DNA from: Botryllus schlosseri
Taxonomy: Eukaryota
DNA: 64,000 bases
Assembly (NCBI GenBank): GCA_051294905.1
Contig: CM119375.1
Coordinates: 9,734,001-9,798,000 of the forward strand
Reading direction: 5' to 3'
Shown: positions 1 through 64,000 of the stretch, piece after piece
How the letters are laid out: every line of letters starts with the position of its first letter
Numbering within the stretch: position 1 is the stretch's first letter
Position numbers and translations under genes: made by a program
Notes under the pieces: generated by a model
Databases searched by the model: none
Told to the model about the DNA's origin: nothing
The model's input: the letters and a program-made list of their open reading frames with translations, nothing else

Positions 1-456
1 AATTGGCCCGCGAGCACATTTGAGTTTGAGACCTCTGATCTACACTAACGAATACAGGGGTGTAAGAGGCGTGATGATATGAACATGGATGCCAAACGCA
101 TTTCCGCGCAGATCGTGTAGCACCCGTGGGGATAGCAATGCCTCAAGAGTTCTTTTATCAGTCACCCGTTCAATTATAGTTCCAGCAAACCGGGATAACA
201 ACCTCAGCGGCTGGAAATTTGTTATCTGATAGAACTTGACCAACTTTACTTCTCAATTCTCAATTTCGTCGCCAACTTTCCTCGTCTACATTTTAACGGC
301 AGTGCTCGTACGCTGCCTAACAATCGCATGTGGAGTGAATGGCCATGTTTGTAATTAGAATTTGTAAACGTGAACATCACTTCCAAAGGAGTTCATTTCT
401 CGCAGGTGATTAGAAAGACAATGAGAATTTGAAAAGTGCATTGTCACACTATAGAG

Positions 457-1763
457 CAGTGGTTCGCAACCTTTTTGTCTTCATTCCCCACTTCGGATTT
501 ATTCCGAGCCTTCATTCCCCACTACCCACAACTTTTGTCATTACAGAGCAGCCATTTGCTGGTTTGAGTACACAAGACACACACCCACACCAGCACTCAA
601 GACAATCACCTATAACCAGGGTTGCCATACCGTCCTTATTTCTAAGATTTGTCCTCATTTTGAAAGGCCGGGTCTTAGAAAACTCAACTATTTATTTTTT
701 AGAAATTTCCTTATTTTCGACTCGCGTCATTATTTTGTCTTATTTTCAACGACTACAGAACTTCGATCGTTTTCGCCTGGTATCTGTGTTGCATAATATT
801 ATAAAATTATGCTTTTGCATCGTGATTTTATGACACCGTAAATGAAAAGGACTCCCGCGGTGTACACACCCAGGATTTGACTTCTAAGTGGTGAGATAGC
901 TATGGCGGCAGTGAGTGGTATAGCAGTTTCGGCTATACCAAACTATCGCAGCGGACGTCGTTTTAGAAGTAAACAGCGGTACCAGGTTTCTGCTGTTTAG
1001 TCTGCAGCCGAATAAGCTGTGGGGGAAGGCAGCATTTATTGCGTTGTGAAAAAGGGAGAACTGCATTCGACACTTGAGTAAAAAAGTAGTAAAGCTATAA
1101 ATCATTGATAAATATTTATCTAAATTATATTGCACATACAGTTTCAGCTATTTATAAGGCGAAATTTGATTAGAGATAAAAATGAGCAAGCGTAAAAACA
1201 TTATTCGTGACGGTTGATAGAGCATTCAATGATATGAAACGAAGCTTGAAGGGCGAGTGTTTCGCACATTGCAATATCTGCAATTGTGACATTAACCTGG
1301 TAGCCATATAGGAAATACCGCAATACCGCTTTTTCAACTAACACAGAGCATTTAAAAAACGCTTTTATAATGCAAATCTATTTATCAACTGTCCTTATTT
1401 GTGGGTCCTTGTCGATGGCAACCCTGCCTATAATTGCAACATAAAACGTATTGTGAAACGATGCCGGTAACCCTCAAAATTTAGCGAAAGCGTTATTTGA
1501 TGTCATACTAGTCGTGCTGGATGCGTTTGTGACGCCATCATTCGTTATCCAGATCTAAAATGAGGTTTTGTAAACGACACGCAATATAATTTTCGATACA
1601 TACATTCCAGAGCAGTTAACTGGTAACGGTAATTGCGCATGCGTCTCCATAAATATATAGACTGTCGTGTATGTAATTTTGAACAAATGCGTCAATTCCC
1701 CACCAGAAACCAGGGAATTCCCCACCAGAAACCAGGGAATTCCCCACCGGTTGGGAACCACTG
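457..1763. mobile_element. Non-autonomous hAT (Charlie/Buster-like) element
   Basis: Termini CAGTGGTTCGCAACC...GGTTGGGAACCACTG. 8-bp TSD ctatagag (449-456) / ctataaag (1764-1771). 22-bp subterminal tandem repeats at about 1696-1750. Contains a nested element. Confidence 0.8.
617..1426. mobile_element. Non-autonomous hAT element nested in the previous one
   Basis: Termini CAGGGTTGCCA...TGGCAACCCTG. TSD cctataac (609-616) / cctataat (1427-1434). Confidence 0.8.
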
Positions 1764-1787
1764 CTATAAAGACTGTAGGTCCTACAG

Positions 1788-2344
1788 CAGGGGCGGGCAA
1801 CTTCTCCAGTCGGCGGGCAGGATATAGGAAAATTAGGTACTTGGCGGGCCGGATTGCTGAATCGATGCATTATTCGCCCATTTATCCACATATACAAATA
1901 ATAAATCGTATTTAATGAATGTATTTTAACGACAGCAATGTCACTTCAAAGCCATTTCTTGCCGATAATGACGAAGACAATGTGGATTTGAGAACAGCAT
2001 TGTCATACAGACGCCACAATGTCTGCTTCTCTCTGATCAATTAACACACGGTGCAATCCTTAATTAAGATTTCAAGGCGTTCTATAAGCCCCGTACCGCA
2101 CATTTAACATGATTTCAAATCATTAGGGCTGAGTACATGGTAAATGCCGAACTTACACGTAAGATCTACTCTCACACGCTGCGCACACACGTACATAATA
2201 ACATACCGCAGTCACTAAAATTTGACGTTCAAGCTAGTAGTGGGGAGTATCGGCAGACTGGGGCCGCGGGCAACATTATCATGTAAGACGGGAGACTGTC
2301 CGCGGACCGGATCAGGCCCGCGGGCCGTATGTTGTCCGCCCCTG
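1788..2344 (+). mobile_element. hAT MITE (CAGGGGCGGGCAAC family)
   Basis: Termini CAGGGGCGGGCAAC...GTTGTCCGCCCCTG. Perfect 8-bp TSD tcctacag (1780-1787, 2345-2352). A related copy lies in reverse orientation at 16928-17679. Confidence 0.85.
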
Positions 2345-2402
2345 TCCTACAGTCTCTATAGTCACACAGTCGTCGCCATGTATTCTCTTATCTGCCATCA
2401 AT

Positions 2403-3184
2403 TAGAGTTCTGGTTTAAATCGTTTTGCCTTTGATTAAAATCGATTTTAATCAATTAATTAATTAATTCAAATCATGATTTTTTTGATTTTTTTGGTTTT
2501 TTTTCATAATAACAACAACACGAACAAAAGAAAATGGGACTATACCATATCAATCAAGGTGATGAAGGATTACGCTTAAACTTCAATAATGTGGAGCTGT
2601 GAATCATCATTCAGATAGCTGAAAACGTTCAACCTGTGTTAATGGTAGCTGAAAACGTTTAACCTATGCGTTAATGATGGGTCGCCCGAATCATTACTAA
2701 TCTGTTCTAGTAGCGAGGAAACATGTTGAGTCAATTCGGGACCATCCATAATAGTTGCATCTTCATCTTGATCGATGGAGTGGTTTCTGCCAGCAAACTG
2801 GATCAGAGATGGAGGAATCTTTCGAATTCGATATGGACTCCGGATTGCGCTGCGTTTGTGGTATCCCACCAGTGCCTCGGAAATAGCAGTAGCATGTCAC
2901 AGAAAACTAACTATATAGTATCCACAGCAAAACGCTAACATATTGATTGACTATCGCTCTTTGCTCTTTTCCCGTCTGCTGGTGATGAGATGCTATCTCC
3001 GGTTTATATAAAATGCACAGGATTGTCCGATAATAAACCGCATTCACGCATCTCGTCCGAAAATTTGAAAAAACCAAAATGATCAATGAAATCAAAAGGG
3101 TAAAATTAAAATAAAAAATCAACGAAAAAAAAGCTGATTTAAATCACACTGATTTAAATCAGCCTGATTTAAACCAGAACCCTA
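2403..3184. mobile_element. hAT MITE with GATTTAAATC subterminal repeats
   Basis: Termini TAGAGTTCTGGTTTAAATC...GATTTAAACCAGAACCCTA. TSD ccatcaat / ccaccaat. Confidence 0.75.
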
Positions 3185-4980
3185 CCACCAATTAACGTAG
3201 ACCTATTGTGAAAACTGATATGCCGGGTAAAGCATATTTGCGGGAACTATTGATTGTGGACATGACAGCAATTTTGATAAGTCAAGTGTACAAACTTCAC
3301 ATCGAGCCCGATTTATGTCATTGATTGGTTGCTATAGAATAGAATTATTTTGCGCATCGTTTCAAAAATTCCAAGAAATCTCTCGCGGCACAATTGCGAG
3401 ACGTAAATGGCACTAGTGTGCCGCGGCACACCGGTTGAGAGTCACTGTAATCCAATCAAAATCCCAGCTTCAAATCCGTATCCATATTCAAATCCAGAAA
3501 TAATGTCGTCCGTTCCATATCTAAATCCATGTCTAAATCCGATAAGGATTGAAATTTGTTCAAAAGTCGCCGGAAAATTGAAAAGTATCAGATATGTAGC
3601 CTACTATACAAATCCAGCTTCAAAATGATCGTGAATCCATATCCGATCCGAATTCGGCAAAAACCATCAAATCCTAACCAAATCCATGCTCATATCTGGC
3701 TCATATCCAACTGCAATTTATCCACCTCTGCATTACCCCTTTTCATATGGACTGCTGTAGACATTATTAGTAATGACTACGGCCTAAATCCGGGATATTA
3801 GCCTATAATGTAATGTAACCACCAGGAAACGCCGACATTTGTTCGATTCCGTATTATTTCATTTGATCATCTTTCTTGCTAATGAAGGAAGGCATGTACT
3901 AGCATATGACTGGGTACCAAATGAATCAAATCATCATTTTTGGAGTTACAGCGAACGGTCGGCATCATAGAGCAAATGTCGTCCTGATTTCTATGCTGCA
4001 GGCTTATAGCAGGTCTACGACTCGTCATTGACTCTTGACTTTTGCTATGTAAGTGCGGTTTGGTATATCTTCAATACTTAGCCAGTAGTTCAGACTTCGA
4101 ATATGACCATAACCCGACCCACCGGTAAATGGTGTAGCAGCGGTTGGTCATGATTTCTTCGTGGCGATTCGACAACCACCTTCATTATGCTCCACGGCCA
4201 TGTGTATGTTTTTGATTCCCCAAATTCTATAACATATGGCACATCCCACTTTCACTTTGTAATAGGCTGTGACTTACCTACTAGAAAACAAATGTATGCA
4301 GCGTCTTTTGTATGAATTGGCAGTGACGTTATGTCATTTCACGGTAGGGTTACCGTATTTTGAGATTCGAAGAAGAGGAGAGATTTAACATTTAACAATA
4401 CATATAATAGCGAATAAGATAAAGGGTAACTAAAAAAATTACCGGAAATATTATTGGATTCAACAAAAAATAGTCAATTTTCCAACTCGACTTCCCCTAC
4501 AGTTGCAGTTGACCTTCTTTAGTCAACCTTGCGTCGAAAATGCACCATTTATGGCCTTTTTTCGTTGTCCGTGTACAATCGCCTGGCTCTCAAAGCTATA
4601 AAGGAGGACAAATTGCCAGAAAGGAGGTCATTGTCGATTTATTCAATAAGGAGGATATATCGTCCTTAAGGAGGACGTATGACATGCGGGAAATGAGGCC
4701 AACGTTAAAATAATGAGTATCAAAGTAATAATTTTTTGATTGGACTATACGTATAGTTCAGGGGTGGGCAACCTTTTTGCCATTCACGGCCGCATTTCGA
4801 CTACTTATGTAGCCTACTGTCGCATTCCAGGGCATAGTCGTAATGAACGAGTTGGACGCCAAATACCCAAGTTAAAGTGTGTATGTCCATTTCCGGCGAA
4901 CTCCCCACCAATATATTTAATTTTTTAGGCTTATACTATACGCACCGAAATAGCGAGTGGTCACTGGTAATGTTAAGGTA

Positions 4981-6210
4981 TAGGGTGACCGTATTTTGGA
5001 ATCGGGAAAGGCGGACACTTTTTCAAAATTTTCAAACTTACAATACCGACTGGTCGACTAAAAATAGTAGGGATGGCGTGAACGTGAGGTTCACGTTCGT
5101 GTTCTGTGTGTGAACCTCGGAAAATTTGAGGTTCGCGTTCACAACAGAACCTTGGTAGGTTCTGCACTGTGAACCTTTTTCATATATTGCAATTTTCACT
5201 TCATTATAACATCTTTGGTTCAAATTTATTGACTTTCAACTGCGGGCCACCCTATGCATGGAGCTGGCAGCATAAATATTCAACACTAAACGAGCATGCC
5301 CTTGACAATCTCAAAACTTTACTTATATTGTTCCAAAAGTTTGCTCGAAATATCCAGCTTTCCGTTTGTGCATATTTAGTGTCTCTGTGCTGTGAGCTTG
5401 ACCCGCAATCACATGACATCAAGAGCGAAATACACTGTATTTTGTTAGCAAATGATCCTTATTCAACCAATCAATGAGATTGATATCGTCTTCTGATGTA
5501 AAAGTCTAGCAGGCGTACGGGGTCAATCTTGACAACACATGTATACTGTATCATAAAAACCAAATCCATGCGACTGGGGTGTAGGCTATACTGCTGTATA
5601 ACTTGGTAAGTATAGAAACCCATTTTACAGTTTGCTCAATATCCATGTGGCAATACTCAGACGACGAATACATTGTCCGATCAGGTCGAAATTGTTGGCA
5701 AAGCGACGCAAGATACTGATTTTATGGGATTATTATATCATTTGATTGCCCCAGTTGATATATTTGGCGACGTTTCAAACGTCAATATGCACTTAAGTAC
5801 TGAGCTAGTATGTGGCCCCGAGTCGTCGCTCGGTATCGTGTACAGTAGATTATTATAGGCAATCACCTAATTGAAATATGGGATTTAAATTAGCAATATG
5901 ACGTCACGTGACGTCATGAGGTTCACGTTCGTGTTCACACAGAACCTTTCAAAAAGGTTCACGTTCACACGAACCTGAACCTTTCAGAGGTTCACACCAT
6001 CCCTAAAAAATAGTGAACTTTTTGGCTCGGCTCCCGAAATTGCTGCCGGAGCGTTACTTCAGTGCTGATTTACTGTATTTGAGTCGAATTTGGCACTATA
6101 TTTAACCAACATTCTCAAAAAGGAGGACATTTAGGAGAACTCGGAGAACATTTTCAAAAACCTGAAAAAGAAGGACAAATCCTCCTAAAGGAGGACGTAT
6201 GGCAACCCTA
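4981..6210. mobile_element. hAT MITE (TAGGGTGACC/TAGGGTTACC family) with nested insert
   Basis: Termini TAGGGTGACCGTA...TATGGCAACCCTA. Flanks tgttaaggta / tgttaaggga. AGGAGGAC subterminal motifs shared with the copies at 14111 and 32497. Confidence 0.65.
5068..6005. mobile_element. hAT MITE (GTGAACC/GGTTCAC repeats), nested
   Basis: Termini TAGGGATGGCGTGAAC...GTTCACACCATCCCTA. Perfect TSD aaaaatag (5060-5067, 6006-6013). Confidence 0.85.
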
Positions 6211-7549
6211 TGTTAAGGGAATGCTCATAGTCGCGCGAAGCGCTAAAAAAATTTCTCATCCACTTATGAATTGCGTCATTGATATTTGTAGTTTTACATA
6301 TTACTATCAAACATTAATCTTTTCTTCGCCCATGTGATCAGATTCACCGGTATAGAGTTGATGCAGGGGGTGTTTTCGGAAATTTGGGGTAAGTTATAGA
6401 TTATGATGCATCTTCGGGTGGGCCAATTGTTATTCGTCATTTTGTTGCATGCTGTTATTTCTTGACCTTCCATCAGGATTATCAGTATAGTGAGGAGCAC
6501 ACGATTCCGAGTTGGTATTTCCGCACGAGGCGCATCATTTTCCTTTGCTGTTCGCATCTGTATTGTGAAGCTCTCATTGCAAAAGACGCTATATATTAAA
6601 ATCGAAAAATGTCAACATGAATCGCGCCCAGCGCGAAGAAAATTTAAAGATTAATTAAAATCTTTCAAGAAATCGGGAGTCAATTCGTAAATTCAAATTT
6701 CATGTCGACGGCCGCCAACACATACTAATTGAAATACGTGTCGACGCCCGCAGGTTGGCCATTCCTGGTATGGTTGAATAGTATATTCAAATTGAAATGA
6801 AACCGAATATTTTCGACTGACACTCTTCAGTGGTAGTCGTCAGCAACTAGTAGATAATTGGAAAGAACATTGTATATATTGTATATCATAGGGCTGCATT
6901 TAAAACAAACGGTGTTTTTTAAACAGTGTTTTAAACAAATGCCTTTTTTTAAATCATAGAGGAACAGGTACAGTGTACAATCAATGTTCATTGGTAGACA
7001 TCTATTGTCAATGATTCTGTTGGGTGTCGTTGTAAATAAATACATGTAATATCATTGTCCACTTCATAATGCCAACACAGGACCAGAAATCAGGGGTGGT
7101 CAAAATAGTCATCGCCGATACCCAAGTAGGTCTACGAGTGGAGCTAATGCCGCAAATTTCTTCTTAATTACAAGCATATTCCCTCTGGTCAGGGATATCT
7201 AGAACAAGTACTATACGTCATGCTTCTCAAATGTATATATGCAAATGCATACAAGTTCAAGTGGTACAATGGGAAACTGTCGGTTATCGATTGTCCGCCG
7301 TTGTTTACATTAACGTCGTGATAATGTGATTATCGTCCTTTTGATATTGAGTGGATTCATCCGCTACCGATAATTAGTAATAACAATCATTTGCATTTAA
7401 TTAGTCGGTTCTATTGATGATTAGTGATATGGTCATTTGAGAGGCATGATAATCTTAAATGAGATAAAGACGAAACAGCATTCTTCATTCATATATATGT
7501 CCTTCTTCTCACTGCTAAACGAGTCATTCGTGAGAAGTCGCGGTATAGA

Positions 7550-8320
7550 ATGCTACTACCGCAACGCAACGTTTGCGCTGACTACAGTACTATGAATAAA
7601 GAAGACTTTTTTCGGCAGAGCTTCGGTAGTGTATTCTGCGCAAGACAGGAATTCGAACGTAGCGGGTGGGCATGGTATTTTCACAAGGCATCATCGCGTT
7701 TATCACAAAAGACGAAGAGCTTTATCGTACCGTCGATTCCAAAAGATCAAATTCATAGTGGTGATGATACTCGGCCAGCTTCTCAACGTGGGAAGGAGCG
7801 AGAAAGAGGTAGATCGCATGAACTCGGTCACGTTAACCAACGTACCAGCGAAAAGTACTCGTATACGAGTAATTCAAGTGTGGGAAGATCGTCAGAAGAA
7901 TTGAAAACATGCGCAAGTTGCGTTAAACTAAGCAAATCATATCAGCAAAGGCCGATTTTCTTCCGACCATGGATGTCTTCAAACCCATGCGATAACAGCA
8001 CAGACTTTCGCTCTGCTAGAATCCAGTCACCGACACAAGAACTTATTCCGTCGTTGTTGTCCCGAAAGATCGAAGCATCGAAATGCATTGACAGTCGACA
8101 CAGGATGTCGAGAAAGCGCAAACGTACAGTATTCACTCCGGGTCAGATTCAAACGCTGGAATCGTCGTTTTCTAGAAGTCGATTTCTGCAAAGCAAGGAA
8201 AAAATGAGACTGGCGGCTGCTCTGGGGATAGATGAAAACACAGTCAAAATTTGGTTTCAAAACAGGCGGATGAAGCTCCGTAGGCAAAAGTTAAAAAGCG
8301 ACGAGTCGCAGCATGCATGA
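7550..8320 (+). CDS. Divergent ANTP-class homeobox transcription factor, single exon (256 aa)
   Basis: Homeodomain at 8111-8290: RKRKRTVFTPGQIQTLESSFSRSRFLQSKEKMRLAAALGIDENTVKIWFQNRRMKLRRQK (W48, F49, Q50, N51, R53 intact). FRPWM motif at 7961-7975. AATAAA signals at about 8563-8582. An alternative ATG lies at 7592. Confidence 0.9.
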   Translation: MLLPQRNVCADYSTMNKEDFFRQSFGSVFCARQEFERSGWAWYFHKASSRLSQKTKSFIVPSIPKDQIHSGDDTRPASQRGKERERGRSHELGHVNQRTSEKYSYTSNSSVGRSSEELKTCASCVKLSKSYQQRPIFFRPWMSSNPCDNSTDFRSARIQSPTQELIPSLLSRKIEASKCIDSRHRMSRKRKRTVFTPGQIQTLESSFSRSRFLQSKEKMRLAAALGIDENTVKIWFQNRRMKLRRQKLKSDESQHA

Positions 8321-11270
8321 TGTGATCTGCGTATTTGTATAGTAACATAATACTACTTTTTATAAATTGGGTTTCATCGGTTTTCCATGATTTGGTACCG
8401 GCGTTGCTTGATTAAATTACATACGTTTACGTTTATGATGGCAAACTTCAGTGCTTTTTCTAATATTGTGATTCGAGATGACGATATAGCCTACCTGGTA
8501 ATTCTATAGAATTCTTTTCGTCATTTTATCTCTTTTCACAATGTCGATTACTGTTTTAACAAATAAATATATACGAATAAATGCGGGGACGTATAAGGCA
8601 GTATTTCCACAGGCAATATGCCATTTGATGTAGTTATATGCCATAATTCACGTCATTAGGTGCAATATTCTATATTAAAAGCTATACCAGAGTCAGTGAT
8701 ACAGCTGAAGCGTATATTTGTCTTTAATAGCATAGTAGAAGAGTACAAAGTTAGTCAGCATTAGATGACACTTATCCAAAGCCAGGTCACGCCAAAAGTA
8801 ATACTTTTCTTTGTAAAATGACCGTATGACATATAATCATCGACAAGATAACTGCGACATAAGCAGTACCGTAACAGCACTTCGCTAGTCCCCCCCAAAC
8901 GCTGGTCTTGGGCCCCCCATATGGTGATAAATCTAACTTCTGGGGACTTCGCCCCCAAGAACTCTCTTTGCAGCGTACGTTATTACAACGACACGCGTGG
9001 TTTCTAGCGCGCAAGGCGCGAAAAAAAAATCAAATTCGTAGTTGAATTCAATCAATGAAATTGAAATACCATATTATTCTCAAATTTATAATTGGTTTCT
9101 CTGAAAATTTAGAGCCCAAAAATAATACTTATACATCTGCGGGCGAGCCCGTTGTTATCAATTACTTTCCGAATCGCTCAAACGTACCTGACCTAGAACT
9201 TCTTCGGTGCGATGCACACGACTCAAAGTGGCATTTCTTCACGGGACGCATAATTTTTCTCTATAGGTGGCAATGCGGGGCTCGGATTGTCAGTCTTGTG
9301 GTATATTGAAATAATGAAATTGTTAGCAATAAATAGAGTTTAATTATTAGGTGCCATTCATTTAGGCTCCTATGGACAAGGGAAAACTCGACATATATCG
9401 GTTTCGGCCAACATGATGCGGTCCTTTTGGGGCAAGCACAAGGCTACATCGCCGCCGGGCTTATTGGCAACACACTTCGCAGAGATGCAAGCCAGTCGAA
9501 ACGTATTAACATCTTGATGTGTCGTGGCGCCGCAATGGCCGACGTCGAAATGCTTATCGCCATAAATTATGCGTCACATAAGATATTAACCTGTGTGGAG
9601 CCGATTTGGGGGTAATTCGGTAATTGGCAAAGGTTCGTCGCGCGAAACATAGGTCCATCGATATGTGTGAGCGTGTTGTTCATCACGTAACTTGGGTGTA
9701 AAAGGGGGCATCATGTTTTTAATAATGACGTGATGCCACGAATCCATTGTGTCACAGTGAAAACTAATCCCAAATTCGAACATTTGGTGGGAAAATTCCC
9801 GGCTTTCAACCCACATCACCCAACCCCGACTATACGCTCATGGGTGTAGCACATATATAAAGTTCGCTAGCAAGACTCCTATCCATTCGATTAACACACA
9901 TCGAATGATGAAATAGGGTTTGCGCCGTGCCGACCTGATTAGCGAAAAAATATTTGCTCGTGAAATTTGCGTGGACAAAGGCCAATTACCGATCAGTGAG
10001 TAAATTATTGGGAAACTTTCTGATCATGACCAGATTAGACGTATAACGATTACCGCACCGAGTGCCAAGCTAGTTTATTTGAACATATGGGGAATATATT
10101 GCTCATTCAAGCGACATGTGCGGCCATGATACAACCGCAAATGAAGACAAATAATAGCCATTAGTTCTGTTCATTGTCGTATCGCTATCACTTAAGTCTA
10201 TTTGTAAACCGTGTCCACTTCGGTATAATTAGTTAGCGGTCGAAGAAGTCACTATCATTGAATGATGCCAATTAACATAATAAAGGCGTCATTTCCAGCT
10301 CTAAATTTAAAGTCTCATTGACACAGTAATTGACGCAATTACTAGGATGAAAAGATGTTCTCATCGGAATTAATTGTTTATTATTCCGATTCGGATATAG
10401 ACGAGTGGTTATTGATGACAGTCGAGTAGTTAGTGTGCTTCATTATCAAGTGTAATCGCAGAAGAAATCTCACATACATCTTCCATACATTCTCAAAACT
10501 TAACGTTTTCATCGCTAGTAAAACATACGAGTTACCCAGCACCGTTACTTCACTGATGGCCATACAAGGACATAAAGGACTGAAGACATTATACAAAATA
10601 TCCCGTTTATGTCAATGATCCGCAGTTAAGAATGCGATGCGTTAGTGTGGTATGGGGGAGTTTGCGTAGGTGGCCAGGGCTCGGTAGCCGAAGCGTCCAG
10701 ACAAAGGTCCGACGAAGGACGGAAAACAATGAATCGAACAAAAAAGAGAAAGGAAGAGCTGTCTATAGAACAGTGGTTCTCAAAGTGGGGGACGCGAAAG
10801 TATCTGAAGGGAGGCGCGAAGCCGCAGTTGGCTGGAAAATTTTTCGTGCTCCGCGCGGTTTGCTTCCAACTCATGATAGTTACTCTGTCTACTGTCCCAA
10901 TTTCATATTTGAGAAGTCTCTCATCAAGAGACATAACCTTCAACGCCATCAAACTATCCGTTGGGATAGCTAGCATCCTGATTTCTCTCTTTAATGTTTT
11001 GTGATATCACGATAAGGGGTGCGCGAGGTTTTTCACTATTAAAAAGGGGGGCGTGTCTAAAACTAAATGACAGACGCGAAAATGGATTTCAGTTTGAGAG
11101 ACATTAACTGGTCGTTTCGTCATTCTCTTAACTGTTCCTTACGTCGTGTTGTGTCTTTTATAACGTATTGAACATTGTGTATGTCTCGAGCAAATTTTGT
11201 TTGATTTATTTGATCTGACGATTATTATGAGGCGAGTTTCGGACGAGCTCGAATCTTTGATGGGTTTACC

Positions 11271-12254
11271 CAGGACCGTAACAGTACTTCGTCAGCTCCC
11301 CCCAAAAAACGTTGGTCTTGGGCCCCCATAGGGTATTAAACCGAACCCCAGACCCTAACTCAGGCTATACGCCTTTTGCCGCTACTTATCATCTACATTG
11401 GGTGTCTATTAGTTGAGTGAGTTTGTATCGCCAAAAACGCGCGAAGCGCGAGAAATTTATGTAATTCGTGATTGAATCGGTCGATATGATCGGGAAATGG
11501 ATACATATTGCTATCAATCTTTATCCTCTCTCTGCTCACGTAATCAGATTTACCAATAGACCTGAGTGAGGTGTGTCGGAAAATGTAAGACCCCTAAATA
11601 ATAATTAAACATCTTCGGGCGTACTCGTTGGTATAATGACTTCGTTACATGATGCTATTTCGTGACCTCCTATCTGCTATGTCAAACAATATTGAAACCA
11701 CCCAAACGCACTAAACTAAAAGACGTACACGATTTCGAATTGGTATTTCTTTACTGGCAAATAATGTTCCTTTCGGGATGGCATGTGTCTTGTTGGGCTC
11801 AGATCGCCAAGACAGGAACATTCGGCGCCAGCATTTAGGCGCTTTTGGAGAATTAAACATAAATGTATATCGAAGCTTTCGATCAGCACAAGGGCAGTCT
11901 TTTTCGGTCGAGGTCTTCTCGCTGCTGATCGTTCTATGGCACATTTCTCGGAATCGCATGATACATAGTCTATACTTTCATATATCTTGGTGCGTCGTGG
12001 CGCGGTAATGGTCGAAGCGGAAGTGCCCATTTCTATTAATCAAGTTTATTTTTTGTTGAGGGAAGAGCCCCGAACACTCAAGATACTTGACAACATTAAA
12101 TCGCGCGCAGCGCGAATTTTTTTTTGAAAAAATTGGATAAATTGGCAAAAAAAATATTATATAATTTATATTAACTCACGAAATAATTTTGGCCCCCCTT
12201 CGAGCTCGGGCCCCCTCCAATTGGAGGGTTTGGGGTGCGGCAGTTACGCTCCTG
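11271..12254. mobile_element. About 1-kb hAT-type non-autonomous element (CGCGCGAAGCGCG family)
   Basis: Termini CAGGACCGTAAC...GTTACGCTCCTG. Flanks ggtttacc / ggtttgtc. A long diverged direct copy lies at about 34020-34953, with partial copies at about 6220-6770 and 8870-9110. Confidence 0.7.
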
Positions 12255-12386
12255 GGTTTGTCGATTTATTATATCCCCAAAGTAATATGTAAACTAAGCC
12301 AATCAATTCACAAATATATATCAACTAATAAATCATCAGGAGGAGGAAAAAAGAAGTCAAACAATAAGTTCGAACATGTCCTAGAT

Positions 12387-12993
12387 CAGGTTTGTAATGA
12401 CTCGAGTCATGACTCGACTCGAGTCCGACTCGAGTCGCGATTTTCTGATAACTCGACTTGACTCGAGTCATTTTCTCAAAATACAGAAATGACTTGACTC
12501 GACTCGACTAGAGTCAATCCGTGTAATGACTCGACTTGGACTCGAATCATTGTGATTGACTCGGACCAAGTCATTGACTCGAGAATCAGACGGCCAAGAG
12601 CGACATTTCATTGTAATTTCGAAAAATAGTAAAGTAACTACACTATTTGTATTTCGTCTATTGGTAGCGGTACTTGAAAATGTGACCAGAAACTGTTAAA
12701 AGTAGGAAAAATTAGGATATTACAAATGCGAACAGTTCGATATCACCGAACAAAACTATAAAAAGTGGGTTAAACAATAATTTAACTGGAAACTGAGCAG
12801 TCAACGCAATGACTTTGACTTTGACTTGGACTCGAGTCATAAGACCATGACTCGGACTCGGCCATCTGCTTGCTGACTTGGACTCGTAATTGACTCGGGG
12901 GCGAATTGAAAATGACTCGACTTGACTCGAGCCAAAACTAAAAAAGTGAGATTGACTTGTGACTTGGCGCCTTGTGACTTGGTTACAACCCTG
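12387..12993. mobile_element. MITE with dense GACTT/GACTCGAGTC arrays
   Basis: Termini CAGGTTTGTAA...TTACAACCCTG. Many GACTCGAGTC palindromes at both ends. Probable TSD tcctagat / ccccagat; the right copy is displaced by the SINE. Confidence 0.7.
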
Positions 12994-12999
12994 CCCCAG

Positions 13000-13275
13000 G
13001 GTGGCGAGATAGCGCAGTGGTATAATCTGCGGCTGCAACACCAATGGGTGCGGGTTCGAGTCCGACCGAGGTCGACTTCCGAATTCCGATACCTAAGTGT
13101 TGGAGGTTTACCTAGGCTCCTCCTCGCCACCTCATCCGCGTAAGCTGTGTCTTACAAAATCCTAGAGGTGGGCCGTGCTATAAGTCGGCAGTTACGGAAA
13201 ATAAGAAGAATATCGGCCTGGTGTAAATGACCATAGTAGTCGACAAACACCATGAATACCCCAAAAACAACAACA
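13000..13275 (+). mobile_element. tRNA-derived SINE, full length
   Basis: A box TAGCGCAGTGG, B box GGTTCGAGTCC, (CAA)n tail. 15-bp TSD acaaccctgccccag (12985-12999 and 13276-13290). Confidence 0.9.
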
Positions 13276-13329
13276 ACAACCCTGCCCCAGATGTGATGAT
13301 ACATATCGAATATACCCACGGTTGGTTCA

Positions 13330-13830
13330 TGCGTAGATGAGTTAATTTCGAACACAATAAAGTTTATTTGAGAAAAATTGACATCCGGGGTCAAAAGTTA
13401 CGTGATTTTGAAAATTAACGATTTTCTGCTCATTTCAGATCTGCAGGATTCAGGTGTTATCAATGTAAAATTCGAAAAGATGTAAACAGATGTTGGATTA
13501 CAGTTGAGATTTGGCACTCGGTTTTCTAAGTAGCTAGTTTATTGGTCCATATTCCCATGTGGTATTAAATGCCATGTGGTGTAGTGTTAAAGGTTAAATT
13601 GCGGCGAAACTTGATCGATGCTCTGAAATCGGTCAAGCGTTACACAATTTAGGATGCGAATTGTTCAAAACCCTATAATCAATATTCAAGCGAGTAAGGT
13701 ATCATATGAAAGCTGGTTTCAAGGACAATTTTTCATAGCTTTCCGATTTCGGTTTTTTGACTGTAAGATGGTGAAATTGCAGTCTCAAGAGTACACTGCA
13801 TTTGTACATTGAAATGCGTAAGTTTGGAAT
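13330..13830 (+). repeat. Diverged relative of the terminal arm of the 57210-61727 foldback element
   Basis: Collinear matches to about 57280-57770, e.g. GGGGTCAAAAGT, ATTTTCTGCTCATTTC, ACAGTTGAGAT, AAGGTTAAATTG, GCGTTACAC, GAAATTGCAGT. Confidence 0.7.
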
Positions 13831-14110
13831 ATGGTAGACCGATGGTTGATGATGGTTCCCTTACATTTTTGACTCGACACATCTTGTTAAGCTCAACTTA
13901 TATTCACCAGTACCGCTGAAGACAATATGTCAAGTTTCAAGAACTTATTTGAAACCACGAGCTGTTCCTTGGGTATATATTAATGAGAATAGAGCTGCCC
14001 GTTGCTCCCGCCATTTACCCGTCCGTTGCTAAATTTCTCAACTTTGACATTCAGATCTATTTTTTTTTTTATAAGGAGCAGTAACTTTACCGATAGTGCT
14101 CTATCTAAAT

Positions 14111-14972
14111 TAGGGTTACCACACGTCCTCCGTTAGGAGGATTTGTCCTGCCTACGCCCAAGTGCCTTCCTTTTTGACTATTTGTCATTTGTCCTCATTT
14201 TCGGCCTATATATATATAGGTCTAGCTCTGTCTGCGTTCAGACTAAGAGCACCATCACCGAGGTGATAGAAGTATCCATCGAAAAAAGACACAGCATTAA
14301 AGATTTCAAATCTAAATTAAATTTCGCGTGAAAGTGCTGCTTTCGAAAATGTCCTGATGTCGGTATCGTTCCGATTAAGGACATTGTTCATCAGCGTTGC
14401 AGAGGGTCTTCCTTTTTTGGTTCTCCTTTCATCTTCAAAGGTTATTGACTTCACGACACTATCATTAGGTTTTCGAATTATATGGGCAAGAAATTTAGCT
14501 TGTTGGTGATCAATAAATGATGAGAGATCTTCAGTGCGACAGATTTTATGAAGATTTTTTTTACTAATTTTGAAGGCGTTGTCGGTTCCCTTTCGAGTGT
14601 AGCCTCCATGTATCATTATTCGCATTTTCCTAAAACATCCAAAAAGATCACGAAAGATGTTAAATTTCGAGGTAAAAGATAGACTATGGGTTACGCGGAA
14701 TCCAAATCTGAAAAATGACCGTTTTTAGTCAACACTGAGAAGATAATAAGGTGAGTATTTTGGGAGTCAAATCAGAAAAATGACCTTTTTTAGTCTACAA
14801 CTCAAAGGTATCGTTACGAAGTATAATCCGGGAGTCGAGTCAGATTAATGACATTTTTTAACACAACAAGATCTCCAGTAAATATTAATCAGCTGTTTTC
14901 AATTTTGGTAAAATAACTTCCGTGTTTTGATAACGTGCCCTCCTTTCCCGGTTCCAACATATGGTAACCCTA
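14111..14972. mobile_element. hAT MITE (TAGGGTTACCA family) carrying a LINE fragment
   Basis: Termini TAGGGTTACCA...TGGTAACCCTA. TSD atctaaat / atctaatt. Confidence 0.8.
14205..14630 (-). mobile_element. 3' fragment of an RTE-like LINE (ORF2 C-terminus plus 3' UTR)
   Basis: ORF 14317-14625 contains QQAKFLAHIIRKPNDSVVKSITF...KKGRP, resembling the RTE C-terminal pattern (LxxLGHxxR...K...GRP). It is followed by a short UTR ending at a (TA)n tract. Confidence 0.6.
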
Positions 14973-15135
14973 ATCTAATTTTCATAGCTTATCTATGCTA
15001 GTAACATAAGTACACTAAGGTTCATTAACATACAGTCATTGTTGTCGCTTCGATAAAGTTTTAAAAGGTACATCTTTAATGTAAAAGAAATTTCTTTCAT
15101 AATAGTTCTCTCGCTGATCTTAATAACATCAATCC

Positions 15136-15136
<1 letters not shown>

Positions 15137-15174
<38 letters not shown>

Positions 15175-16300
15175 GGTTTAATAATATTTTCATCGTTTCA
15201 AAACATCACAAGACTGCGATACAATGAAAAGATAGGAAGGTGTCGAAACAACTTGGAGTAGCCATTAAGATCAGACACCCACCTTAGCCTAGGCGAAGTA
15301 AATAAGAGGCATGCACACTGAATGAAAAGTAATGCAGAGAATATAAGACGCAAGCGACAAAATGAGGTGGCATGGGACGGAGGGCGAGGTCGATGTTAGG
15401 TCGTAGTTCGGTAATCCTGAAGACTGGCTAGTATTGATTTAGAAGAAATTGCTTGTATTTCCTATATGCATTCAAGGCTGAAAATTTCTAACGAAAGATT
15501 CTCATCCAACAAATTTAGAGTCAATTGGACCATAATTGAGCCTTACGACAGAAACAAAGCACTATTCCCGGCAACAGCGTTACCGTAAAATATTGCGGAT
15601 TTGTAGAATTCTCTCAATGGTCTAATAGTATTCGCTATAGCGACATTGGCATGACAACGACGCAAGTTCAATTGTGCTTCCAGAGAAGTCATTGGTTTTG
15701 CTCCAAAAGATTGGTTTTCGTTTTCTCTTACACTGGAGTTACAAGGCGTTTCGGTAGAATATATCCATATAACTAAAGTTTGTGACGTATGATTACTAAT
15801 TAATTCATCGTAGTATGCAATGGTCAGACTTTATGAAAATACCGGCAAGGTGCCGCCATCCTGGCAACTATATACCAATACCACTATTCACTATACCAGT
15901 TCCGCAACAGTGTGAAGAAAGTGTGCCAGTGTCAGCAAGGAACCAGATTTAGATTTCCTCAGACTGTAGGTACCATCTGTCTGTCTGGTCCTGTGCTGAG
16001 TTCACTGGCGAAGTTTCTGTCAATCGAAGCAGAATTCAATGGAGCTTGGCAGGGATTCATCATTCTTTTGATTGAAGTCATTGAACTGGGATTTCGGAGA
16101 ATTAATACGTTTGCATTTAACGATGATATAGCCAAAAAGCCAATAGATATGTATTCTTTGCTCCAATTCCAAATGATGAGATATAAATTCCTCTTTCATA
16201 TAATATTGAACTATCTTGTTCAGCATTGAAATAATACCGTATCATAAAGTAAAGATCTCTACAACAAGCAAATTTTTCTTGGGCTTGTAATGCAAACTAT
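15137..16300 (-). mobile_element. Degenerate CR1/L2-group LINE with (TTGA)n tail
   Basis: (CAAT)n at 15137-15174 is followed by a 3' UTR homologous to 58850-59076 and 31075-31370. Eroded endonuclease-like relics lie further on (LAISSLNANVL at about 16110-16140; GGGV-like motif at about 15850). The 5' boundary is uncertain. Confidence 0.6.
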
Positions 16301-16927
16301 GAAAAAGATTCAGTGTTGATAAAAGACAACTGGGTCTTAATATCATCGTCACACATTTCTAACATATGAATGGATATTGTGGATGTTTGATTGTGCAAGA
16401 AATATCAGTGATTCTATTCCTCCTGCTGTTCAGGGTATGTAACTGTAGAAAATGGAAATTAAAAATTGGCATCAAAGATTTGCATGCTGCATGAACTGCA
16501 CAATATATATGAAGCGACTTGTGAAGGAAATTGGATCAGGATAAATTTTGTGAAGGAAATTAGATCGGGATAAATTTTAAAAGTTTTTCCACTCTATTAA
16601 TAGGCAAACTTCATTCGTCGATTCATTCGTTCCACAACACCAATCCACCATGTTCCTCAAGATTATACACATAGTTCGGTGTGTGTTCTCCTTACCCATC
16701 AACTATGTTCCCCATGAACATATCAGATTTTCTGCTTGATCACGAATTCACGACCTATTGGTTGTCGTCGATGGACCTACCACCAGCGGTTGACTATATC
16801 TACCTTTCTTGTCGACAAATTTAAATATAACGTGTGGTCATGATAATCACCCATTCCAGAACCATTTTCTTTACCTCTTGTCTTCGCTCCACATTGCTCG
16901 ATCAGCACGAACAAGATTACTTTATAA

Positions 16928-17679
16928 CAAGGACGGGCAACATACGGCCCGCGACGTGATTTTGAGCGGCCCGCAGAGAGTTTACGGTCGTACACGATAA
17001 TGTGGCCCGCGGCCACAGTCTGCTGCAATCCCCAACTACTTGCATATTACGTCAAATAATAGTGACTGTAGGTTATTCTTTAGTGTGAGTTTGTGTGAGT
17101 AGAGTGTGAGACTGGAGCTTACGCATAAGTTCGTCAATACGAAAAGGCTTGCATTACCGGCATTTACCCATGTACTCAACCGTAATGAATTGATATCTTG
17201 GTCAATTTCGAAAAAATCCCAACCCCTCGTTCGTATACAATACTTCATACCAGGAGTGCGCAACATACGGCCCGCGGTCACAGCCTACCGCAATTTCCAC
17301 TACTTGCTCACTATGGCAAATTGTAGTGAGTGTATTGTAGGTTATTCAGTCCTTTTTCGGACACAAATAATAGTGATTTTTAGTTATTCTTTATTAGTTC
17401 TTTGTTTTCTTTGTGCACGACATGCAGCCAGAGTTCACAAATTTCATTGAGCACAGATGTCTCATTGACTTCAACAGCTACTGAAATACATTAAATTAAT
17501 AAATTTTTTGAATACTGTTTTCGTTTCTATGCTTCAAACTTAAAATTTACAATAAATACGATTAATCCTTGTATAGGTGGATAAATAAGCGTTTAATGTA
17601 TCGAATCAGGAATCCGGTCAGCCAAGTATTTTCATTTCCTCATATCCGGCCCGCTGACTGGAGAAGTTGCCCGCCCCTG
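16928..17679 (-). mobile_element. hAT MITE, reverse-oriented relative of 1788-2344
   Basis: Termini CAAGGACGGGCAAC...GTTGCCCGCCCCTG. TSD ctttataa / ctttatga. Confidence 0.8.
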
Positions 17680-18103
17680 CTTTATGAGTAACCCATTATT
17701 TTATTATGATAATTTGATTTGAAACACTATTTTAAAATCAAGAAACTCAATCACTGTAGGATTATTTTTTCTCTCTTCCACGCTATTTTCACGATATTCA
17801 TAGTGCAGAGATGCTTCTTAAGGCAACGGTAACCAAGAACCATTTCCTTGAAACAAATAATAGATTTTAATTTATGTTGTAGTGAATCCAAGATATTTCT
17901 AATTCGGTATGTACATGCACAATAAATAGCATACAATTATGCATACTAAAATTAAGCAGTACAGAAACATTTCCTGTGATTCTCTCTCTCCTTATGTATT
18001 TTTACATGCAACCTTACGTATTTTTACATGCAATAAATGTTTATTTCACCCTGCAGTGAACGCATTAACAAAACTTTAATATTTTATAAAGCATTTCTTC
18101 ATC

Positions 18104-21100
18104 ATGTCTATGACACCTAGTCAGGGGCGTGATTACCTTATGCAAAAGAACATCCCTCAACTCTTTGAGGTATGAGATTATGTTTGAAGCTTTTTGAGAT
18201 CAGTTATTTTTTAACTTTGAGTCTTGTGTGGCTAGAGTATCATGATTGGATTGGTTCACGAAAGACCTGAGGATCCCTTGAAGTATATTACGTCTTGCGT
18301 TGCAAAAGTTGAGGACATTGGTGGCATTTCGAATGTGCAGTGGGATTCGTTCGTTGGCGGAGGACCCCAGAACACACAATCCACTGATTTGGCCATATTT
18401 AAGACAGGTTGGTGTTTGTCATATCGGCCTATTGATAATGTGAACATGTTAGGCAAGTGATTTATAAATATCAGTGCAGTCTTGACTTTAGCTTAAACCG
18501 AGTTTACTTAAGTAGGCCGCCCACAATTATACATGGGGGTTTGTTTAAGTGCACGCCTACTGCAACAGATTTTGAAGGTGAAGTATCGCATTTTCATTTT
18601 ACATGTCAAATTTTGTAAAATTCAGCAGTGTTTCCATGGTCGATTTGCTATGCTTTGTTAGGGTTAGGACACTCTACGAAGCAAAGACAAAAATGGAAAT
18701 TGATGATTGATGGATGGATGAAACCACACAGGAAGGACTTCCTGCACCCCTGTTTTCACACTTTCATTATTCCAATGCAGTTTCGAAGTTGTGTTAAGCT
18801 ACTCACAAAATAAAATATGACACTAAACGTCCCAAGCTACTTGTTAAAATTGTTAATAAATCTGTAGCCTGTAGTTCGTGTATAAGTTAGATAACTGGGA
18901 ACCGGAGATAAAGACAAAGTGAAGAATGATCACTGATCCTATGAACCGGACGTATACAAAATATTGAGATCTGTTTGCCCTCAGTCCGCAATGGCAACAG
19001 TTTGGTTCTGTAGTAAAATGATATCCAGGTTTCCAAGTGATCATGAAATTGATGAGAAACCACGCCTTACTAATTCAATAAAAGTCAAATGCTCAATTTT
19101 CATTGATCATCATTGCGTTTTAGTCGAAATTCGATTTACGTGAATAGTTCGGCAAATTAGGATCGCTATAAGTCTCACTGCACATTTCGCCGAAACTCCA
19201 TTCAGTGTATGGAAATGGAACAGATTTTTTATTAAATTGGTCATAACTACGCGTTTGCCGTCGTATTTCTCTCCGTCTATCTGTGTAAACATTGCAGAAG
19301 CCCCACTTCATACGTCAGATAACGCCAACCCTTCTCCAGCTAACCAAAGTCCGCCCGCGCCCAAAGGTAATTGCCGAATCTACGTTTTCATCGTGCTTAT
19401 CACGCCAGACCTCTCCGTGACCGGTTTCAGATATTGCGGAGGATGAGAAAACGGACAACTCCGCGAAAAACGTAGCCCCCGAGACGAACAGCCCTGCAGA
19501 TGCCGTGTCGGCGGCGGAGAACAGCTCGACTTGTGAAAACGCGAAAGAAAATGACCCCGTGCAAGGTGAAATTCAGCAAAGTGCAGAGCCGCGCGAGACG
19601 GATGAGGCTCAAGAATCAAAACCAGATTCTGCGCAGCAGGTAATTTACAGGACGAGAGGTCTATAGTTCAACTCCGCATGGGGTCTATTTCTTATGTATG
19701 CTCATGCTCAATATAATTCAGTTCTCTCTGTTTGTACTGTATCTTTAGTGGTGGCTATGGCTCAGCAAAAGAGAGTACCTGTACCTGTACCTGAATGATT
19801 CGATTCTGAATCGTTTATTACTATCACTACTCACTAGGCGTCGAATCGGATATTCTAGTGTCGCTCGTTATGGGGTCATAAGAGCTTGAATTATGTACCT
19901 TTTATGCGACCACGAAGGAAATGACGACAGCCTTCTACATCAGGTTTAATATCAGCGTGTACCTTTGAGTACACGCTGTTAATATCATTTCGCATTTGTC
20001 GTTGCTCGTAGGTTAGTAATCTATAATTTGTCGACCATACCTATTGAGGTTATTTCATTGCACTTTGTTGCAATGTCATTTCCACTAGCGTGCGTGGATT
20101 TGCAATAAGGCGTCGAATGGTGTGCATTGTATAATAAGGGTTTCAAGGCTTTCATTGTGGGAAATTAGAATTATAATATTAGAAACTATAATTCAAGTTG
20201 ATAAATTGACTCTTTAGTGAAAAGGAGCGTGCCATTTTAGTGCTGGAAAATTTTTTTCTCTACCTACTCGACTCAAGTCATTGCAACCAATACTTCGAAT
20301 AACCGAATCATTCTGTCCATCCTTAGGGCGGAGATCATAAAGTTGGGTTATACATTCATAAAGTTGGATTATACATTAAGTCGATTATCGTGTTCATCAG
20401 GTTTTAAAAACCCAGGATTTAAGAAACCGGTTGATAGCAGCGCATAAAGTTAGTTTTGATCTTATCATTTAACAAACCGCAACAAGCTACATAATAGTTG
20501 GGTATCTATAAAAACTGCTTACACAACGTAACATTCCTACGCGCGAATATTTCCGATGATACCGTGGCGATTGTGTCCTAGGTAATGGCTTCACTAAACA
20601 ATCAGGCAATCAACGAACTATGCGTCCACCATTGTAGAGCGATATATATATATTAATATTCTATAATCCGTTTCTTCGCTGTACATTACATATTACGTAC
20701 TACTTTCATTTCGCGATGATGATAATTCGACCAGTCAACAAATGACAACTGACAGCCAAAACCGTGTCTTCACATTATGATGCAATAAATAACACCACTT
20801 AATTGAAAACTCGGGACACCTCGAGTAATCATCGCGCGTAACCTATCCAACTTTATGCGTCGAGATTAGCAGCTTTTAATCACACGATTAGCATTCTTCC
20901 GAGTTCCGGATCAGATGACTTTATGATCTCTGCATAAAATGCGTCCCGATTAGCAGTTTTTAATCACGCGATTACTATTCTCCTGGATCAGCTAACTTTA
21001 TGATCTCCGCCCTTGCGTTAACATTACTCGGGTTTTACTCGTCGTTTCGCATTCCCTATTGAATCTCTTCTACTCGTTGTCGTTTAATTGCCTCAAGTTG

Positions 21101-24100
21101 AAAGTAGTTTTGGGGGCACCGACACTGCGTAATACATCCATATCTGCTGACAAGGCCTGGCCTACCTTTCAGGCCTTGAGTTTTGTACGTCTACTCCGCC
21201 TTGAGAATCGCTACTTTCACTTGTGCTAGACTAGAGAATAACTGCGCCGCATTCCTTCTACTTTCATGTGCCATCGGTGAATAGTGTTCCCATTCGTGAG
21301 TATTTCAACGTATTGTATATACAATACATAGCGTATAATAGTTTAGGCCTATAGAACGAAGCTCTGTATTGTCACTTGTCATTGCTTGAGTTTTATACCT
21401 GCCTGCGTGAATATAATCCTACGTGACGTGTCTGGGTTCAAGCAAAGTAGCGTCACGAAAGCATGGCCTGGGTGACTCAACGAACTTCCTCTTTTAGAAA
21501 GTATTGTTCGCGACTGCTGCCCGAGTGCCCGTGCCCGTGTGTTAGGAATAGGAATCGGTATTAGCATCCAACCAGGGTTCAATAATTCAGCGCGACTATG
21601 CTGCAACTGTTTTGCAGCAGCCTGCGCTCTCTGTTCTCACTTTCATTAGGAGCCTTGAAGGGCATAGAAAGCGACAAGTACACTGCGTTATACGCAAGCA
21701 TGCAGGCACTGAAGTTTGAAAATGATGGCAGCCGTTAACCCGTGGGGAATTTGTAACAGGCGACGCCTGTACGAGATGTATTCGTTCCGCACCGTGCGTC
21801 TCCCTTACTGAAATATGCATATTGCATAAGCCACTGAGCTATTCAGGCTCTGCTTCCATTCGATTGTGATGCGACATTGAACGCATCGTGCTGTGTATAA
21901 ACGAGTTAGCCGTACGTCGTCAGGAAAACGCAAGGTCATTATAGCGTGCGCTCTGATACAATGCTCATTGTCATGACGGATGATCTTTACATTACAATTT
22001 CTGTTCTGAAAGGTTTAACTAACAAAAGAGTGTTTCTTTGCTGTTCAGGGAGAAGATACAGCTTCAGAAGAAGATAGTATGGGTACGTGCTATGATCTTC
22101 AGTGGGTGTGTTAGGACGCTGTATTGATCTTTTCTTCCTTTCTCGGTAAAGCCGACGTTTTGAAGTCAAAAGTCATCGTATTTGTTGTCGGTAAGTATGC
22201 GCGTTGCGCACTTTCTGCATTTCAGATTATCATCGACAATGAAACTTGATTTGTTTTTACTGATGATGAAGTCAGGCCGAAAAGTGTCTTCATTTCTGTA
22301 ATGTTCACGCGGTATGAGTACACTCCGCTAATGCGCCGCAATTGTTTCCGACAATAGGCGGCCCCGGCTCGGGTAAAGGAACGCAATGCGATAAGATCAA
22401 GGAAAAGTACGGGTTCACGCACTTCTCGTCCGGAGATCTGTTGCGAGAAGAAGTCGCCTCCGGATCCGAGAAGGGAAAAGAGCTGAGCGCCATAATGGAG
22501 CGGGGCGACCTTGTACCGCTGGTACGCACGGCGTGGCAATTTTTTCTTTGGGATCCTTAGTTGTGTTTTTTTCGCGACCACTAATGACTTGTATCGTCGC
22601 AGAGCACCGTCCTTGAGCTAATAAAGAAGAACATGATCGAACAGGCGGCCGACTCCAAAGGCTTCCTGATCGACGGCTATCCGAGAGAAGTCCAACAAGG
22701 AATTGAATTCGAGAATACGGTACTATATCTTAACCGATGTCCTCTATGCAGCTTGCTATATGTATATACGGAGTTGAAAAAGAAGACAAATCCTTGCGCA
22801 ATGATAAGGGAAACGTCGGATTGGTACTGAAAAAGGAGAGATTTTATTTTCATCTTATCGAACACAGTAAATTAAGTAACCCTTGCCTGGGATTTTAACG
22901 CTAACGCGAAATGACTGACGACACTATAAGTGCAATTTTTGGAAATATATTTATCGAAATATATTATGGTGACTCGTGAGACACAGAGGCAATTTCGACC
23001 AGCTATTATGACACTTTCACTCGTGAGAGTGACCCGAACCAAAAATCTGAAAACTATACTTTCTATTTTACTTAATCCAAACTGTCAAAAGTAAGTAGTT
23101 TTGCCGAAGAAATTGTGAAGCAGAAGTAGTCTAAAGGCGTAACCACTTGAGTAAGTATAGTGACAGTAGGCAAAACTTGAGCACTCCGAAAAATAGAAGT
23201 ACTTCGCCGCTGATCACCTATGTTGTTGTTGTTTTACTATTCATGGTGTTTCGACCGCTATGGTCGTTTACACCAGTCCAATATTTCTGATTGTGATTCC
23301 TAATCCGCTGGCTTCCAGCACGGCCCGCTTACGCTCGACGCCAGAGATTCCCAACCGCGGTCTCGCAGCCGCATGCTGTTTGTTTCTTGGAATAGTTATA
23401 GTCAATTTTTGCATATGAATGCTAAAATGAGGGATAATGGTTATACCTAAAGCTGTCCAAGGCCGCTTCTGAAAACCGGGAAAGAGAATTCTTGCAGACT
23501 ATACTAGCGTCAAACCCATGGATGAATAGAATACCCGTCTGACTTGGTTAGATATCTTGAGTTCTGCTGGTCATACACCATTAAATATCGTCTCTGTGAA
23601 GAGCAAATTTCGACACAATTTTACTAACATCAAAATAACGGCTCATAGTCAGGTAGAAATTGCAATACTTCCAATATTACTGAGCGTGTAATCCACCGCA
23701 AACTTGCGCATTAAGTGATGGAATGTATAAAGAGCTGTCACATAACGACATAATAGTATGTTGTAGTCGAAAGATATGCACTTTCAGTATATTTCAATGT
23801 ATTGCACTAGGCAATCTGCGTCTATCAATGCTAAAATAACCGATATAGAATCTATGAAAGTCTATGTGCATTGTGCATGCTTTTGAATTAGCTAGATGGT
23901 GAGATCCAGAAGTAGCCTAGCTACCTTAAATTTTCGTTTCAAGTAGCCAACTCGAGTGTTTTCATGCGGCTCCATACGTACTCTGAAGTTTGAAATGCGG
24001 CTTCGACATCCAAAAAAGTTTGGAACCACTGCTCCAGGCCCTGCAAGACCCCGCTTACGCTAATCACCTGTGTTGTTTTCACCATAACCCGACATGCAGT

Positions 24101-24791
24101 CAGTCTCATGCATTGATATTGAAGCATTGCTCCAGTAACACGGTCGCCATGATCGCGCAGATTCCAAATGCCGGAACTTCCCATCTCTTAATAACTGCGT
24201 TACGCAGATAGCCCCGTGCTCGTTCGTTCTCTGGATCGATTCCTCGCAAGACACGATGGTGAGCAGGCTTCTGAAGCGGGCCGAGACGAGCGGACGCGCC
24301 GACGACAACGAAGAAACTATAAGGAAGCGCTTGAAAACCTTCGTCGAATCCACGGAGCCAGTTATTACCTACTACGAAAAACAGAATAAAGTGCGACGGG
24401 TGAGTGTCGCGCATCCGGAGGTCGTCAGTGACTATGTGCTTCTGCGTTACGCTTCTACTTATAGTACTAAATCGAATGGTTTTCTTGCACGACTAATTGA
24501 CCAGTCTTTAGGCAACAGGCCTTACATTTCACACTTCGAATTTTGTATAGTAGAGAGTAGTTTTGGGATAATGTTGCTGCGACTCAACATCAACATTTCC
24601 ACTCCCTCTAACTCTTGAGAATGCCAGCTCCAAACCCGTAACCCAGCAGCGACTGGGATCCGGACGCTCCAACACTATATGCTCTCTCGTCGGTACGTTA
24701 TGAAAGTTTTTGCGTTGCTTTATAGATCAATTCGGAGCAGAATGTGGACGACGTGTTTGCCGAAGTAAAAGCCGTGTTTGATCAACTATGA
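18104..24791 (+). CDS. AK5: Adenylate kinase with an AK5-like N-terminal Dpy-30/RIIa-type docking domain and a single AK1-like catalytic domain (10 exons, 375 aa)
   Basis: Exons 18104-18169, 18236-18407, 19298-19366, 19431-19639, 22049-22082, 22152-22190, 22358-22521, 22603-22719, 24208-24399, 24726-24791. All introns are GT-AG with compatible phases; total 1128 nt. The N-terminus [34 protein letters not shown]...VQWDSFV matches the AK5 N-terminus. P-loop [21 protein letters not shown], and [22 protein letters not shown]. Confidence 0.9.
20326..21012. mobile_element. MITE in AK intron 4, possibly PIF/Harbinger-like
   Basis: TIR GGGCGGAGATCATAAAGTT...AACTTTATGATCTCCGCCC. 3-bp flanks tta / ttg. 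Confidence 0.6.
23221..23330 (-). mobile_element. 3' part of the same SINE family as 13000-13275
   Basis: The reverse complement reads ...TGGTGTAAACGACCATAGCGGTCGAAACACCATGAATAGTAAAAACAACAACAACA, homologous to about 13205-13275. Confidence 0.75.
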
Positions 24792-27039
24792 ACGAAAGTG
24801 TAAATTTTACTTCTTGTACGTTCACGCTGCAGTATTACGATACATGCTGCCTTCTCTTATTTCATCTCCACTCCTGTTCATTCGTTTTAGAGAAATAATA
24901 TATATATATAAATATTTACTGTGCAGTACGCAACTGTAGTTTTTCATGCCACCCTACCACAAATACAATACCACTGAGAAAAACAATCGTTGCACGAAAC
25001 CTACTTGATCCACCGTGTGCTTCATTGTTTAAGGTGCGGCGGAAACGTGGACATTATTTAGACGAGCTAGTAGCTTATGGTATGGTTTACACTCAAAATC
25101 CTGGCTATCGTGCAGCGGAAATATAGGTCAAAGGCGACCAAAATCAAGATCGATATCGAGAGAAGTTGGCAGCACAATCATTCTCGAGATCTCCATTTTA
25201 TTAGGTGGTCGATGCAGTGGCGGCTCGTCCTATAGGGCAACTGGGGCATTGCCCCACCTAAAATTCTGTTCAATAACAATTTAACCATTTATAGACGCAC
25301 AGCAATCAGTATATATCGAGATCACAGCGAAACCCGCATTATTCTTGTGCTTTCGCTAACAAATGCCCATACATAGCGAAGTCTCTGCGAAAATCGAATT
25401 CTCTTCTGTGTTTTCGCTTTGTGAATGCCTAGCCGGGGCTTGCCCCGGTAGCGCTCATAACAAGCTTTCACTATCTATTCTCTCAAAGCCGCGCACAATA
25501 AAGAAACGGTGATTTACTCTCTCTTATTCGTAAAATGGCCGAGCAAGTGGGGCAACTATGCCTGTCGCCCTTAAGGTGTGATGTAACAATAGTATCTATA
25601 TCTGAACTCGGTTACCATGATATGCGTTGAGTCGACCTTTGCTGGTATATGTCGATTTTGACGGTGTTTCGCACCATGATAATTCTTGAAACTTGGTATG
25701 ATATGTTGTGAAGGTAGTATTTAGCACTGCTCCAAGTTTCAGGCTTGCTACTTAAAGATAAGGGTAGTGATTTCGTTTCCGAAGTTCAGTGTGTGCTGAT
25801 CTATCATGTACATTGTACAGCAAACAGATTTTACTCAAAAGCCGGCATTGGTCTCCATTAATTTTGACGTTCCATACCGAGATCGGTCATGACATTTGGC
25901 ACAGTAAGTCTTAATGTTAGTATCGACCGCTGTAACAAGTTTTAAGTTTGTCACTGAACTATGTGGGTGGTAATTTCGTTTTCAAAGTCGAGTGAGAGCT
26001 GACTCTTCATTTATCGCTAACGGATTTACGCAAAAGCCGTTATTGGTCTCTATTGATTTTAACGATGTTCCATACCTAGATCTGTCATGAGCTTTTGCAC
26101 GGTATGTCTTGATTTTAGTATCGAACGCGGTGCCAAGTCTTAAAGTTGACGCTCAATGATTGAGGCAGTTATTTCGTTTTCGAGGTCGAGTATGGTAGAG
26201 ATGCGCGCTGATCTGATACTTAGCCTACCCACATCATTGCGGATCTCACGCAAAAGCCGGTGCCTGTCTGTGCTAATCTAGTCTGCGTTCCATAACGAGA
26301 TCGGTGATGATATTTCCAATGGTATATCTCGATGATCGCATGAAACAGCAAACTAAGTTTCTCGGTTTGCATTCAAATATTCACATAATTTTATGTTCGC
26401 CAATGTGCATTTCACTGTGAAATTGTGGCCTTCAAACCATTTGCTTACAATCCCCTGTCAAATGCGATAGCTATTTCATTTTCGATGTCGGCTAACAGCT
26501 GATCATTCGATCAGCCTATTCCTCGATCTATTTTACTCAAAGTTCGGTGTTCGTCTGTTTGTATTGATTTTGACAGTGTACTATGCCGGAATGGGTTATG
26601 AGATTGCGAATGCTACTTCTCGATGATTTCATGTAACAGTATGCTAAGTTTACGGCTTTCATTCATGTATTTATTGATTAATATATTTTCCAACGGCTAT
26701 TTCGCAGCAGACTTATAGACAGTAAGCCGTATGTGTTGCGTCACAATCTCCAGTTTCAAGGCCAAAATGTACTATGTTGTTCCGAGACCGAAGTTCCGAG
26801 GCTGCTGTCCTTAGTTCTTCAAAGACCATTCAAATTGATGTTCTGGATTCAATATGACAGGCCCAATCGATGAGATAACAATTGCGTATGTGTCCGAAGT
26901 CGTTGACCTTTGCAGTTAGGCTCACGCAATCTCTCGAGTTCTAGTCATTGGAATTAGTCTGGTCAAGTCAAGTGCGAATCTTTGCTCCGTACGCAGTTGC
27001 CTTTAGAGCGAAAATTAAAGGTCTAGAAATTGTCCAGTC

Positions 27040-27487
27040 CATTGATCCAATCGTACGCCGGGTACCCCCGCTTTGGTTGCCTATCACCTGTTCGTAACTC
27101 GTAACCACCAGCTCAGTGGTCGTAACACACCAGGATTTGCGTAATCTCTAACTTTTTTAAAGGACGGACGTAGTTTATTTTTGTCCTTGATGTTTTTGCG
27201 GCATATACACCGACTCATGATACACATACACACGATCTGCGCATATGCATACCATGAGTACATGATGTGCATATGCCGCTGGACAAGGAAGTACAGATAT
27301 AGCCTTTACAGCTTTCTAAGTCATGCACCACCCCTCCATGCTATTCCAGTAATGCATGAGCGCCAAGCAGGGAAGCCATGGATACCAGTGTTACTAATCA
27401 GGTCTTTGGTCTGACCCGGCCGGGAATCGAACCCACGACCTACCGATCAAGAAGCGGGACGCTTAACCATTACGCTATCTTGTCGGT
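27040..27487 (-). mobile_element. tRNA-derived SINE inside the outer hAT element
   Basis: Minus-strand A box TAGCGTAATGG (27467-27477) and B box GGTTCGATTCC (27423-27433), then GGTCAGACCAAAGAC...CTTCCCTGCTTGGCGCTCA, which resembles conserved central SINE domains. The 3' end is approximate. Confidence 0.75.
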
Positions 27488-27991
27488 CTAACTCTACCAT
27501 GAAATCATAACGCATGCTACTAAGCAGTGGCGGCTCGTGACAATATCGGGTGGTGGGGCAAGGGCTGCAAGCGACTTTTATCAAGATGACGTCACAATGG
27601 CGTTTTCCAACGTAAACAAGTAACTTAATGATGGTACGGTAACATGAATTTCCCGGCAACAGTGATTTTAACGTATGTGCCACGAGAGGTCTGCTGGTGA
27701 GCTGTGACTTGAAGTGTGGTAACTGCGTAAACGGCGTACGGAACAAAGATTCAACACGGTTCATGTTCGCATTAGACCTGACTAATTATCTGCAGAAATG
27801 GAAATGACTATAACTCGAGAGATAGCGTAAGCCTAATTGGAAAGGTCAACGAATTCGGACAGATACGCAATTGTTATCTTATAGATTGGGCCTGTCCTAT
27901 TGAATCCAAAACATCATTCTAAAGAACTAAGAATAGTAGCCTCGGAAATTTGGTCTCGGTAGTCGGTAGTCGGTACAGCATAAGAGATTTT

Positions 27992-28281
27992 GGTCCGTGG
28001 ACATATGAGCTTGCGGCATTACAGCATGCGACACTTCAGCATGCGACAATTTGGCATGCGACACATGAGCAAGTGGGTTAAATTACGGGTTAGGGGTAGG
28101 TTAGGGTTGGATTTAGGTTGGGTTAGGGTTAGGCTTTAGGTTAGGTTAGGCTATGTTTCGGGTTAGGGTAAGTTTTTAGGTTATACAGTCACATGCTGAA
28201 GTGACGCATGCTTATGTGTACCATGCTGAACTGTCGTTTTCCATTGTGTCGCATGCTCAATTGCTCATATGTCGGGCAACC
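27992..28281. mobile_element. 290-bp MITE with an internal telomere-like (TTAGGG-type) tract
   Basis: GG...CC termini with imperfect TIR (GGTCCGTGGACATATGAGC / GCTCATATGTCGGGCAACC). 8-bp TSD gagatttt. CAGCATGCGACA subterminal repeats. Degenerate GGTTAG(G) tract at about 28075-28185. Confidence 0.75.
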
Positions 28282-28906
28282 GAGATTTTGGCCTTGAAAC
28301 TGGAGACTGTAACACGACACATACGTTTTTATTACTGTCTTATAAGTCTGCTGCGAAATCGCCTTTGGAAAATATATTACCGAATAAATACGTGGATGAA
28401 AGCCTTAAACTTGGTACACTGTTACATGACATTATCGAGAAGTGGCCTCATGGCCCTTTTCGGTATGGTACACTGTCAAAATTAATGCGAACAGACCAAC
28501 ACCGAATTTTGCGTAAAATTTACTGAGGAATAGGCTGATCAAGTGATCAGCTGTTAGCCGCCATCGAAAACGAAATAACTATCGCGCTTGACAGGGGGTT
28601 GTAAGCAAATGGCTTGAAGGCCACAATTTCACGGTGAAATTGACATTGGAGAATATAATATCAAAGTAAATATTTGAATGCAAACTGAGAATGATATCAT
28701 CATCTCTGTTAACGTTACCGCAGATACACCGGCTTTTGCGTGAAATCCGCAATGTGTTGTAGGCTAAAGTGTCAGATCGGAGCACATCTTTACCACACTC
28801 GACCTTGATAACGAAATTACTGCCCTAATCATTGAGTGTCAACCTTGAGACTTGGCACAGCGTTCGATACTAAAATCAAGACATACCGTGCAAAAGCTTA
28901 TGACGG

Positions 28907-29094
28907 ATCTAGGTAAGGAGCATCGTTAAAATCAATAGAGACCAATACCGGCTTTGCGTATAATCTGTTAGCGATAAATGACTAGTCAGCTCTCACTCGA
29001 ATCTAGGTAAGGAGCATCGTTAAAATCAATAGAGACCAATACCGGCTTTGCGTATAATCTGTTAGCGATAAATGACTAGTCAGCTCTCACTCGA
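28907..29094. repeat. 94-bp direct tandem duplication
   Basis: atctaggtaaggagc...ctctcactcga occurs at 28907-29000 and again at 29001-29094, identical by eye. Confidence 0.85.
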
Positions 29095-31074
29095 AGCCAA
29101 ATTACCACTAACACAGTTCAGTGACAAACTTAAAACTTGGTACAGCGTTCGATACTAAATGTCATAACCGATCTCGGTATTGAACATCGTCAAAACCAAT
29201 GGATACCAATACCGGCTTTTGAGTAAAATCTGTTTGCGATACATGACGGATCAGCACACACTCAACTTCGGAAACGGAATTATTACCCTAAACTTTAAGT
29301 TGAAACCCTGAAACTTGTGGAAGTGTTAAATACCACCATCACGACATGACAGAACAAGTTTCAAGAGTTTTCATGGTGTGAAACCCCATTAAAATCGACC
29401 TATACCAACAAAGGTCGACTAAACGCATATGACGGTAACAGAGTTCAGCTATAGATACGATTGTTACATCACACCTTAAGGGCACAGAGCTATCGTGCCC
29501 CGGTTGCTCGGTAATTTTATGAATAGGAGAGAGTAAATCACCGTTTCTTTATTGTGCGCGGCTTTGAGAGAATAGACAGTGAAAGCTTGTTATGAGCGCT
29601 ACCGGGGCAAGCCCCGGCTAGGCATTCGCAAAGCGAAAACACAGAAGAGAATTCGATTTTCGCAGAGACTTCGCTATATATGGGCATTTACAAGCGAAAG
29701 GACAAGAAGTAGGCTATACGATTTTCGCTGTGATTTCGGTTTATATAGATAGGTGTGCGTCTATAAATGGTGAAGAATTGTTATTGAACAGAATTTTAGG
29801 TGGGGCAATGCCCCAGTTGCCCTATAGGACGAGCCGCCACTGCTACTAAGGATGACCTGATAATTGATTCGTGGCATAGGGACGATTCTTAGTTCACGTA
29901 CATTATGTAAAATAATCCTTTGATTAAAAAAAAACGAATAAAACATTTGTTACCACACTTCAAGTCACGGCTCACCGGCAAACCTCTCGCGGCACCTACG
30001 TTAAAATCACTGTTGTCGGGAAATTCATGTGACCATCATATTAAAGTTACTTTTTAACGTTGGAAAACGCCATTGTGACGTCATGTTGATAAAAGTCGCT
30101 CGCAGCCCTTGCCCCACCGCCCGATATTGTCACGAGCCGCCACTGGGTCGATGTATGTGTGAATTAAAGAGATATACCTTCAGCCACGTATGAAAATACC
30201 GGTGAATAATTCAACATCTAGTACGTGAGGTATACAGATGTGGTAAAGATACGTAGCGTATCTTAATGCCCATAGAACGTACAGGAATCTTTGGCTATAT
30301 AGGTGGAGTCAGTGTTGACTTTTATGGAAATCTGGAAGTTACAGCCCCAACATGGAATACGTGACGTTCACGTGGATATCCCAAGGACGGGCGTAATTAA
30401 AATTGATCAGAGGTGGATTTATGAAGTAGTCACCGGAGGCACTCAAGTATAGCCTACAAGCAGTGTCGTAACTTCCAGGCAAATTGAAATAAGACGCAGA
30501 TATTTAGAAAATGAGATGAATGTACTAGAAATTAGGACGAATTGGCGCATAATTTTATCAGTCAATCGCGGATGAAAACATACAATTTTGCAAAATATTC
30601 GATATACTACATCTTTGTGAACACTGCGACGCATGAAAATGGTTCCTGTTATTGCTATACAGAGACTGCTGTGCCGTATTCAGGTTGTTTCGGCGATTTT
30701 ACTCGTTGTCCTCCTTTTTCAAGAAATCCTCCATGTCCTCCGAGGACAGTCAAATATCCTCCTTTTTCGCAATTCGTCCTCAGCATTCATAGCTTTTTGA
30801 GAGTCGGGCGATCGTGAAGAGACCACTAAAAAATTCCATAACAGCCGTGGAATCAGGATTGCGACGGCAAGATTGACTGAAAAAAAGGTAAACTCTACCG
30901 ATTTATGCGTGGAGACGGCTTTCAGGAGTCGAGTCGGAAATATGGACATTCGAGTGGGTCAAAGATGAGCATTTTTTAGTCAACTCAAAAACATTTCCAG
31001 TAAATATTGCAAAATCGGCTGTTTTCAGTTTCCATCTATTACCTTTTTTGATTTGGTAAAACTGTCCTCTGGAT

Positions 31075-31370
31075 TTGGTTTATTAGCAATTTTTATCAGT
31101 TCAATACGCCACAAAAATTGCGATAAAATGACAAGGAAGAAATCGAAACGACTTGGAGTATATAGTCTTTGAAATCAGACACCGACCTATTGGCCGTGAC
31201 GATGTAAAGACGAGGAGGCATGCACACTTAATGAAAAATAAAAGAAGATATTAGAGAAAAGCAATAAGTGACAAAAATGGAGTCACACGTCACGGAAGGC
31301 GAGATGTATAGGCCAGGTCGTGGTCCGGTAATCTTGAGGGAGGCCAGCTAGTATTAGTAGAAATTGCGCT
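31075..31370 (-). mobile_element. Isolated 3' UTR of the CR1/L2-group LINE family
   Basis: Homologous to 58850-59100 (GGTTTATTAGCAATT, GAGGCATGCACAC, GTGGTCCGGTAATCTTGAGG). Confidence 0.75.
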
Positions 31371-31461
31371 TTCGCGATTACAAAATATGGTAACCCTATA
31401 TTTACATATTTACATAATTATCTGTGCAGCTTTCATCTGACCATTTTGGAGTAATAAAACT

Positions 31462-32447
31462 CAGTGTTGGGATGACTCGAGTCATGACTTGACTCGAGTC
31501 AGACTCGAGTCACTTTTTCGTATGACTTGACTTGACTCGAGTCACTTTGCTAAAATGACTTGACTTGACTTGACTCGGCGTATCAGAAATGTGGATTGAC
31601 TCGTGACTCGGAGCAAAATTCACGAGTCAATTTCAAGTCATCAAGTAATCGCTGTCGATAAAATTCACTGTATCTTGCATATGTTCGGATTGTTCGCGCA
31701 ACGCTGGTGTGACCCGTGAGAGCGACCAGTCATTCAATGATCGTGCGTTGTACGGAGTCTCCATTGTTTTCTCTAAAATATACTGATCGCAAAGGAAGTT
31801 ATCGAAGCTTACAGCCTACGTTGTCGTAAACTATAGTATAGTTAAGTAATTTATTAGCAAAATGTCTATTTTTGTTGTGTTCTTAACTTAACCAAACCAC
31901 TCGTTTCATTGAAATTGAATTCGAAAATAGTTTATATAGTCCTCAGCCATTGGAGCAGGCTCGAATTGTATCATATCAATTTGCAAAAGGGTAATGCATA
32001 GCATCTTGTCAATTCGTTTCTCTATATTCTCTATTTTGGCTGGTAACTATAAACTGAGGCTGTGCATTACTTATACGTAGTTTATTAGTTCTACACTTCT
32101 ACTTCTATGTGAACGATACATCGCTTTAATCGCGTGTATATTTAACTCTATATCCCTTCATTGGCTCAAATTCAAAGACCACTCAATCTGTATTTCAGAC
32201 TGCTAGCAAAGTACAATGACGTAATCACGCCTCATACCTCGAAAAGACAATTTGACTTGAATTGTGACTTGACTCGTGACTTGACTTGACTTGACTCGAC
32301 TTGACTCGAGTCACCTCCAAAAATCGACTGACTTGACTTGACTCGAGTCACCTTCGAAAATCGATTGACTTGACTTGACTCGAGTCAAAATGTGCAATGA
32401 CTCGAAATGACTCGTGACTCGAAGGTAGTGACTTGATCCCAACACTG
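31462..32447. mobile_element. MITE with GACTT/GACTCGAGTC arrays
   Basis: TIR CAGTGTTGGGAT...ATCCCAACACTG. Same subterminal arrays as 12387-12993. TSD not clean. Confidence 0.7.
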
Positions 32448-32496
32448 AAAAACTATACATAACTAACCTACGGAGGTTATAGTTATCTAAGTTAGT

Positions 32497-32865
32497 TAGG
32501 GTTACCATACGTCCACCTTTAGGAGGATCTGTCCTCCTTTTTCAGGTTTTTGAAAATGTCCTCCAAGGACGCCTAATGTCCTCCTTTTTAGCAATTCGCC
32601 CTCCTTTACAGCTTTTAGAGCTAAGATAGTGGATATATTCGAGTGAATACAGGCATAAATGACGCTGAATAGGAAATTCGTGGTTCGAACGAAAGCAATG
32701 ATATATATATATATATCATTGAACGAAAGTGACAACTTTTTTTAAGCAGCCGACCACGAAGTGGGAAAAAAATTTACCATTTTTCACGATTTTTTTCAGG
32801 CATTCTAAGTTTGAAGATTTTGAAAAAGTGTCATTTTTTCCCGATTCGAAAATATGGTAACCCTC
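32497..32865. mobile_element. hAT MITE (TAGGGTTACCA family)
   Basis: Termini TAGGGTTACCATA...TATGGTAACCCTC. TSD aagttagt / aggttagt. Confidence 0.75.
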
Positions 32866-33183
32866 AGGTTAGTTATCTATTATGATAACAAAACAGCCCC
32901 TAAGCACTAAGCAGGGATTTCTGAACTCGCCGGAGGCGATATTAACTGGTGCAAAATATTGTTCGTGTGCAAAACGTATGGTGTCCTGCACTGCCAGCCA
33001 GTATTCTGTAGTTTTAATTCACTATTATATCTCAGCACTCGGATATATATTATATGTTTATGACACTTCCTTTCTAATTGCCATGCCTCAATGGTTTTTC
33101 GCTATCTAATCATTCATGCATTGACGCCACTGTTACGGCGCTTACCGGTAATCCGGACATCCGGTATATGATGCTGACTCCTG

Positions 33184-33480
33184 TTGCAGGTTGCCAAAGC
33201 CAAAGCCATTGAACGGCAATATGAAATGCCGACGGGTGTTGGTGGAATGTTGGCTGTGGAGAAGCTATATGAGTTTTTCGGGTGGGAGATTGTGAATTCA
33301 TTCATAGGTCATTGGTTACGTACGATGTTTGTCATGGGTATAGTTAGTGACGGCCGGCGGTTCCTGTACGGTACAGGCTGTACCGGATACTTTCACAAGA
33401 CAAGCAAGATGTGGATTATAGAAATACACAATGCAGATCGTGCCATAAACCGTAATAAGGACTGGGATGAATATCGTTGA
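33184..33480 (+). pseudogene. Possible eroded Gypsy integrase relic
   Basis: The ORF contains IVSDGRRF and NKDWDEY, loosely like integrase core IVSDxGxQF and DWDxYL. No other support. Confidence 0.25.
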
Positions 33481-33940
33481 GTCAGAATCAGGTCACCAGC
33501 CTAACAGTAACAGAAATGGTTTGATAGTGACTGGTAGGGCTATCAATATAAGTTTGAGAATACTATAAGCTGCTCCTTATCTTATCGTGTGACTCGTGAC
33601 AACAAACGATCATCAATATAGCCAGATTTGTACTGGTAAATAGTTGAAAACGAGAAAACCCATATTACAACTAGTCAACTAACTACAAGTACGATTTACA
33701 ATTCACTAGCCTACTCTTATTAGAGTCCTAGTCAACAACGCTGTCAACGAAGAATCAATAAATTATTCATATGTCAATAAATTGCTGTGTGTTAATGGTA
33801 GTGGTAAGCTCTATAACTTGTATCAACTAATTTGACTTTGAATTTGAGGTATAATACAAATGAATTATCGGTACGGTATGTATTCTAGTTTTCAAGTGTG
33901 AGCGATTTACTCACTGCAATTTCAGTTATATAATTGTGAC

Positions 33941-35446
33941 CAATGTTCCCTCTAATTTTTCACGAGTCTGCGCAAACACGCCAACTCACTGCGCAGGCTC
34001 GTGGACCACAGTGCGCAACCAGGCCCCCCATGGAGTGATATACTGAACTTCTGGGGGGCTTCGCCCCCCAGACCCCCCTTCGGGCTGTACGATTTCTGCC
34101 GGTACTTATCATCTGCATTGTGGTTGCGTCGCCTAAAAGCGCGAAGCGCGAAAGATTTATATGATTCATGACTGAATCGGTCAATATGATCGGGAATTGC
34201 ATATATATATTGCTATCAATTTTTATCCTCTTTCTGCTCACATAATCAGGTTTACTGGTAGAGTTGATCAAGTGAGGTGTGTTGGAAAAGGTAGGCCCTC
34301 TAAATAATAATATAACTTCTTCGGGCGTACTAGTTGGTATATTGACTTCATTACATGATGCCATTTCGTGACCTTCTATCTACTTTATCAAAAGATATTG
34401 GAATAGGCCAAACGTACTAAACTAGAAGACGCACACGATTTCAAATTGATATTTCTTTATTAGCAAATAATGTTCCTTCGATATGGCATTTCTCTTGTTG
34501 TGGGACTCGGATTGCCAGGTCAGAAACATTTGGCGCCAGCTATTTAGGCGCATATGAACAATTAAAAGTATGTATATATATCGAAGTACATCGAAGTTGT
34601 CGGTCAGCACAAGGGCAATCCTTTTAGGCCAAGGTTTTCTCACTGCTGATCGTTCTGGCGCACTTCTCGGAATCGCATGTTACATAGCCTAAACTTCATA
34701 TGTCTTGGTGCGTCGTGGCGCGGTAATAGCCGACGCCCAAGTGCCCATTTCTATAAATCACGTGTATTTTTTGTTGAGGAAAGGGTACCCAATAATAAAA
34801 TATTCAACAACATTAAATCGCGCACAGCGCGAATTTTTTTTAAAAAGTTTAAAAAAATACATCTTGATTTATGTTAATTTACAAAATAATTTTGGGCCCC
34901 CTTCGAGCTCGGCCCTCCAATCGGGGGTTTGGGGTGCTGCAGTTACGGTCCTGAGTATATCTTACGCAATGTTCAAGCCACGCGGAGAATAATATTTGTT
35001 AGTTTCTCGCAGATTAACTTCGAGCTAGCCCATTGTTATTTATAACTTTGTTAAACCATGTTATTTCGCCATTCCCAAAAAATAATGCGCTATTGAAATG
35101 ATATCGGTATCACTCACGCGTACGAGACCATACTAAAAGAAAAATCTCTTTCGTGGGGCGCACGTGATCGCAAATTCTCATTTCTTCATGGAGCGCAGTA
35201 TTTACCTTTGCGGGTCGCACTTGTACCTCGGTTTGAGACTTCAGTGATAACACTATTTGCCCCTGGCAATGTTTCCTCTAATTTTTTCACGAGTCTGAGC
35301 GCCTGCGTGGTCCATTGGACAACAGTGCGCAACGACTAAAAAAAAACATCACTTCGGATTTTTTGTGCGCAGCTTAGATTTTCTGTGCGCAGAGACCGTT
35401 TCAGCACTGCGCATTTGCGCACGTGCGCAGCTTAGAGGGAACATTG
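33941..35446. mobile_element. Composite hAT element with two left ends
   Basis: TIR CAATGTTCCCTCTA...TAGAGGGAACATTG. Perfect TSD attgtgac (33933-33940, 35447-35454). A second left end lies at 35267. Contains a copy of the 11271-12254 family. Confidence 0.8.
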
Positions 35447-36005
35447 ATTGTGACCCTGACCAGAGAGCCATATGGGATTACAGCTATTTCAGGATACATT
35501 GATTTCGATTTTAACAGGTCTGTAATGAATATTAATACTTTATGAAGTTGATAAATATATAACTTCACCCATCATTGCTGGTTAAGATTTTTTAGAAATT
35601 TTGAAAACTTCAGTTACGCTTTATTTCTATGGCGATTTAAACGTGCTTAGACTGTGATTGAATTGAAAGTGCAAGTTCTTCAGCTATGTATAGTTGTAGG
35701 TGTAGGTGTAGCATACCACATTTTATGTATCACAATATTATTGTATAAAAACTGTGAGGTATAGAGCATGCAGCAAACAGGATGTCATCGATTTGCAATT
35801 AAATTTGCAATTGAATGGAGTTCCATCCGTTTTGTTTGTTGTATTTCAGTGTTTATTGATGAAAGTAGTCAAGTACTATAGGCTAGTGTACATGTGCATA
35901 AGTTATATCAGCTGAAGTTGACTTGATCATCAACTAAAGATAACTCTACAATGCGTTCAGTTCATTGAATTGAGCATCGGCTAGTGTTCATATTGAAACT
36001 GAATC

Positions 36006-39000
36006 ATGGAAAAACTGATCAAGTCCGTCAACAACATCAAGCTGTATTACGCCAGCGAAGAGGATGATCCAGATAAAGAAACACTGCCAGTTTCAACTAA
36101 AAACGAAAGGCAGGAATGCTGCAAAACGATGACAGAAACAGTTCTGTCGAATGCCATCAAGACGAATTCCGACTATCCCACATATTTAGGGATAACGCTA
36201 GAGACGCTGCTTCTGTGCTGCAAAGATGCCGAGGCAGACGTTCGCATCGCCGCTGAAGAGTCAATCAATCGCATCATCAATGGCACGGAGGAATCCCATT
36301 TCAGCAAGGTACTCATTGAGTTTTATAAAGAAATCAAACGGAATGGATCCAGCAGAAGCTTACGAGCAGCCTTGTCACGCTTCTCCAACCTAGCTCACCG
36401 CATACGGCCAAGCAAATGTCGTCCGTATATCATGGGGTTGATTCCGGTGTTTATTCAAATTTGTTCCCGTGAAGACGAAGGTATCCAGGAATGCTTATCA
36501 ATTTCAATTGCGAAAATTTTCTCTCTTATCGGATCGTTTGCGTCTGAAACCGAAGTGAAAGATTTAATCAACGCTTCCAAGAAGAATCTATCTCACAATT
36601 CAGCGGCGATAAGGAGAAACGCAGCCTCTTGCATTTTTGAGGTGGTGAATAACTGCAATAAAAGAAATGAGATCTTGTCAAGCACTCTGTCCGATTTGTT
36701 GAGTCTTTTCTGTGATACAGTCAAAGAAACTAACCACGCGCTGGGTGTAATTACGACACTTCGACACCTTGTCCCAATTATCGCGACACAAGATACAAGC
36801 GATATCCGACGTACCGGGAGTTTTGGGTCAGAAACCAACGCCAGTTTCAATGTATCATTTGAGTCGCTGGTTGTCAATATATATGAACTGTGTTTGCGTC
36901 TTTTGCATTCGGAAGATCAAAATATCATTACTGCATCGTTGGAGACTATGCAGGCTCTGCTCAGGCTCCCTTGTGATCTGCTGAGGAAATTGCTAGTGCA
37001 CGAGGCGTTACCGGAGACTCAATTTTCCAAAGATGTAGCACGGCATATTCTACCCGAGATGGCAATTTCACCGTCAGAAATGAAAAATTCACAAGACCAA
37101 CAAAACAAAGTGATTTCATCCGTACAAATCTCTGAGCAGACCCTGGAATCTGTTGATCGGAGTGAGGAAGACATTGAAATTCCAGAAAATCTGTCTGGCT
37201 CGAATTTACCAGGACCCGATGACACTGAGATGGCGCTTTGTCCTTTGAATGATCTGACACGACTCCTTTGTGAAAAAGTTCTGCAAATCGGCGTGGAAAC
37301 TAATAAACATGTGAGAGTCAGTGCGAAAAGCTTAGCTCTTTCCTGCGTCGGCACCATCCTAAAAATTCGACCGGAAATGATGTTCGTTAAGGTCAACAGT
37401 AAAAGCGAGTTGAAGGTTCAAGAGGTTATGACCTTTGGTAATTTTTACGATCCGCAAATTCGCGGGTGCGTCTTGTTGTTGATCAGCCAATACCTTGATT
37501 CCGCCCTCACAACTTCGAAAGGTGACTACATGAGCTGGGTTGATAGCGGAGATAGTACTATTTCTATCGATGGACTTGTTGATGACATCCGTATCGGTAT
37601 GATGGACGAATCTACGGTTTGCGTACGGGCCGCGATTCAGGCCGCATCTACATGCCTGCAGTCACTCCGGTGGACTGACTTTGCCCATCTTGGTGTGAAG
37701 TTAATGGAGCAGCTGCTTATTTTGACCAATTCATCTTATTGGCTTGTTAAAGTGGACGTACTGGATGCGTTAAGCGATGTCAACATCCGGGAGATACTCT
37801 TTCCGCGTGAGACTTCACACGATATGAAAGCGTCAAATAATTACGATTTGCTGTCTACTCTTTGTGACGAAATAACGCAGGCCGGATTCAATGCGCTCGG
37901 AGATAAGGACAGTCGAGTCAGGAAATCCGCCTCGACAATGCTGGTGAAGAGTGTGGGGCAGAAAGGTTTTGTTATCAGCGCGGTAAAATGTGACATGGCC
38001 ACTTCGCAAATCGCGGAAGTTTGCGGTAAATTTCTAATAACGGAAGGGTCTTCCGACGACCAATCTCCGAAGGCTTCTGCGAAAAGTCTGTTGAAAACTT
38101 ACAGAGGATTTGAGGTTTCGAACGAGGTGTCTTACGTCGCTCACAATCTATCGTCTTTGGTCGGTAAGGTTTCGGAATTATTGTCGTTCTCAACTTCCAA
38201 GCATCTGGTACAAGGCTGCATTCAAGTTCTTCTGACTCTGTCCACGGAGTACGCCATATCAAAACATCCCGCGTCCTACGACTGTCACTTTTGCACCGAT
38301 CCAAAATTGCACGAAGAACGGCAACAAACCGGCTTGTTAACGACACTGTTGTCTTTGATAGATTCTCACTGGCCGCCATTGGATATAGGGGCCTACGCCA
38401 ATGCCGTAACGCTAGCTGGGAATTATATAGCAGGAATCGCTTGTCACGGGTTTCAAATAGTAGGCGCTAACCCGAAATTGACAGGGTCCGATAGTCTTCT
38501 CGCTGCCAAAGGTGCGAATCCGGAAATCGCAACGTCTCTGTCGGCGTTCAAAGATCAGAAAATCGGAGCGCTCGCGTTACGTTTTTTCACGCATATCGCG
38601 AAACTTTTGTCGATGCTCCATCACGTCATCTCAAACTCGGCACCTTCTTTACCCAATAAAAGCGTGTTGCAAACCCTACAGTCCGGAACTCTACCCGGTA
38701 ATTTGAAGAAGAAGGATAAAGGCGACACCAAAGAGATAGCCGGGGTTTCTAAGACGCACAAGAAAACTTCTTCGACCGGGAAAGCAACTCAGGATGACAA
38801 TGAAAAACCAGCTAAAAACGCGCACGCTCTCATTTTCAGCTTCGCGCACTCCAGAGTACACATGAGACTGTACGATACGCTGTTAGGCGCGTACGAAACC
38901 TACAAGACCACGCTCGACATCGACGAAGTCGACAAATTCTCGCTGTTTCTCGGCACGGTGCTGGACGCTTTCAGTCAACTCTTGGAAATTATCACATTCG

Positions 39001-42000
39001 ATGATATCGAAAAATACGCCGAAGATATCTTGACGTACTTGAAGACCGTGTTCACTGTCGCGCCAACAATGACAGTGCAGACGGTGCAGCAGCTCTTGAA
39101 AGGCATATTCGGTACTAATCTCGTCAACCAACTAGACCTCGACGACCAAACAGCTGTTAAAATCAATACTGCCGCCGGCCGCGACTTGCAACGCCACAAA
39201 GCCACCTTTTACCATCAAGCTTTCCACCGGCCGCTGAACGATTTCACCATGGCCATTGCCAATTCGTCCTTTCACCATTACCTACAACAGGAGAACGCAC
39301 CCAAGGCCAGCTCGGGTTGGTTTGGTTCGATTAAGAAGAAAGTGGAACAGAAGTTGAATATGACGGCGAAACGATCGAAAGGAGACAAGGCGTCGATACA
39401 GAGTTACATCAGACTATTCGAATCGATCGTGATCAAGTCGCTGAAAAATTACACGATGACTAGTTCAGCAGAGTTTCAAAAGCACGTGTTAAACCTTTTA
39501 GCGCAGCTTGTGCAGCTTAGGGTTAACTACTGCCTACTGGATTCGGACATGATTTTTATTGGGTTTATCGTGCGGCAGTTTGAGTCTATCGAGAGCGGGC
39601 TAGTTCGGAATTCGACTGTGTTGATACCGCATGTGTTTTTCTTTCTTGTGCTGCTCTCGTACGAAAAGCACCATTCGAAAAGCGTAATCGCAATGCCAAA
39701 AATAATCCAGCTATGCGACGGAGTGATGGCGGGAGGCTGCGACGCTGCAACACACGTGATACCGGCACTGCGTCCTATAGTCCACGATTTGTTCGTGCTG
39801 CGTGCCGGGCTGCGGCAGGAAGCCGCGTCCGATTTAGACACGCAGCGTGAGGTAACGCAGAGCATGCTGTTCAGGATCGTGGTGCATCCCGAGGCATTGA
39901 GGATGGTCACCACCGTGTTGCAGTATTACAGGAAGGAAAGTCCGGAGCAGTGGAAGAAATACTCGAGGCAGGTTACAGACGTTCTGCTGCCGATGATGTC
40001 GCACTCGAAAGTGCGAGTGGGGTCGCGCTCCGACACGATAGTTTTGCACAGTCTGCTAGAGGCTTTGTCTCCGGCCGCGTTGCGCCCAATCGATCTTGTC
40101 CTTAATATCTTCTTCATGCTGCCTACGGATTTAGCGTCGTTGACAGATCACCAGCGGTGGATAGTGAAGACTAACGCGCTCTCTCGCGTATTGCTTTGTC
40201 AGTTGAACGAGGATTTTCTACTCCAGAGGATACAGGAGATGTGTGTCGACCCCGATGCTTTCGCTAGCGGTATTTTGGCGGTAATGAAATCAGGGTGTGA
40301 AGAAAGCGTTGACGCAGTCGATCAGATGCGCGGTGCGGAAGCCTCGCCGCCTGCGGAAGAAGTTTTCGCCAAAGTATGTCTGCAAATAGTCGGTTTCACG
40401 ATTGAACGTGTAGTCTCTGAGACTTTTGACCCGGTGAAAATCGACAGCAAGGAAAATGATGTGGAATTGCTCGCGGATTTGTTGAGCGAGTTCATACTGT
40501 CGCTCACGTACATCGGCAGGTGTGGTAATTTCAAAAAAGTATCGGGAGCGATGCGTAATTTGCTGAGCGAGCAAGAGCAAGACGGGAAGTTTTATTCGTC
40601 TGTTGCGTTGTGTTCCTTTTTTCAAGAAGCTGCCTCCAAGTACCCGATCGTGTCGCTGTTTTGGTCACAATTTCTGGCTTGCGTCGGTTTCATGGACCTC
40701 GCGCAGTGGGGTAAATTGACGGGGAAAAATTCTCAGTCCAGCGCCAGCATGCCGGTTTTGAATGTGGGCATGGTGCATCGCGGCGCCGTGATTATGTTAG
40801 CCGATTACGTCTGCCAAAATCAATCAGAGGTGGAAGCGATGTCGTGGCTTATCGTGAATCACGTCAAGGAGGTTTTGACTTTGCACGGAGAACCGCCTAT
40901 CCAGGACTTTATCAGCGTGATACACAGGAATTCCGCGGCCAGTCGGTTATTTGTGGAGTCGATCATGACTTTGTTTGCGCGCGGTGACAAGATTAAGACG
41001 TCGTTGAAACAGCGACTGTTGGGTTGCATGTCGGGACTGCATTTGAATCAGTCAGATTTAATCGTGGCTTTGCTGCTGTCGGAAGACTGGTTCGTGTTTT
41101 CACCTGTTATCGCGATTTCCTGTTCCGCCGAGCGTTTGGCTTGCGAACGGTTCGAAATGATAATGGTGCGGGCCTCTGAAAAACAAGGCTCTGCAGAGAA
41201 CGAAGCTTTACTGGCGAGAGTAACTGAACTTCAACGGGACTTGGGCAGATGTGAATCAATCCCAAGACTCGGCAGGCTTGTTGGCTTATCAAACAGACTG
41301 AAGCATCTGCTAGAAACCGGGGAGGATGACCCAAAATCGGCCCGCCGTCCCAATGTTAATACGAGCCCTGGTTTTGTGAGCGAGCCCGACCAAACGTGGT
41401 TTAAAAGTCATGTAGACGACTCGATTATCAGAAATTATCACGGCCGCGATTTGGCAGTTCTGTTGAACGTGTTGGATTACGAAGATATCATGGAGGTTTT
41501 TCAGAGGGACGCGTTTGATGTTGAGAAGTTGGACGAGTGCTTACGTTTTGCTTTTCGGGATATCGCCCAACCCAATGATGGAATAGCGAGAGACGTTTCT
41601 AGCAGTTCTCTTTTGAGTGCAACCGTCACTGCTTTGGTCGCGCATCTCAAATCTTTCGTGGATCAACTTCCTGAAATGGACGCGACATTGTGTGAAAATA
41701 CAGACGCTCCGACCATTAGTGTTGAAGGCGACACTTCGATGTCACAATATTGGAGGTCATCGTTGGCCGTTTTTGACGTTGTGCAAAATCAAACTCTTGT
41801 CTCCGTGTTGGCAAAATCTTTTACGCGATGTTTGATGTGGCAGAAAGCGATCAGTTATCAGTTTCCCGGTCTCGCCGAATCTGACGCAGATCTGCTGAAA
41901 CTGGTTGTTTCCTTTCATCAGTATCTAATCTGGTGCGTGTTACATTCGAAGACTATCGACACATACGTTATAACGACTTGTTGTGATTTTCTACATCAAG

Positions 42001-44555
42001 CTGTGTCCGTTGTGAAGATTCGAAGAATGTTTTTCGATGCTGCCAACGTCTTTCACCCCACTGTCATCACCAATTCATTGTACGCCCTTTACAGGCATTT
42101 CACCGAGAACCTGGGACTCTCGAACAGCCAAAGTTCCGTCGTTTTCGACGCCGTGTTTTCGAAAAACAAAGTTTCGCCCTTGTTTACTGTTTTGAAAGCG
42201 TGTCAGCTGTTAGATGATGTAAACGCCAACTCTCTCGTACCGGCCGTGCTTCGAAAATCTTTAGAGAAGTCAATGAAATTGGTCTTGTGCCACCCGCTTT
42301 TTAACCAATTAGCCCGCGTGCCGCCTCTTCTTATCAAAAGTGATGTGACTGTCGAAGAAATCAAAGCTATCGCGGACGAACCTCCGGCCAGTTATTTATC
42401 GGAGAAGGACTTGTTGCAAGGATTCGTGTCGCGTATCAACGCGATCGGGTGGACCAGCCGAATGCAATTCGAGGAAACGTGGACGACCCTTTTAGGAGTG
42501 CTGGTATCGCAGCCTATCGGGGACATGAGCCAAAACGCGGCGCCTGTCGATGAAACTGCAATACAAGTCAGCTGCTTGACAATATCATCTTTAACGGCTT
42601 TGGTGGTGATGGCGTCGATGAAGCCTTGTGGCGGTCAACCGTGGTTAGGCGCGTATCCGAATGTTCCGAGACGGAATATGAGACCAGCCCCAGATAGTAA
42701 GATCGGGCACGAACTCAATTCGATACAATGCGTCGTCGATAAGGAACTAGATGAAATACTGCTAGCTGATTCGTTGGGGCAGCAGTTTGAAAGGTACAGA
42801 GTATCGTCCCACTGTATGATTGTGCAAAACCTAGATCTCGTCGCGCAAGATTTCTTGCAATCAAGGTTAGAGTTGAATCTTGAGAGGGCGGACCGATCGC
42901 CTTTGCATTACGGTATCGGACAAAAATCGGTGAATTCGTTTTGGGCGATTCAAGGCATTTCCCATGCCGAGGAAGATTCGATCCAGGATTCTAGTGATGA
43001 TGAAAGCGATGCGTCCAGTACAAAGATGAATGACGAAAACACAGCCGATGCCTCTCAAGAGCTGACTGTTGTGCCGCGTGTGACTCCAACTGGTGGCGAT
43101 CCGTATCACGAATCTGTTGATGTGCACTCATGTATACAATTTCTAATCGATTTGTACTCGGAATGGTTTCGTTCCGCCAGCACGACCCCGGTGTCGAACC
43201 AACAGTCTGGCACCCCAGTTTCGTTTCGGCTCCCGCGGCAGTTTCTCAACGAGTGTCTCCGTTCGCTGATCCTTGTGTCGGATTTCTTTGTGGACCGTCA
43301 GCAGCTCGAGTGGATGTTTGCCTCTCTGAATTCGCTACAGTCGGTACAGCCTTCGGAAGACGACGTCATGCTGCAGTATCTCGTTTTGGGGATGTGCAAG
43401 TCGGCCGCGATTTTGGGACTCAACAGAAAAAGCTGTGACGTATTACACGGAATGTTGGACGCCGCATTCTCGTCGACTGTGATATCGTCGCAAACTTTCG
43501 CTTTGCACGGGGCTCTGTACGTTCTGGAGTCGGAAATCAAAGATTTTATGAAGCCTATCATCGGTCTGATATCGAAATTTGTTTACGACAAGTTACGCAG
43601 CGTAGGTTCGGAAGCAATTTTCGCTTCGCACCAATTTTTGCGGAATATTATCTCCGTTGGATCATACCTCGTCGAAAAGGCGCGGGCTTTCATTCCATCG
43701 GCACACGTTAACGAGATTGTACGTGCGATTATCGATATCTTATCTTCCCCGCGTGCGAAATTAGTATCCAACGATGTGTACGCGATGATGCTGAAGACGC
43801 TGGAATCACTGATAACAAGCTGCAGCGTGTCCGCTGCGGAATGCGAGGCTATTGCGAAATTTGCGAGCGAACAATTTGCGGCTCACTCCGCCCCTGTCAC
43901 GCTGCTGAGTTCATTAAATCTAATGGTAACGTGTTTGTATTTTCACATGTTACGCTTGCCGGATAGTGGTGATGGAGAAGAAAGCGCGTTGGAGTTTAGG
44001 TTGCTCTCGATGGAAAGGATAAGCCTGATATTCGACAAGTTGAAGACCGGGTTTCCTTACAAATCGCGCCTGCTGGTGAGGATTCTCCCTACTCTCATGG
44101 ATAACTTCTTCTCGACGCAAGACATGATGAATAAAATCATCGGGGAATTCGCGTCTGGCACGCATCCGCAACCGGAACTGCTAGCGCATGTGCTGTATAA
44201 TATCTTTCAAATTTTGCACGCGAGAGGGGAAAGCATGGTCGTGTCGGAATGGGTGATGCTGACACTGCGTAACTTCACTCAGAGAACGCCAATCTGGTCC
44301 GCGATATGGAGGCTTTCTTGTATATTCGTAAGCGCGTCGACCAACCACTGGATCAACTCCGCCATGCCGATGGTGTTGAAGGAAGCGAACATGGCGCCGG
44401 AAGACAGGAATTTTGACTTTTTCTATGTGTCCGCGAAAGATTTCTATTCGAACCAACTCATAACGGAGCTGGACAAGCGGTCCTTCGTGTCGACATTCCA
44501 ATCCGTCGCGGAACCCGGTAACTTCTATCAGAACATGTTGGACTTGATCACGTAA
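36006..44555 (+). CDS. HTT: Huntingtin, full length (2849 aa), single uninterrupted ORF
   Basis: N17-like MEKLIKSVNNIKLYY. The N-HEAT matches human HTT (DAEADVRIAAEE; FYKEIKRNGSSRSLRAALSRF...RPSKCRPY; SSYWLVKV; LGDKDSRVRKSA), as do later blocks (RLFESIVIKSLKNYT; LVQLRVNYCLLDSDMIFIGF; GWTSRMQFEETWTTLLGVL; HPQPELLAHVLY). No stop or frameshift over 8550 nt. Confidence 0.98.
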   Translation: MEKLIKSVNNIKLYYASEEDDPDKETLPVSTKNERQECCKTMTETVLSNAIKTNSDYPTYLGITLETLLLCCKDAEADVRIAAEESINRIINGTEESHFSKVLIEFYKEIKRNGSSRSLRAALSRFSNLAHRIRPSKCRPYIMGLIPVFIQICSREDEGIQECLSISIAKIFSLIGSFASETEVKDLINASKKNLSHNSAAIRRNAASCIFEVVNNCNKRNEILSSTLSDLLSLFCDTVKETNHALGVITTLRHLVPIIATQDTSDIRRTGSFGSETNASFNVSFESLVVNIYELCLRLLHSEDQNIITASLETMQALLRLPCDLLRKLLVHEALPETQFSKDVARHILPEMAISPSEMKNSQDQQNKVISSVQISEQTLESVDRSEEDIEIPENLSGSNLPGPDDTEMALCPLNDLTRLLCEKVLQIGVETNKHVRVSAKSLALSCVGTILKIRPEMMFVKVNSKSELKVQEVMTFGNFYDPQIRGCVLLLISQYLDSALTTSKGDYMSWVDSGDSTISIDGLVDDIRIGMMDESTVCVRAAIQAASTCLQSLRWTDFAHLGVKLMEQLLILTNSSYWLVKVDVLDALSDVNIREILFPRETSHDMKASNNYDLLSTLCDEITQAGFNALGDKDSRVRKSASTMLVKSVGQKGFVISAVKCDMATSQIAEVCGKFLITEGSSDDQSPKASAKSLLKTYRGFEVSNEVSYVAHNLSSLVGKVSELLSFSTSKHLVQGCIQVLLTLSTEYAISKHPASYDCHFCTDPKLHEERQQTGLLTTLLSLIDSHWPPLDIGAYANAVTLAGNYIAGIACHGFQIVGANPKLTGSDSLLAAKGANPEIATSLSAFKDQKIGALALRFFTHIAKLLSMLHHVISNSAPSLPNKSVLQTLQSGTLPGNLKKKDKGDTKEIAGVSKTHKKTSSTGKATQDDNEKPAKNAHALIFSFAHSRVHMRLYDTLLGAYETYKTTLDIDEVDKFSLFLGTVLDAFSQLLEIITFDDIEKYAEDILTYLKTVFTVAPTMTVQTVQQLLKGIFGTNLVNQLDLDDQTAVKINTAAGRDLQRHKATFYHQAFHRPLNDFTMAIANSSFHHYLQQENAPKASSGWFGSIKKKVEQKLNMTAKRSKGDKASIQSYIRLFESIVIKSLKNYTMTSSAEFQKHVLNLLAQLVQLRVNYCLLDSDMIFIGFIVRQFESIESGLVRNSTVLIPHVFFFLVLLSYEKHHSKSVIAMPKIIQLCDGVMAGGCDAATHVIPALRPIVHDLFVLRAGLRQEAASDLDTQREVTQSMLFRIVVHPEALRMVTTVLQYYRKESPEQWKKYSRQVTDVLLPMMSHSKVRVGSRSDTIVLHSLLEALSPAALRPIDLVLNIFFMLPTDLASLTDHQRWIVKTNALSRVLLCQLNEDFLLQRIQEMCVDPDAFASGILAVMKSGCEESVDAVDQMRGAEASPPAEEVFAKVCLQIVGFTIERVVSETFDPVKIDSKENDVELLADLLSEFILSLTYIGRCGNFKKVSGAMRNLLSEQEQDGKFYSSVALCSFFQEAASKYPIVSLFWSQFLACVGFMDLAQWGKLTGKNSQSSASMPVLNVGMVHRGAVIMLADYVCQNQSEVEAMSWLIVNHVKEVLTLHGEPPIQDFISVIHRNSAASRLFVESIMTLFARGDKIKTSLKQRLLGCMSGLHLNQSDLIVALLLSEDWFVFSPVIAISCSAERLACERFEMIMVRASEKQGSAENEALLARVTELQRDLGRCESIPRLGRLVGLSNRLKHLLETGEDDPKSARRPNVNTSPGFVSEPDQTWFKSHVDDSIIRNYHGRDLAVLLNVLDYEDIMEVFQRDAFDVEKLDECLRFAFRDIAQPNDGIARDVSSSSLLSATVTALVAHLKSFVDQLPEMDATLCENTDAPTISVEGDTSMSQYWRSSLAVFDVVQNQTLVSVLAKSFTRCLMWQKAISYQFPGLAESDADLLKLVVSFHQYLIWCVLHSKTIDTYVITTCCDFLHQAVSVVKIRRMFFDAANVFHPTVITNSLYALYRHFTENLGLSNSQSSVVFDAVFSKNKVSPLFTVLKACQLLDDVNANSLVPAVLRKSLEKSMKLVLCHPLFNQLARVPPLLIKSDVTVEEIKAIADEPPASYLSEKDLLQGFVSRINAIGWTSRMQFEETWTTLLGVLVSQPIGDMSQNAAPVDETAIQVSCLTISSLTALVVMASMKPCGGQPWLGAYPNVPRRNMRPAPDSKIGHELNSIQCVVDKELDEILLADSLGQQFERYRVSSHCMIVQNLDLVAQDFLQSRLELNLERADRSPLHYGIGQKSVNSFWAIQGISHAEEDSIQDSSDDESDASSTKMNDENTADASQELTVVPRVTPTGGDPYHESVDVHSCIQFLIDLYSEWFRSASTTPVSNQQSGTPVSFRLPRQFLNECLRSLILVSDFFVDRQQLEWMFASLNSLQSVQPSEDDVMLQYLVLGMCKSAAILGLNRKSCDVLHGMLDAAFSSTVISSQTFALHGALYVLESEIKDFMKPIIGLISKFVYDKLRSVGSEAIFASHQFLRNIISVGSYLVEKARAFIPSAHVNEIVRAIIDILSSPRAKLVSNDVYAMMLKTLESLITSCSVSAAECEAIAKFASEQFAAHSAPVTLLSSLNLMVTCLYFHMLRLPDSGDGEESALEFRLLSMERISLIFDKLKTGFPYKSRLLVRILPTLMDNFFSTQDMMNKIIGEFASGTHPQPELLAHVLYNIFQILHARGESMVVSEWVMLTLRNFTQRTPIWSAIWRLSCIFVSASTNHWINSAMPMVLKEANMAPEDRNFDFFYVSAKDFYSNQLITELDKRSFVSTFQSVAEPGNFYQNMLDLIT

Positions 44556-44559
44556 TAAA
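44554..44559 (+). terminator. Candidate polyadenylation signal overlapping the HTT stop codon
   Basis: ACG TAA TAAAA: the AATAAA overlaps the TAA stop. Confidence 0.4.
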
Positions 44560-45862
44560 ATGCTGTTACGTACTGAGAATCCAGTCGGTTACGAGATGAT
44601 ATTTCGTCTCATTCGAGTAGCTAGCTAGCTGCTATCTGCGTGATACTGTTTAGTATTTTTTTGAACGAATTAAACTTGTGACACTGGCGCAAATTTCGAG
44701 AATTTATTTATGAAGCTTCATTTACAATGAATAATGTCGACTTGTGATGCTTTGTGCATCTGTTAACTTGCTGCCAAGGAAACTAGTTCCAAATAATATT
44801 TCTGTTCCTGGTAGGGCTAGCCCGATCTCCTTAGTACTTTTGGTTATGTCAATGGCCTATCGCGGTTACCTTATGACGACTTACTAATGGTTTGAAGGTA
44901 GCTGCGGTTAGAGCTACTTGTGCGCAATATGTATCAAGTAATATGTCATGCTCTGGTGTATGTTTGATAGTCAGTCACTTGTCATGTATGAGTAGATCAT
45001 TAAGCACAGTTGGTTTTTCGCTGCTGTTATGTCTTGGGGGGATTGTTCGGGGAGTGCTGCACCTGTTTTTGCTATTTCTAACATCAATCAACTAATATAA
45101 TTCATATCTTGTAGTCGGCTCCATCTGCTCTACGATTATGTTCTTTGGACATTGTGCAATTTCTTCTTTCTAGTAGTATAGCGTTTTTCTAGATGTTATG
45201 GTGTGATGCAGCCGGTCTTGTGTTGTTGACGCTACCGTAGTTGGAATTAAACGTTTCACAACCCGATGTAAGATGGTTCGAAATCTCATGGATTAAGAGT
45301 CGCAGGAGTGAACGAGGTATTATGGTTAACGGAATTTTACATTGAGACTTGAAGCGGTACCGAGAGGTGCTCAGTAACTTTTTTGAAGTACTAAGTAGTT
45401 TTCCTCTAGTACTCACTCGAGTAGAACCAATTTCTTGCTAACTCTACTTCATTATAATTTTTGAATTGCGTATACTTTTCGGTATTTACAGTTTGTGAAG
45501 TAGAAGTATTGTATTCTTTCAATGAGAGAATGGTACGGAGAAATCTAGGGACTTTTTCGCAGAGTACCGGCAATAATTTAGCTATCACAAAAGTTGAGGG
45601 AAGTTCGAAATTTTCGTTGTGCTTCGCGCGAAATAGATATTGAGTGACAAGAATGTTTTTGCGAAAGTCCGTATCATTTAGGTAGCCGGTATGACATGTT
45701 TCGTCACAGTCAATGCGGCTCGGAAAAATCTTCGGAACTATCTAGTATCTAGTCGTAATCTAGCATTCTAGCCGCACAGCGAATGTTCGAATAGGGAAAA
45801 AGTGGTACTTGACGTTTTAGCGTTATATCGTTGACCGTCAACCAACGTTGAAACTCTATACA

Positions 45863-46285
45863 TAGGGTTGCATTTAAAACAAACGGCGTTTCAAAACACT
45901 TTGTTTAAAATATGTTTTAAACAGTGTTTTAAAAAAGGCCCTTTTAAAGAAAACTTTGCGTTTTTTAAGCAGTAAAATTATGCCATAATTGTGTCAACGC
46001 TTTGCAAAAAACATGTTTTATGAGCCTACGGACAATTACCACTCGATCTATAGCCGACGTATATCGAAATGGGATGGGTGGAACCCTCAAAATAGTCGGT
46101 TCAACAGCAATAGTACATATATTTCGTCAAAGGATCTATTTTTACCCTATATTGTCAATGTCAATCCACTATGGAATATTCGTGACGTCATGGCTTAAAA
46201 AAAACAATAAAAAACATGTTTTAAATTAGGGCCTTGTTTCAAACATGTTTGTTTTAAATTTATTTTTGTTTTAAATGCAACCCTA
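45863..46285. mobile_element. MITE with TTTAAAACA-rich inverted ends
   Basis: TAGGGTTGCATTTAAAACAAA...TTTGTTTTAAATGCAACCCTA. A truncated copy lies at about 6889-6950. Confidence 0.65.
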
Positions 46286-49133
46286 TGTATAGGCCTACGT
46301 ATAAGGACAAAATACATGAAATATATTCCTGCTTTTTAATTATAGTAGTTGTATTGCTCTTTGTGCACGGTATCGTTACAGAGAGGTCTCTCTACTAGTT
46401 GCTGACGATTACCCCTGACGAGTGTCAGCCGAAAATATTCGGGTTCATTTCAATATGAATATACTATTCAATTGTATATTGAAGTTCTGTACCTCCAAGA
46501 AGCTCTTCAGAGAGGTCTTACTAATTAATCTGAGTTCTTTCGTCCGGAGCACATGCACGAAGAAGTATGAAATTACGAAGTGCTGTAAAATTAAATGTAA
46601 ATGGCAATCATCGCGCAAATTGGCAATGCCGTTTCTGATACAACTCCGTCTTGCTTTTCGCCTCAAATACGGAACTTATAATACGGTGGAGGGGGATACA
46701 ATTCCATGACATTATATGAAATGGAGCTGTCTGGGGGCTTCTCCAAAGCAAAACTATCATTTGCATCCCACGATGCGGTCTAATTTTTATGTGTGGAAAC
46801 TTACTGGGCAGCACGAATCCAGCTCTCAGAACCGTTCGAAGGGCTAAGTTTCGGGCTTTTGACTGCCCATGAGAGCGTTTTTACGACTGCTTCTCACAAC
46901 CTACTTGCGTACTTGAGCAGATTTTAGCTTCGTTACTTCTACTTGAAGCAGTTTAGGGTGATTTTAAAAGGACTACTTCTATTCGTACTTGAATAGATTT
47001 TAGCTTCGCTACTTCTACTTGAGTAGCTTTCTCGACTAGGCCTATACTTTGACCACTTATGGCGGTACCGTCATCACCTGTCGGTTTTTCGCCTTAAGAT
47101 CAGACTTGGACAACTAGATAATTAGAGCGAAATGCCGGTATTCTAATTCTCGTTTAATTTGTGAAATGTTCTTATATGCTTTAATTCAAATTTTAATATA
47201 ATTTATGGTTTTCGTGAACTGAAGATCCTACAGTAAAACTGTATATAGTGGGGAACGAGTTTAACTTTGTGTGAAACATTTGTTATTCTCATGCCCACGA
47301 GAAAGAACCTTGATTGGATATGAACTGAAACTGATTTTGTTGTAATTATTTCTCCAAGCTTTTGCCGGATTCAGTAATTCTAATCTTATTTGGGAAATCT
47401 GAAATCTTTCTAGTTGACCAGCTCTGCCTATCAGTGGTACTCAAACTGTGGGGTTCGCGAAGCTCTGTGAGTGGCATGCAGGGATATCTAGAAACTAGAT
47501 ATCCCTGGTGGCATGCTATGTGCGGTGGATTTTAATAGCATTTAGACTACACTCTACAGTTTGCTAACCCTTGCAGTACATAAGCCACTGTAAATGCACA
47601 ATGTGAGAACCAGAAAATTCGCACCAATAAGGACATCAAAGCCACCGGTGAGATTGGCTAGCGAGGTTCGACAGAATAATTCATCAGTATGATAAGTATA
47701 TAGCCCAGAATATATGAAGTATGGATCCATCGAATACGGAGGAGAACGTTTTCCATAGTTTGCATGGAAGATCTTTCTACTTCGACCTTGACCAAAATGC
47801 AAGCTTGTGCATAAGAAACAGTTGTATCTACCACATTAAATAGTGTTTTCTGCTATATTCATTGGTGCTATGATATAGTCATAACGCCGATGGATAATAA
47901 ATATCGGTGGATTCGAGTAAAGTTATTCACGGCCAAAAAGGTGGCATGAAGTGCAGTAAAAAGAATTATAGTGGTACGTCATCGAAAAATAAAAGTTTGA
48001 GAAACGCTGCCGCCTTAGATCGAATGAAGCCGCGTACAGGCGCTGCTGAGCATTCCTCTTCGATCGGTAAAATATAGCCTGTTCCCGGGCCGTTATGACT
48101 AGTCTCAGTTGACAGCGGAGGATAATGTCCTGAAGTGATACATACGGCTCTGCAGCCTGCATTCAGCCTAGTCAGCTGAAATGAAAAATCTTACCTAGCA
48201 GTCTTGGAAGATCAAGTTTCAATCTGTCATTTGATCATTTTTAAAGTCAGACGCAACTGCTAGCCGAGGATACCATCTCGATTGTGTGTTTGCTTTCAGT
48301 ATCTGAAGAGCAGTCTTTCGTTTAGTTTACCTTACGAAGGAAACTGGCGCTAGAAGTACGATATTTCCATAACAGTACCGTATAGTGACTTCTTGAGAAC
48401 TTTCAATTCCAGGCTAGTTGCACATCTGAATAGCATACCTGCGTATTGGCTGCACGGTGCCGAGGGCGTCCGCGACCTACTTGTCATTACATTTTATTTC
48501 GTTTATGCCTCATTTGTCGGCGGAATCCCTGGGAATTGATATTCCATACGTAAACTCACGGAAGCTTGTTATGAAACATGACCAAGCTAGTTTGTTCATC
48601 TTCGCGTCAACCAGTGTTTTGTCGATGAAAAGTTGATTTTACCGTCAACTGTTATATCATTGTTCCCTAGAAATTGGTTGTATTATCAACTCCAAAGTAG
48701 AGTCTTCCTATACGTTTTGAGTGACAAGTGAATTCCCAAACGTTATTGGTCAGAGATATTATTATAGTGTATGGCTCGTTTATGAGCTTATATATCTTTC
48801 TATTGCAGTTTGAACTCTCGGTATTCTACTTACCAGCTAAGTATATCGAAGATAATCTTCGATCGCAGTTAGATGTTAACCGGAGAATGGCCCCGGGTGT
48901 TTGTTTAGGTCCAAGTTGCTAGAATGCAGTTGCGGAAGTATGAACGCTTCCCTTTAGGTACGAACTGACAATCACAGTTACTCGCACGACTGAGAACTGC
49001 ACTATAGTAAGGTTTCTATGATTGGCAATGGAGGTTTGCATATCACTGTCATTGCAAGTATACTGCCAGATCAAGAAATATGATTTAGTTCGACTTGCAT
49101 AGCGTAATTATTGTGTGCACACTACACAGCCGT

Positions 49134-49284
49134 CTAATGATCACAGAGTTGGTTGTATAGATAGTTCTTCGCAGCCCACTGAACTGGAGGATGATTTTTG
49201 ATAGCTTCCATAAATTCTTCTCCTTTTAATGTACCGTCACGGTCATAACTTCTAAATACGCAGCCCACGCAAGCTCGTGAAATG
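49134..49284 (-). pseudogene. EF-hand-like coding relic
   Basis: Translates to ISRACVGCVFRSYDRDGTLKGEEFMEAIKNHPPV..., an EF-hand pattern whose Ca2+ loop lacks two residues. Confidence 0.3.
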
Positions 49285-50639
49285 CTGTTTTACGAAATGC
49301 GGATCCATCTTCCTTGGAGCTAAGTGAACCAACCAACCGAGACCAAGAATTTCCGCCATCAGCTGTAAATCAGAACGTTCGCATCAGGGATATCTAGAAC
49401 TCTAGTTCGCCTAGGCATGTCGGAAGCTTAGAAGATGCGTTTTGATTCGTATTTGCGCCAGAAAGTCGTTGCAGTCAAGACTAGGTGAAGAAGCTCGTGC
49501 TTGTTTTTCGCGTTGTCAGCTCGGAAGCTACTTTCGCTTGGCTTGAGTTTAGGTTAAAGGTTTTATGTGACTCCGCTACGGCAAGTCTCTAGCTCTGTAT
49601 CGTGGTTACCTTAATTACGTAGAAGACCTACCGTAAAACCTGCATCGGCTGTAAATAGGTTGATGGTATTGAATTTATGAAGTGACCGTTTTTCAAGTTA
49701 TGCGGGAAAACCGGCGGAATTAGCTTGTAGTATTCGATAACTTAACTACGCGCCTACACACTCCGTGGTAACGTCGAATCCAAAAGTTGAATGTTTTCTC
49801 GATAGAAATATTGCGGGCGGTAACAGTTTTTGGCATCATTACTATATCTGCATGACAGCATCACTTTCACTTCTGGTTCCATTCAAAGTGGCGTGCACGA
49901 GACGACCGTACTACAGGCGCGTGCGTTAACAATAAACGTTGATTCCCAGCTAACCGCACGCGAGTTACTTTAACCGCGACCGGTGTTGCTGAATGTCATG
50001 CATCAACATAAGCCTGCAAACTTCTTCGTCTGGCGTCATAGACACCTGAACGCACAGTACATGTAGTAGTCGAAGATCAATCTATCGTTTAGCAGCTGCA
50101 GCGTGTCGTTTCGTAGATCATTTTTCAACGAGCATCTCGTGTTTATGCTGTGGTATAAACACCGCGTAGCAAGACATTTAGAAGAGTCCGTGATGTGTAT
50201 ATCACGTAAATAACAGTTATACGTGTTCTATTTATTTCGACGTTACGCTATGTAGGTCACCGGATTAGTATTTCAGTGCTACTGCGACTTTCGTACGAGG
50301 ATGATGTAAATAAACATGGGTATTCTGTAACTTATCAGGGTTATTCCTAGCAGTCGGCAATTCGTGCATCACGGGAGGTGTCAAGTCTTGCAGTTTCAGC
50401 ACTGCATGCACGAATAAGGCTATGAATAATAATCAAGTCGTAAAGATTTCACGATCAATTGCTTCTATTGCTCGTTAAAGTTGCATGATACACCTGCACG
50501 TGCATGTACTTTATCGGCGGACAGGAATTCACGCCTCGAATCGTTTTATTAACGCCCTCACATAGGTCTTGAGATTTTCTTCTGTTATATGTAACGCTGT
50601 CACATCTAGTATTCAAGCTCATAGGCGATGCGAGGTCGG

Positions 50640-51680
50640 CTGCATGCATTTCTATCTCTTAATCGGAAAATTCTCTGGCCGCCATCGACGCATCGTAGAA
50701 TATTGTTGGAGTACTGTTGCTGTTGAATAGATGAATTTTACGCCGTCGTCGTGCATGTTGAATGTACTTTTCCTATTCTCGAGATTATATGGACAATTCT
50801 CGCGGGAATACTCGTGGCAATACGCAGCGATGTGGTGTAGAATTGTTAAGACAGGGTTATCCGCATGGTCCAAAATACCTATTATGTGTATGCCTACAGT
50901 ACATTTTACCTTCATGTACGTCCGATGCTTGTCGATATATTAGGCGCTAAGAATCAATCATCTTTCGCGTGCTTAGTATACAGGATCGCACTGTATCGTG
51001 ACATATTGCTATGCACTGTGTATTGTTTTGGAGGTACTTTACTGGTAGGCTATTTCCTGTTTTATATAGAGTACTTCCTTGTCAATATGCCGTTCCTACC
51101 CTGTCATCGCTTCATCTCTTGATACTGATTTCAACTAGGGATTTCCCTATGCAGCTGTGGTAACTTCAGTTGTGTTGTAGAAATTAGAAGTACTTTCGCC
51201 TATGATGAACTGCAAGTCGTCACCAGGAAGTCGTCTGTTAGGTCAATGGAAGCTTGTAGCCCAGTAATCCTTCACCGTGTGCACCATGCGTGCATTCTGG
51301 TCTTATGATTTCTAAATTTCTGTATTGATGTGTTGAATTTCTGCCAATTTTCATGCCTACTACGCAATTCGAGAACGGCATCAGACCGCGCTGTTTGGAA
51401 ATGCAGCCCTTCATTCTAACGTCATAATCGGAAATCATTAAACCTATATCACTTCTAGTTCTAACTTACAATTCGCTGACTAGTACTACATCATGATTCT
51501 TGATGGTGTTATTACATTGAAATGGCTGATGAAAGTATTCACACCGTGAACCGATTCTTGTTCTTACCATGGCCATCTACGCCACGATGCGAGGTTTTTG
51601 ATTTTGCGCTCTTGGCAATGTGCGCGGTCCATCCTTAATTTATGAGATTGCACGACTTACATTTTGGTGTGTCATTGAAA
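50640..51680 (+). pseudogene. Possible decayed rhodopsin-class GPCR
   Basis: Collinear, frameshifted hydrophobic segments: SWQYAAMWCRIV (ECL1/TM3-like), MYVRCLSI (DRY-region-like), FLPIF...AYYAIR (TM5-like), CAVHP-LIY (NPxxY-like, needs a 1-nt frameshift). Confidence 0.3.
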
Positions 51681-51937
51681 TGATGATTCATAAACGAATT
51701 GCGGGAAGCGCATCAAACCTCGAAGGCATTTAGTGAACACTAATACCTCAATGTGTTATATGTATGCGTTTCGTTGAAACGATCAGCGATTGTATAGGAC
51801 ACGTTTGTCTCCATTAACAGATTACGGTGTACAGTAGTAATCATGTAGCGGACTCATAAAGAGAATAGTCTGGTAATTGTGCCGTGGGAGCGAATGCGGT
51901 TTGTTAGTCGTCCGCGTCTCGCAGTCCGGCGGAGAAT

Positions 51938-52733
51938 ATGAACGGAGTCTTTGACGTGGATGACTTCGTGCCGGGTCTGTTCCATTTGGATTTAAATATC
52001 AACTCCAGAAAATTTTCCAGCTTCGGCAGCCTACCTCAAAAGAACGTTCGGAAAATAAGCTGGTAAGACGACTTCTTACAAGCTTAGACTACGGGCGAAA
52101 TGATTTTACTTAGAGGGGTCGTACGGATGCCTATAGCTTCTATTTGAAGAAGCGATGTGCCCATCTTAGGAGGCTAAACTCCTACCAGGCGTGACTTGTG
52201 ACTTCTAGTAATGTAACCTCACAAAATATTTCATGTACTAGCAGTCTGTTACAAGTGTGACATCTACCACGCGATATATATGCCGAATTTTGCGGGCGAA
52301 TCATCAGGGCAGCTTCATCTCAAGTCGTGTACCAGTGTTAGCATAGCTTATGCCGTGTCCGTGCTGTGTATGTTATTCCGCGAACCTTGATATTTATCTG
52401 ACTAATCCTGCAAGGTTTGACTTATACAAGCCACTTGTTCTGATACTTTTGACCCTGAATGGTTCGACACGAAAGCTTACGGTATCTTTAGAAATTCCTC
52501 AAATGGCTCTACGCCGCGTCACACGGTGTTTACGTCTGACATTCCTCTGTAATGAAACTCTTCTGATATCAGCAAGAGATTCTAATTCCGTCTCTTATCT
52601 CGCCAGCAATGGACAGGAAAACGACGGACGGCGAGCTCATCGGCGAGATATGCTTTTGCGATACAACTCGCTCTGCGCGGACCTCGCCAATGACGACGTA
52701 CCAGACCCGGAGTCGACCCTCGTGTTCCTTGGC
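51938..52733 (+). CDS. Two candidate coding exons of an unidentified gene (partial)
   Basis: Exon A is 51925-52062 (ATG at 51938) and exon B is 52607-52733. Both have pyrimidine-rich CAG acceptors and GTAAG donors in compatible phase. The spliced product is MNGVFDVDDF...RKISCNGQENDGRRAHRRDMLLRYNSLCADLANDDVPDPESTLVFLG. No family recognised. Confidence 0.45.
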
Positions 52734-53290
52734 GTAAGTGGTTTTCCGGATCTGTTCGAGTTGTTCGTATCGCGCGGCTTGTGATGTGCCGCGTAGGGCA
52801 ATGATGCGCGATTATATTTCATGATTGAAGCCTAAATTCGTGGCCGTGTCATTCAATTTCAAAATCGTAATGGTCCCAGAGCGGAGTCATCTTTCTATTG
52901 AGGTATCGTGATGCAATATTATATCGCTTCGGGGCTGTTACGGAATTCCGACATTCGGATGTCTGTTATCGGCGGAAGTTTTTCTTGAACATTCAAATCC
53001 TGTTATGCAAGCTGCTAAGCCAGTGGTTCACAACCTTCTTCGTCTCGTGCCCCCTGTTGTACCCTTCGATAGAACTCAATACGATCGGTTCCTAGGCTTT
53101 TATTAACATAAAAGTAAGCTAGTGTATCTGAATACAACATGGCAATAATACAGAGTTAACGTAGGTACAACTAACAGAAGCGACGCCACACCCAACTGGT
53201 ACAAATGAAATGAATAGTCCCGACGTGAAGGTAATCAGGAGCAATCAGTATAAACACCCACTAGTGGTCAAAAGGGACTGATACACCACA

Positions 53291-53301
53291 ATCTCCCCCA
53301 C
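53291..53301 (-). promoter_or_regulatory. Polypurine tract of the Gypsy element
   Basis: Minus strand GTGGGGGAGAT immediately precedes the TG of the 3' LTR. Confidence 0.8.
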
Positions 53302-53318
53302 TAACAAAAGCAAAGTAA

Positions 53319-56300
53319 TTATAAAGAGGATTGTCCATATCGTTCAGGCGCGCGTTTGATTCTAGTTGATCTTCTCAAGGGCGGAGGATCAGCGACAACT
53401 TCTTGCAAAGTTTCTGAAGAATCTTGTTTGTTGCCAACGTCAACCGTAGGTTCAACCAGAAACGAATCGTCGGCCACTGCACGGTCCGGTTCGGCAGCCC
53501 CATCATCGACTGGGTAGGGCTCAGTAGTAGGCGGATAAGGTGCGAGGTCCTTGACTGAGACGGTCGATTCCACTCCAGATGGATGCCGGATCAAGGCATA
53601 TTTGGAGTTAGCTTCGAGCAAATCGACTTCGATTCCGAGCGGATCACTTTTACTTCTCCTTGCGAAGTTCCTCAGCAACACGGAGCCTCCTTGGAGTATC
53701 CAATCTGGAACCGATTCCCCCATCATACTTCTCCTACTGAAATTGAAAAATCTGTCGTGCGGACACGAATTAGTAGTAGTACACAGAAGCGAACGGATAG
53801 AGTGAAGGGCATCAGGCAACACAGCTTCCCATGAACTTTCAGGCAATTTTCGTGAGGCTAAGAGCATTCTTACTGATCTCCAGAGCGTTTGATTCAAACG
53901 CTCACATTGAGAGTTTCCAGTGGGATGGTACGGAGTAGTTTTGCTCGTTGCTATGCCTTTACGGGTAAGAAACGTCGTTACTTCCTTCGATAAGAACGAG
54001 TTTGAACGATCGCTGTGAACATATTCGGGCAGACCGAACAAGGAAAACAAATCAGTGAGACAATTAACAACGGTAGCTGATGTCATATCTCGGCATGGAT
54101 ACGCAAATGGAAATCTGCTGTATTCGTCAATAATTACGAGCAGATACTTTCGAGGTCCTTCAACAGGGCCTTTGAAATCAATACTTATTCTCTCCCACGG
54201 TCTAGTCGATTTAATGAGACGGTGATGGACATTGGATTTATAGAATCGCGGTTTGATTTCGGAGCATATTCTGCAGTTAGCGCAGATCTTTCGGACTTCA
54301 TCTACAGAGAATGGCAAGTTTTTCGCTCTAATAAAATGGTTCAACCGTCGTACTCCGGGATGAGCAAGAGCTTCGTGCACCTGATGGAGAGACAAGCCAG
54401 AATTTGGCAACGAGCAGCAGACACGAGAAAATGTATCAGGAACAACATTCTCAGTACCCGGACGATGAATTATTTCATACTTGAAGGCGCTCAATTCGAG
54501 TTTCCACACCGACAACTTAGCATTTTTGATTTTACTAGCGTGAGTTTTGCTGAATATGAACGACAATGCTTTTTGATCGGTAACGAGGCGGAACTTATTG
54601 CGGTGAAGCAAGTATCCCCATTTTCGTATGGCCTCAATAATAGCGAGAGCCTCTTTTTCAACAATATTGTATTTTGACTCGCATTTGGAAAGAGTATGCG
54701 ACATAAACGCTACAGGTCTGCCTCTTTGACTTAGTATGGCCGCGATAGCCACGTCCGAAGCATCACAGGCAACCTCGAAAGGTTCGTCGTCATATATACA
54801 ACTTAGGCAAGCACCTATAAGGCTATTTTTCAACGATTTGATAGCCTGGAGTCCATCGGTTTTCAACGGAAATTCATTGTTTCGAGTCAATGGTTTCATT
54901 TTTTCCGAAAACGAAGGTATCCATTTCGAATAATAGGCAAACATACCCAAGCAGCGCTTTAAACTTTTTGCATTGTTAGGGATGGGCATATCCATCAAAG
55001 GTTTCAAATGGCAAGGATCAGGCTGAATTTTGTTATGGGAAATAAGGTACCCCAGGAGCGATAACTTTTCAACTGAGAACGCACATTTCTTTTCATTCAG
55101 AGTCAGCCCGTCAGCCTTGGCTGAAGTCATAAAACGTTCCAACCTCTTATCGTGTTCTTTTCTATTTTTGCCATAAATAGTAACATTGTCCAGGTAAGCA
55201 ATAGTACCTTGCAGGTTATGATTTCGGATGAAATTGTCTATGAATCGCTGGAAAGCTGCGACGCCGTTTGTTATCCCAAAAGGCAATCGACGAAACTGGT
55301 ATAAATTACCGTCAGCTTCGAAAGCTGTTAAAGGACGGTCTGAAGGGCAAAGAGGCACCTGATGATACGCGGATTTCAGATCGATGGTGCTATATACCGT
55401 TCCTTTAGCGACTTCATTAACAATATGCTCGATTCTAGGGAGCGGATACGCGTCCAGGGGCGTATATCTATTAATAGTTCGAGAATAGTCGATAACTAAC
55501 CGCTTTTTATGGCGTTCATCTTTCGTCACCAGAACCTGAGCCCGCCACGGAGAGACGGACTTTTCTATCACATCTTCTTGCAGTAATCTTGACACCTCTT
55601 CTTTGATGAATTGGGCGTCGTCGGTGCAATAATTTCTTGATTTCACAGCGATGGGATCGACATTTCTATCAACGAAGTGGAATATCTTTGGCGTCTCTGT
55701 GATCTTAGCGGCAGCGACGGAACAGTGAGAATCATCGATGATCAAGTCGCTTCGAGGCCCGTTGAACTTGAAAATGACGTTCTTGTGAGTTTTCAGGAAC
55801 TCCAATCCTAAGATCACATCCGCGCACAAGTTGTTTACGACTCCGAAACGTGTTTCGCTGTATTTATGATCCTGTATTGTGAATGGCGAAGTAACGTGCC
55901 CCAATACTTTAGAGGTGGAGTCCTTCGATGCCAGAGTAATAGTGGATTCCGGTCCGTGCAGAGGGAGTGCAAGCGAATTAGCAAACGATCGTCTCATAAA
56001 GCATTCGTAGGCCCCCGAGTCGACCAGCGCCTCTATAGTCAATCCTGCTATATTGATGATGATAGCCGAGTATCTGAGTGATTTCGGTACTCCAATCAAC
56101 AGGGAAGCGAGGTCCGCCACTTCGGCGGAATTAAACGTTACCGCACCAGTTCCACCGGCGGCTAGAGAAGCCAAATGAGAGGCTTCATCAGAATCATACG
56201 CTGGCGCAGCGATCTTCCTATTTTGAGTGCCACTTTTGCATACCTTACCGAAATGGCCTTTATATCCACATTTATAGCAATCGGCGTTTTTCGCGGGACA

Positions 56301-57065
56301 GACCTTGCGCAGAGGGTAATGTTGACTGCCGCAATATTGGCACTTCTTGTATGCTTTCGTGACTAATGCAACTTCGCCGGTCCCCTCCGGCGTTATTTTG
56401 ACTTGATCGCTATTAGTCGTCTGTTCAGATCCCACAGCACTCACGGCGACAGGGACGGGCATCGATATGGGCACGTAAGAAGACGAAAATTGCTGAGCTC
56501 GCTCGAGAGATTCGGCTATCTGAACCGCTTTGTCCAATGTCATATCATCGTGCTCCAATAATCTAAGACGAATATTAGGCGAACGTAAGCCAGCAATTAA
56601 GGCGTCGCGAACTGCTTCCTTTTGATGCTCGTCGGAATTTACAGCAGCGAACATGCAATCTTTAGCGAGAGTTAGCAATTTTAGCGAAAAATCCGTGACG
56701 CTTTCTCCTTGATCCTGACGAGACGTTGCCAAGAGGTGTCTGGAGTAGATCACGTTATTCTTTTTCTTGTAGAGCTTGCATAGCGCCTCAAGAGCGGATT
56801 CATACGTAGCGAAGTGCTCTACAAGAGCGAACACATCCGGCGATATATATCCGTATAGAATAGCCAATTTGTCAATAGTCACTTCAGCTGGAGGGTCAGA
56901 AGAGGATCGATTGGGAGCCGTTGAGTTTGAAGCGGAGGCCTGCGCGGCAACTAAGAATTTCCCCAACATCTTCTCCCAATGATTGAATATCTTCTGCGAG
57001 TCAGCCGAGCTTGGCATCACTTCCAAAACTGGCACACGTATGTACTTTTCTTGAGAGAACGCCAT
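53319..57065 (-). CDS. Gag-Pol polyprotein, single ORF (1248 aa from the ATG at 57065)
   Basis: Two zinc knuckles (CQYCGSQH...C; CYKCGYKGHFGKVC), protease LVDSGA, RT (DLKSAYHQ, LPFG, YLDN), RNase H (CDASD, EKEALAI, TDQKAL), integrase (HHCC, IDFKGP, HSDR, GNSQCER). PR-RT-RH-IN order. No chromodomain seen. Confidence 0.95.
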   Translation of the reverse strand: MAFSQEKYIRVPVLEVMPSSADSQKIFNHWEKMLGKFLVAAQASASNSTAPNRSSSDPPAEVTIDKLAILYGYISPDVFALVEHFATYESALEALCKLYKKKNNVIYSRHLLATSRQDQGESVTDFSLKLLTLAKDCMFAAVNSDEHQKEAVRDALIAGLRSPNIRLRLLEHDDMTLDKAVQIAESLERAQQFSSSYVPISMPVPVAVSAVGSEQTTNSDQVKITPEGTGEVALVTKAYKKCQYCGSQHYPLRKVCPAKNADCYKCGYKGHFGKVCKSGTQNRKIAAPAYDSDEASHLASLAAGGTGAVTFNSAEVADLASLLIGVPKSLRYSAIIINIAGLTIEALVDSGAYECFMRRSFANSLALPLHGPESTITLASKDSTSKVLGHVTSPFTIQDHKYSETRFGVVNNLCADVILGLEFLKTHKNVIFKFNGPRSDLIIDDSHCSVAAAKITETPKIFHFVDRNVDPIAVKSRNYCTDDAQFIKEEVSRLLQEDVIEKSVSPWRAQVLVTKDERHKKRLVIDYSRTINRYTPLDAYPLPRIEHIVNEVAKGTVYSTIDLKSAYHQVPLCPSDRPLTAFEADGNLYQFRRLPFGITNGVAAFQRFIDNFIRNHNLQGTIAYLDNVTIYGKNRKEHDKRLERFMTSAKADGLTLNEKKCAFSVEKLSLLGYLISHNKIQPDPCHLKPLMDMPIPNNAKSLKRCLGMFAYYSKWIPSFSEKMKPLTRNNEFPLKTDGLQAIKSLKNSLIGACLSCIYDDEPFEVACDASDVAIAAILSQRGRPVAFMSHTLSKCESKYNIVEKEALAIIEAIRKWGYLLHRNKFRLVTDQKALSFIFSKTHASKIKNAKLSVWKLELSAFKYEIIHRPGTENVVPDTFSRVCCSLPNSGLSLHQVHEALAHPGVRRLNHFIRAKNLPFSVDEVRKICANCRICSEIKPRFYKSNVHHRLIKSTRPWERISIDFKGPVEGPRKYLLVIIDEYSRFPFAYPCRDMTSATVVNCLTDLFSLFGLPEYVHSDRSNSFLSKEVTTFLTRKGIATSKTTPYHPTGNSQCERLNQTLWRSVRMLLASRKLPESSWEAVLPDALHSIRSLLCTTTNSCPHDRFFNFSRRSMMGESVPDWILQGGSVLLRNFARRSKSDPLGIEVDLLEANSKYALIRHPSGVESTVSVKDLAPYPPTTEPYPVDDGAAEPDRAVADDSFLVEPTVDVGNKQDSSETLQEVVADPPPLRRSTRIKRAPERYGQSSL

Positions 57066-57078
57066 GTTGAGATGACCA

Positions 57079-57093
57079 TTTATGTTAATAAAA
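57079..57093 (-). promoter_or_regulatory. Non-tRNA primer-binding site, complementary to the LTR
   Basis: Sense TTTTATTAACATAAA begins 1 nt after the 5' LTR and is the perfect complement of LTR sense TTTATGTTAATAAAA (57138-57152). Confidence 0.7.
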
Positions 57094-57209
57094 TTGTTGT
57101 ACCCTTCGATAGAACTCAATACGATCGGTTCCTAGGCTTTTATTAACATAAAAGTAAGCTAGTGTATCTGAATACAACATGGCAATAATACAGAGTTAAC
57201 GTAGGTACA

Positions 57210-60200
57210 GGGCAATTCCCTGCACAGACAACCGATGTTCCCACCACTACCTCTCCAAATCTCCTGAAATTTGGTACACGCACAGATGAGCTAATTCCAA
57301 ACAGGATGAACTTTATTTTATGAAAATTGGACTTGGGGGTCAAAAGTGACGTCACTTTGAAAATAGACAATTTTCTGCTCATTTCGGGTCTGCACTTTCA
57401 GGTTTTATCAATGCAATATTCAAGAAGGTGTAGCTAGATGTTAGACGACAGTTGAGATACGGCACTTGGATTTATCTGAAGCTTGTCTGATCGTCTATAT
57501 TTCCAAGTAAAATTCATTGCCCTGTAGGTTAGGGCTAAAGGTTAAATTGAGGGGGAATTAAGTCAATGGTCTAAAATCAGTCAGGCGTTACACGATTTAG
57601 ACTGCGGATTGCTCAAAAACATATTAAAATATTTTGGAAAATAGGATCTTAAATGAAAGTTTGCTTCAAGGAGACTTCGTTCATAGCTGTTTGATTTTGG
57701 ATATTAGACTGTAAATTGATGAAATTGCAGTTTCAAGAGCACACTTCATTTGCACATGGAAATGCAGTAGTAGTAGGGTGCGTTCGGACATCGAGTCTGG
57801 GGTGTGTGTAGACATCATGTCTGGGATGTGTTCCGACATCATTTCTTGGGTGTGTTCGGACTGTGTTGCCATTGAAACGTAATGTCTGGGGTGAGTTCGG
57901 ACTGTTTTGCCCCTCGGACATCGTGTCTGGGGTGGGTTCGGACAGTTTTGCAACTCGGACATCGGGCCGAGGGTGTGTTCGAGATGTGTTGCCATTCGGA
58001 CATCGTGTCTAGGGCGTGTTCGGACATCATGTCAGGGGTGTGTTAGGACTGTGTTGCCACTCGGGCATCGTGTCTGGGCGGGGGGTTGGGGGGGTTCGGA
58101 CATCATGCCTGGAGTGTGTTAGGATTGTGTTGTCAATCGGACATGGTGTCTGGGATATGTTTGTGCTGCGCCAGACATGCCTCAGACCTGATATCTGCGC
58201 ACTATTTTTATCCAGACGTGCTCCGGAGCTGATGCATGCGCACTAAATACCTTCAGGCATTGTCCGAAACGGATATCTGGACACAGACATGCGTCAGACG
58301 TGATGCCCGCGTCCTAAACGACGCGTTTTTGCTGATATCTGCGATAGCTAGGTATATCCACAGTAGTGGTAGCTGAGTATATCCAAATTTACAGTAGTGA
58401 TAGCTGAGTACATCCACAGCTATCACTACTGTGGATATACTCAGCTATCACTGATATCACTACTGTGGATGTGGATATACTCAGCTATCACTGCTGTAGA
58501 TATACCCAGCAATCGCAGATATCAGCAAAAACCGCAAATATAGAGGTCATATATTGGTCAAATGTCGTTTAGGACGCGGGTATCACGTCTGACGCATGTA
58601 TGTGTCCCTTAAGCCCGCAGATATCAGATTCGGAATATGCCTGGGGGTATTTGGTGCGCAGGTAAGAGCTACGACGCATGTCCACTGTCCAGATTTAAAT
58701 AGTGGCAGATATCAGGTCTGAGGCATGTTTGGCGCATCACAAACATATCCCAGACACGATGTCTGAGTAACAACACAGTCCGGACACACCACAGGCATGA
58801 TGTCCGAACACCTTCCAGACACGATGTCCTATATAGTCATCATCATCATTGGTTTATTAGCAATTTTATCAGTTCAATACACCACAAACATGCGATACAA
58901 TGAAAAGACAGGAAGATGTCGAAGTGACAAGGAGTAGTCTATGGAATCTGACACCCACCTTGGCCTAGGCGATGTAAAGAGGAGGCATGCACACTGGATG
59001 AAAGTAAAGAAGATATTATAGAAGAAGAATGCGACAAGAAATAGGGCGGCATGTCATGGGAAGCGAGATCGATAGGTCAGTCGTGGTCCGGTAATCTTGA
59101 GGATGGACTGTATTTATTTAGTAGTAATTGCTTGTATTTCGACTTGAATGTGGACATGCTCGTCGACTGTCGGATGGCCGGCGGGATACTGTTCCACACA
59201 TCAGGTCCGGCATATTTGATGGAGCGATGATCTTTTCGGTCGATCATATGATATTTGGACGACGTGGACGCGCGTGTATTGTACTTGTGCGCTTTTGATT
59301 CGGAGGTGAAGAAGTCATTGAAATATTCGGGGCAACGACCGCAGTGAAACTGATACATAAACTTGGCGATTTCTAGTTTCCGCATATCTTCTATGTTTAG
59401 GACGCCGAATCTCTTCAGCAGCGACTTATTGGATGGGCAGCCAGGCCCCTTTGGGGCCCTAGCTATGATTCGGAGCACTTTATGCTGTAGTTTCTGCAGT
59501 GGCTTCAGTGCAGTTTTACTGGCAGCCCCCCAACAGAGGATGCCATAATGTAACTTCGATTGGATTAAGGATTTAAAGAGTATCAGAAGAACCCATGCTG
59601 GCATGAAGCGCCCAAGGCTGTAGAACAGGCCGCACTTCGGTGATAATTTAGTTTCTAGGGACTGAATATGACTCTTCCAGGACATGTTCGAGTCCAGTAA
59701 AACTCCGAGATATTTGGCATTATCTGTGTTGGAAACGGGATGACCAGCGATATTAACGGTTAGGTTATTTTTTGAATTAACTGTCAGCAATTGCGATTTG
59801 GAGGCGTTTATGCAAAGGTTGTTCTGGGCCGTCCACTCATGGACTTTGGGCATTTGGTCACCAGTCAGGGCATCTAGCTCTGCCGTCGAAGATGCGGAAG
59901 AGAGGAGGTGAGTATCATCAGCGAATAGTGTGGTGTTCAATGAGGAGGTTTCAAAAATGTCGTTGACATATAAGGTGAAAAGGACCGGTCCAAGTACTGA
60001 GCCCTGGGGCACACCACAGGTCACCGGGTGAGGAGAGGACAAGGTGTCTGAGATCGCAACCATTTGTTGGCGTCCAGTGAGGTAACTTTTCATGAGCTCA
60101 AGTGACAGCACAATCCGAATTCCCCCCAGATACGATGTCCGCGTTGCGAAACAGTCCGAACACACCCAAGACATAATATCTGAACACCCCCAAGACACGA

Positions 60201-61727
60201 TATCCGAGTTGCAAAACAATCCGAACACCTCAGACCTGATATCTGCGCACTATTTTTATCCGGACATGCTCCGGAGCTGATACCTGTGTGCCAAATACCC
60301 CCAGGCATGGTCCGAACCGGATATCTGTGCACTTAACAGACATAGACATGCGTCGGACGTGATGCCCGCGTCCTAAACGACGTTTGACCTATGACCTCTA
60401 TATTTGCGGTTTTTGTTGATATCTGCGATAGCTGAGTATATCCACTGTAGCGATAGCTGAGTATTTCCACATCCGCAGTAGTGATATCTGTGATAGTTGA
60501 GGTGAGTATATCCAGAGTAGTGATAGCTGTGGATATACTCAGCTATCACTACTGTGAATATACCCAGCTCTCGCAGATACAAGCAAAAACCGCAAATAAA
60601 GAGGTCATATATAGGTCACGCGTCGTTTAGTACGCGGGTATCACGTCTGACGTATGTCTGTGTCCACTAAGTGAGCAGATATCCGTTTCGGACAATGCCT
60701 GAAGGTATTTAGTACGCAGGCATCAGCTCCGGAGTATGTCTGGATAAGAATTGTGTGCAGATATCAGGTCTGAGGCATATCTGGCGCAGCACAAAAATAT
60801 CCAGACACGATGTCCAATTGACAACACAATCCTAACACACTCCAGGCATGATGTCCGAACCCCCTCCCCCCCAGACACGATGCCCGAGTAGCAACACACC
60901 CCTGACATGATGTCCGAACACGCCCTAGACACGATGTCCGAATGGCAACACATTCCGAACACACCCTCGGCCCGATGTCAGAGTTGCAAAACTGTCCGAA
61001 CCCACCCCAGACACGATGTCCGAGGGGCAAAACAGTCCGAACTCACCCCAGACACTACGTTTCAATGGCAACACAGTCCGAACACACCCAAGACATGATG
61101 TCGGAACACATCCCAGACATGATGTCCACACACACCCCAGACTCGATGTCCGAACGCACCCTACTACTACTGCATTTCCATGTGCAAATGAAGTGTGCTC
61201 TTGAAACTGCAATTTCATCAATTTACAGTCTAATATCCAAAATCAAACAGCTATGAACGAAGTCTCCTTGAAGCAAACTTTCATTTAAGATCCTATTTTC
61301 CAAAATATTTTAATATGTTTTTGAGCAATCCGCAGTCTAAATCGTGTAACGCCTGACTGATTTTAGACCATTGACCAAATTCCCCCTCAATTTAACCTTT
61401 GGCCCTAACCTACAGGGCAATAAATTTTACTTGGAAATATAGACGATCAGACAAGCTTCAGATAAATCCAAGTACCGTATCTCAACTGTCGTCTAACATC
61501 TAGCTACACCTTCTTGAATATTGCATTGATAAAACCTGAAAGTGCAGACCCGAAATGAGCAGAAAATTGTCAATTTTCAAAGTGACGTAACTTTTGACCC
61601 CCAAGTCCAATTTTCATAAAATAAAGTTCATCCTGTTTGGAATTAGCTCATCTGTGCGTGTACCAAATTTCAGGAGATTTGGAGAGGTAGTGGTGGGAAC
61701 ATCGGTTGTCTGTGCAGGGAATTGCCC
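57210..61727. mobile_element. 4.5-kb foldback non-autonomous DNA transposon (Sola2-like termini)
   Basis: GGGCAATTCCC...GGGAATTGCCC termini. 4-bp TSD taca (57206-57209, 61728-61731). About 1.1-kb inverted arms with CGGACATC(A/G)TGTC tandem arrays and two internal palindromic units. No transposase. Confidence 0.88.
58837..60108 (-). mobile_element. 5'-truncated CR1/L2/Crack-group LINE (RT C-terminal half, 3' UTR, (ATG)n tail)
   Basis: Open frame to 59077 with GVPQGSVLGPVLF, LFADDT, KYLGVLLD and GPDVWNSIP. (CAT)n at 58837-58849. The N-terminal 40 aa of the tracked ORF come from flanking repeat. Confidence 0.92.
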
Positions 61728-64000
61728 TACAACTAACAGAAGCGACGCCACACCCAACTGGTACAAATGAAATGAATAGTCCCGACGTGAAGGTAATCAG
61801 GAGCAATCAGTATAAACACCCACTAGTGGTCAAAAGGGACTGATACACCACACCCCCCTTGGCCGATATTTGAGCTAAATCCCCCCCTGTGAAAAAGTTG
61901 CCTGTGACTAAAAAAGGTGCTTTTTAACGCGCAACCATTTGTTGACTGAGCAATTAATGGCCAAACATATTCAGATATGTCCGAACTATGGCGAATGCGC
62001 TCTAAACTTTGGTAAAGTACAGTCAAATTTGACCTGTTTTTGACCGGTCGGGTAGCCGCTGACGAAATATAAATCACCAAGTCCGATTGCTATGGACTTG
62101 AGTTGAATCGATGAATTTGGTACGGTTTGCTTTTCATGTTGGCTCATATGTTGGTTTAAACAGTTAAACAATTTCACTAGCGGCCTTGTGCTGAATTCGG
62201 CTTGACGTTTTCCTGCCTAGTAGCAATTTGGTCGAGAGGCTGTCGCGGACCCAACGAAATCGTGTCGTGAGCCTCACTTTATCAGGGGGTGTAATATTTA
62301 AGGAAGGCATTTAAACATACACCTAGCTTGAAATCCGCCAAAGAAACATTGTAAAGAACTAATTTCTACTAAACAGTTCTATACCATAAAATTCTGAAAA
62401 CCTTGCGAACCCAGTGTATCTTCCAATACAATGCCAAAGCCAGATTTCCCCTAAAAAAAATTCAGCCAGATTCCCCCCTAAAAATTTAAAAATTCCCCCC
62501 AATGGGGGCATTCCCCCCCCCGGTTGCGAACCACTGTGCTAAGCAATGCGAGCTTGTATCTCCGCGGTTAGCGTCTGTTTCTGCCTGTCTGCTCCATACA
62601 TTGTTACGCCTCATATTGTTACCTCATCATCGTTGTGACGTCACTTTTTATCATGGAAATTATCATGGCCCAGTGCAATGCGCATATCGCATATCATTCC
62701 TATAGCAAACCTTGAAAAATATTCATTAAAAAGGCAGAAGTGGCTTGATAACATAGTTTTGCCAAGCACTCAAATAGGTTAGGTCGGCTTTCACGACTTA
62801 TTCAAGTGGTTGTGTTTCAGACTCTTTCCACTGGAACACTCTTTAAGCAAAACTATCAACTTTTGAACCTTGAAGTTTTGAAATGTGTAGGTAGAAAGTA
62901 GCCGATGGATTAGTATACAATACTTCGACTCGCAATCGAGCAGATATTTACGGCGTTACAGGTACTTCTCATTGAGTAGCTACACTGACAATTTAAACAT
63001 CTCTGCTAAAAAACCGGCCGGCGAGTTTGCAGCTATATTTGTGTGTGAGCGATTTTTAAACCAGCTTGTGCCGCTCTATTGTCACTCGTCATTAAAGTAA
63101 GCCGTAAGGAACCGACAGATTGAAAGCAGCCGCCTTAGGTAGCTCTTTCCGACGCTGTAATCCGGCGTCTCCTCCGATTAACCGGCGTGGACCAAATCGC
63201 CATCTGTCGCCGTCGGAGTAATCTAATAAAGATCGTCGTAGATCCGTAGCAGTCTCGATCGCTGTGTAAATCTATCAGAACTGTGTTGTATATAAGGTAA
63301 TTACGTAAGGCGTAATGATCCAGGTGGTTTTCAGTGGTTTCAATTTGCACGTGTTTGTGTTGGTGCGTGCGTTAAATTAATAGCCCCGGACTGGCTTTGT
63401 AGTTCTATTTGCGTAGGTCCGTTTAGTTTGTGTCAGTTGTAGAAAGAACTCAAATACCTAATGCTGACTCATGATATTGATGTGATGCTCAAATCTTCAA
63501 TCATGATTAATTAATTACTCATTATATAATTCTCATTACGCATGGAAATGTTTTTAGTAGGGACTAGTTGAAAAATGAATCTTCCAGAAAAATATCAATT
63601 GCTACGGCGGCGTCATAATATTAATGTCATGCTCCAAGTTCACTCCTCGTGATAACGCTAGTCATTGCTCGACATTATGTGATCACGATCTGCTGCATGG
63701 TTCTCAAGCTTTTAAGCTTACGTAGCGGTAAAATTTCAAAACAGATTCTTCGTACCGATGAACCTTTAACAATCCATATTAACCCAATATATATCTACCC
63801 CGAATGCATGCAAGTTCAATGTGATGAGATCTTCGCTGCTGCCTTTTTGAAGTTATATTTTGAAGTTTCTATTGAGGTTTCTGTAAGGGGAAGTCCTGTT
63901 AAAAACCACGGACAAGATTTTGATTGTTCGGTTGCTTCCAAGCGATCTGCGACTTTGTTGGTTGCTAGCCAAATGCCGCTACATTGCACTGTCAAATTCG

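Follow-up and report, generated by a model that had tools for sequence, protein, structure and literature searches.

The window, that is, the whole stretch of 64,000 nucleotides that was analysed (C5:9734001-9798000 of a genome assembly of 495.5 Mb in 219 contigs), contains no N and carries on its forward strand a huntingtin (HTT) coding sequence (36006-44555) that runs from ATG to TAA as a single exon of 2849 codons in the ORF list. From 34 to 46 kb no other ORF reaches 150 aa. The features of the locus are given below by window position, strand and content, with the HTT domains taken from the Pfam set PF20926/PF12372/PF20925/PF20927:

22354..24387, + strand: neighbouring adenylate kinase (AK), ADK domain in at least three pieces (22354-22518, 22582-22719, 24202-24387)
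35300..35499, no strand assigned: very high-copy repeat about 500 bp before the ATG (depth about 6e5 in assembly X16 against about 90 in the flanks), listed as context only
36006..44555, + strand: complete HTT CDS, 2849 codons plus TAA (genome coordinates G000:C5:9770006-9778555)
36006..36065, + strand: N17-like N-terminus MEKLIKSVNNIKLYY, aligned with Styela, Ciona, Clavelina and vertebrates
36207..36662, + strand: Htt_N-HEAT_1, aa 68-219, E=3e-52
36626..37229, + strand: poorly conserved linker, densely polymorphic in the population, with a 6-nt indel at 37065-37071 that keeps the frame
37446..40025, + strand: Htt_N-HEAT, aa 481-1340, E=1e-209
40512..41300, + strand: Htt_bridge, aa 1503-1765, E=4e-46
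41919..44444, + strand: Htt_C-HEAT, aa 1972-2813, E=3e-124
46194..46218, + strand: A-rich patch, a 25-mer 1.64 kb after the stop and the only one within 4 kb past it
51896..52739, + strand: downstream gene with two conserved coding blocks (51896-52063, 52602-52739), collinear with contig L002 of a relative

All four Htt domains (PF20926, PF12372, PF20925, PF20927) were found in their native order and far above the cut-offs. The solved human HTT structures all matched the window protein at E=0 over aa 411-2846, which correspond to residues 678-3131 of 6rmh_A, and the N-terminus was matched by a second stretch. The first residues, MEKLIKSVNNIKLYY, align to the N17 helix of vertebrate HTT. No polyQ tract follows this motif, the longest Q run in the whole protein being 2; since the tract is also missing from Ciona huntingtin (PMC1636649), it is not family-defining outside vertebrates. 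At 0.45-0.49, the ORF is richer in GC than its flanks (about 0.40), as coding DNA is expected to be. The locus is a full-length, intact and single-copy huntingtin orthologue. The original prediction of a full-length huntingtin with 2849 contiguous and intact codons is thereby confirmed by the one ORF, the four Htt domains and the E=0 matches to human structures.

The nearest coding sequence identified lies several kb from HTT on each side (7 kb downstream), so that HTT does not look operonic. Reverse-transcriptase sources lie in the window itself. The neighbouring AK gene had been credited with nine introns; that it keeps introns was borne out by its split ADK domain, in which at least two introns were seen, and the figure of nine is covered only to that bound.

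Copy number, assembly and function of the HTT locus

A protein search of the whole genome returned one HTT locus, and exon-level HMM searches of the whole genome with PF12372 and PF20927 gave nothing beyond this locus at E<=0.01. Searches of the same exon-level type readily reveal the 50-200-aa exons of dyneins, myosins and FAT-domain kinases. A second, intron-containing HTT, for which a search had been suggested, is hence missing from the genome according to the protein search and both exon-level HMM searches.

The genomic reality of the uninterrupted CDS was assessed with X16, an independently made assembly of genome size from this species (depth about 90), which spans the intergenic flank through the ATG, has no joint inside the HTT CDS and covers flank and CDS evenly. 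The stretch is present in the sequence data of seven studies. That an assembly artefact or cDNA contamination put a processed HTT into the genome assembly has next to no probability, because this independent DNA assembly joins the flank to the CDS at normal depth and because the structure recurs in the chromosome-level assembly of Styela clava and in the 20-kb genomic contig of a relative, whose downstream exons are syntenic.

The CDS might also be a silent or neutrally evolving retrocopy of a spliced parental HTT located elsewhere. One observation speaks for this: in the raw bulk RNA-seq data X24, of which 6% was read, the 5' half of the CDS (35.9-40.7 kb) drew no reads; the library carries SMART-type oligos and may be 3'-biased. 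Against it stand the lack of any further HTT signal in the genome at the exon level or otherwise, an 8.5-kb ORF that is intact in four species that span a deep divergence, a dN/dS of about 0.1 and a polymorphism skewed to synonymous changes. We consider a silent copy beside a spliced parent vanishingly improbable, and this reading is effectively refuted. A spliced parent together with a silent or neutral copy was also what the original prediction had named as an outcome that would speak against it; no parent was found, and selection on the copy is strongly purifying.

The usable dN/dS ratio came from one pair of relatives' contigs only (L002 and L003), since the window and its relatives differ by a dN of about 0.2 with saturated dS. 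For this pair dN/dS was 0.07-0.10, and the suggested check on selection thus returned purifying selection between relatives. Among the 40 population variants listed, 23 were synonymous and 17 non-synonymous, none introduced a stop, and 38 lay in the linker (36626..37229). The synonymous share was 57% as opposed to 23% expected at random, and this in the least conserved linker; the sole indel among the variants takes out 6 nt in frame.

Transcription was assessed with the transcriptome-sized assemblies X5 and X9, whose RNA origin is guessed. Both covered the CDS from about 36.55 kb on, with zero depth across 35.5-36.5 kb. When the query was cut to the CDS, the share of sampled words found in these runs rose, in X5 from 0.59 to 0.67, where 0.69 is expected if only CDS words are present. 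The HTT locus is probably transcribed, as judged from assemblies whose RNA label is a guess. An internal transcription start, considered because the X5 and X9 contigs begin about 550 nt into the CDS, is unsupported: the region is 4-6% polymorphic, and the 95% likeness filter probably dropped contigs there. The N-terminus is covered by relatives' transcripts. Judged from these sequence comparisons, the HTT copy is functional and under purifying selection.

Ancestral intron content and age of the loss

Human HTT has 67 exons, and at least 40 are inferred for the chordate ancestor. The window protein was compared with HTT proteins of other ascidians, to which its identity was 69% (P0001) and 68% (P0002; both from Logan), 51% (Styela clava), 42% (P0004), 35% (Clavelina) and 34% (Ciona). 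In the maximum likelihood tree the first four grouped with the window as (P0004,(Styela,(window,(P0001,P0002)))) with 100/100 support, as sister to Clavelina plus Ciona, and this placement of HTT identifies the window species as a stolidobranch, styelid-type ascidian. Contig L003 begins with a Nextera adapter, and L003 and L004 may be RNA or DNA. Genomic evidence of an intronless HTT comprises the window, Styela clava and L002; P0004, the deepest stolidobranch at 42% identity, was not counted.

Coding exons were counted by mapping each annotated protein to its own locus with splicing and exact matches, because exon counting with tblastn missed short exons (32 and 37 blocks). The mapping gave 61 coding exons in Ciona intestinalis (locus span 36.7 kb), 65 in Clavelina (23.6 kb) and 1 in Styela clava. 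The mapper reproduces the 61 exons published for Ciona huntingtin (Gissi 2006; PMC1636649), and the figure of about 60 coding exons in Ciona that was originally given agrees with this count. Of the 60 Ciona introns, 58 are positionally common to Clavelina (within 2 alignment columns), and 39 intron positions are common to Ciona HTT and vertebrates (Gissi et al.; PMC1636649). HTT was therefore rich in introns in the ancestor of these ascidians.

Ciona and Clavelina together have 78 distinct intron positions, and at 76 of them the residues of the window protein align within 3 columns; the alignment shows no insertion of at least 8 aa that only the window HTT has. The removal was thus exact, with no intron retained in frame. 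The coding region has 0 introns here as opposed to 60 in Ciona and 64 in Clavelina, and the most 5' ones are gone too, including the counterpart of the Ciona intron that sits after codon 24. Of the roughly 60 ancestral introns in the HTT coding region, none is left.

The genomic HTT of Styela clava is an 8862-bp sequence (2953 codons plus stop) that translates directly. L002, a 20-kb genomic contig of a relative at about 33% DNA divergence from the window, holds an intact HTT ORF and a further 10 kb downstream; the two coding blocks of the downstream gene (51896..52739) are collinear in both, which shows that L002 is genomic and orthologous to the window locus. As Styela and the closer relative both have an uninterrupted CDS, the loss occurred once, before the split of Styela and the window species. 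With the timescale of Delsuc et al., in which the stolidobranch split lies at about 389 Mya and crown Styelidae at about 197 Mya (PMC5899321), we infer that the loss dates to between about 389 and about 197 Mya, the lower bound applying if both species span crown Styelidae. The comparison of gene structure in related species that had been proposed to date the loss (Styela clava and L002 intronless, 61 exons in Ciona, 65 in Clavelina) accords with the old event originally suggested, in that the single-exon state is common to Styela clava and the closer relative.

Flanks, other intronless genes and the route of loss

No target site duplication (TSD) was evident, the 2 kb upstream and the 4 kb downstream sharing 0 11-mers (3.7 expected by chance), and the A-rich patch at 46194..46218 is not convincing as a poly(A) relic. 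The comparison of the flanks thus agrees with the earlier statement that neither a poly(A) relic nor a TSD is visible. After some 200 My or longer, such hallmarks of retroposition are expected to have decayed.

HTT of Ciona and of Clavelina alike has a PAP2 gene as its immediate upstream neighbour. In the window species the PAP2 orthologue is on C11 and HTT on C5, so the adjacency is absent, and PAP2 is itself intronless. Beside the PAP2 orthologue, where an empty ancestral site was sought, symplekin, GWT1 and TAF1A were found and no Death-domain gene. Nothing in the 10-kb flanks of HTT in Ciona and Clavelina recurs in the window, Styela or L002, and the Styela flanks (10 kb on each side) have nothing in common with the 64-kb window. 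Synteny, also proposed as a means of dating, held in part: the downstream exons of L002 are collinear, and there were no shared neighbours with Ciona, Clavelina or Styela within 10 kb.

Intron loss in HTT was originally read as specific to this gene, and this part of the prediction did not stand. DYNC2H1 (identified by Pfam) is a 4310-aa open frame of 12.9 kb on the minus strand (C3:34514997-34527926); in Styela it is exactly one exon of 12,921 bp and in Clavelina 82 coding exons over 32.4 kb, so that its loss has the same phylogenetic distribution as that of HTT. Further all-or-none cases in the window species are one myosin in a whole-domain single frame (1010 aa), 4 of about 9 members of the Cpn60/TCP1 family (CCT/HSP60; four others are clearly multi-exon), two adenylate kinases in single frames, the PAP2 orthologue (single frame of 278 aa; at least 5 exons in Ciona) and, beside it, symplekin (1203 aa), GWT1 (544 aa) and TAF1A (405 aa). 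Short exons are the rule for the remaining dyneins, myosins and FAT-kinases, most of which have them, and the AK gene next to HTT, used as the intron-bearing control, is split. The loss in HTT is gene-specific only in not being universal. In Ciona, single-exon genes account for 15% of genes outside operons and 38% of those within them (Satou et al., 2008; PMC2760879), and an intronless SPS2 retrogene has been dated to the root of Styelidae plus Pyuridae (PMC4561486).

Single introns could have been deleted stepwise from the genome over a long time, with no RNA intermediate. Intron turnover in tunicates is high (PMC4122922) and the interval was long, the stolidobranch split preceding crown Styelidae by as much as about 190 My (PMC5899321). 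About 60 independent and exact deletions would nevertheless have been needed in HTT, and 81 in DYNC2H1, in a genome where AK and most dyneins and myosins retain their introns; no sampled species has an intermediate state and no indel scars mark the former intron sites, and we regard such stepwise deletion as very improbable. The exact and total removal, the all-or-none families and the repeat case of 12.9 kb argue for an mRNA intermediate and not for serial deletion. A spliced-mRNA intermediate, by retroposition or cDNA replacement as originally proposed, is the best explanation for the exact removal of about 60 introns. That the HTT gene is real, functional, ancient and was de-intronised via some mRNA intermediate is highly likely.

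Such an intermediate could have acted in place, a full-length HTT cDNA or several overlapping ones recombining homologously with the native gene, and later rearrangement removing the synteny. Recombination with reverse transcripts is a textbook mechanism of intron loss (PMC3652778, PMC4122922). It would fit the precise disappearance of the introns with no coding scars, the promoter-proximal 5'UTR that is alike among relatives and the lack of a poly(A) or TSD hallmark of retroposition. The neighbours of the PAP2 orthologue are moreover all intronless, which suggests regional or expression-linked loss in place, and an adjacent intronless run (symplekin, GWT1, PAP2, TAF1A) is easier to explain in this way than by independent insertions. 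However, the model predicts a partial, 3'-biased loss, whereas here about 60 introns are all gone and gene families are bimodal, and the PAP2-HTT adjacency of Ciona and Clavelina is lacking. We regard recombination in place as possible, if somewhat doubtful. The lost PAP2 linkage is itself weak evidence, since tunicate microsynteny decays fast and PAP2, being intronless, may itself have moved.

LINE-type retroposition usually truncates 5' ends, so that it would be unusual for 9-13 kb to be copied in full. A slight preference goes to retroposition at a new site and later disappearance of the parent, given that the PAP2-HTT linkage of Ciona and Clavelina is absent and that the lineage offers a retrogene precedent, and we give this route about an even chance of being correct. 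By this route a spliced HTT mRNA would have been reverse-transcribed in the germ line over its full length of about 9 kb and the cDNA inserted at a new site; the intron-bearing parental HTT would later have been lost, leaving an orphan retrogene, and the copy, having gained or kept a working promoter, would have been under purifying selection since. The event belongs to a lineage-wide pattern in which whole genes, the 12.9-kb DYNC2H1 among them, went from many exons to one, others keeping all their introns. A more far-reaching proposal takes HTT and DYNC2H1 as traces of one discrete episode in stem Styelidae (perhaps Styelidae plus Pyuridae, to whose root the SPS2 retrogene was dated), when single-copy parental genes rich in introns gave way across the genome to full-length cDNAs as long as about 13 kb; we think this unlikely. 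If true, it would imply unusually processive germ-line reverse transcription and integration or recombination, and these genes would be the largest orphan retrogenes described in animals.

Comparison with known systems

A natural and selected single-exon HTT indicates that introns and their alternative splicing are unneeded for the essential function of the gene in a chordate, and a full-length HTT orthologue can here be amplified directly from genomic DNA. All-or-none flips of this size (CDS of 8.5 and 12.9 kb; 60 and 81 introns) constrain models of intron loss and raise the question of which reverse transcriptase copies such mRNAs. HAP40, which is itself an orphan retrogene in amniotes as discussed below, is HTT's own binding partner.

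The huntingtins of Ciona intestinalis and C. savignyi (PMC1636649) resemble the window protein in their four domains, their length of about 2850-2950 aa, an N17-like N-terminus, the lack of polyQ and their single copy. They differ in having 61 coding exons over 36.7 kb, in being SL trans-spliced and in lying downstream of PAP2, as opposed to one 8.55-kb exon and 34% identity here. The closest counterpart is the huntingtin-like gene of Styela clava (XP_039263521.2 / XP_077968526.1, GCA_964204865.2), whose CDS is likewise free of introns and which falls in one clade with the window gene, so that the single-exon state is inherited and not independent. It differs in its protein identity of 51% and in having no common flanking genes within 10 kb. 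In our literature search no paper was found that describes the single-exon HTT of Styela, which is implicit in the public annotation, or that connects huntingtin with a lack of introns or with a stolidobranch. The structure is not unique to the window species, given that the public HTT annotation of Styela clava is already single-exon and that single-exon genes are a known and sizeable class in ascidians. HTT here belongs to the same class as the single-exon genes of Ciona (PMC2760879), yet HTT of Ciona is multi-exon, and the gene lies far above the mean mRNA length of about 1.8 kb in that study.

Orphan retrogenes are retrocopies that replaced their parents (PMC3548309), with HAP40/F8A in amniotes (PMC7725122) and SPS2 in placental mammals and in Styelidae plus Pyuridae (PMC4561486) as examples. 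Like HTT here they are single-exon and functional, their multi-exon ancestor is gone, they lack poly(A) and are under purifying selection; their location is non-syntenic, as that of HTT may be. They differ in scale, at about 1-1.5 kb and 8-18 exons as opposed to about 60 introns and 8.5 kb here (81 introns and 12.9 kb for DYNC2H1), and the relocation of HTT is inferred from a single lost linkage. Single-exon ascidian genes, the public Styela model and orphan retrogenes (PMC3548309, PMC7725122) were all known before, and the present case is an extension of known biology. HTT here is an unusually large instance of complete intron loss, perhaps of the orphan-retrogene type, and the pattern of giant-gene conversion is the part that deserves follow-up.

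Sequence divergence and the surroundings of the huntingtin gene

Individuals of this species differ by 2.5-4% overall, and by approximately 6% in the linker of the HTT coding sequence (window 36626-37229), so that contigs can drop below the 95% likeness filter. In the Logan contig carrying P0001, the closest relative HTT protein, a Nextera adapter remnant was found at the start (L003:1-22), and the first bases of this contig are therefore not biological sequence. The following features were located around HTT in the window:

7463-8317, plus strand: open frame of 285 aa with a homeodomain at its end (PF00046, 7e-20)
35300-35499: very high-copy repeat, 500 bp ahead of the ATG of HTT
53322-57131, minus strand: pol-like retroelement ORF of 1270 aa, downstream of HTT
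59080-60249, minus strand: retroelement ORF of 390 aa with an RVT_1 reverse-transcriptase domain, downstream of HTT

The 285-aa frame is probably an exon of a homeobox gene. The summed depth over the repeat was about 6e5 in the genome-sized assembly, and numerous rearranged joints were present there in other individuals. Both retroelement ORFs sit within a putative region of nested insertions.

Other single-frame genes in the genome

The Cpn60/TCP1 family is bimodal in intron content, with four genes containing the entire 490-position domain in one open frame and four further members broken into many exons of 40-100 aa. Single-frame genes were located as follows (assembly G000):

C7:10230688, C9:19924282, C9:21391512 and C6:21422887: Cpn60/TCP1-family genes
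C8:22962725-22965754, plus strand: myosin, head domain complete within a 1010-aa frame
C13:2940718: CCT-like domain within a 2156-aa frame, possibly PIKfyve-like
C16:16284604: ADK domain within an 1804-aa frame
C11:27204096-27218968 (loci L010/L018): four adjoining single-ORF genes in a row
C3:34514997-34527926, minus strand (loci L008/L015): DYNC2H1, cytoplasmic dynein-2 heavy chain, single 4310-aa open frame

Comparison with other ascidians

The C11 cluster comprises symplekin (1203 aa, minus strand), GWT1/PIGW (544 aa), PAP2 (278 aa) and TAF1A (405 aa), each in one ORF with complete Pfam domains. GWT1 and PAP2 share a strand and are separated by only about 430 bp, an arrangement that looks operon-like. 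In Ciona and Clavelina, the gene orthologous to this PAP2 is located upstream of HTT. The DYNC2H1 orthologue of Styela clava is a single exon of 12,921 bp, and that of Clavelina has 82 coding exons.

Follow-up and report, generated by a model that had tools for sequence, protein, structure and literature searches.

To our knowledge, self-primed reverse transcription has been demonstrated experimentally only for Tf1 of fission yeast, and has otherwise been inferred mainly for the Tf1/sushi and Tcn1 chromoviruses and for one plant copia lineage. For vertebrate Tf1/sushi elements, the Tcn1 clade of fungi and non-seed plants and the copia TAR lineage (Houba, Osr-1), self-priming was predicted from sequence, as it is here; sushi and Tcn1 elements are chromoviruses and TAR belongs to Ty1/copia, unlike the chromodomain-less element described below. 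Tf1 and Tf2 of Schizosaccharomyces pombe and Tj1 of S. japonicus resemble it in having no tRNA primer-binding site (PBS) and in that a segment of the LTR transcript complements the sequence following the LTR. In Tf1, the PBS is bound by the 11 nucleotides at the 5' end of the mRNA, and cleavage by RNase H falls between nucleotides 11 and 12 (PMC7175516, PMC4600332); a U5-IR-like stem is also required, to go by the title of a paper that PMC4600332 cites (Lin and Levin 1998). Among the plant elements of one survey, 12% were predicted to self-prime on the basis of complementarity between LTR and PBS with no tRNA match (PMC6317226; see also PMC2864245), and an unexplained variant has been discussed for Dictyostelium Skipper (PMC6317226, PMC5006619). 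In the searchable literature, older subscription papers aside, self-priming of Gypsy elements was reported only for Tf1/sushi and Tcn1 chromoviruses, and no description of it was found for the clade considered here.

The window analysed here, a 64,000-nt stretch of the Botryllus schlosseri genome, contains on its minus strand an intact and young Ty3/Gypsy retrotransposon with the target-site duplication GGGGG on both flanks (positions 53050–53054 on the 3' side of the element and 61853–61857 on its 5' side). The 3' LTR (53055–53290, 236 nt, TGTGG...ACAACA) matches both halves of the 5' LTR at 100% identity, as shown by direct repeats D8 and D9. The 3' half, comprising the putative U3 end, R and U5 and ending in ACA at 57095, occupies 57095–57209 (D9, identical to 53055–53169), and the 5' half with the start of U3 (TGTGGTG...) lies at 61728–61852 (D8, identical to 53166–53290). 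Between them is a 4.5-kb foldback-type insertion of no assigned strand (57210–61727) that splits the LTR and is foreign to the Gypsy element; it was delimited by inverted repeat I1, the overlap of D8 and D9 and the reading of its junctions. Its termini are inverted repeats of 843 nt, and it comes with a 4-bp duplication, which reads TACA on the plus strand.

A single gag-pol ORF of 1248 aa plus stop (53319–57065), identified from the ORF list, its translation and Pfam domains, extends from an ATG at 57065, 29 nt from the LTR, to a stop codon at 53319–53321. The polypurine tract GGGGGAGA (53292–53299), read from the sequence, lies 1 nt ahead of the 3' LTR, and a G-rich tract is found at the same position in relatives. 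Pfam places the Pol domains along the ORF in the order PR–RT–RNase H–IN; this order, the TG...CA LTR ends, a target duplication of the 4–6 bp class and the polypurine tract are those of Ty3/Gypsy elements (Metaviridae), and the closest relative of known structure is Ty3 Gag-Pol. Gag carries two Cys-His knuckles, one CX2CX3HX6C and one canonical CX2CX4HX4C, and no chromodomain was matched by Pfam in the 1248-aa ORF at E ≤ 0.01, bearing out an earlier note on this DNA that had described the element as having a two-knuckle Gag and lacking a chromodomain.

The same note had pointed to a perfect 15-bp inverted repeat with a 44-nt loop at the inner edge of the 5' LTR, and the repeat proved exact: the plus strand reads TTTATGTTAATAAAA at 57079–57093 and its exact reverse complement lies at 57138–57152, 44 nt apart. 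On the element strand, the LTR ends with ...ACA at 57095 and is followed by one unpaired A (57094) and then by TTTTATTAACATAAA (57093→57079), so that the PBS arm begins 1 nt past the last base of the 5' LTR. The LTR arm, TTTATGTTAATAAAA at 57152→57138, is situated 43 nt ahead of the LTR end and does contain the AATAAA that had been ascribed to it. Within the 64-kb window, the 15-mer occurs in three places only, namely once in each LTR on the minus strand (at 53098–53112 in the case of the 3' LTR) and in the post-LTR copy on the plus strand. An RNA fold of 57060–57157 (minus strand) contains the helix, with z = −2.8, and Rfam gave no match over 56900–57300.

Considering that 13 of the 15 positions in the arms are A/T, and that in one relative (L040, from Trichuris) only 9 perfect bp precede a mismatch, the inverted repeat might be put down to chance in A/T-rich sequence or to an assembly artefact. 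We give this explanation practically no weight. The number of 15-mer matches expected in the window from dinucleotide shuffles was 0.00, and when the LTR tail was shuffled, none of 2000 shuffles had a complement this long at that position, a result obtained in 10 of the 12 families to which the shuffle test was applied. In addition, the 5' junction is present in at least 23 copies in this genome, at 87–100% identity and with the arms kept, and the arrangement recurs in independent assemblies from other phyla, a comparison by which chance is refuted. The earlier note had also proposed nested pairing outside the main helix. A 9-bp match between 57061–57069 and 57175–57183 is indeed real in this family, but other families have only chance matches of 0–6 nt beyond the main helix, and outer pairings would fall upstream of the transcription start that the note itself had predicted. 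They were therefore dropped as a conserved feature.

The position of the helix bears on its role. In reverse transcription, the site of the minus-strand primer determines where the 5' LTR ends on its 3' side, so the 3' arm of the helix is, by position, the PBS. Because this site begins with TTT(T)A, any primer must end in ...UAAA(A)-3', and no CCA-ended tRNA fits. A host tRNA, a tRNA half or another small RNA could nevertheless be imagined to prime here or slightly further on, since most Gypsy elements use tRNAs and the sequence TGGTCATC is present at 57078–57071 of this copy; mosquito elements of the Mag lineage have a PBS for tRNA-Ser or tRNA-Leu (PMC3286476). The earlier note had stated that no TGG-type tRNA PBS follows the 5' LTR. 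A TGG does exist 16 nt downstream of the LTR (57078–57076), which corrects that account, but it is not a primer site: where the present copy has TGGTCAT, a subfamily with shared LTR changes (L013, L014, L017 and L020) has TGATAAT, and loss of the TGG in a subfamily that amplified later indicates that it is dispensable. The TGG was thus rejected as a tRNA PBS on account of its distance from the LTR and its absence from the amplified subfamily. No conserved TGG was found among the relatives, and no tRNA gene was found in the window. Moreover, no two families share the variable half of the site, which in each of them agrees with the element's own LTR, so that a conserved host RNA cannot explain it. 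Priming by a host RNA is contradicted by this covariation and appears very improbable.

The comparison on which these statements draw comprised 20 families: the present one, 11 from other hosts or samples and eight more from this genome. The outside families were seven metagenome or read-archive contigs (L031, L032, L033, L034, L036, L037 and L038) and elements from four named hosts, Loxostege (L035, a moth), Mytilus edulis (L039), Trichuris suis (L040) and Macrosiphum (L041, an aphid), with LTR ends fixed by direct repeats and target duplications. Perfect complementarity of 9–17 nt between LTR and post-LTR sequence was present in all 12 families formed by this one and the 11 outside ones; the shortest case, Trichuris, has 9 bp, one mismatch and a further 6 bp, in a copy with 97.9% identity between its LTRs. 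The PBS arm starts 1 nt past the LTR end in 19 of the 20 families and 2 nt past it in Mytilus, in which the unpaired spacer A is replaced by GT. Counted from the loop side, positions 1–15 of the helix are paired in 10–12 of the 12 families, whereas positions 16–18 are paired in 3–5 of 12, as expected by chance. The complementarity that the earlier note had asked to see preserved in relatives is thus present, with compensatory changes, in 20 of 20 families.

Covariation was assessed in an alignment of 11 sequences (A1), in which 95.7% of cells were paired, compared with 34–54% when the partner columns were slid. Nine of the 15 pairs show compensatory change on both sides among the 11 aligned families, none of 500 shuffles reached the observed covariation score, and RNAalifold, unprompted, predicted exactly this 15-bp helix. 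In 18 of the 20 families, a poly(A) hexamer (AATAAA, ATTAAA or AGTAAA) forms the end of the LTR arm, and the hexamer variants covary with their partners (AATAAA/TTTATT, ATTAAA/TTTAAT and AGTAAA/TTTACT); in Mytilus the arm has ATAAA, with an AATAAA overlapping its end. At the end of the arm, the junction AAA|G/A-CC is conserved, and it coincides with the expected cut site.

A search with a moth relative gave about 2,500 candidate loci in this genome; among the best 30 of these, many have open frames of 1,200–1,270 aa and identical LTRs. A separate Pfam search of the genome for RT_RNaseH listed at least 150 places. The 30 best loci yielded the eight further families, each having its own arm sequence with 12–16 bp of perfect pairing at the same position. 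In sorting them, the same motif was recognized by inspection in L052, L054 and L059 and was also present in L050 and L057, and L053 and L060 were left unassigned. In two of the families, C (L045, L046, L049 and L054) and H (L068), both the helix and the |GCC junction are retained; their arms end in CTTAAA and CATTTAA, respectively, and a separate AATAAA is unpaired in the loop.

These two families are relevant to the alternative that the helix is a regulatory or structural hairpin of the 5' leader, serving poly(A)-signal masking, packaging or dimerisation, while another RNA acts as primer. In retroviruses, the U5-IR and U5-leader stems and the HIV-1 poly(A) hairpin pair R/U5 sequences near the primer site or hide AAUAAA. 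The retroviral stems flank a separate tRNA PBS, whereas in the present element the place of the PBS is taken by the 3' strand of the stem. The frequent presence of a poly(A) hexamer at the end of the LTR arm would suit a masking role, as would the fact that the complementary arm is found only downstream of the 5' LTR, by which masking would be 5'-specific. Against it, families C and H retain the helix while their AATAAA remains unpaired in the loop, indicating that the helix is not simply a mask for the poly(A) signal, and a mask would not need perfect pairing of 12–17 bp in exact register with the LTR end. The 3' arm also fills the sole place for primer binding, 1 nt past the LTR, and a second PBS could not be fitted in beside it; the gag ATG of L031 is already at +16. 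We regard a leader hairpin combined with a different primer as unlikely.

The helix, its exact alignment with the end of the LTR, its covariation and the absence of a tRNA-type site are all observed. From them we conclude that the minus-strand primer is most likely the element's own RNA and not a tRNA, in a Tf1-like manner (probability about 0.73), and that the whole clade probably self-primes reverse transcription as yeast Tf1 does. What we infer is the cleavage, the identity of the primer and the start of the transcript, which would lie at or close to the 5' edge of the LTR arm (57138–57152, the proposed self-primer). In the proposed mechanism, a segment of about 15 nt in the LTR transcript, mostly ending in a poly(A) hexamer that is followed by G/A-CC, would fold back and pair with the 15 nt that start one base past the 5' LTR. 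The RNase H of the element would then cut at the loop-side end of the duplex, AAA(A)|GCC, between 57138 and 57137, and the freed 3'-OH would be extended through U5 to give a strong-stop DNA of about 44 nt. This DNA would be transferred to the short remnant of R at the 3' end of the RNA, a stretch reaching from the cut to the poly(A) site, and plus-strand strong-stop synthesis would copy the primer back into the PBS and so keep the arms complementary. Points against this mechanism are that, where AAUAAA is contained in the arm, an R of only about 10–25 nt would be left for the first strand transfer, and that the arms are rich in A/T.

As to the 5' end of the transcript, pairing stops sharply past position 15, which fits an RNA 5' end at that point without proving it. 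TATA- and Inr-like motifs were found at distances from the arm that are inconsistent across families. The strongest TATA of L032 and L037 is some 85–120 nt upstream of the arm; this spacing would make the arm internal to R, and the 5' side of the primer would need extra trimming. Four RNA runs were examined over an uninterrupted copy of the element (L001:1281–2180) and gave a depth of at most 8, with no coverage in one of them, so the element is nearly silent in these runs. The only strong RNA signal near the L001 copy came from an unrelated repeat in its flank.

Compared with Tf1, the duplex is longer, at 11–17 bp and mostly 14–16 bp as against 11 nt, and the status of the arm as the RNA 5' end, established in Tf1, is inferred in the present case. 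Further differences from Tf1, Tf2 and Tj1 are the position of the poly(A) hexamer at the end of most arms, followed by G/A-CC, the animal host, the integrase without a chromodomain and the two Gag knuckles. A stem adjoining the primer duplex, as in Tf1, is perhaps present here too, at a matching position. In this copy it would involve GCCU (57137–57134) and GGGU (57104–57101) within 57101–57137 and is weak; when the loop was folded by itself, a stem started at the first base past the arm in 9 of 12 families, with pairs that vary (RCCUW/WAGGU) and z-scores that were not significant. This second stem may be U5-IR-like.

Strong relatives of the polyprotein, about 1,200 aa in length, number more than 1,100. 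Among their named hosts are Trichuris, Trichinella, Ciona, an aphid, two Lepidoptera and Mytilus, and one of the best named matches is a Ciona protein. None of the 120 relatives listed had a Pfam match to a chromodomain. The lineage may be separate from Tf1/sushi, a suggestion based on the missing chromodomain. A possible affiliation with the Mag lineage or the Cigr-1 clade is indicated by the two knuckles, the single ORF and the motif at the LTR end: elements of the Mag lineage (the A, B and C clades, SURL and Jule) and of the Cigr-1 clade are likewise compact, with a single gag-pol ORF, and two CCHC-type nucleocapsid arrays have been reported for Mag (PMC2577118). The LTR 3' end, YAYAACA, resembles motifs of the Mag A and C clades (PMC3601003), a likeness that is only a lead, and a pan-metazoan spread has been described for the C clade (PMC6238403). 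The mosquito Mag elements differ in their reported tRNA-Ser or tRNA-Leu PBS (PMC3286476), of which there is none here.

Besides this genome with its candidate loci, the clade was seen in nematodes, molluscs and insects and probably occurs in tunicates. Opinion could fall evenly either way on the broadest reading of these data, namely that a very large, pan-metazoan and chromodomain-less Gypsy clade has dropped tRNA primers and self-primes from a segment of about 15 nt that usually doubles as its poly(A) signal, with an R of a few dozen bases. If this is true, self-priming would be widespread in animals and outside the chromoviruses instead of being a curiosity of fungi and fish, and it would either have an origin separate from that of Tf1/sushi or go back further than has been supposed. 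LTR annotation pipelines that demand a tRNA PBS would then mislabel thousands of intact elements as PBS-less. The roughly 20 covarying pairs of primer and PBS would constitute a natural series on RNase H recognition, with the unpaired A at +1 (19 of 20 families) and the G/A-CC after the cut as its constant elements. Finally, a poly(A) hexamer serving as the 3' end of the primer would imply an unusually short R, and with it a lower limit on the size of an LTR.

The bases bordering the proposed primer junction were compared across 20 families, comprising the minus-strand Gypsy element of the window, 11 families from other hosts or samples and 8 more in the B. schlosseri genome. Directly after the LTR arm that would serve as self-primer (positions 57138–57152 in the window element), G or A followed by CC is found in 18 of the 20 families; departures from this pattern are GCT in L037 and ACT in L038, both relatives from elsewhere, and an altogether different sequence in the Mytilus relative. 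On the other side of the duplex, the spacer base that separates the LTR from the PBS (57079–57093) is A in 19 of 20 families. Since G or A follows the arm and A precedes the PBS, the duplex always closes with an A–G or A–A mismatch at the putative RNase H cut site. At one locus of the window element's own family (L012, identical with L062), three extra bases (AAT/ATA) separate the LTR end from the PBS, giving ACA-ATA-ATTTTATT. This insert could be the footprint of imprecise initiation or of primer removal.

Two B. schlosseri families (L045, L046, L049 and L054; L068) have primer arms that terminate in something other than a poly(A) hexamer: arm and junction read CTTAAA|GCC and CATTTAA|GCC, respectively, where the bar marks the presumed cut. 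In these families the loop carries a separate AATAAA, and the arm lies 46–69 nt from the LTR end, compared with 21–53 nt otherwise. A base change within the arm was seen in another own-genome copy (L047, family B), in which AATAAG replaces AATAAA in both LTRs (100% identical) while the PBS is unaltered. The altered base pairs with the PBS as a G–U wobble, and the poly(A) hexamer is also weakened.

The 5' LTR of the window element lies in two pieces (57095–57209 and 61728–61852), having received a 4.5-kb foldback-type element (57210–61727). The ends of this insertion read GGGCAATTCC..., its terminal inverted repeats are 843 nt long and 98% complementary, its interior contains 41-nt tandem repeats, and 4 bp of target sequence (plus-strand TACA) are duplicated on either side of it. 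Beside another copy of the Gypsy element, the flank at L001:1281–1379 is a different repeat, which reaches a depth of 200–800 in RNA-seq and single-cell runs; the adjoining Gypsy element is nearly silent.

Approximately 2,500 candidate loci of the Gypsy clade with a self-complementary PBS, belonging to at least nine families, are present in the B. schlosseri genome. Many of the 30 best own-genome loci (L042–L071) combine open frames of 1,200–1,270 aa with LTRs that are 100% identical, suggesting that the clade has been active recently, or still is, in this genome.
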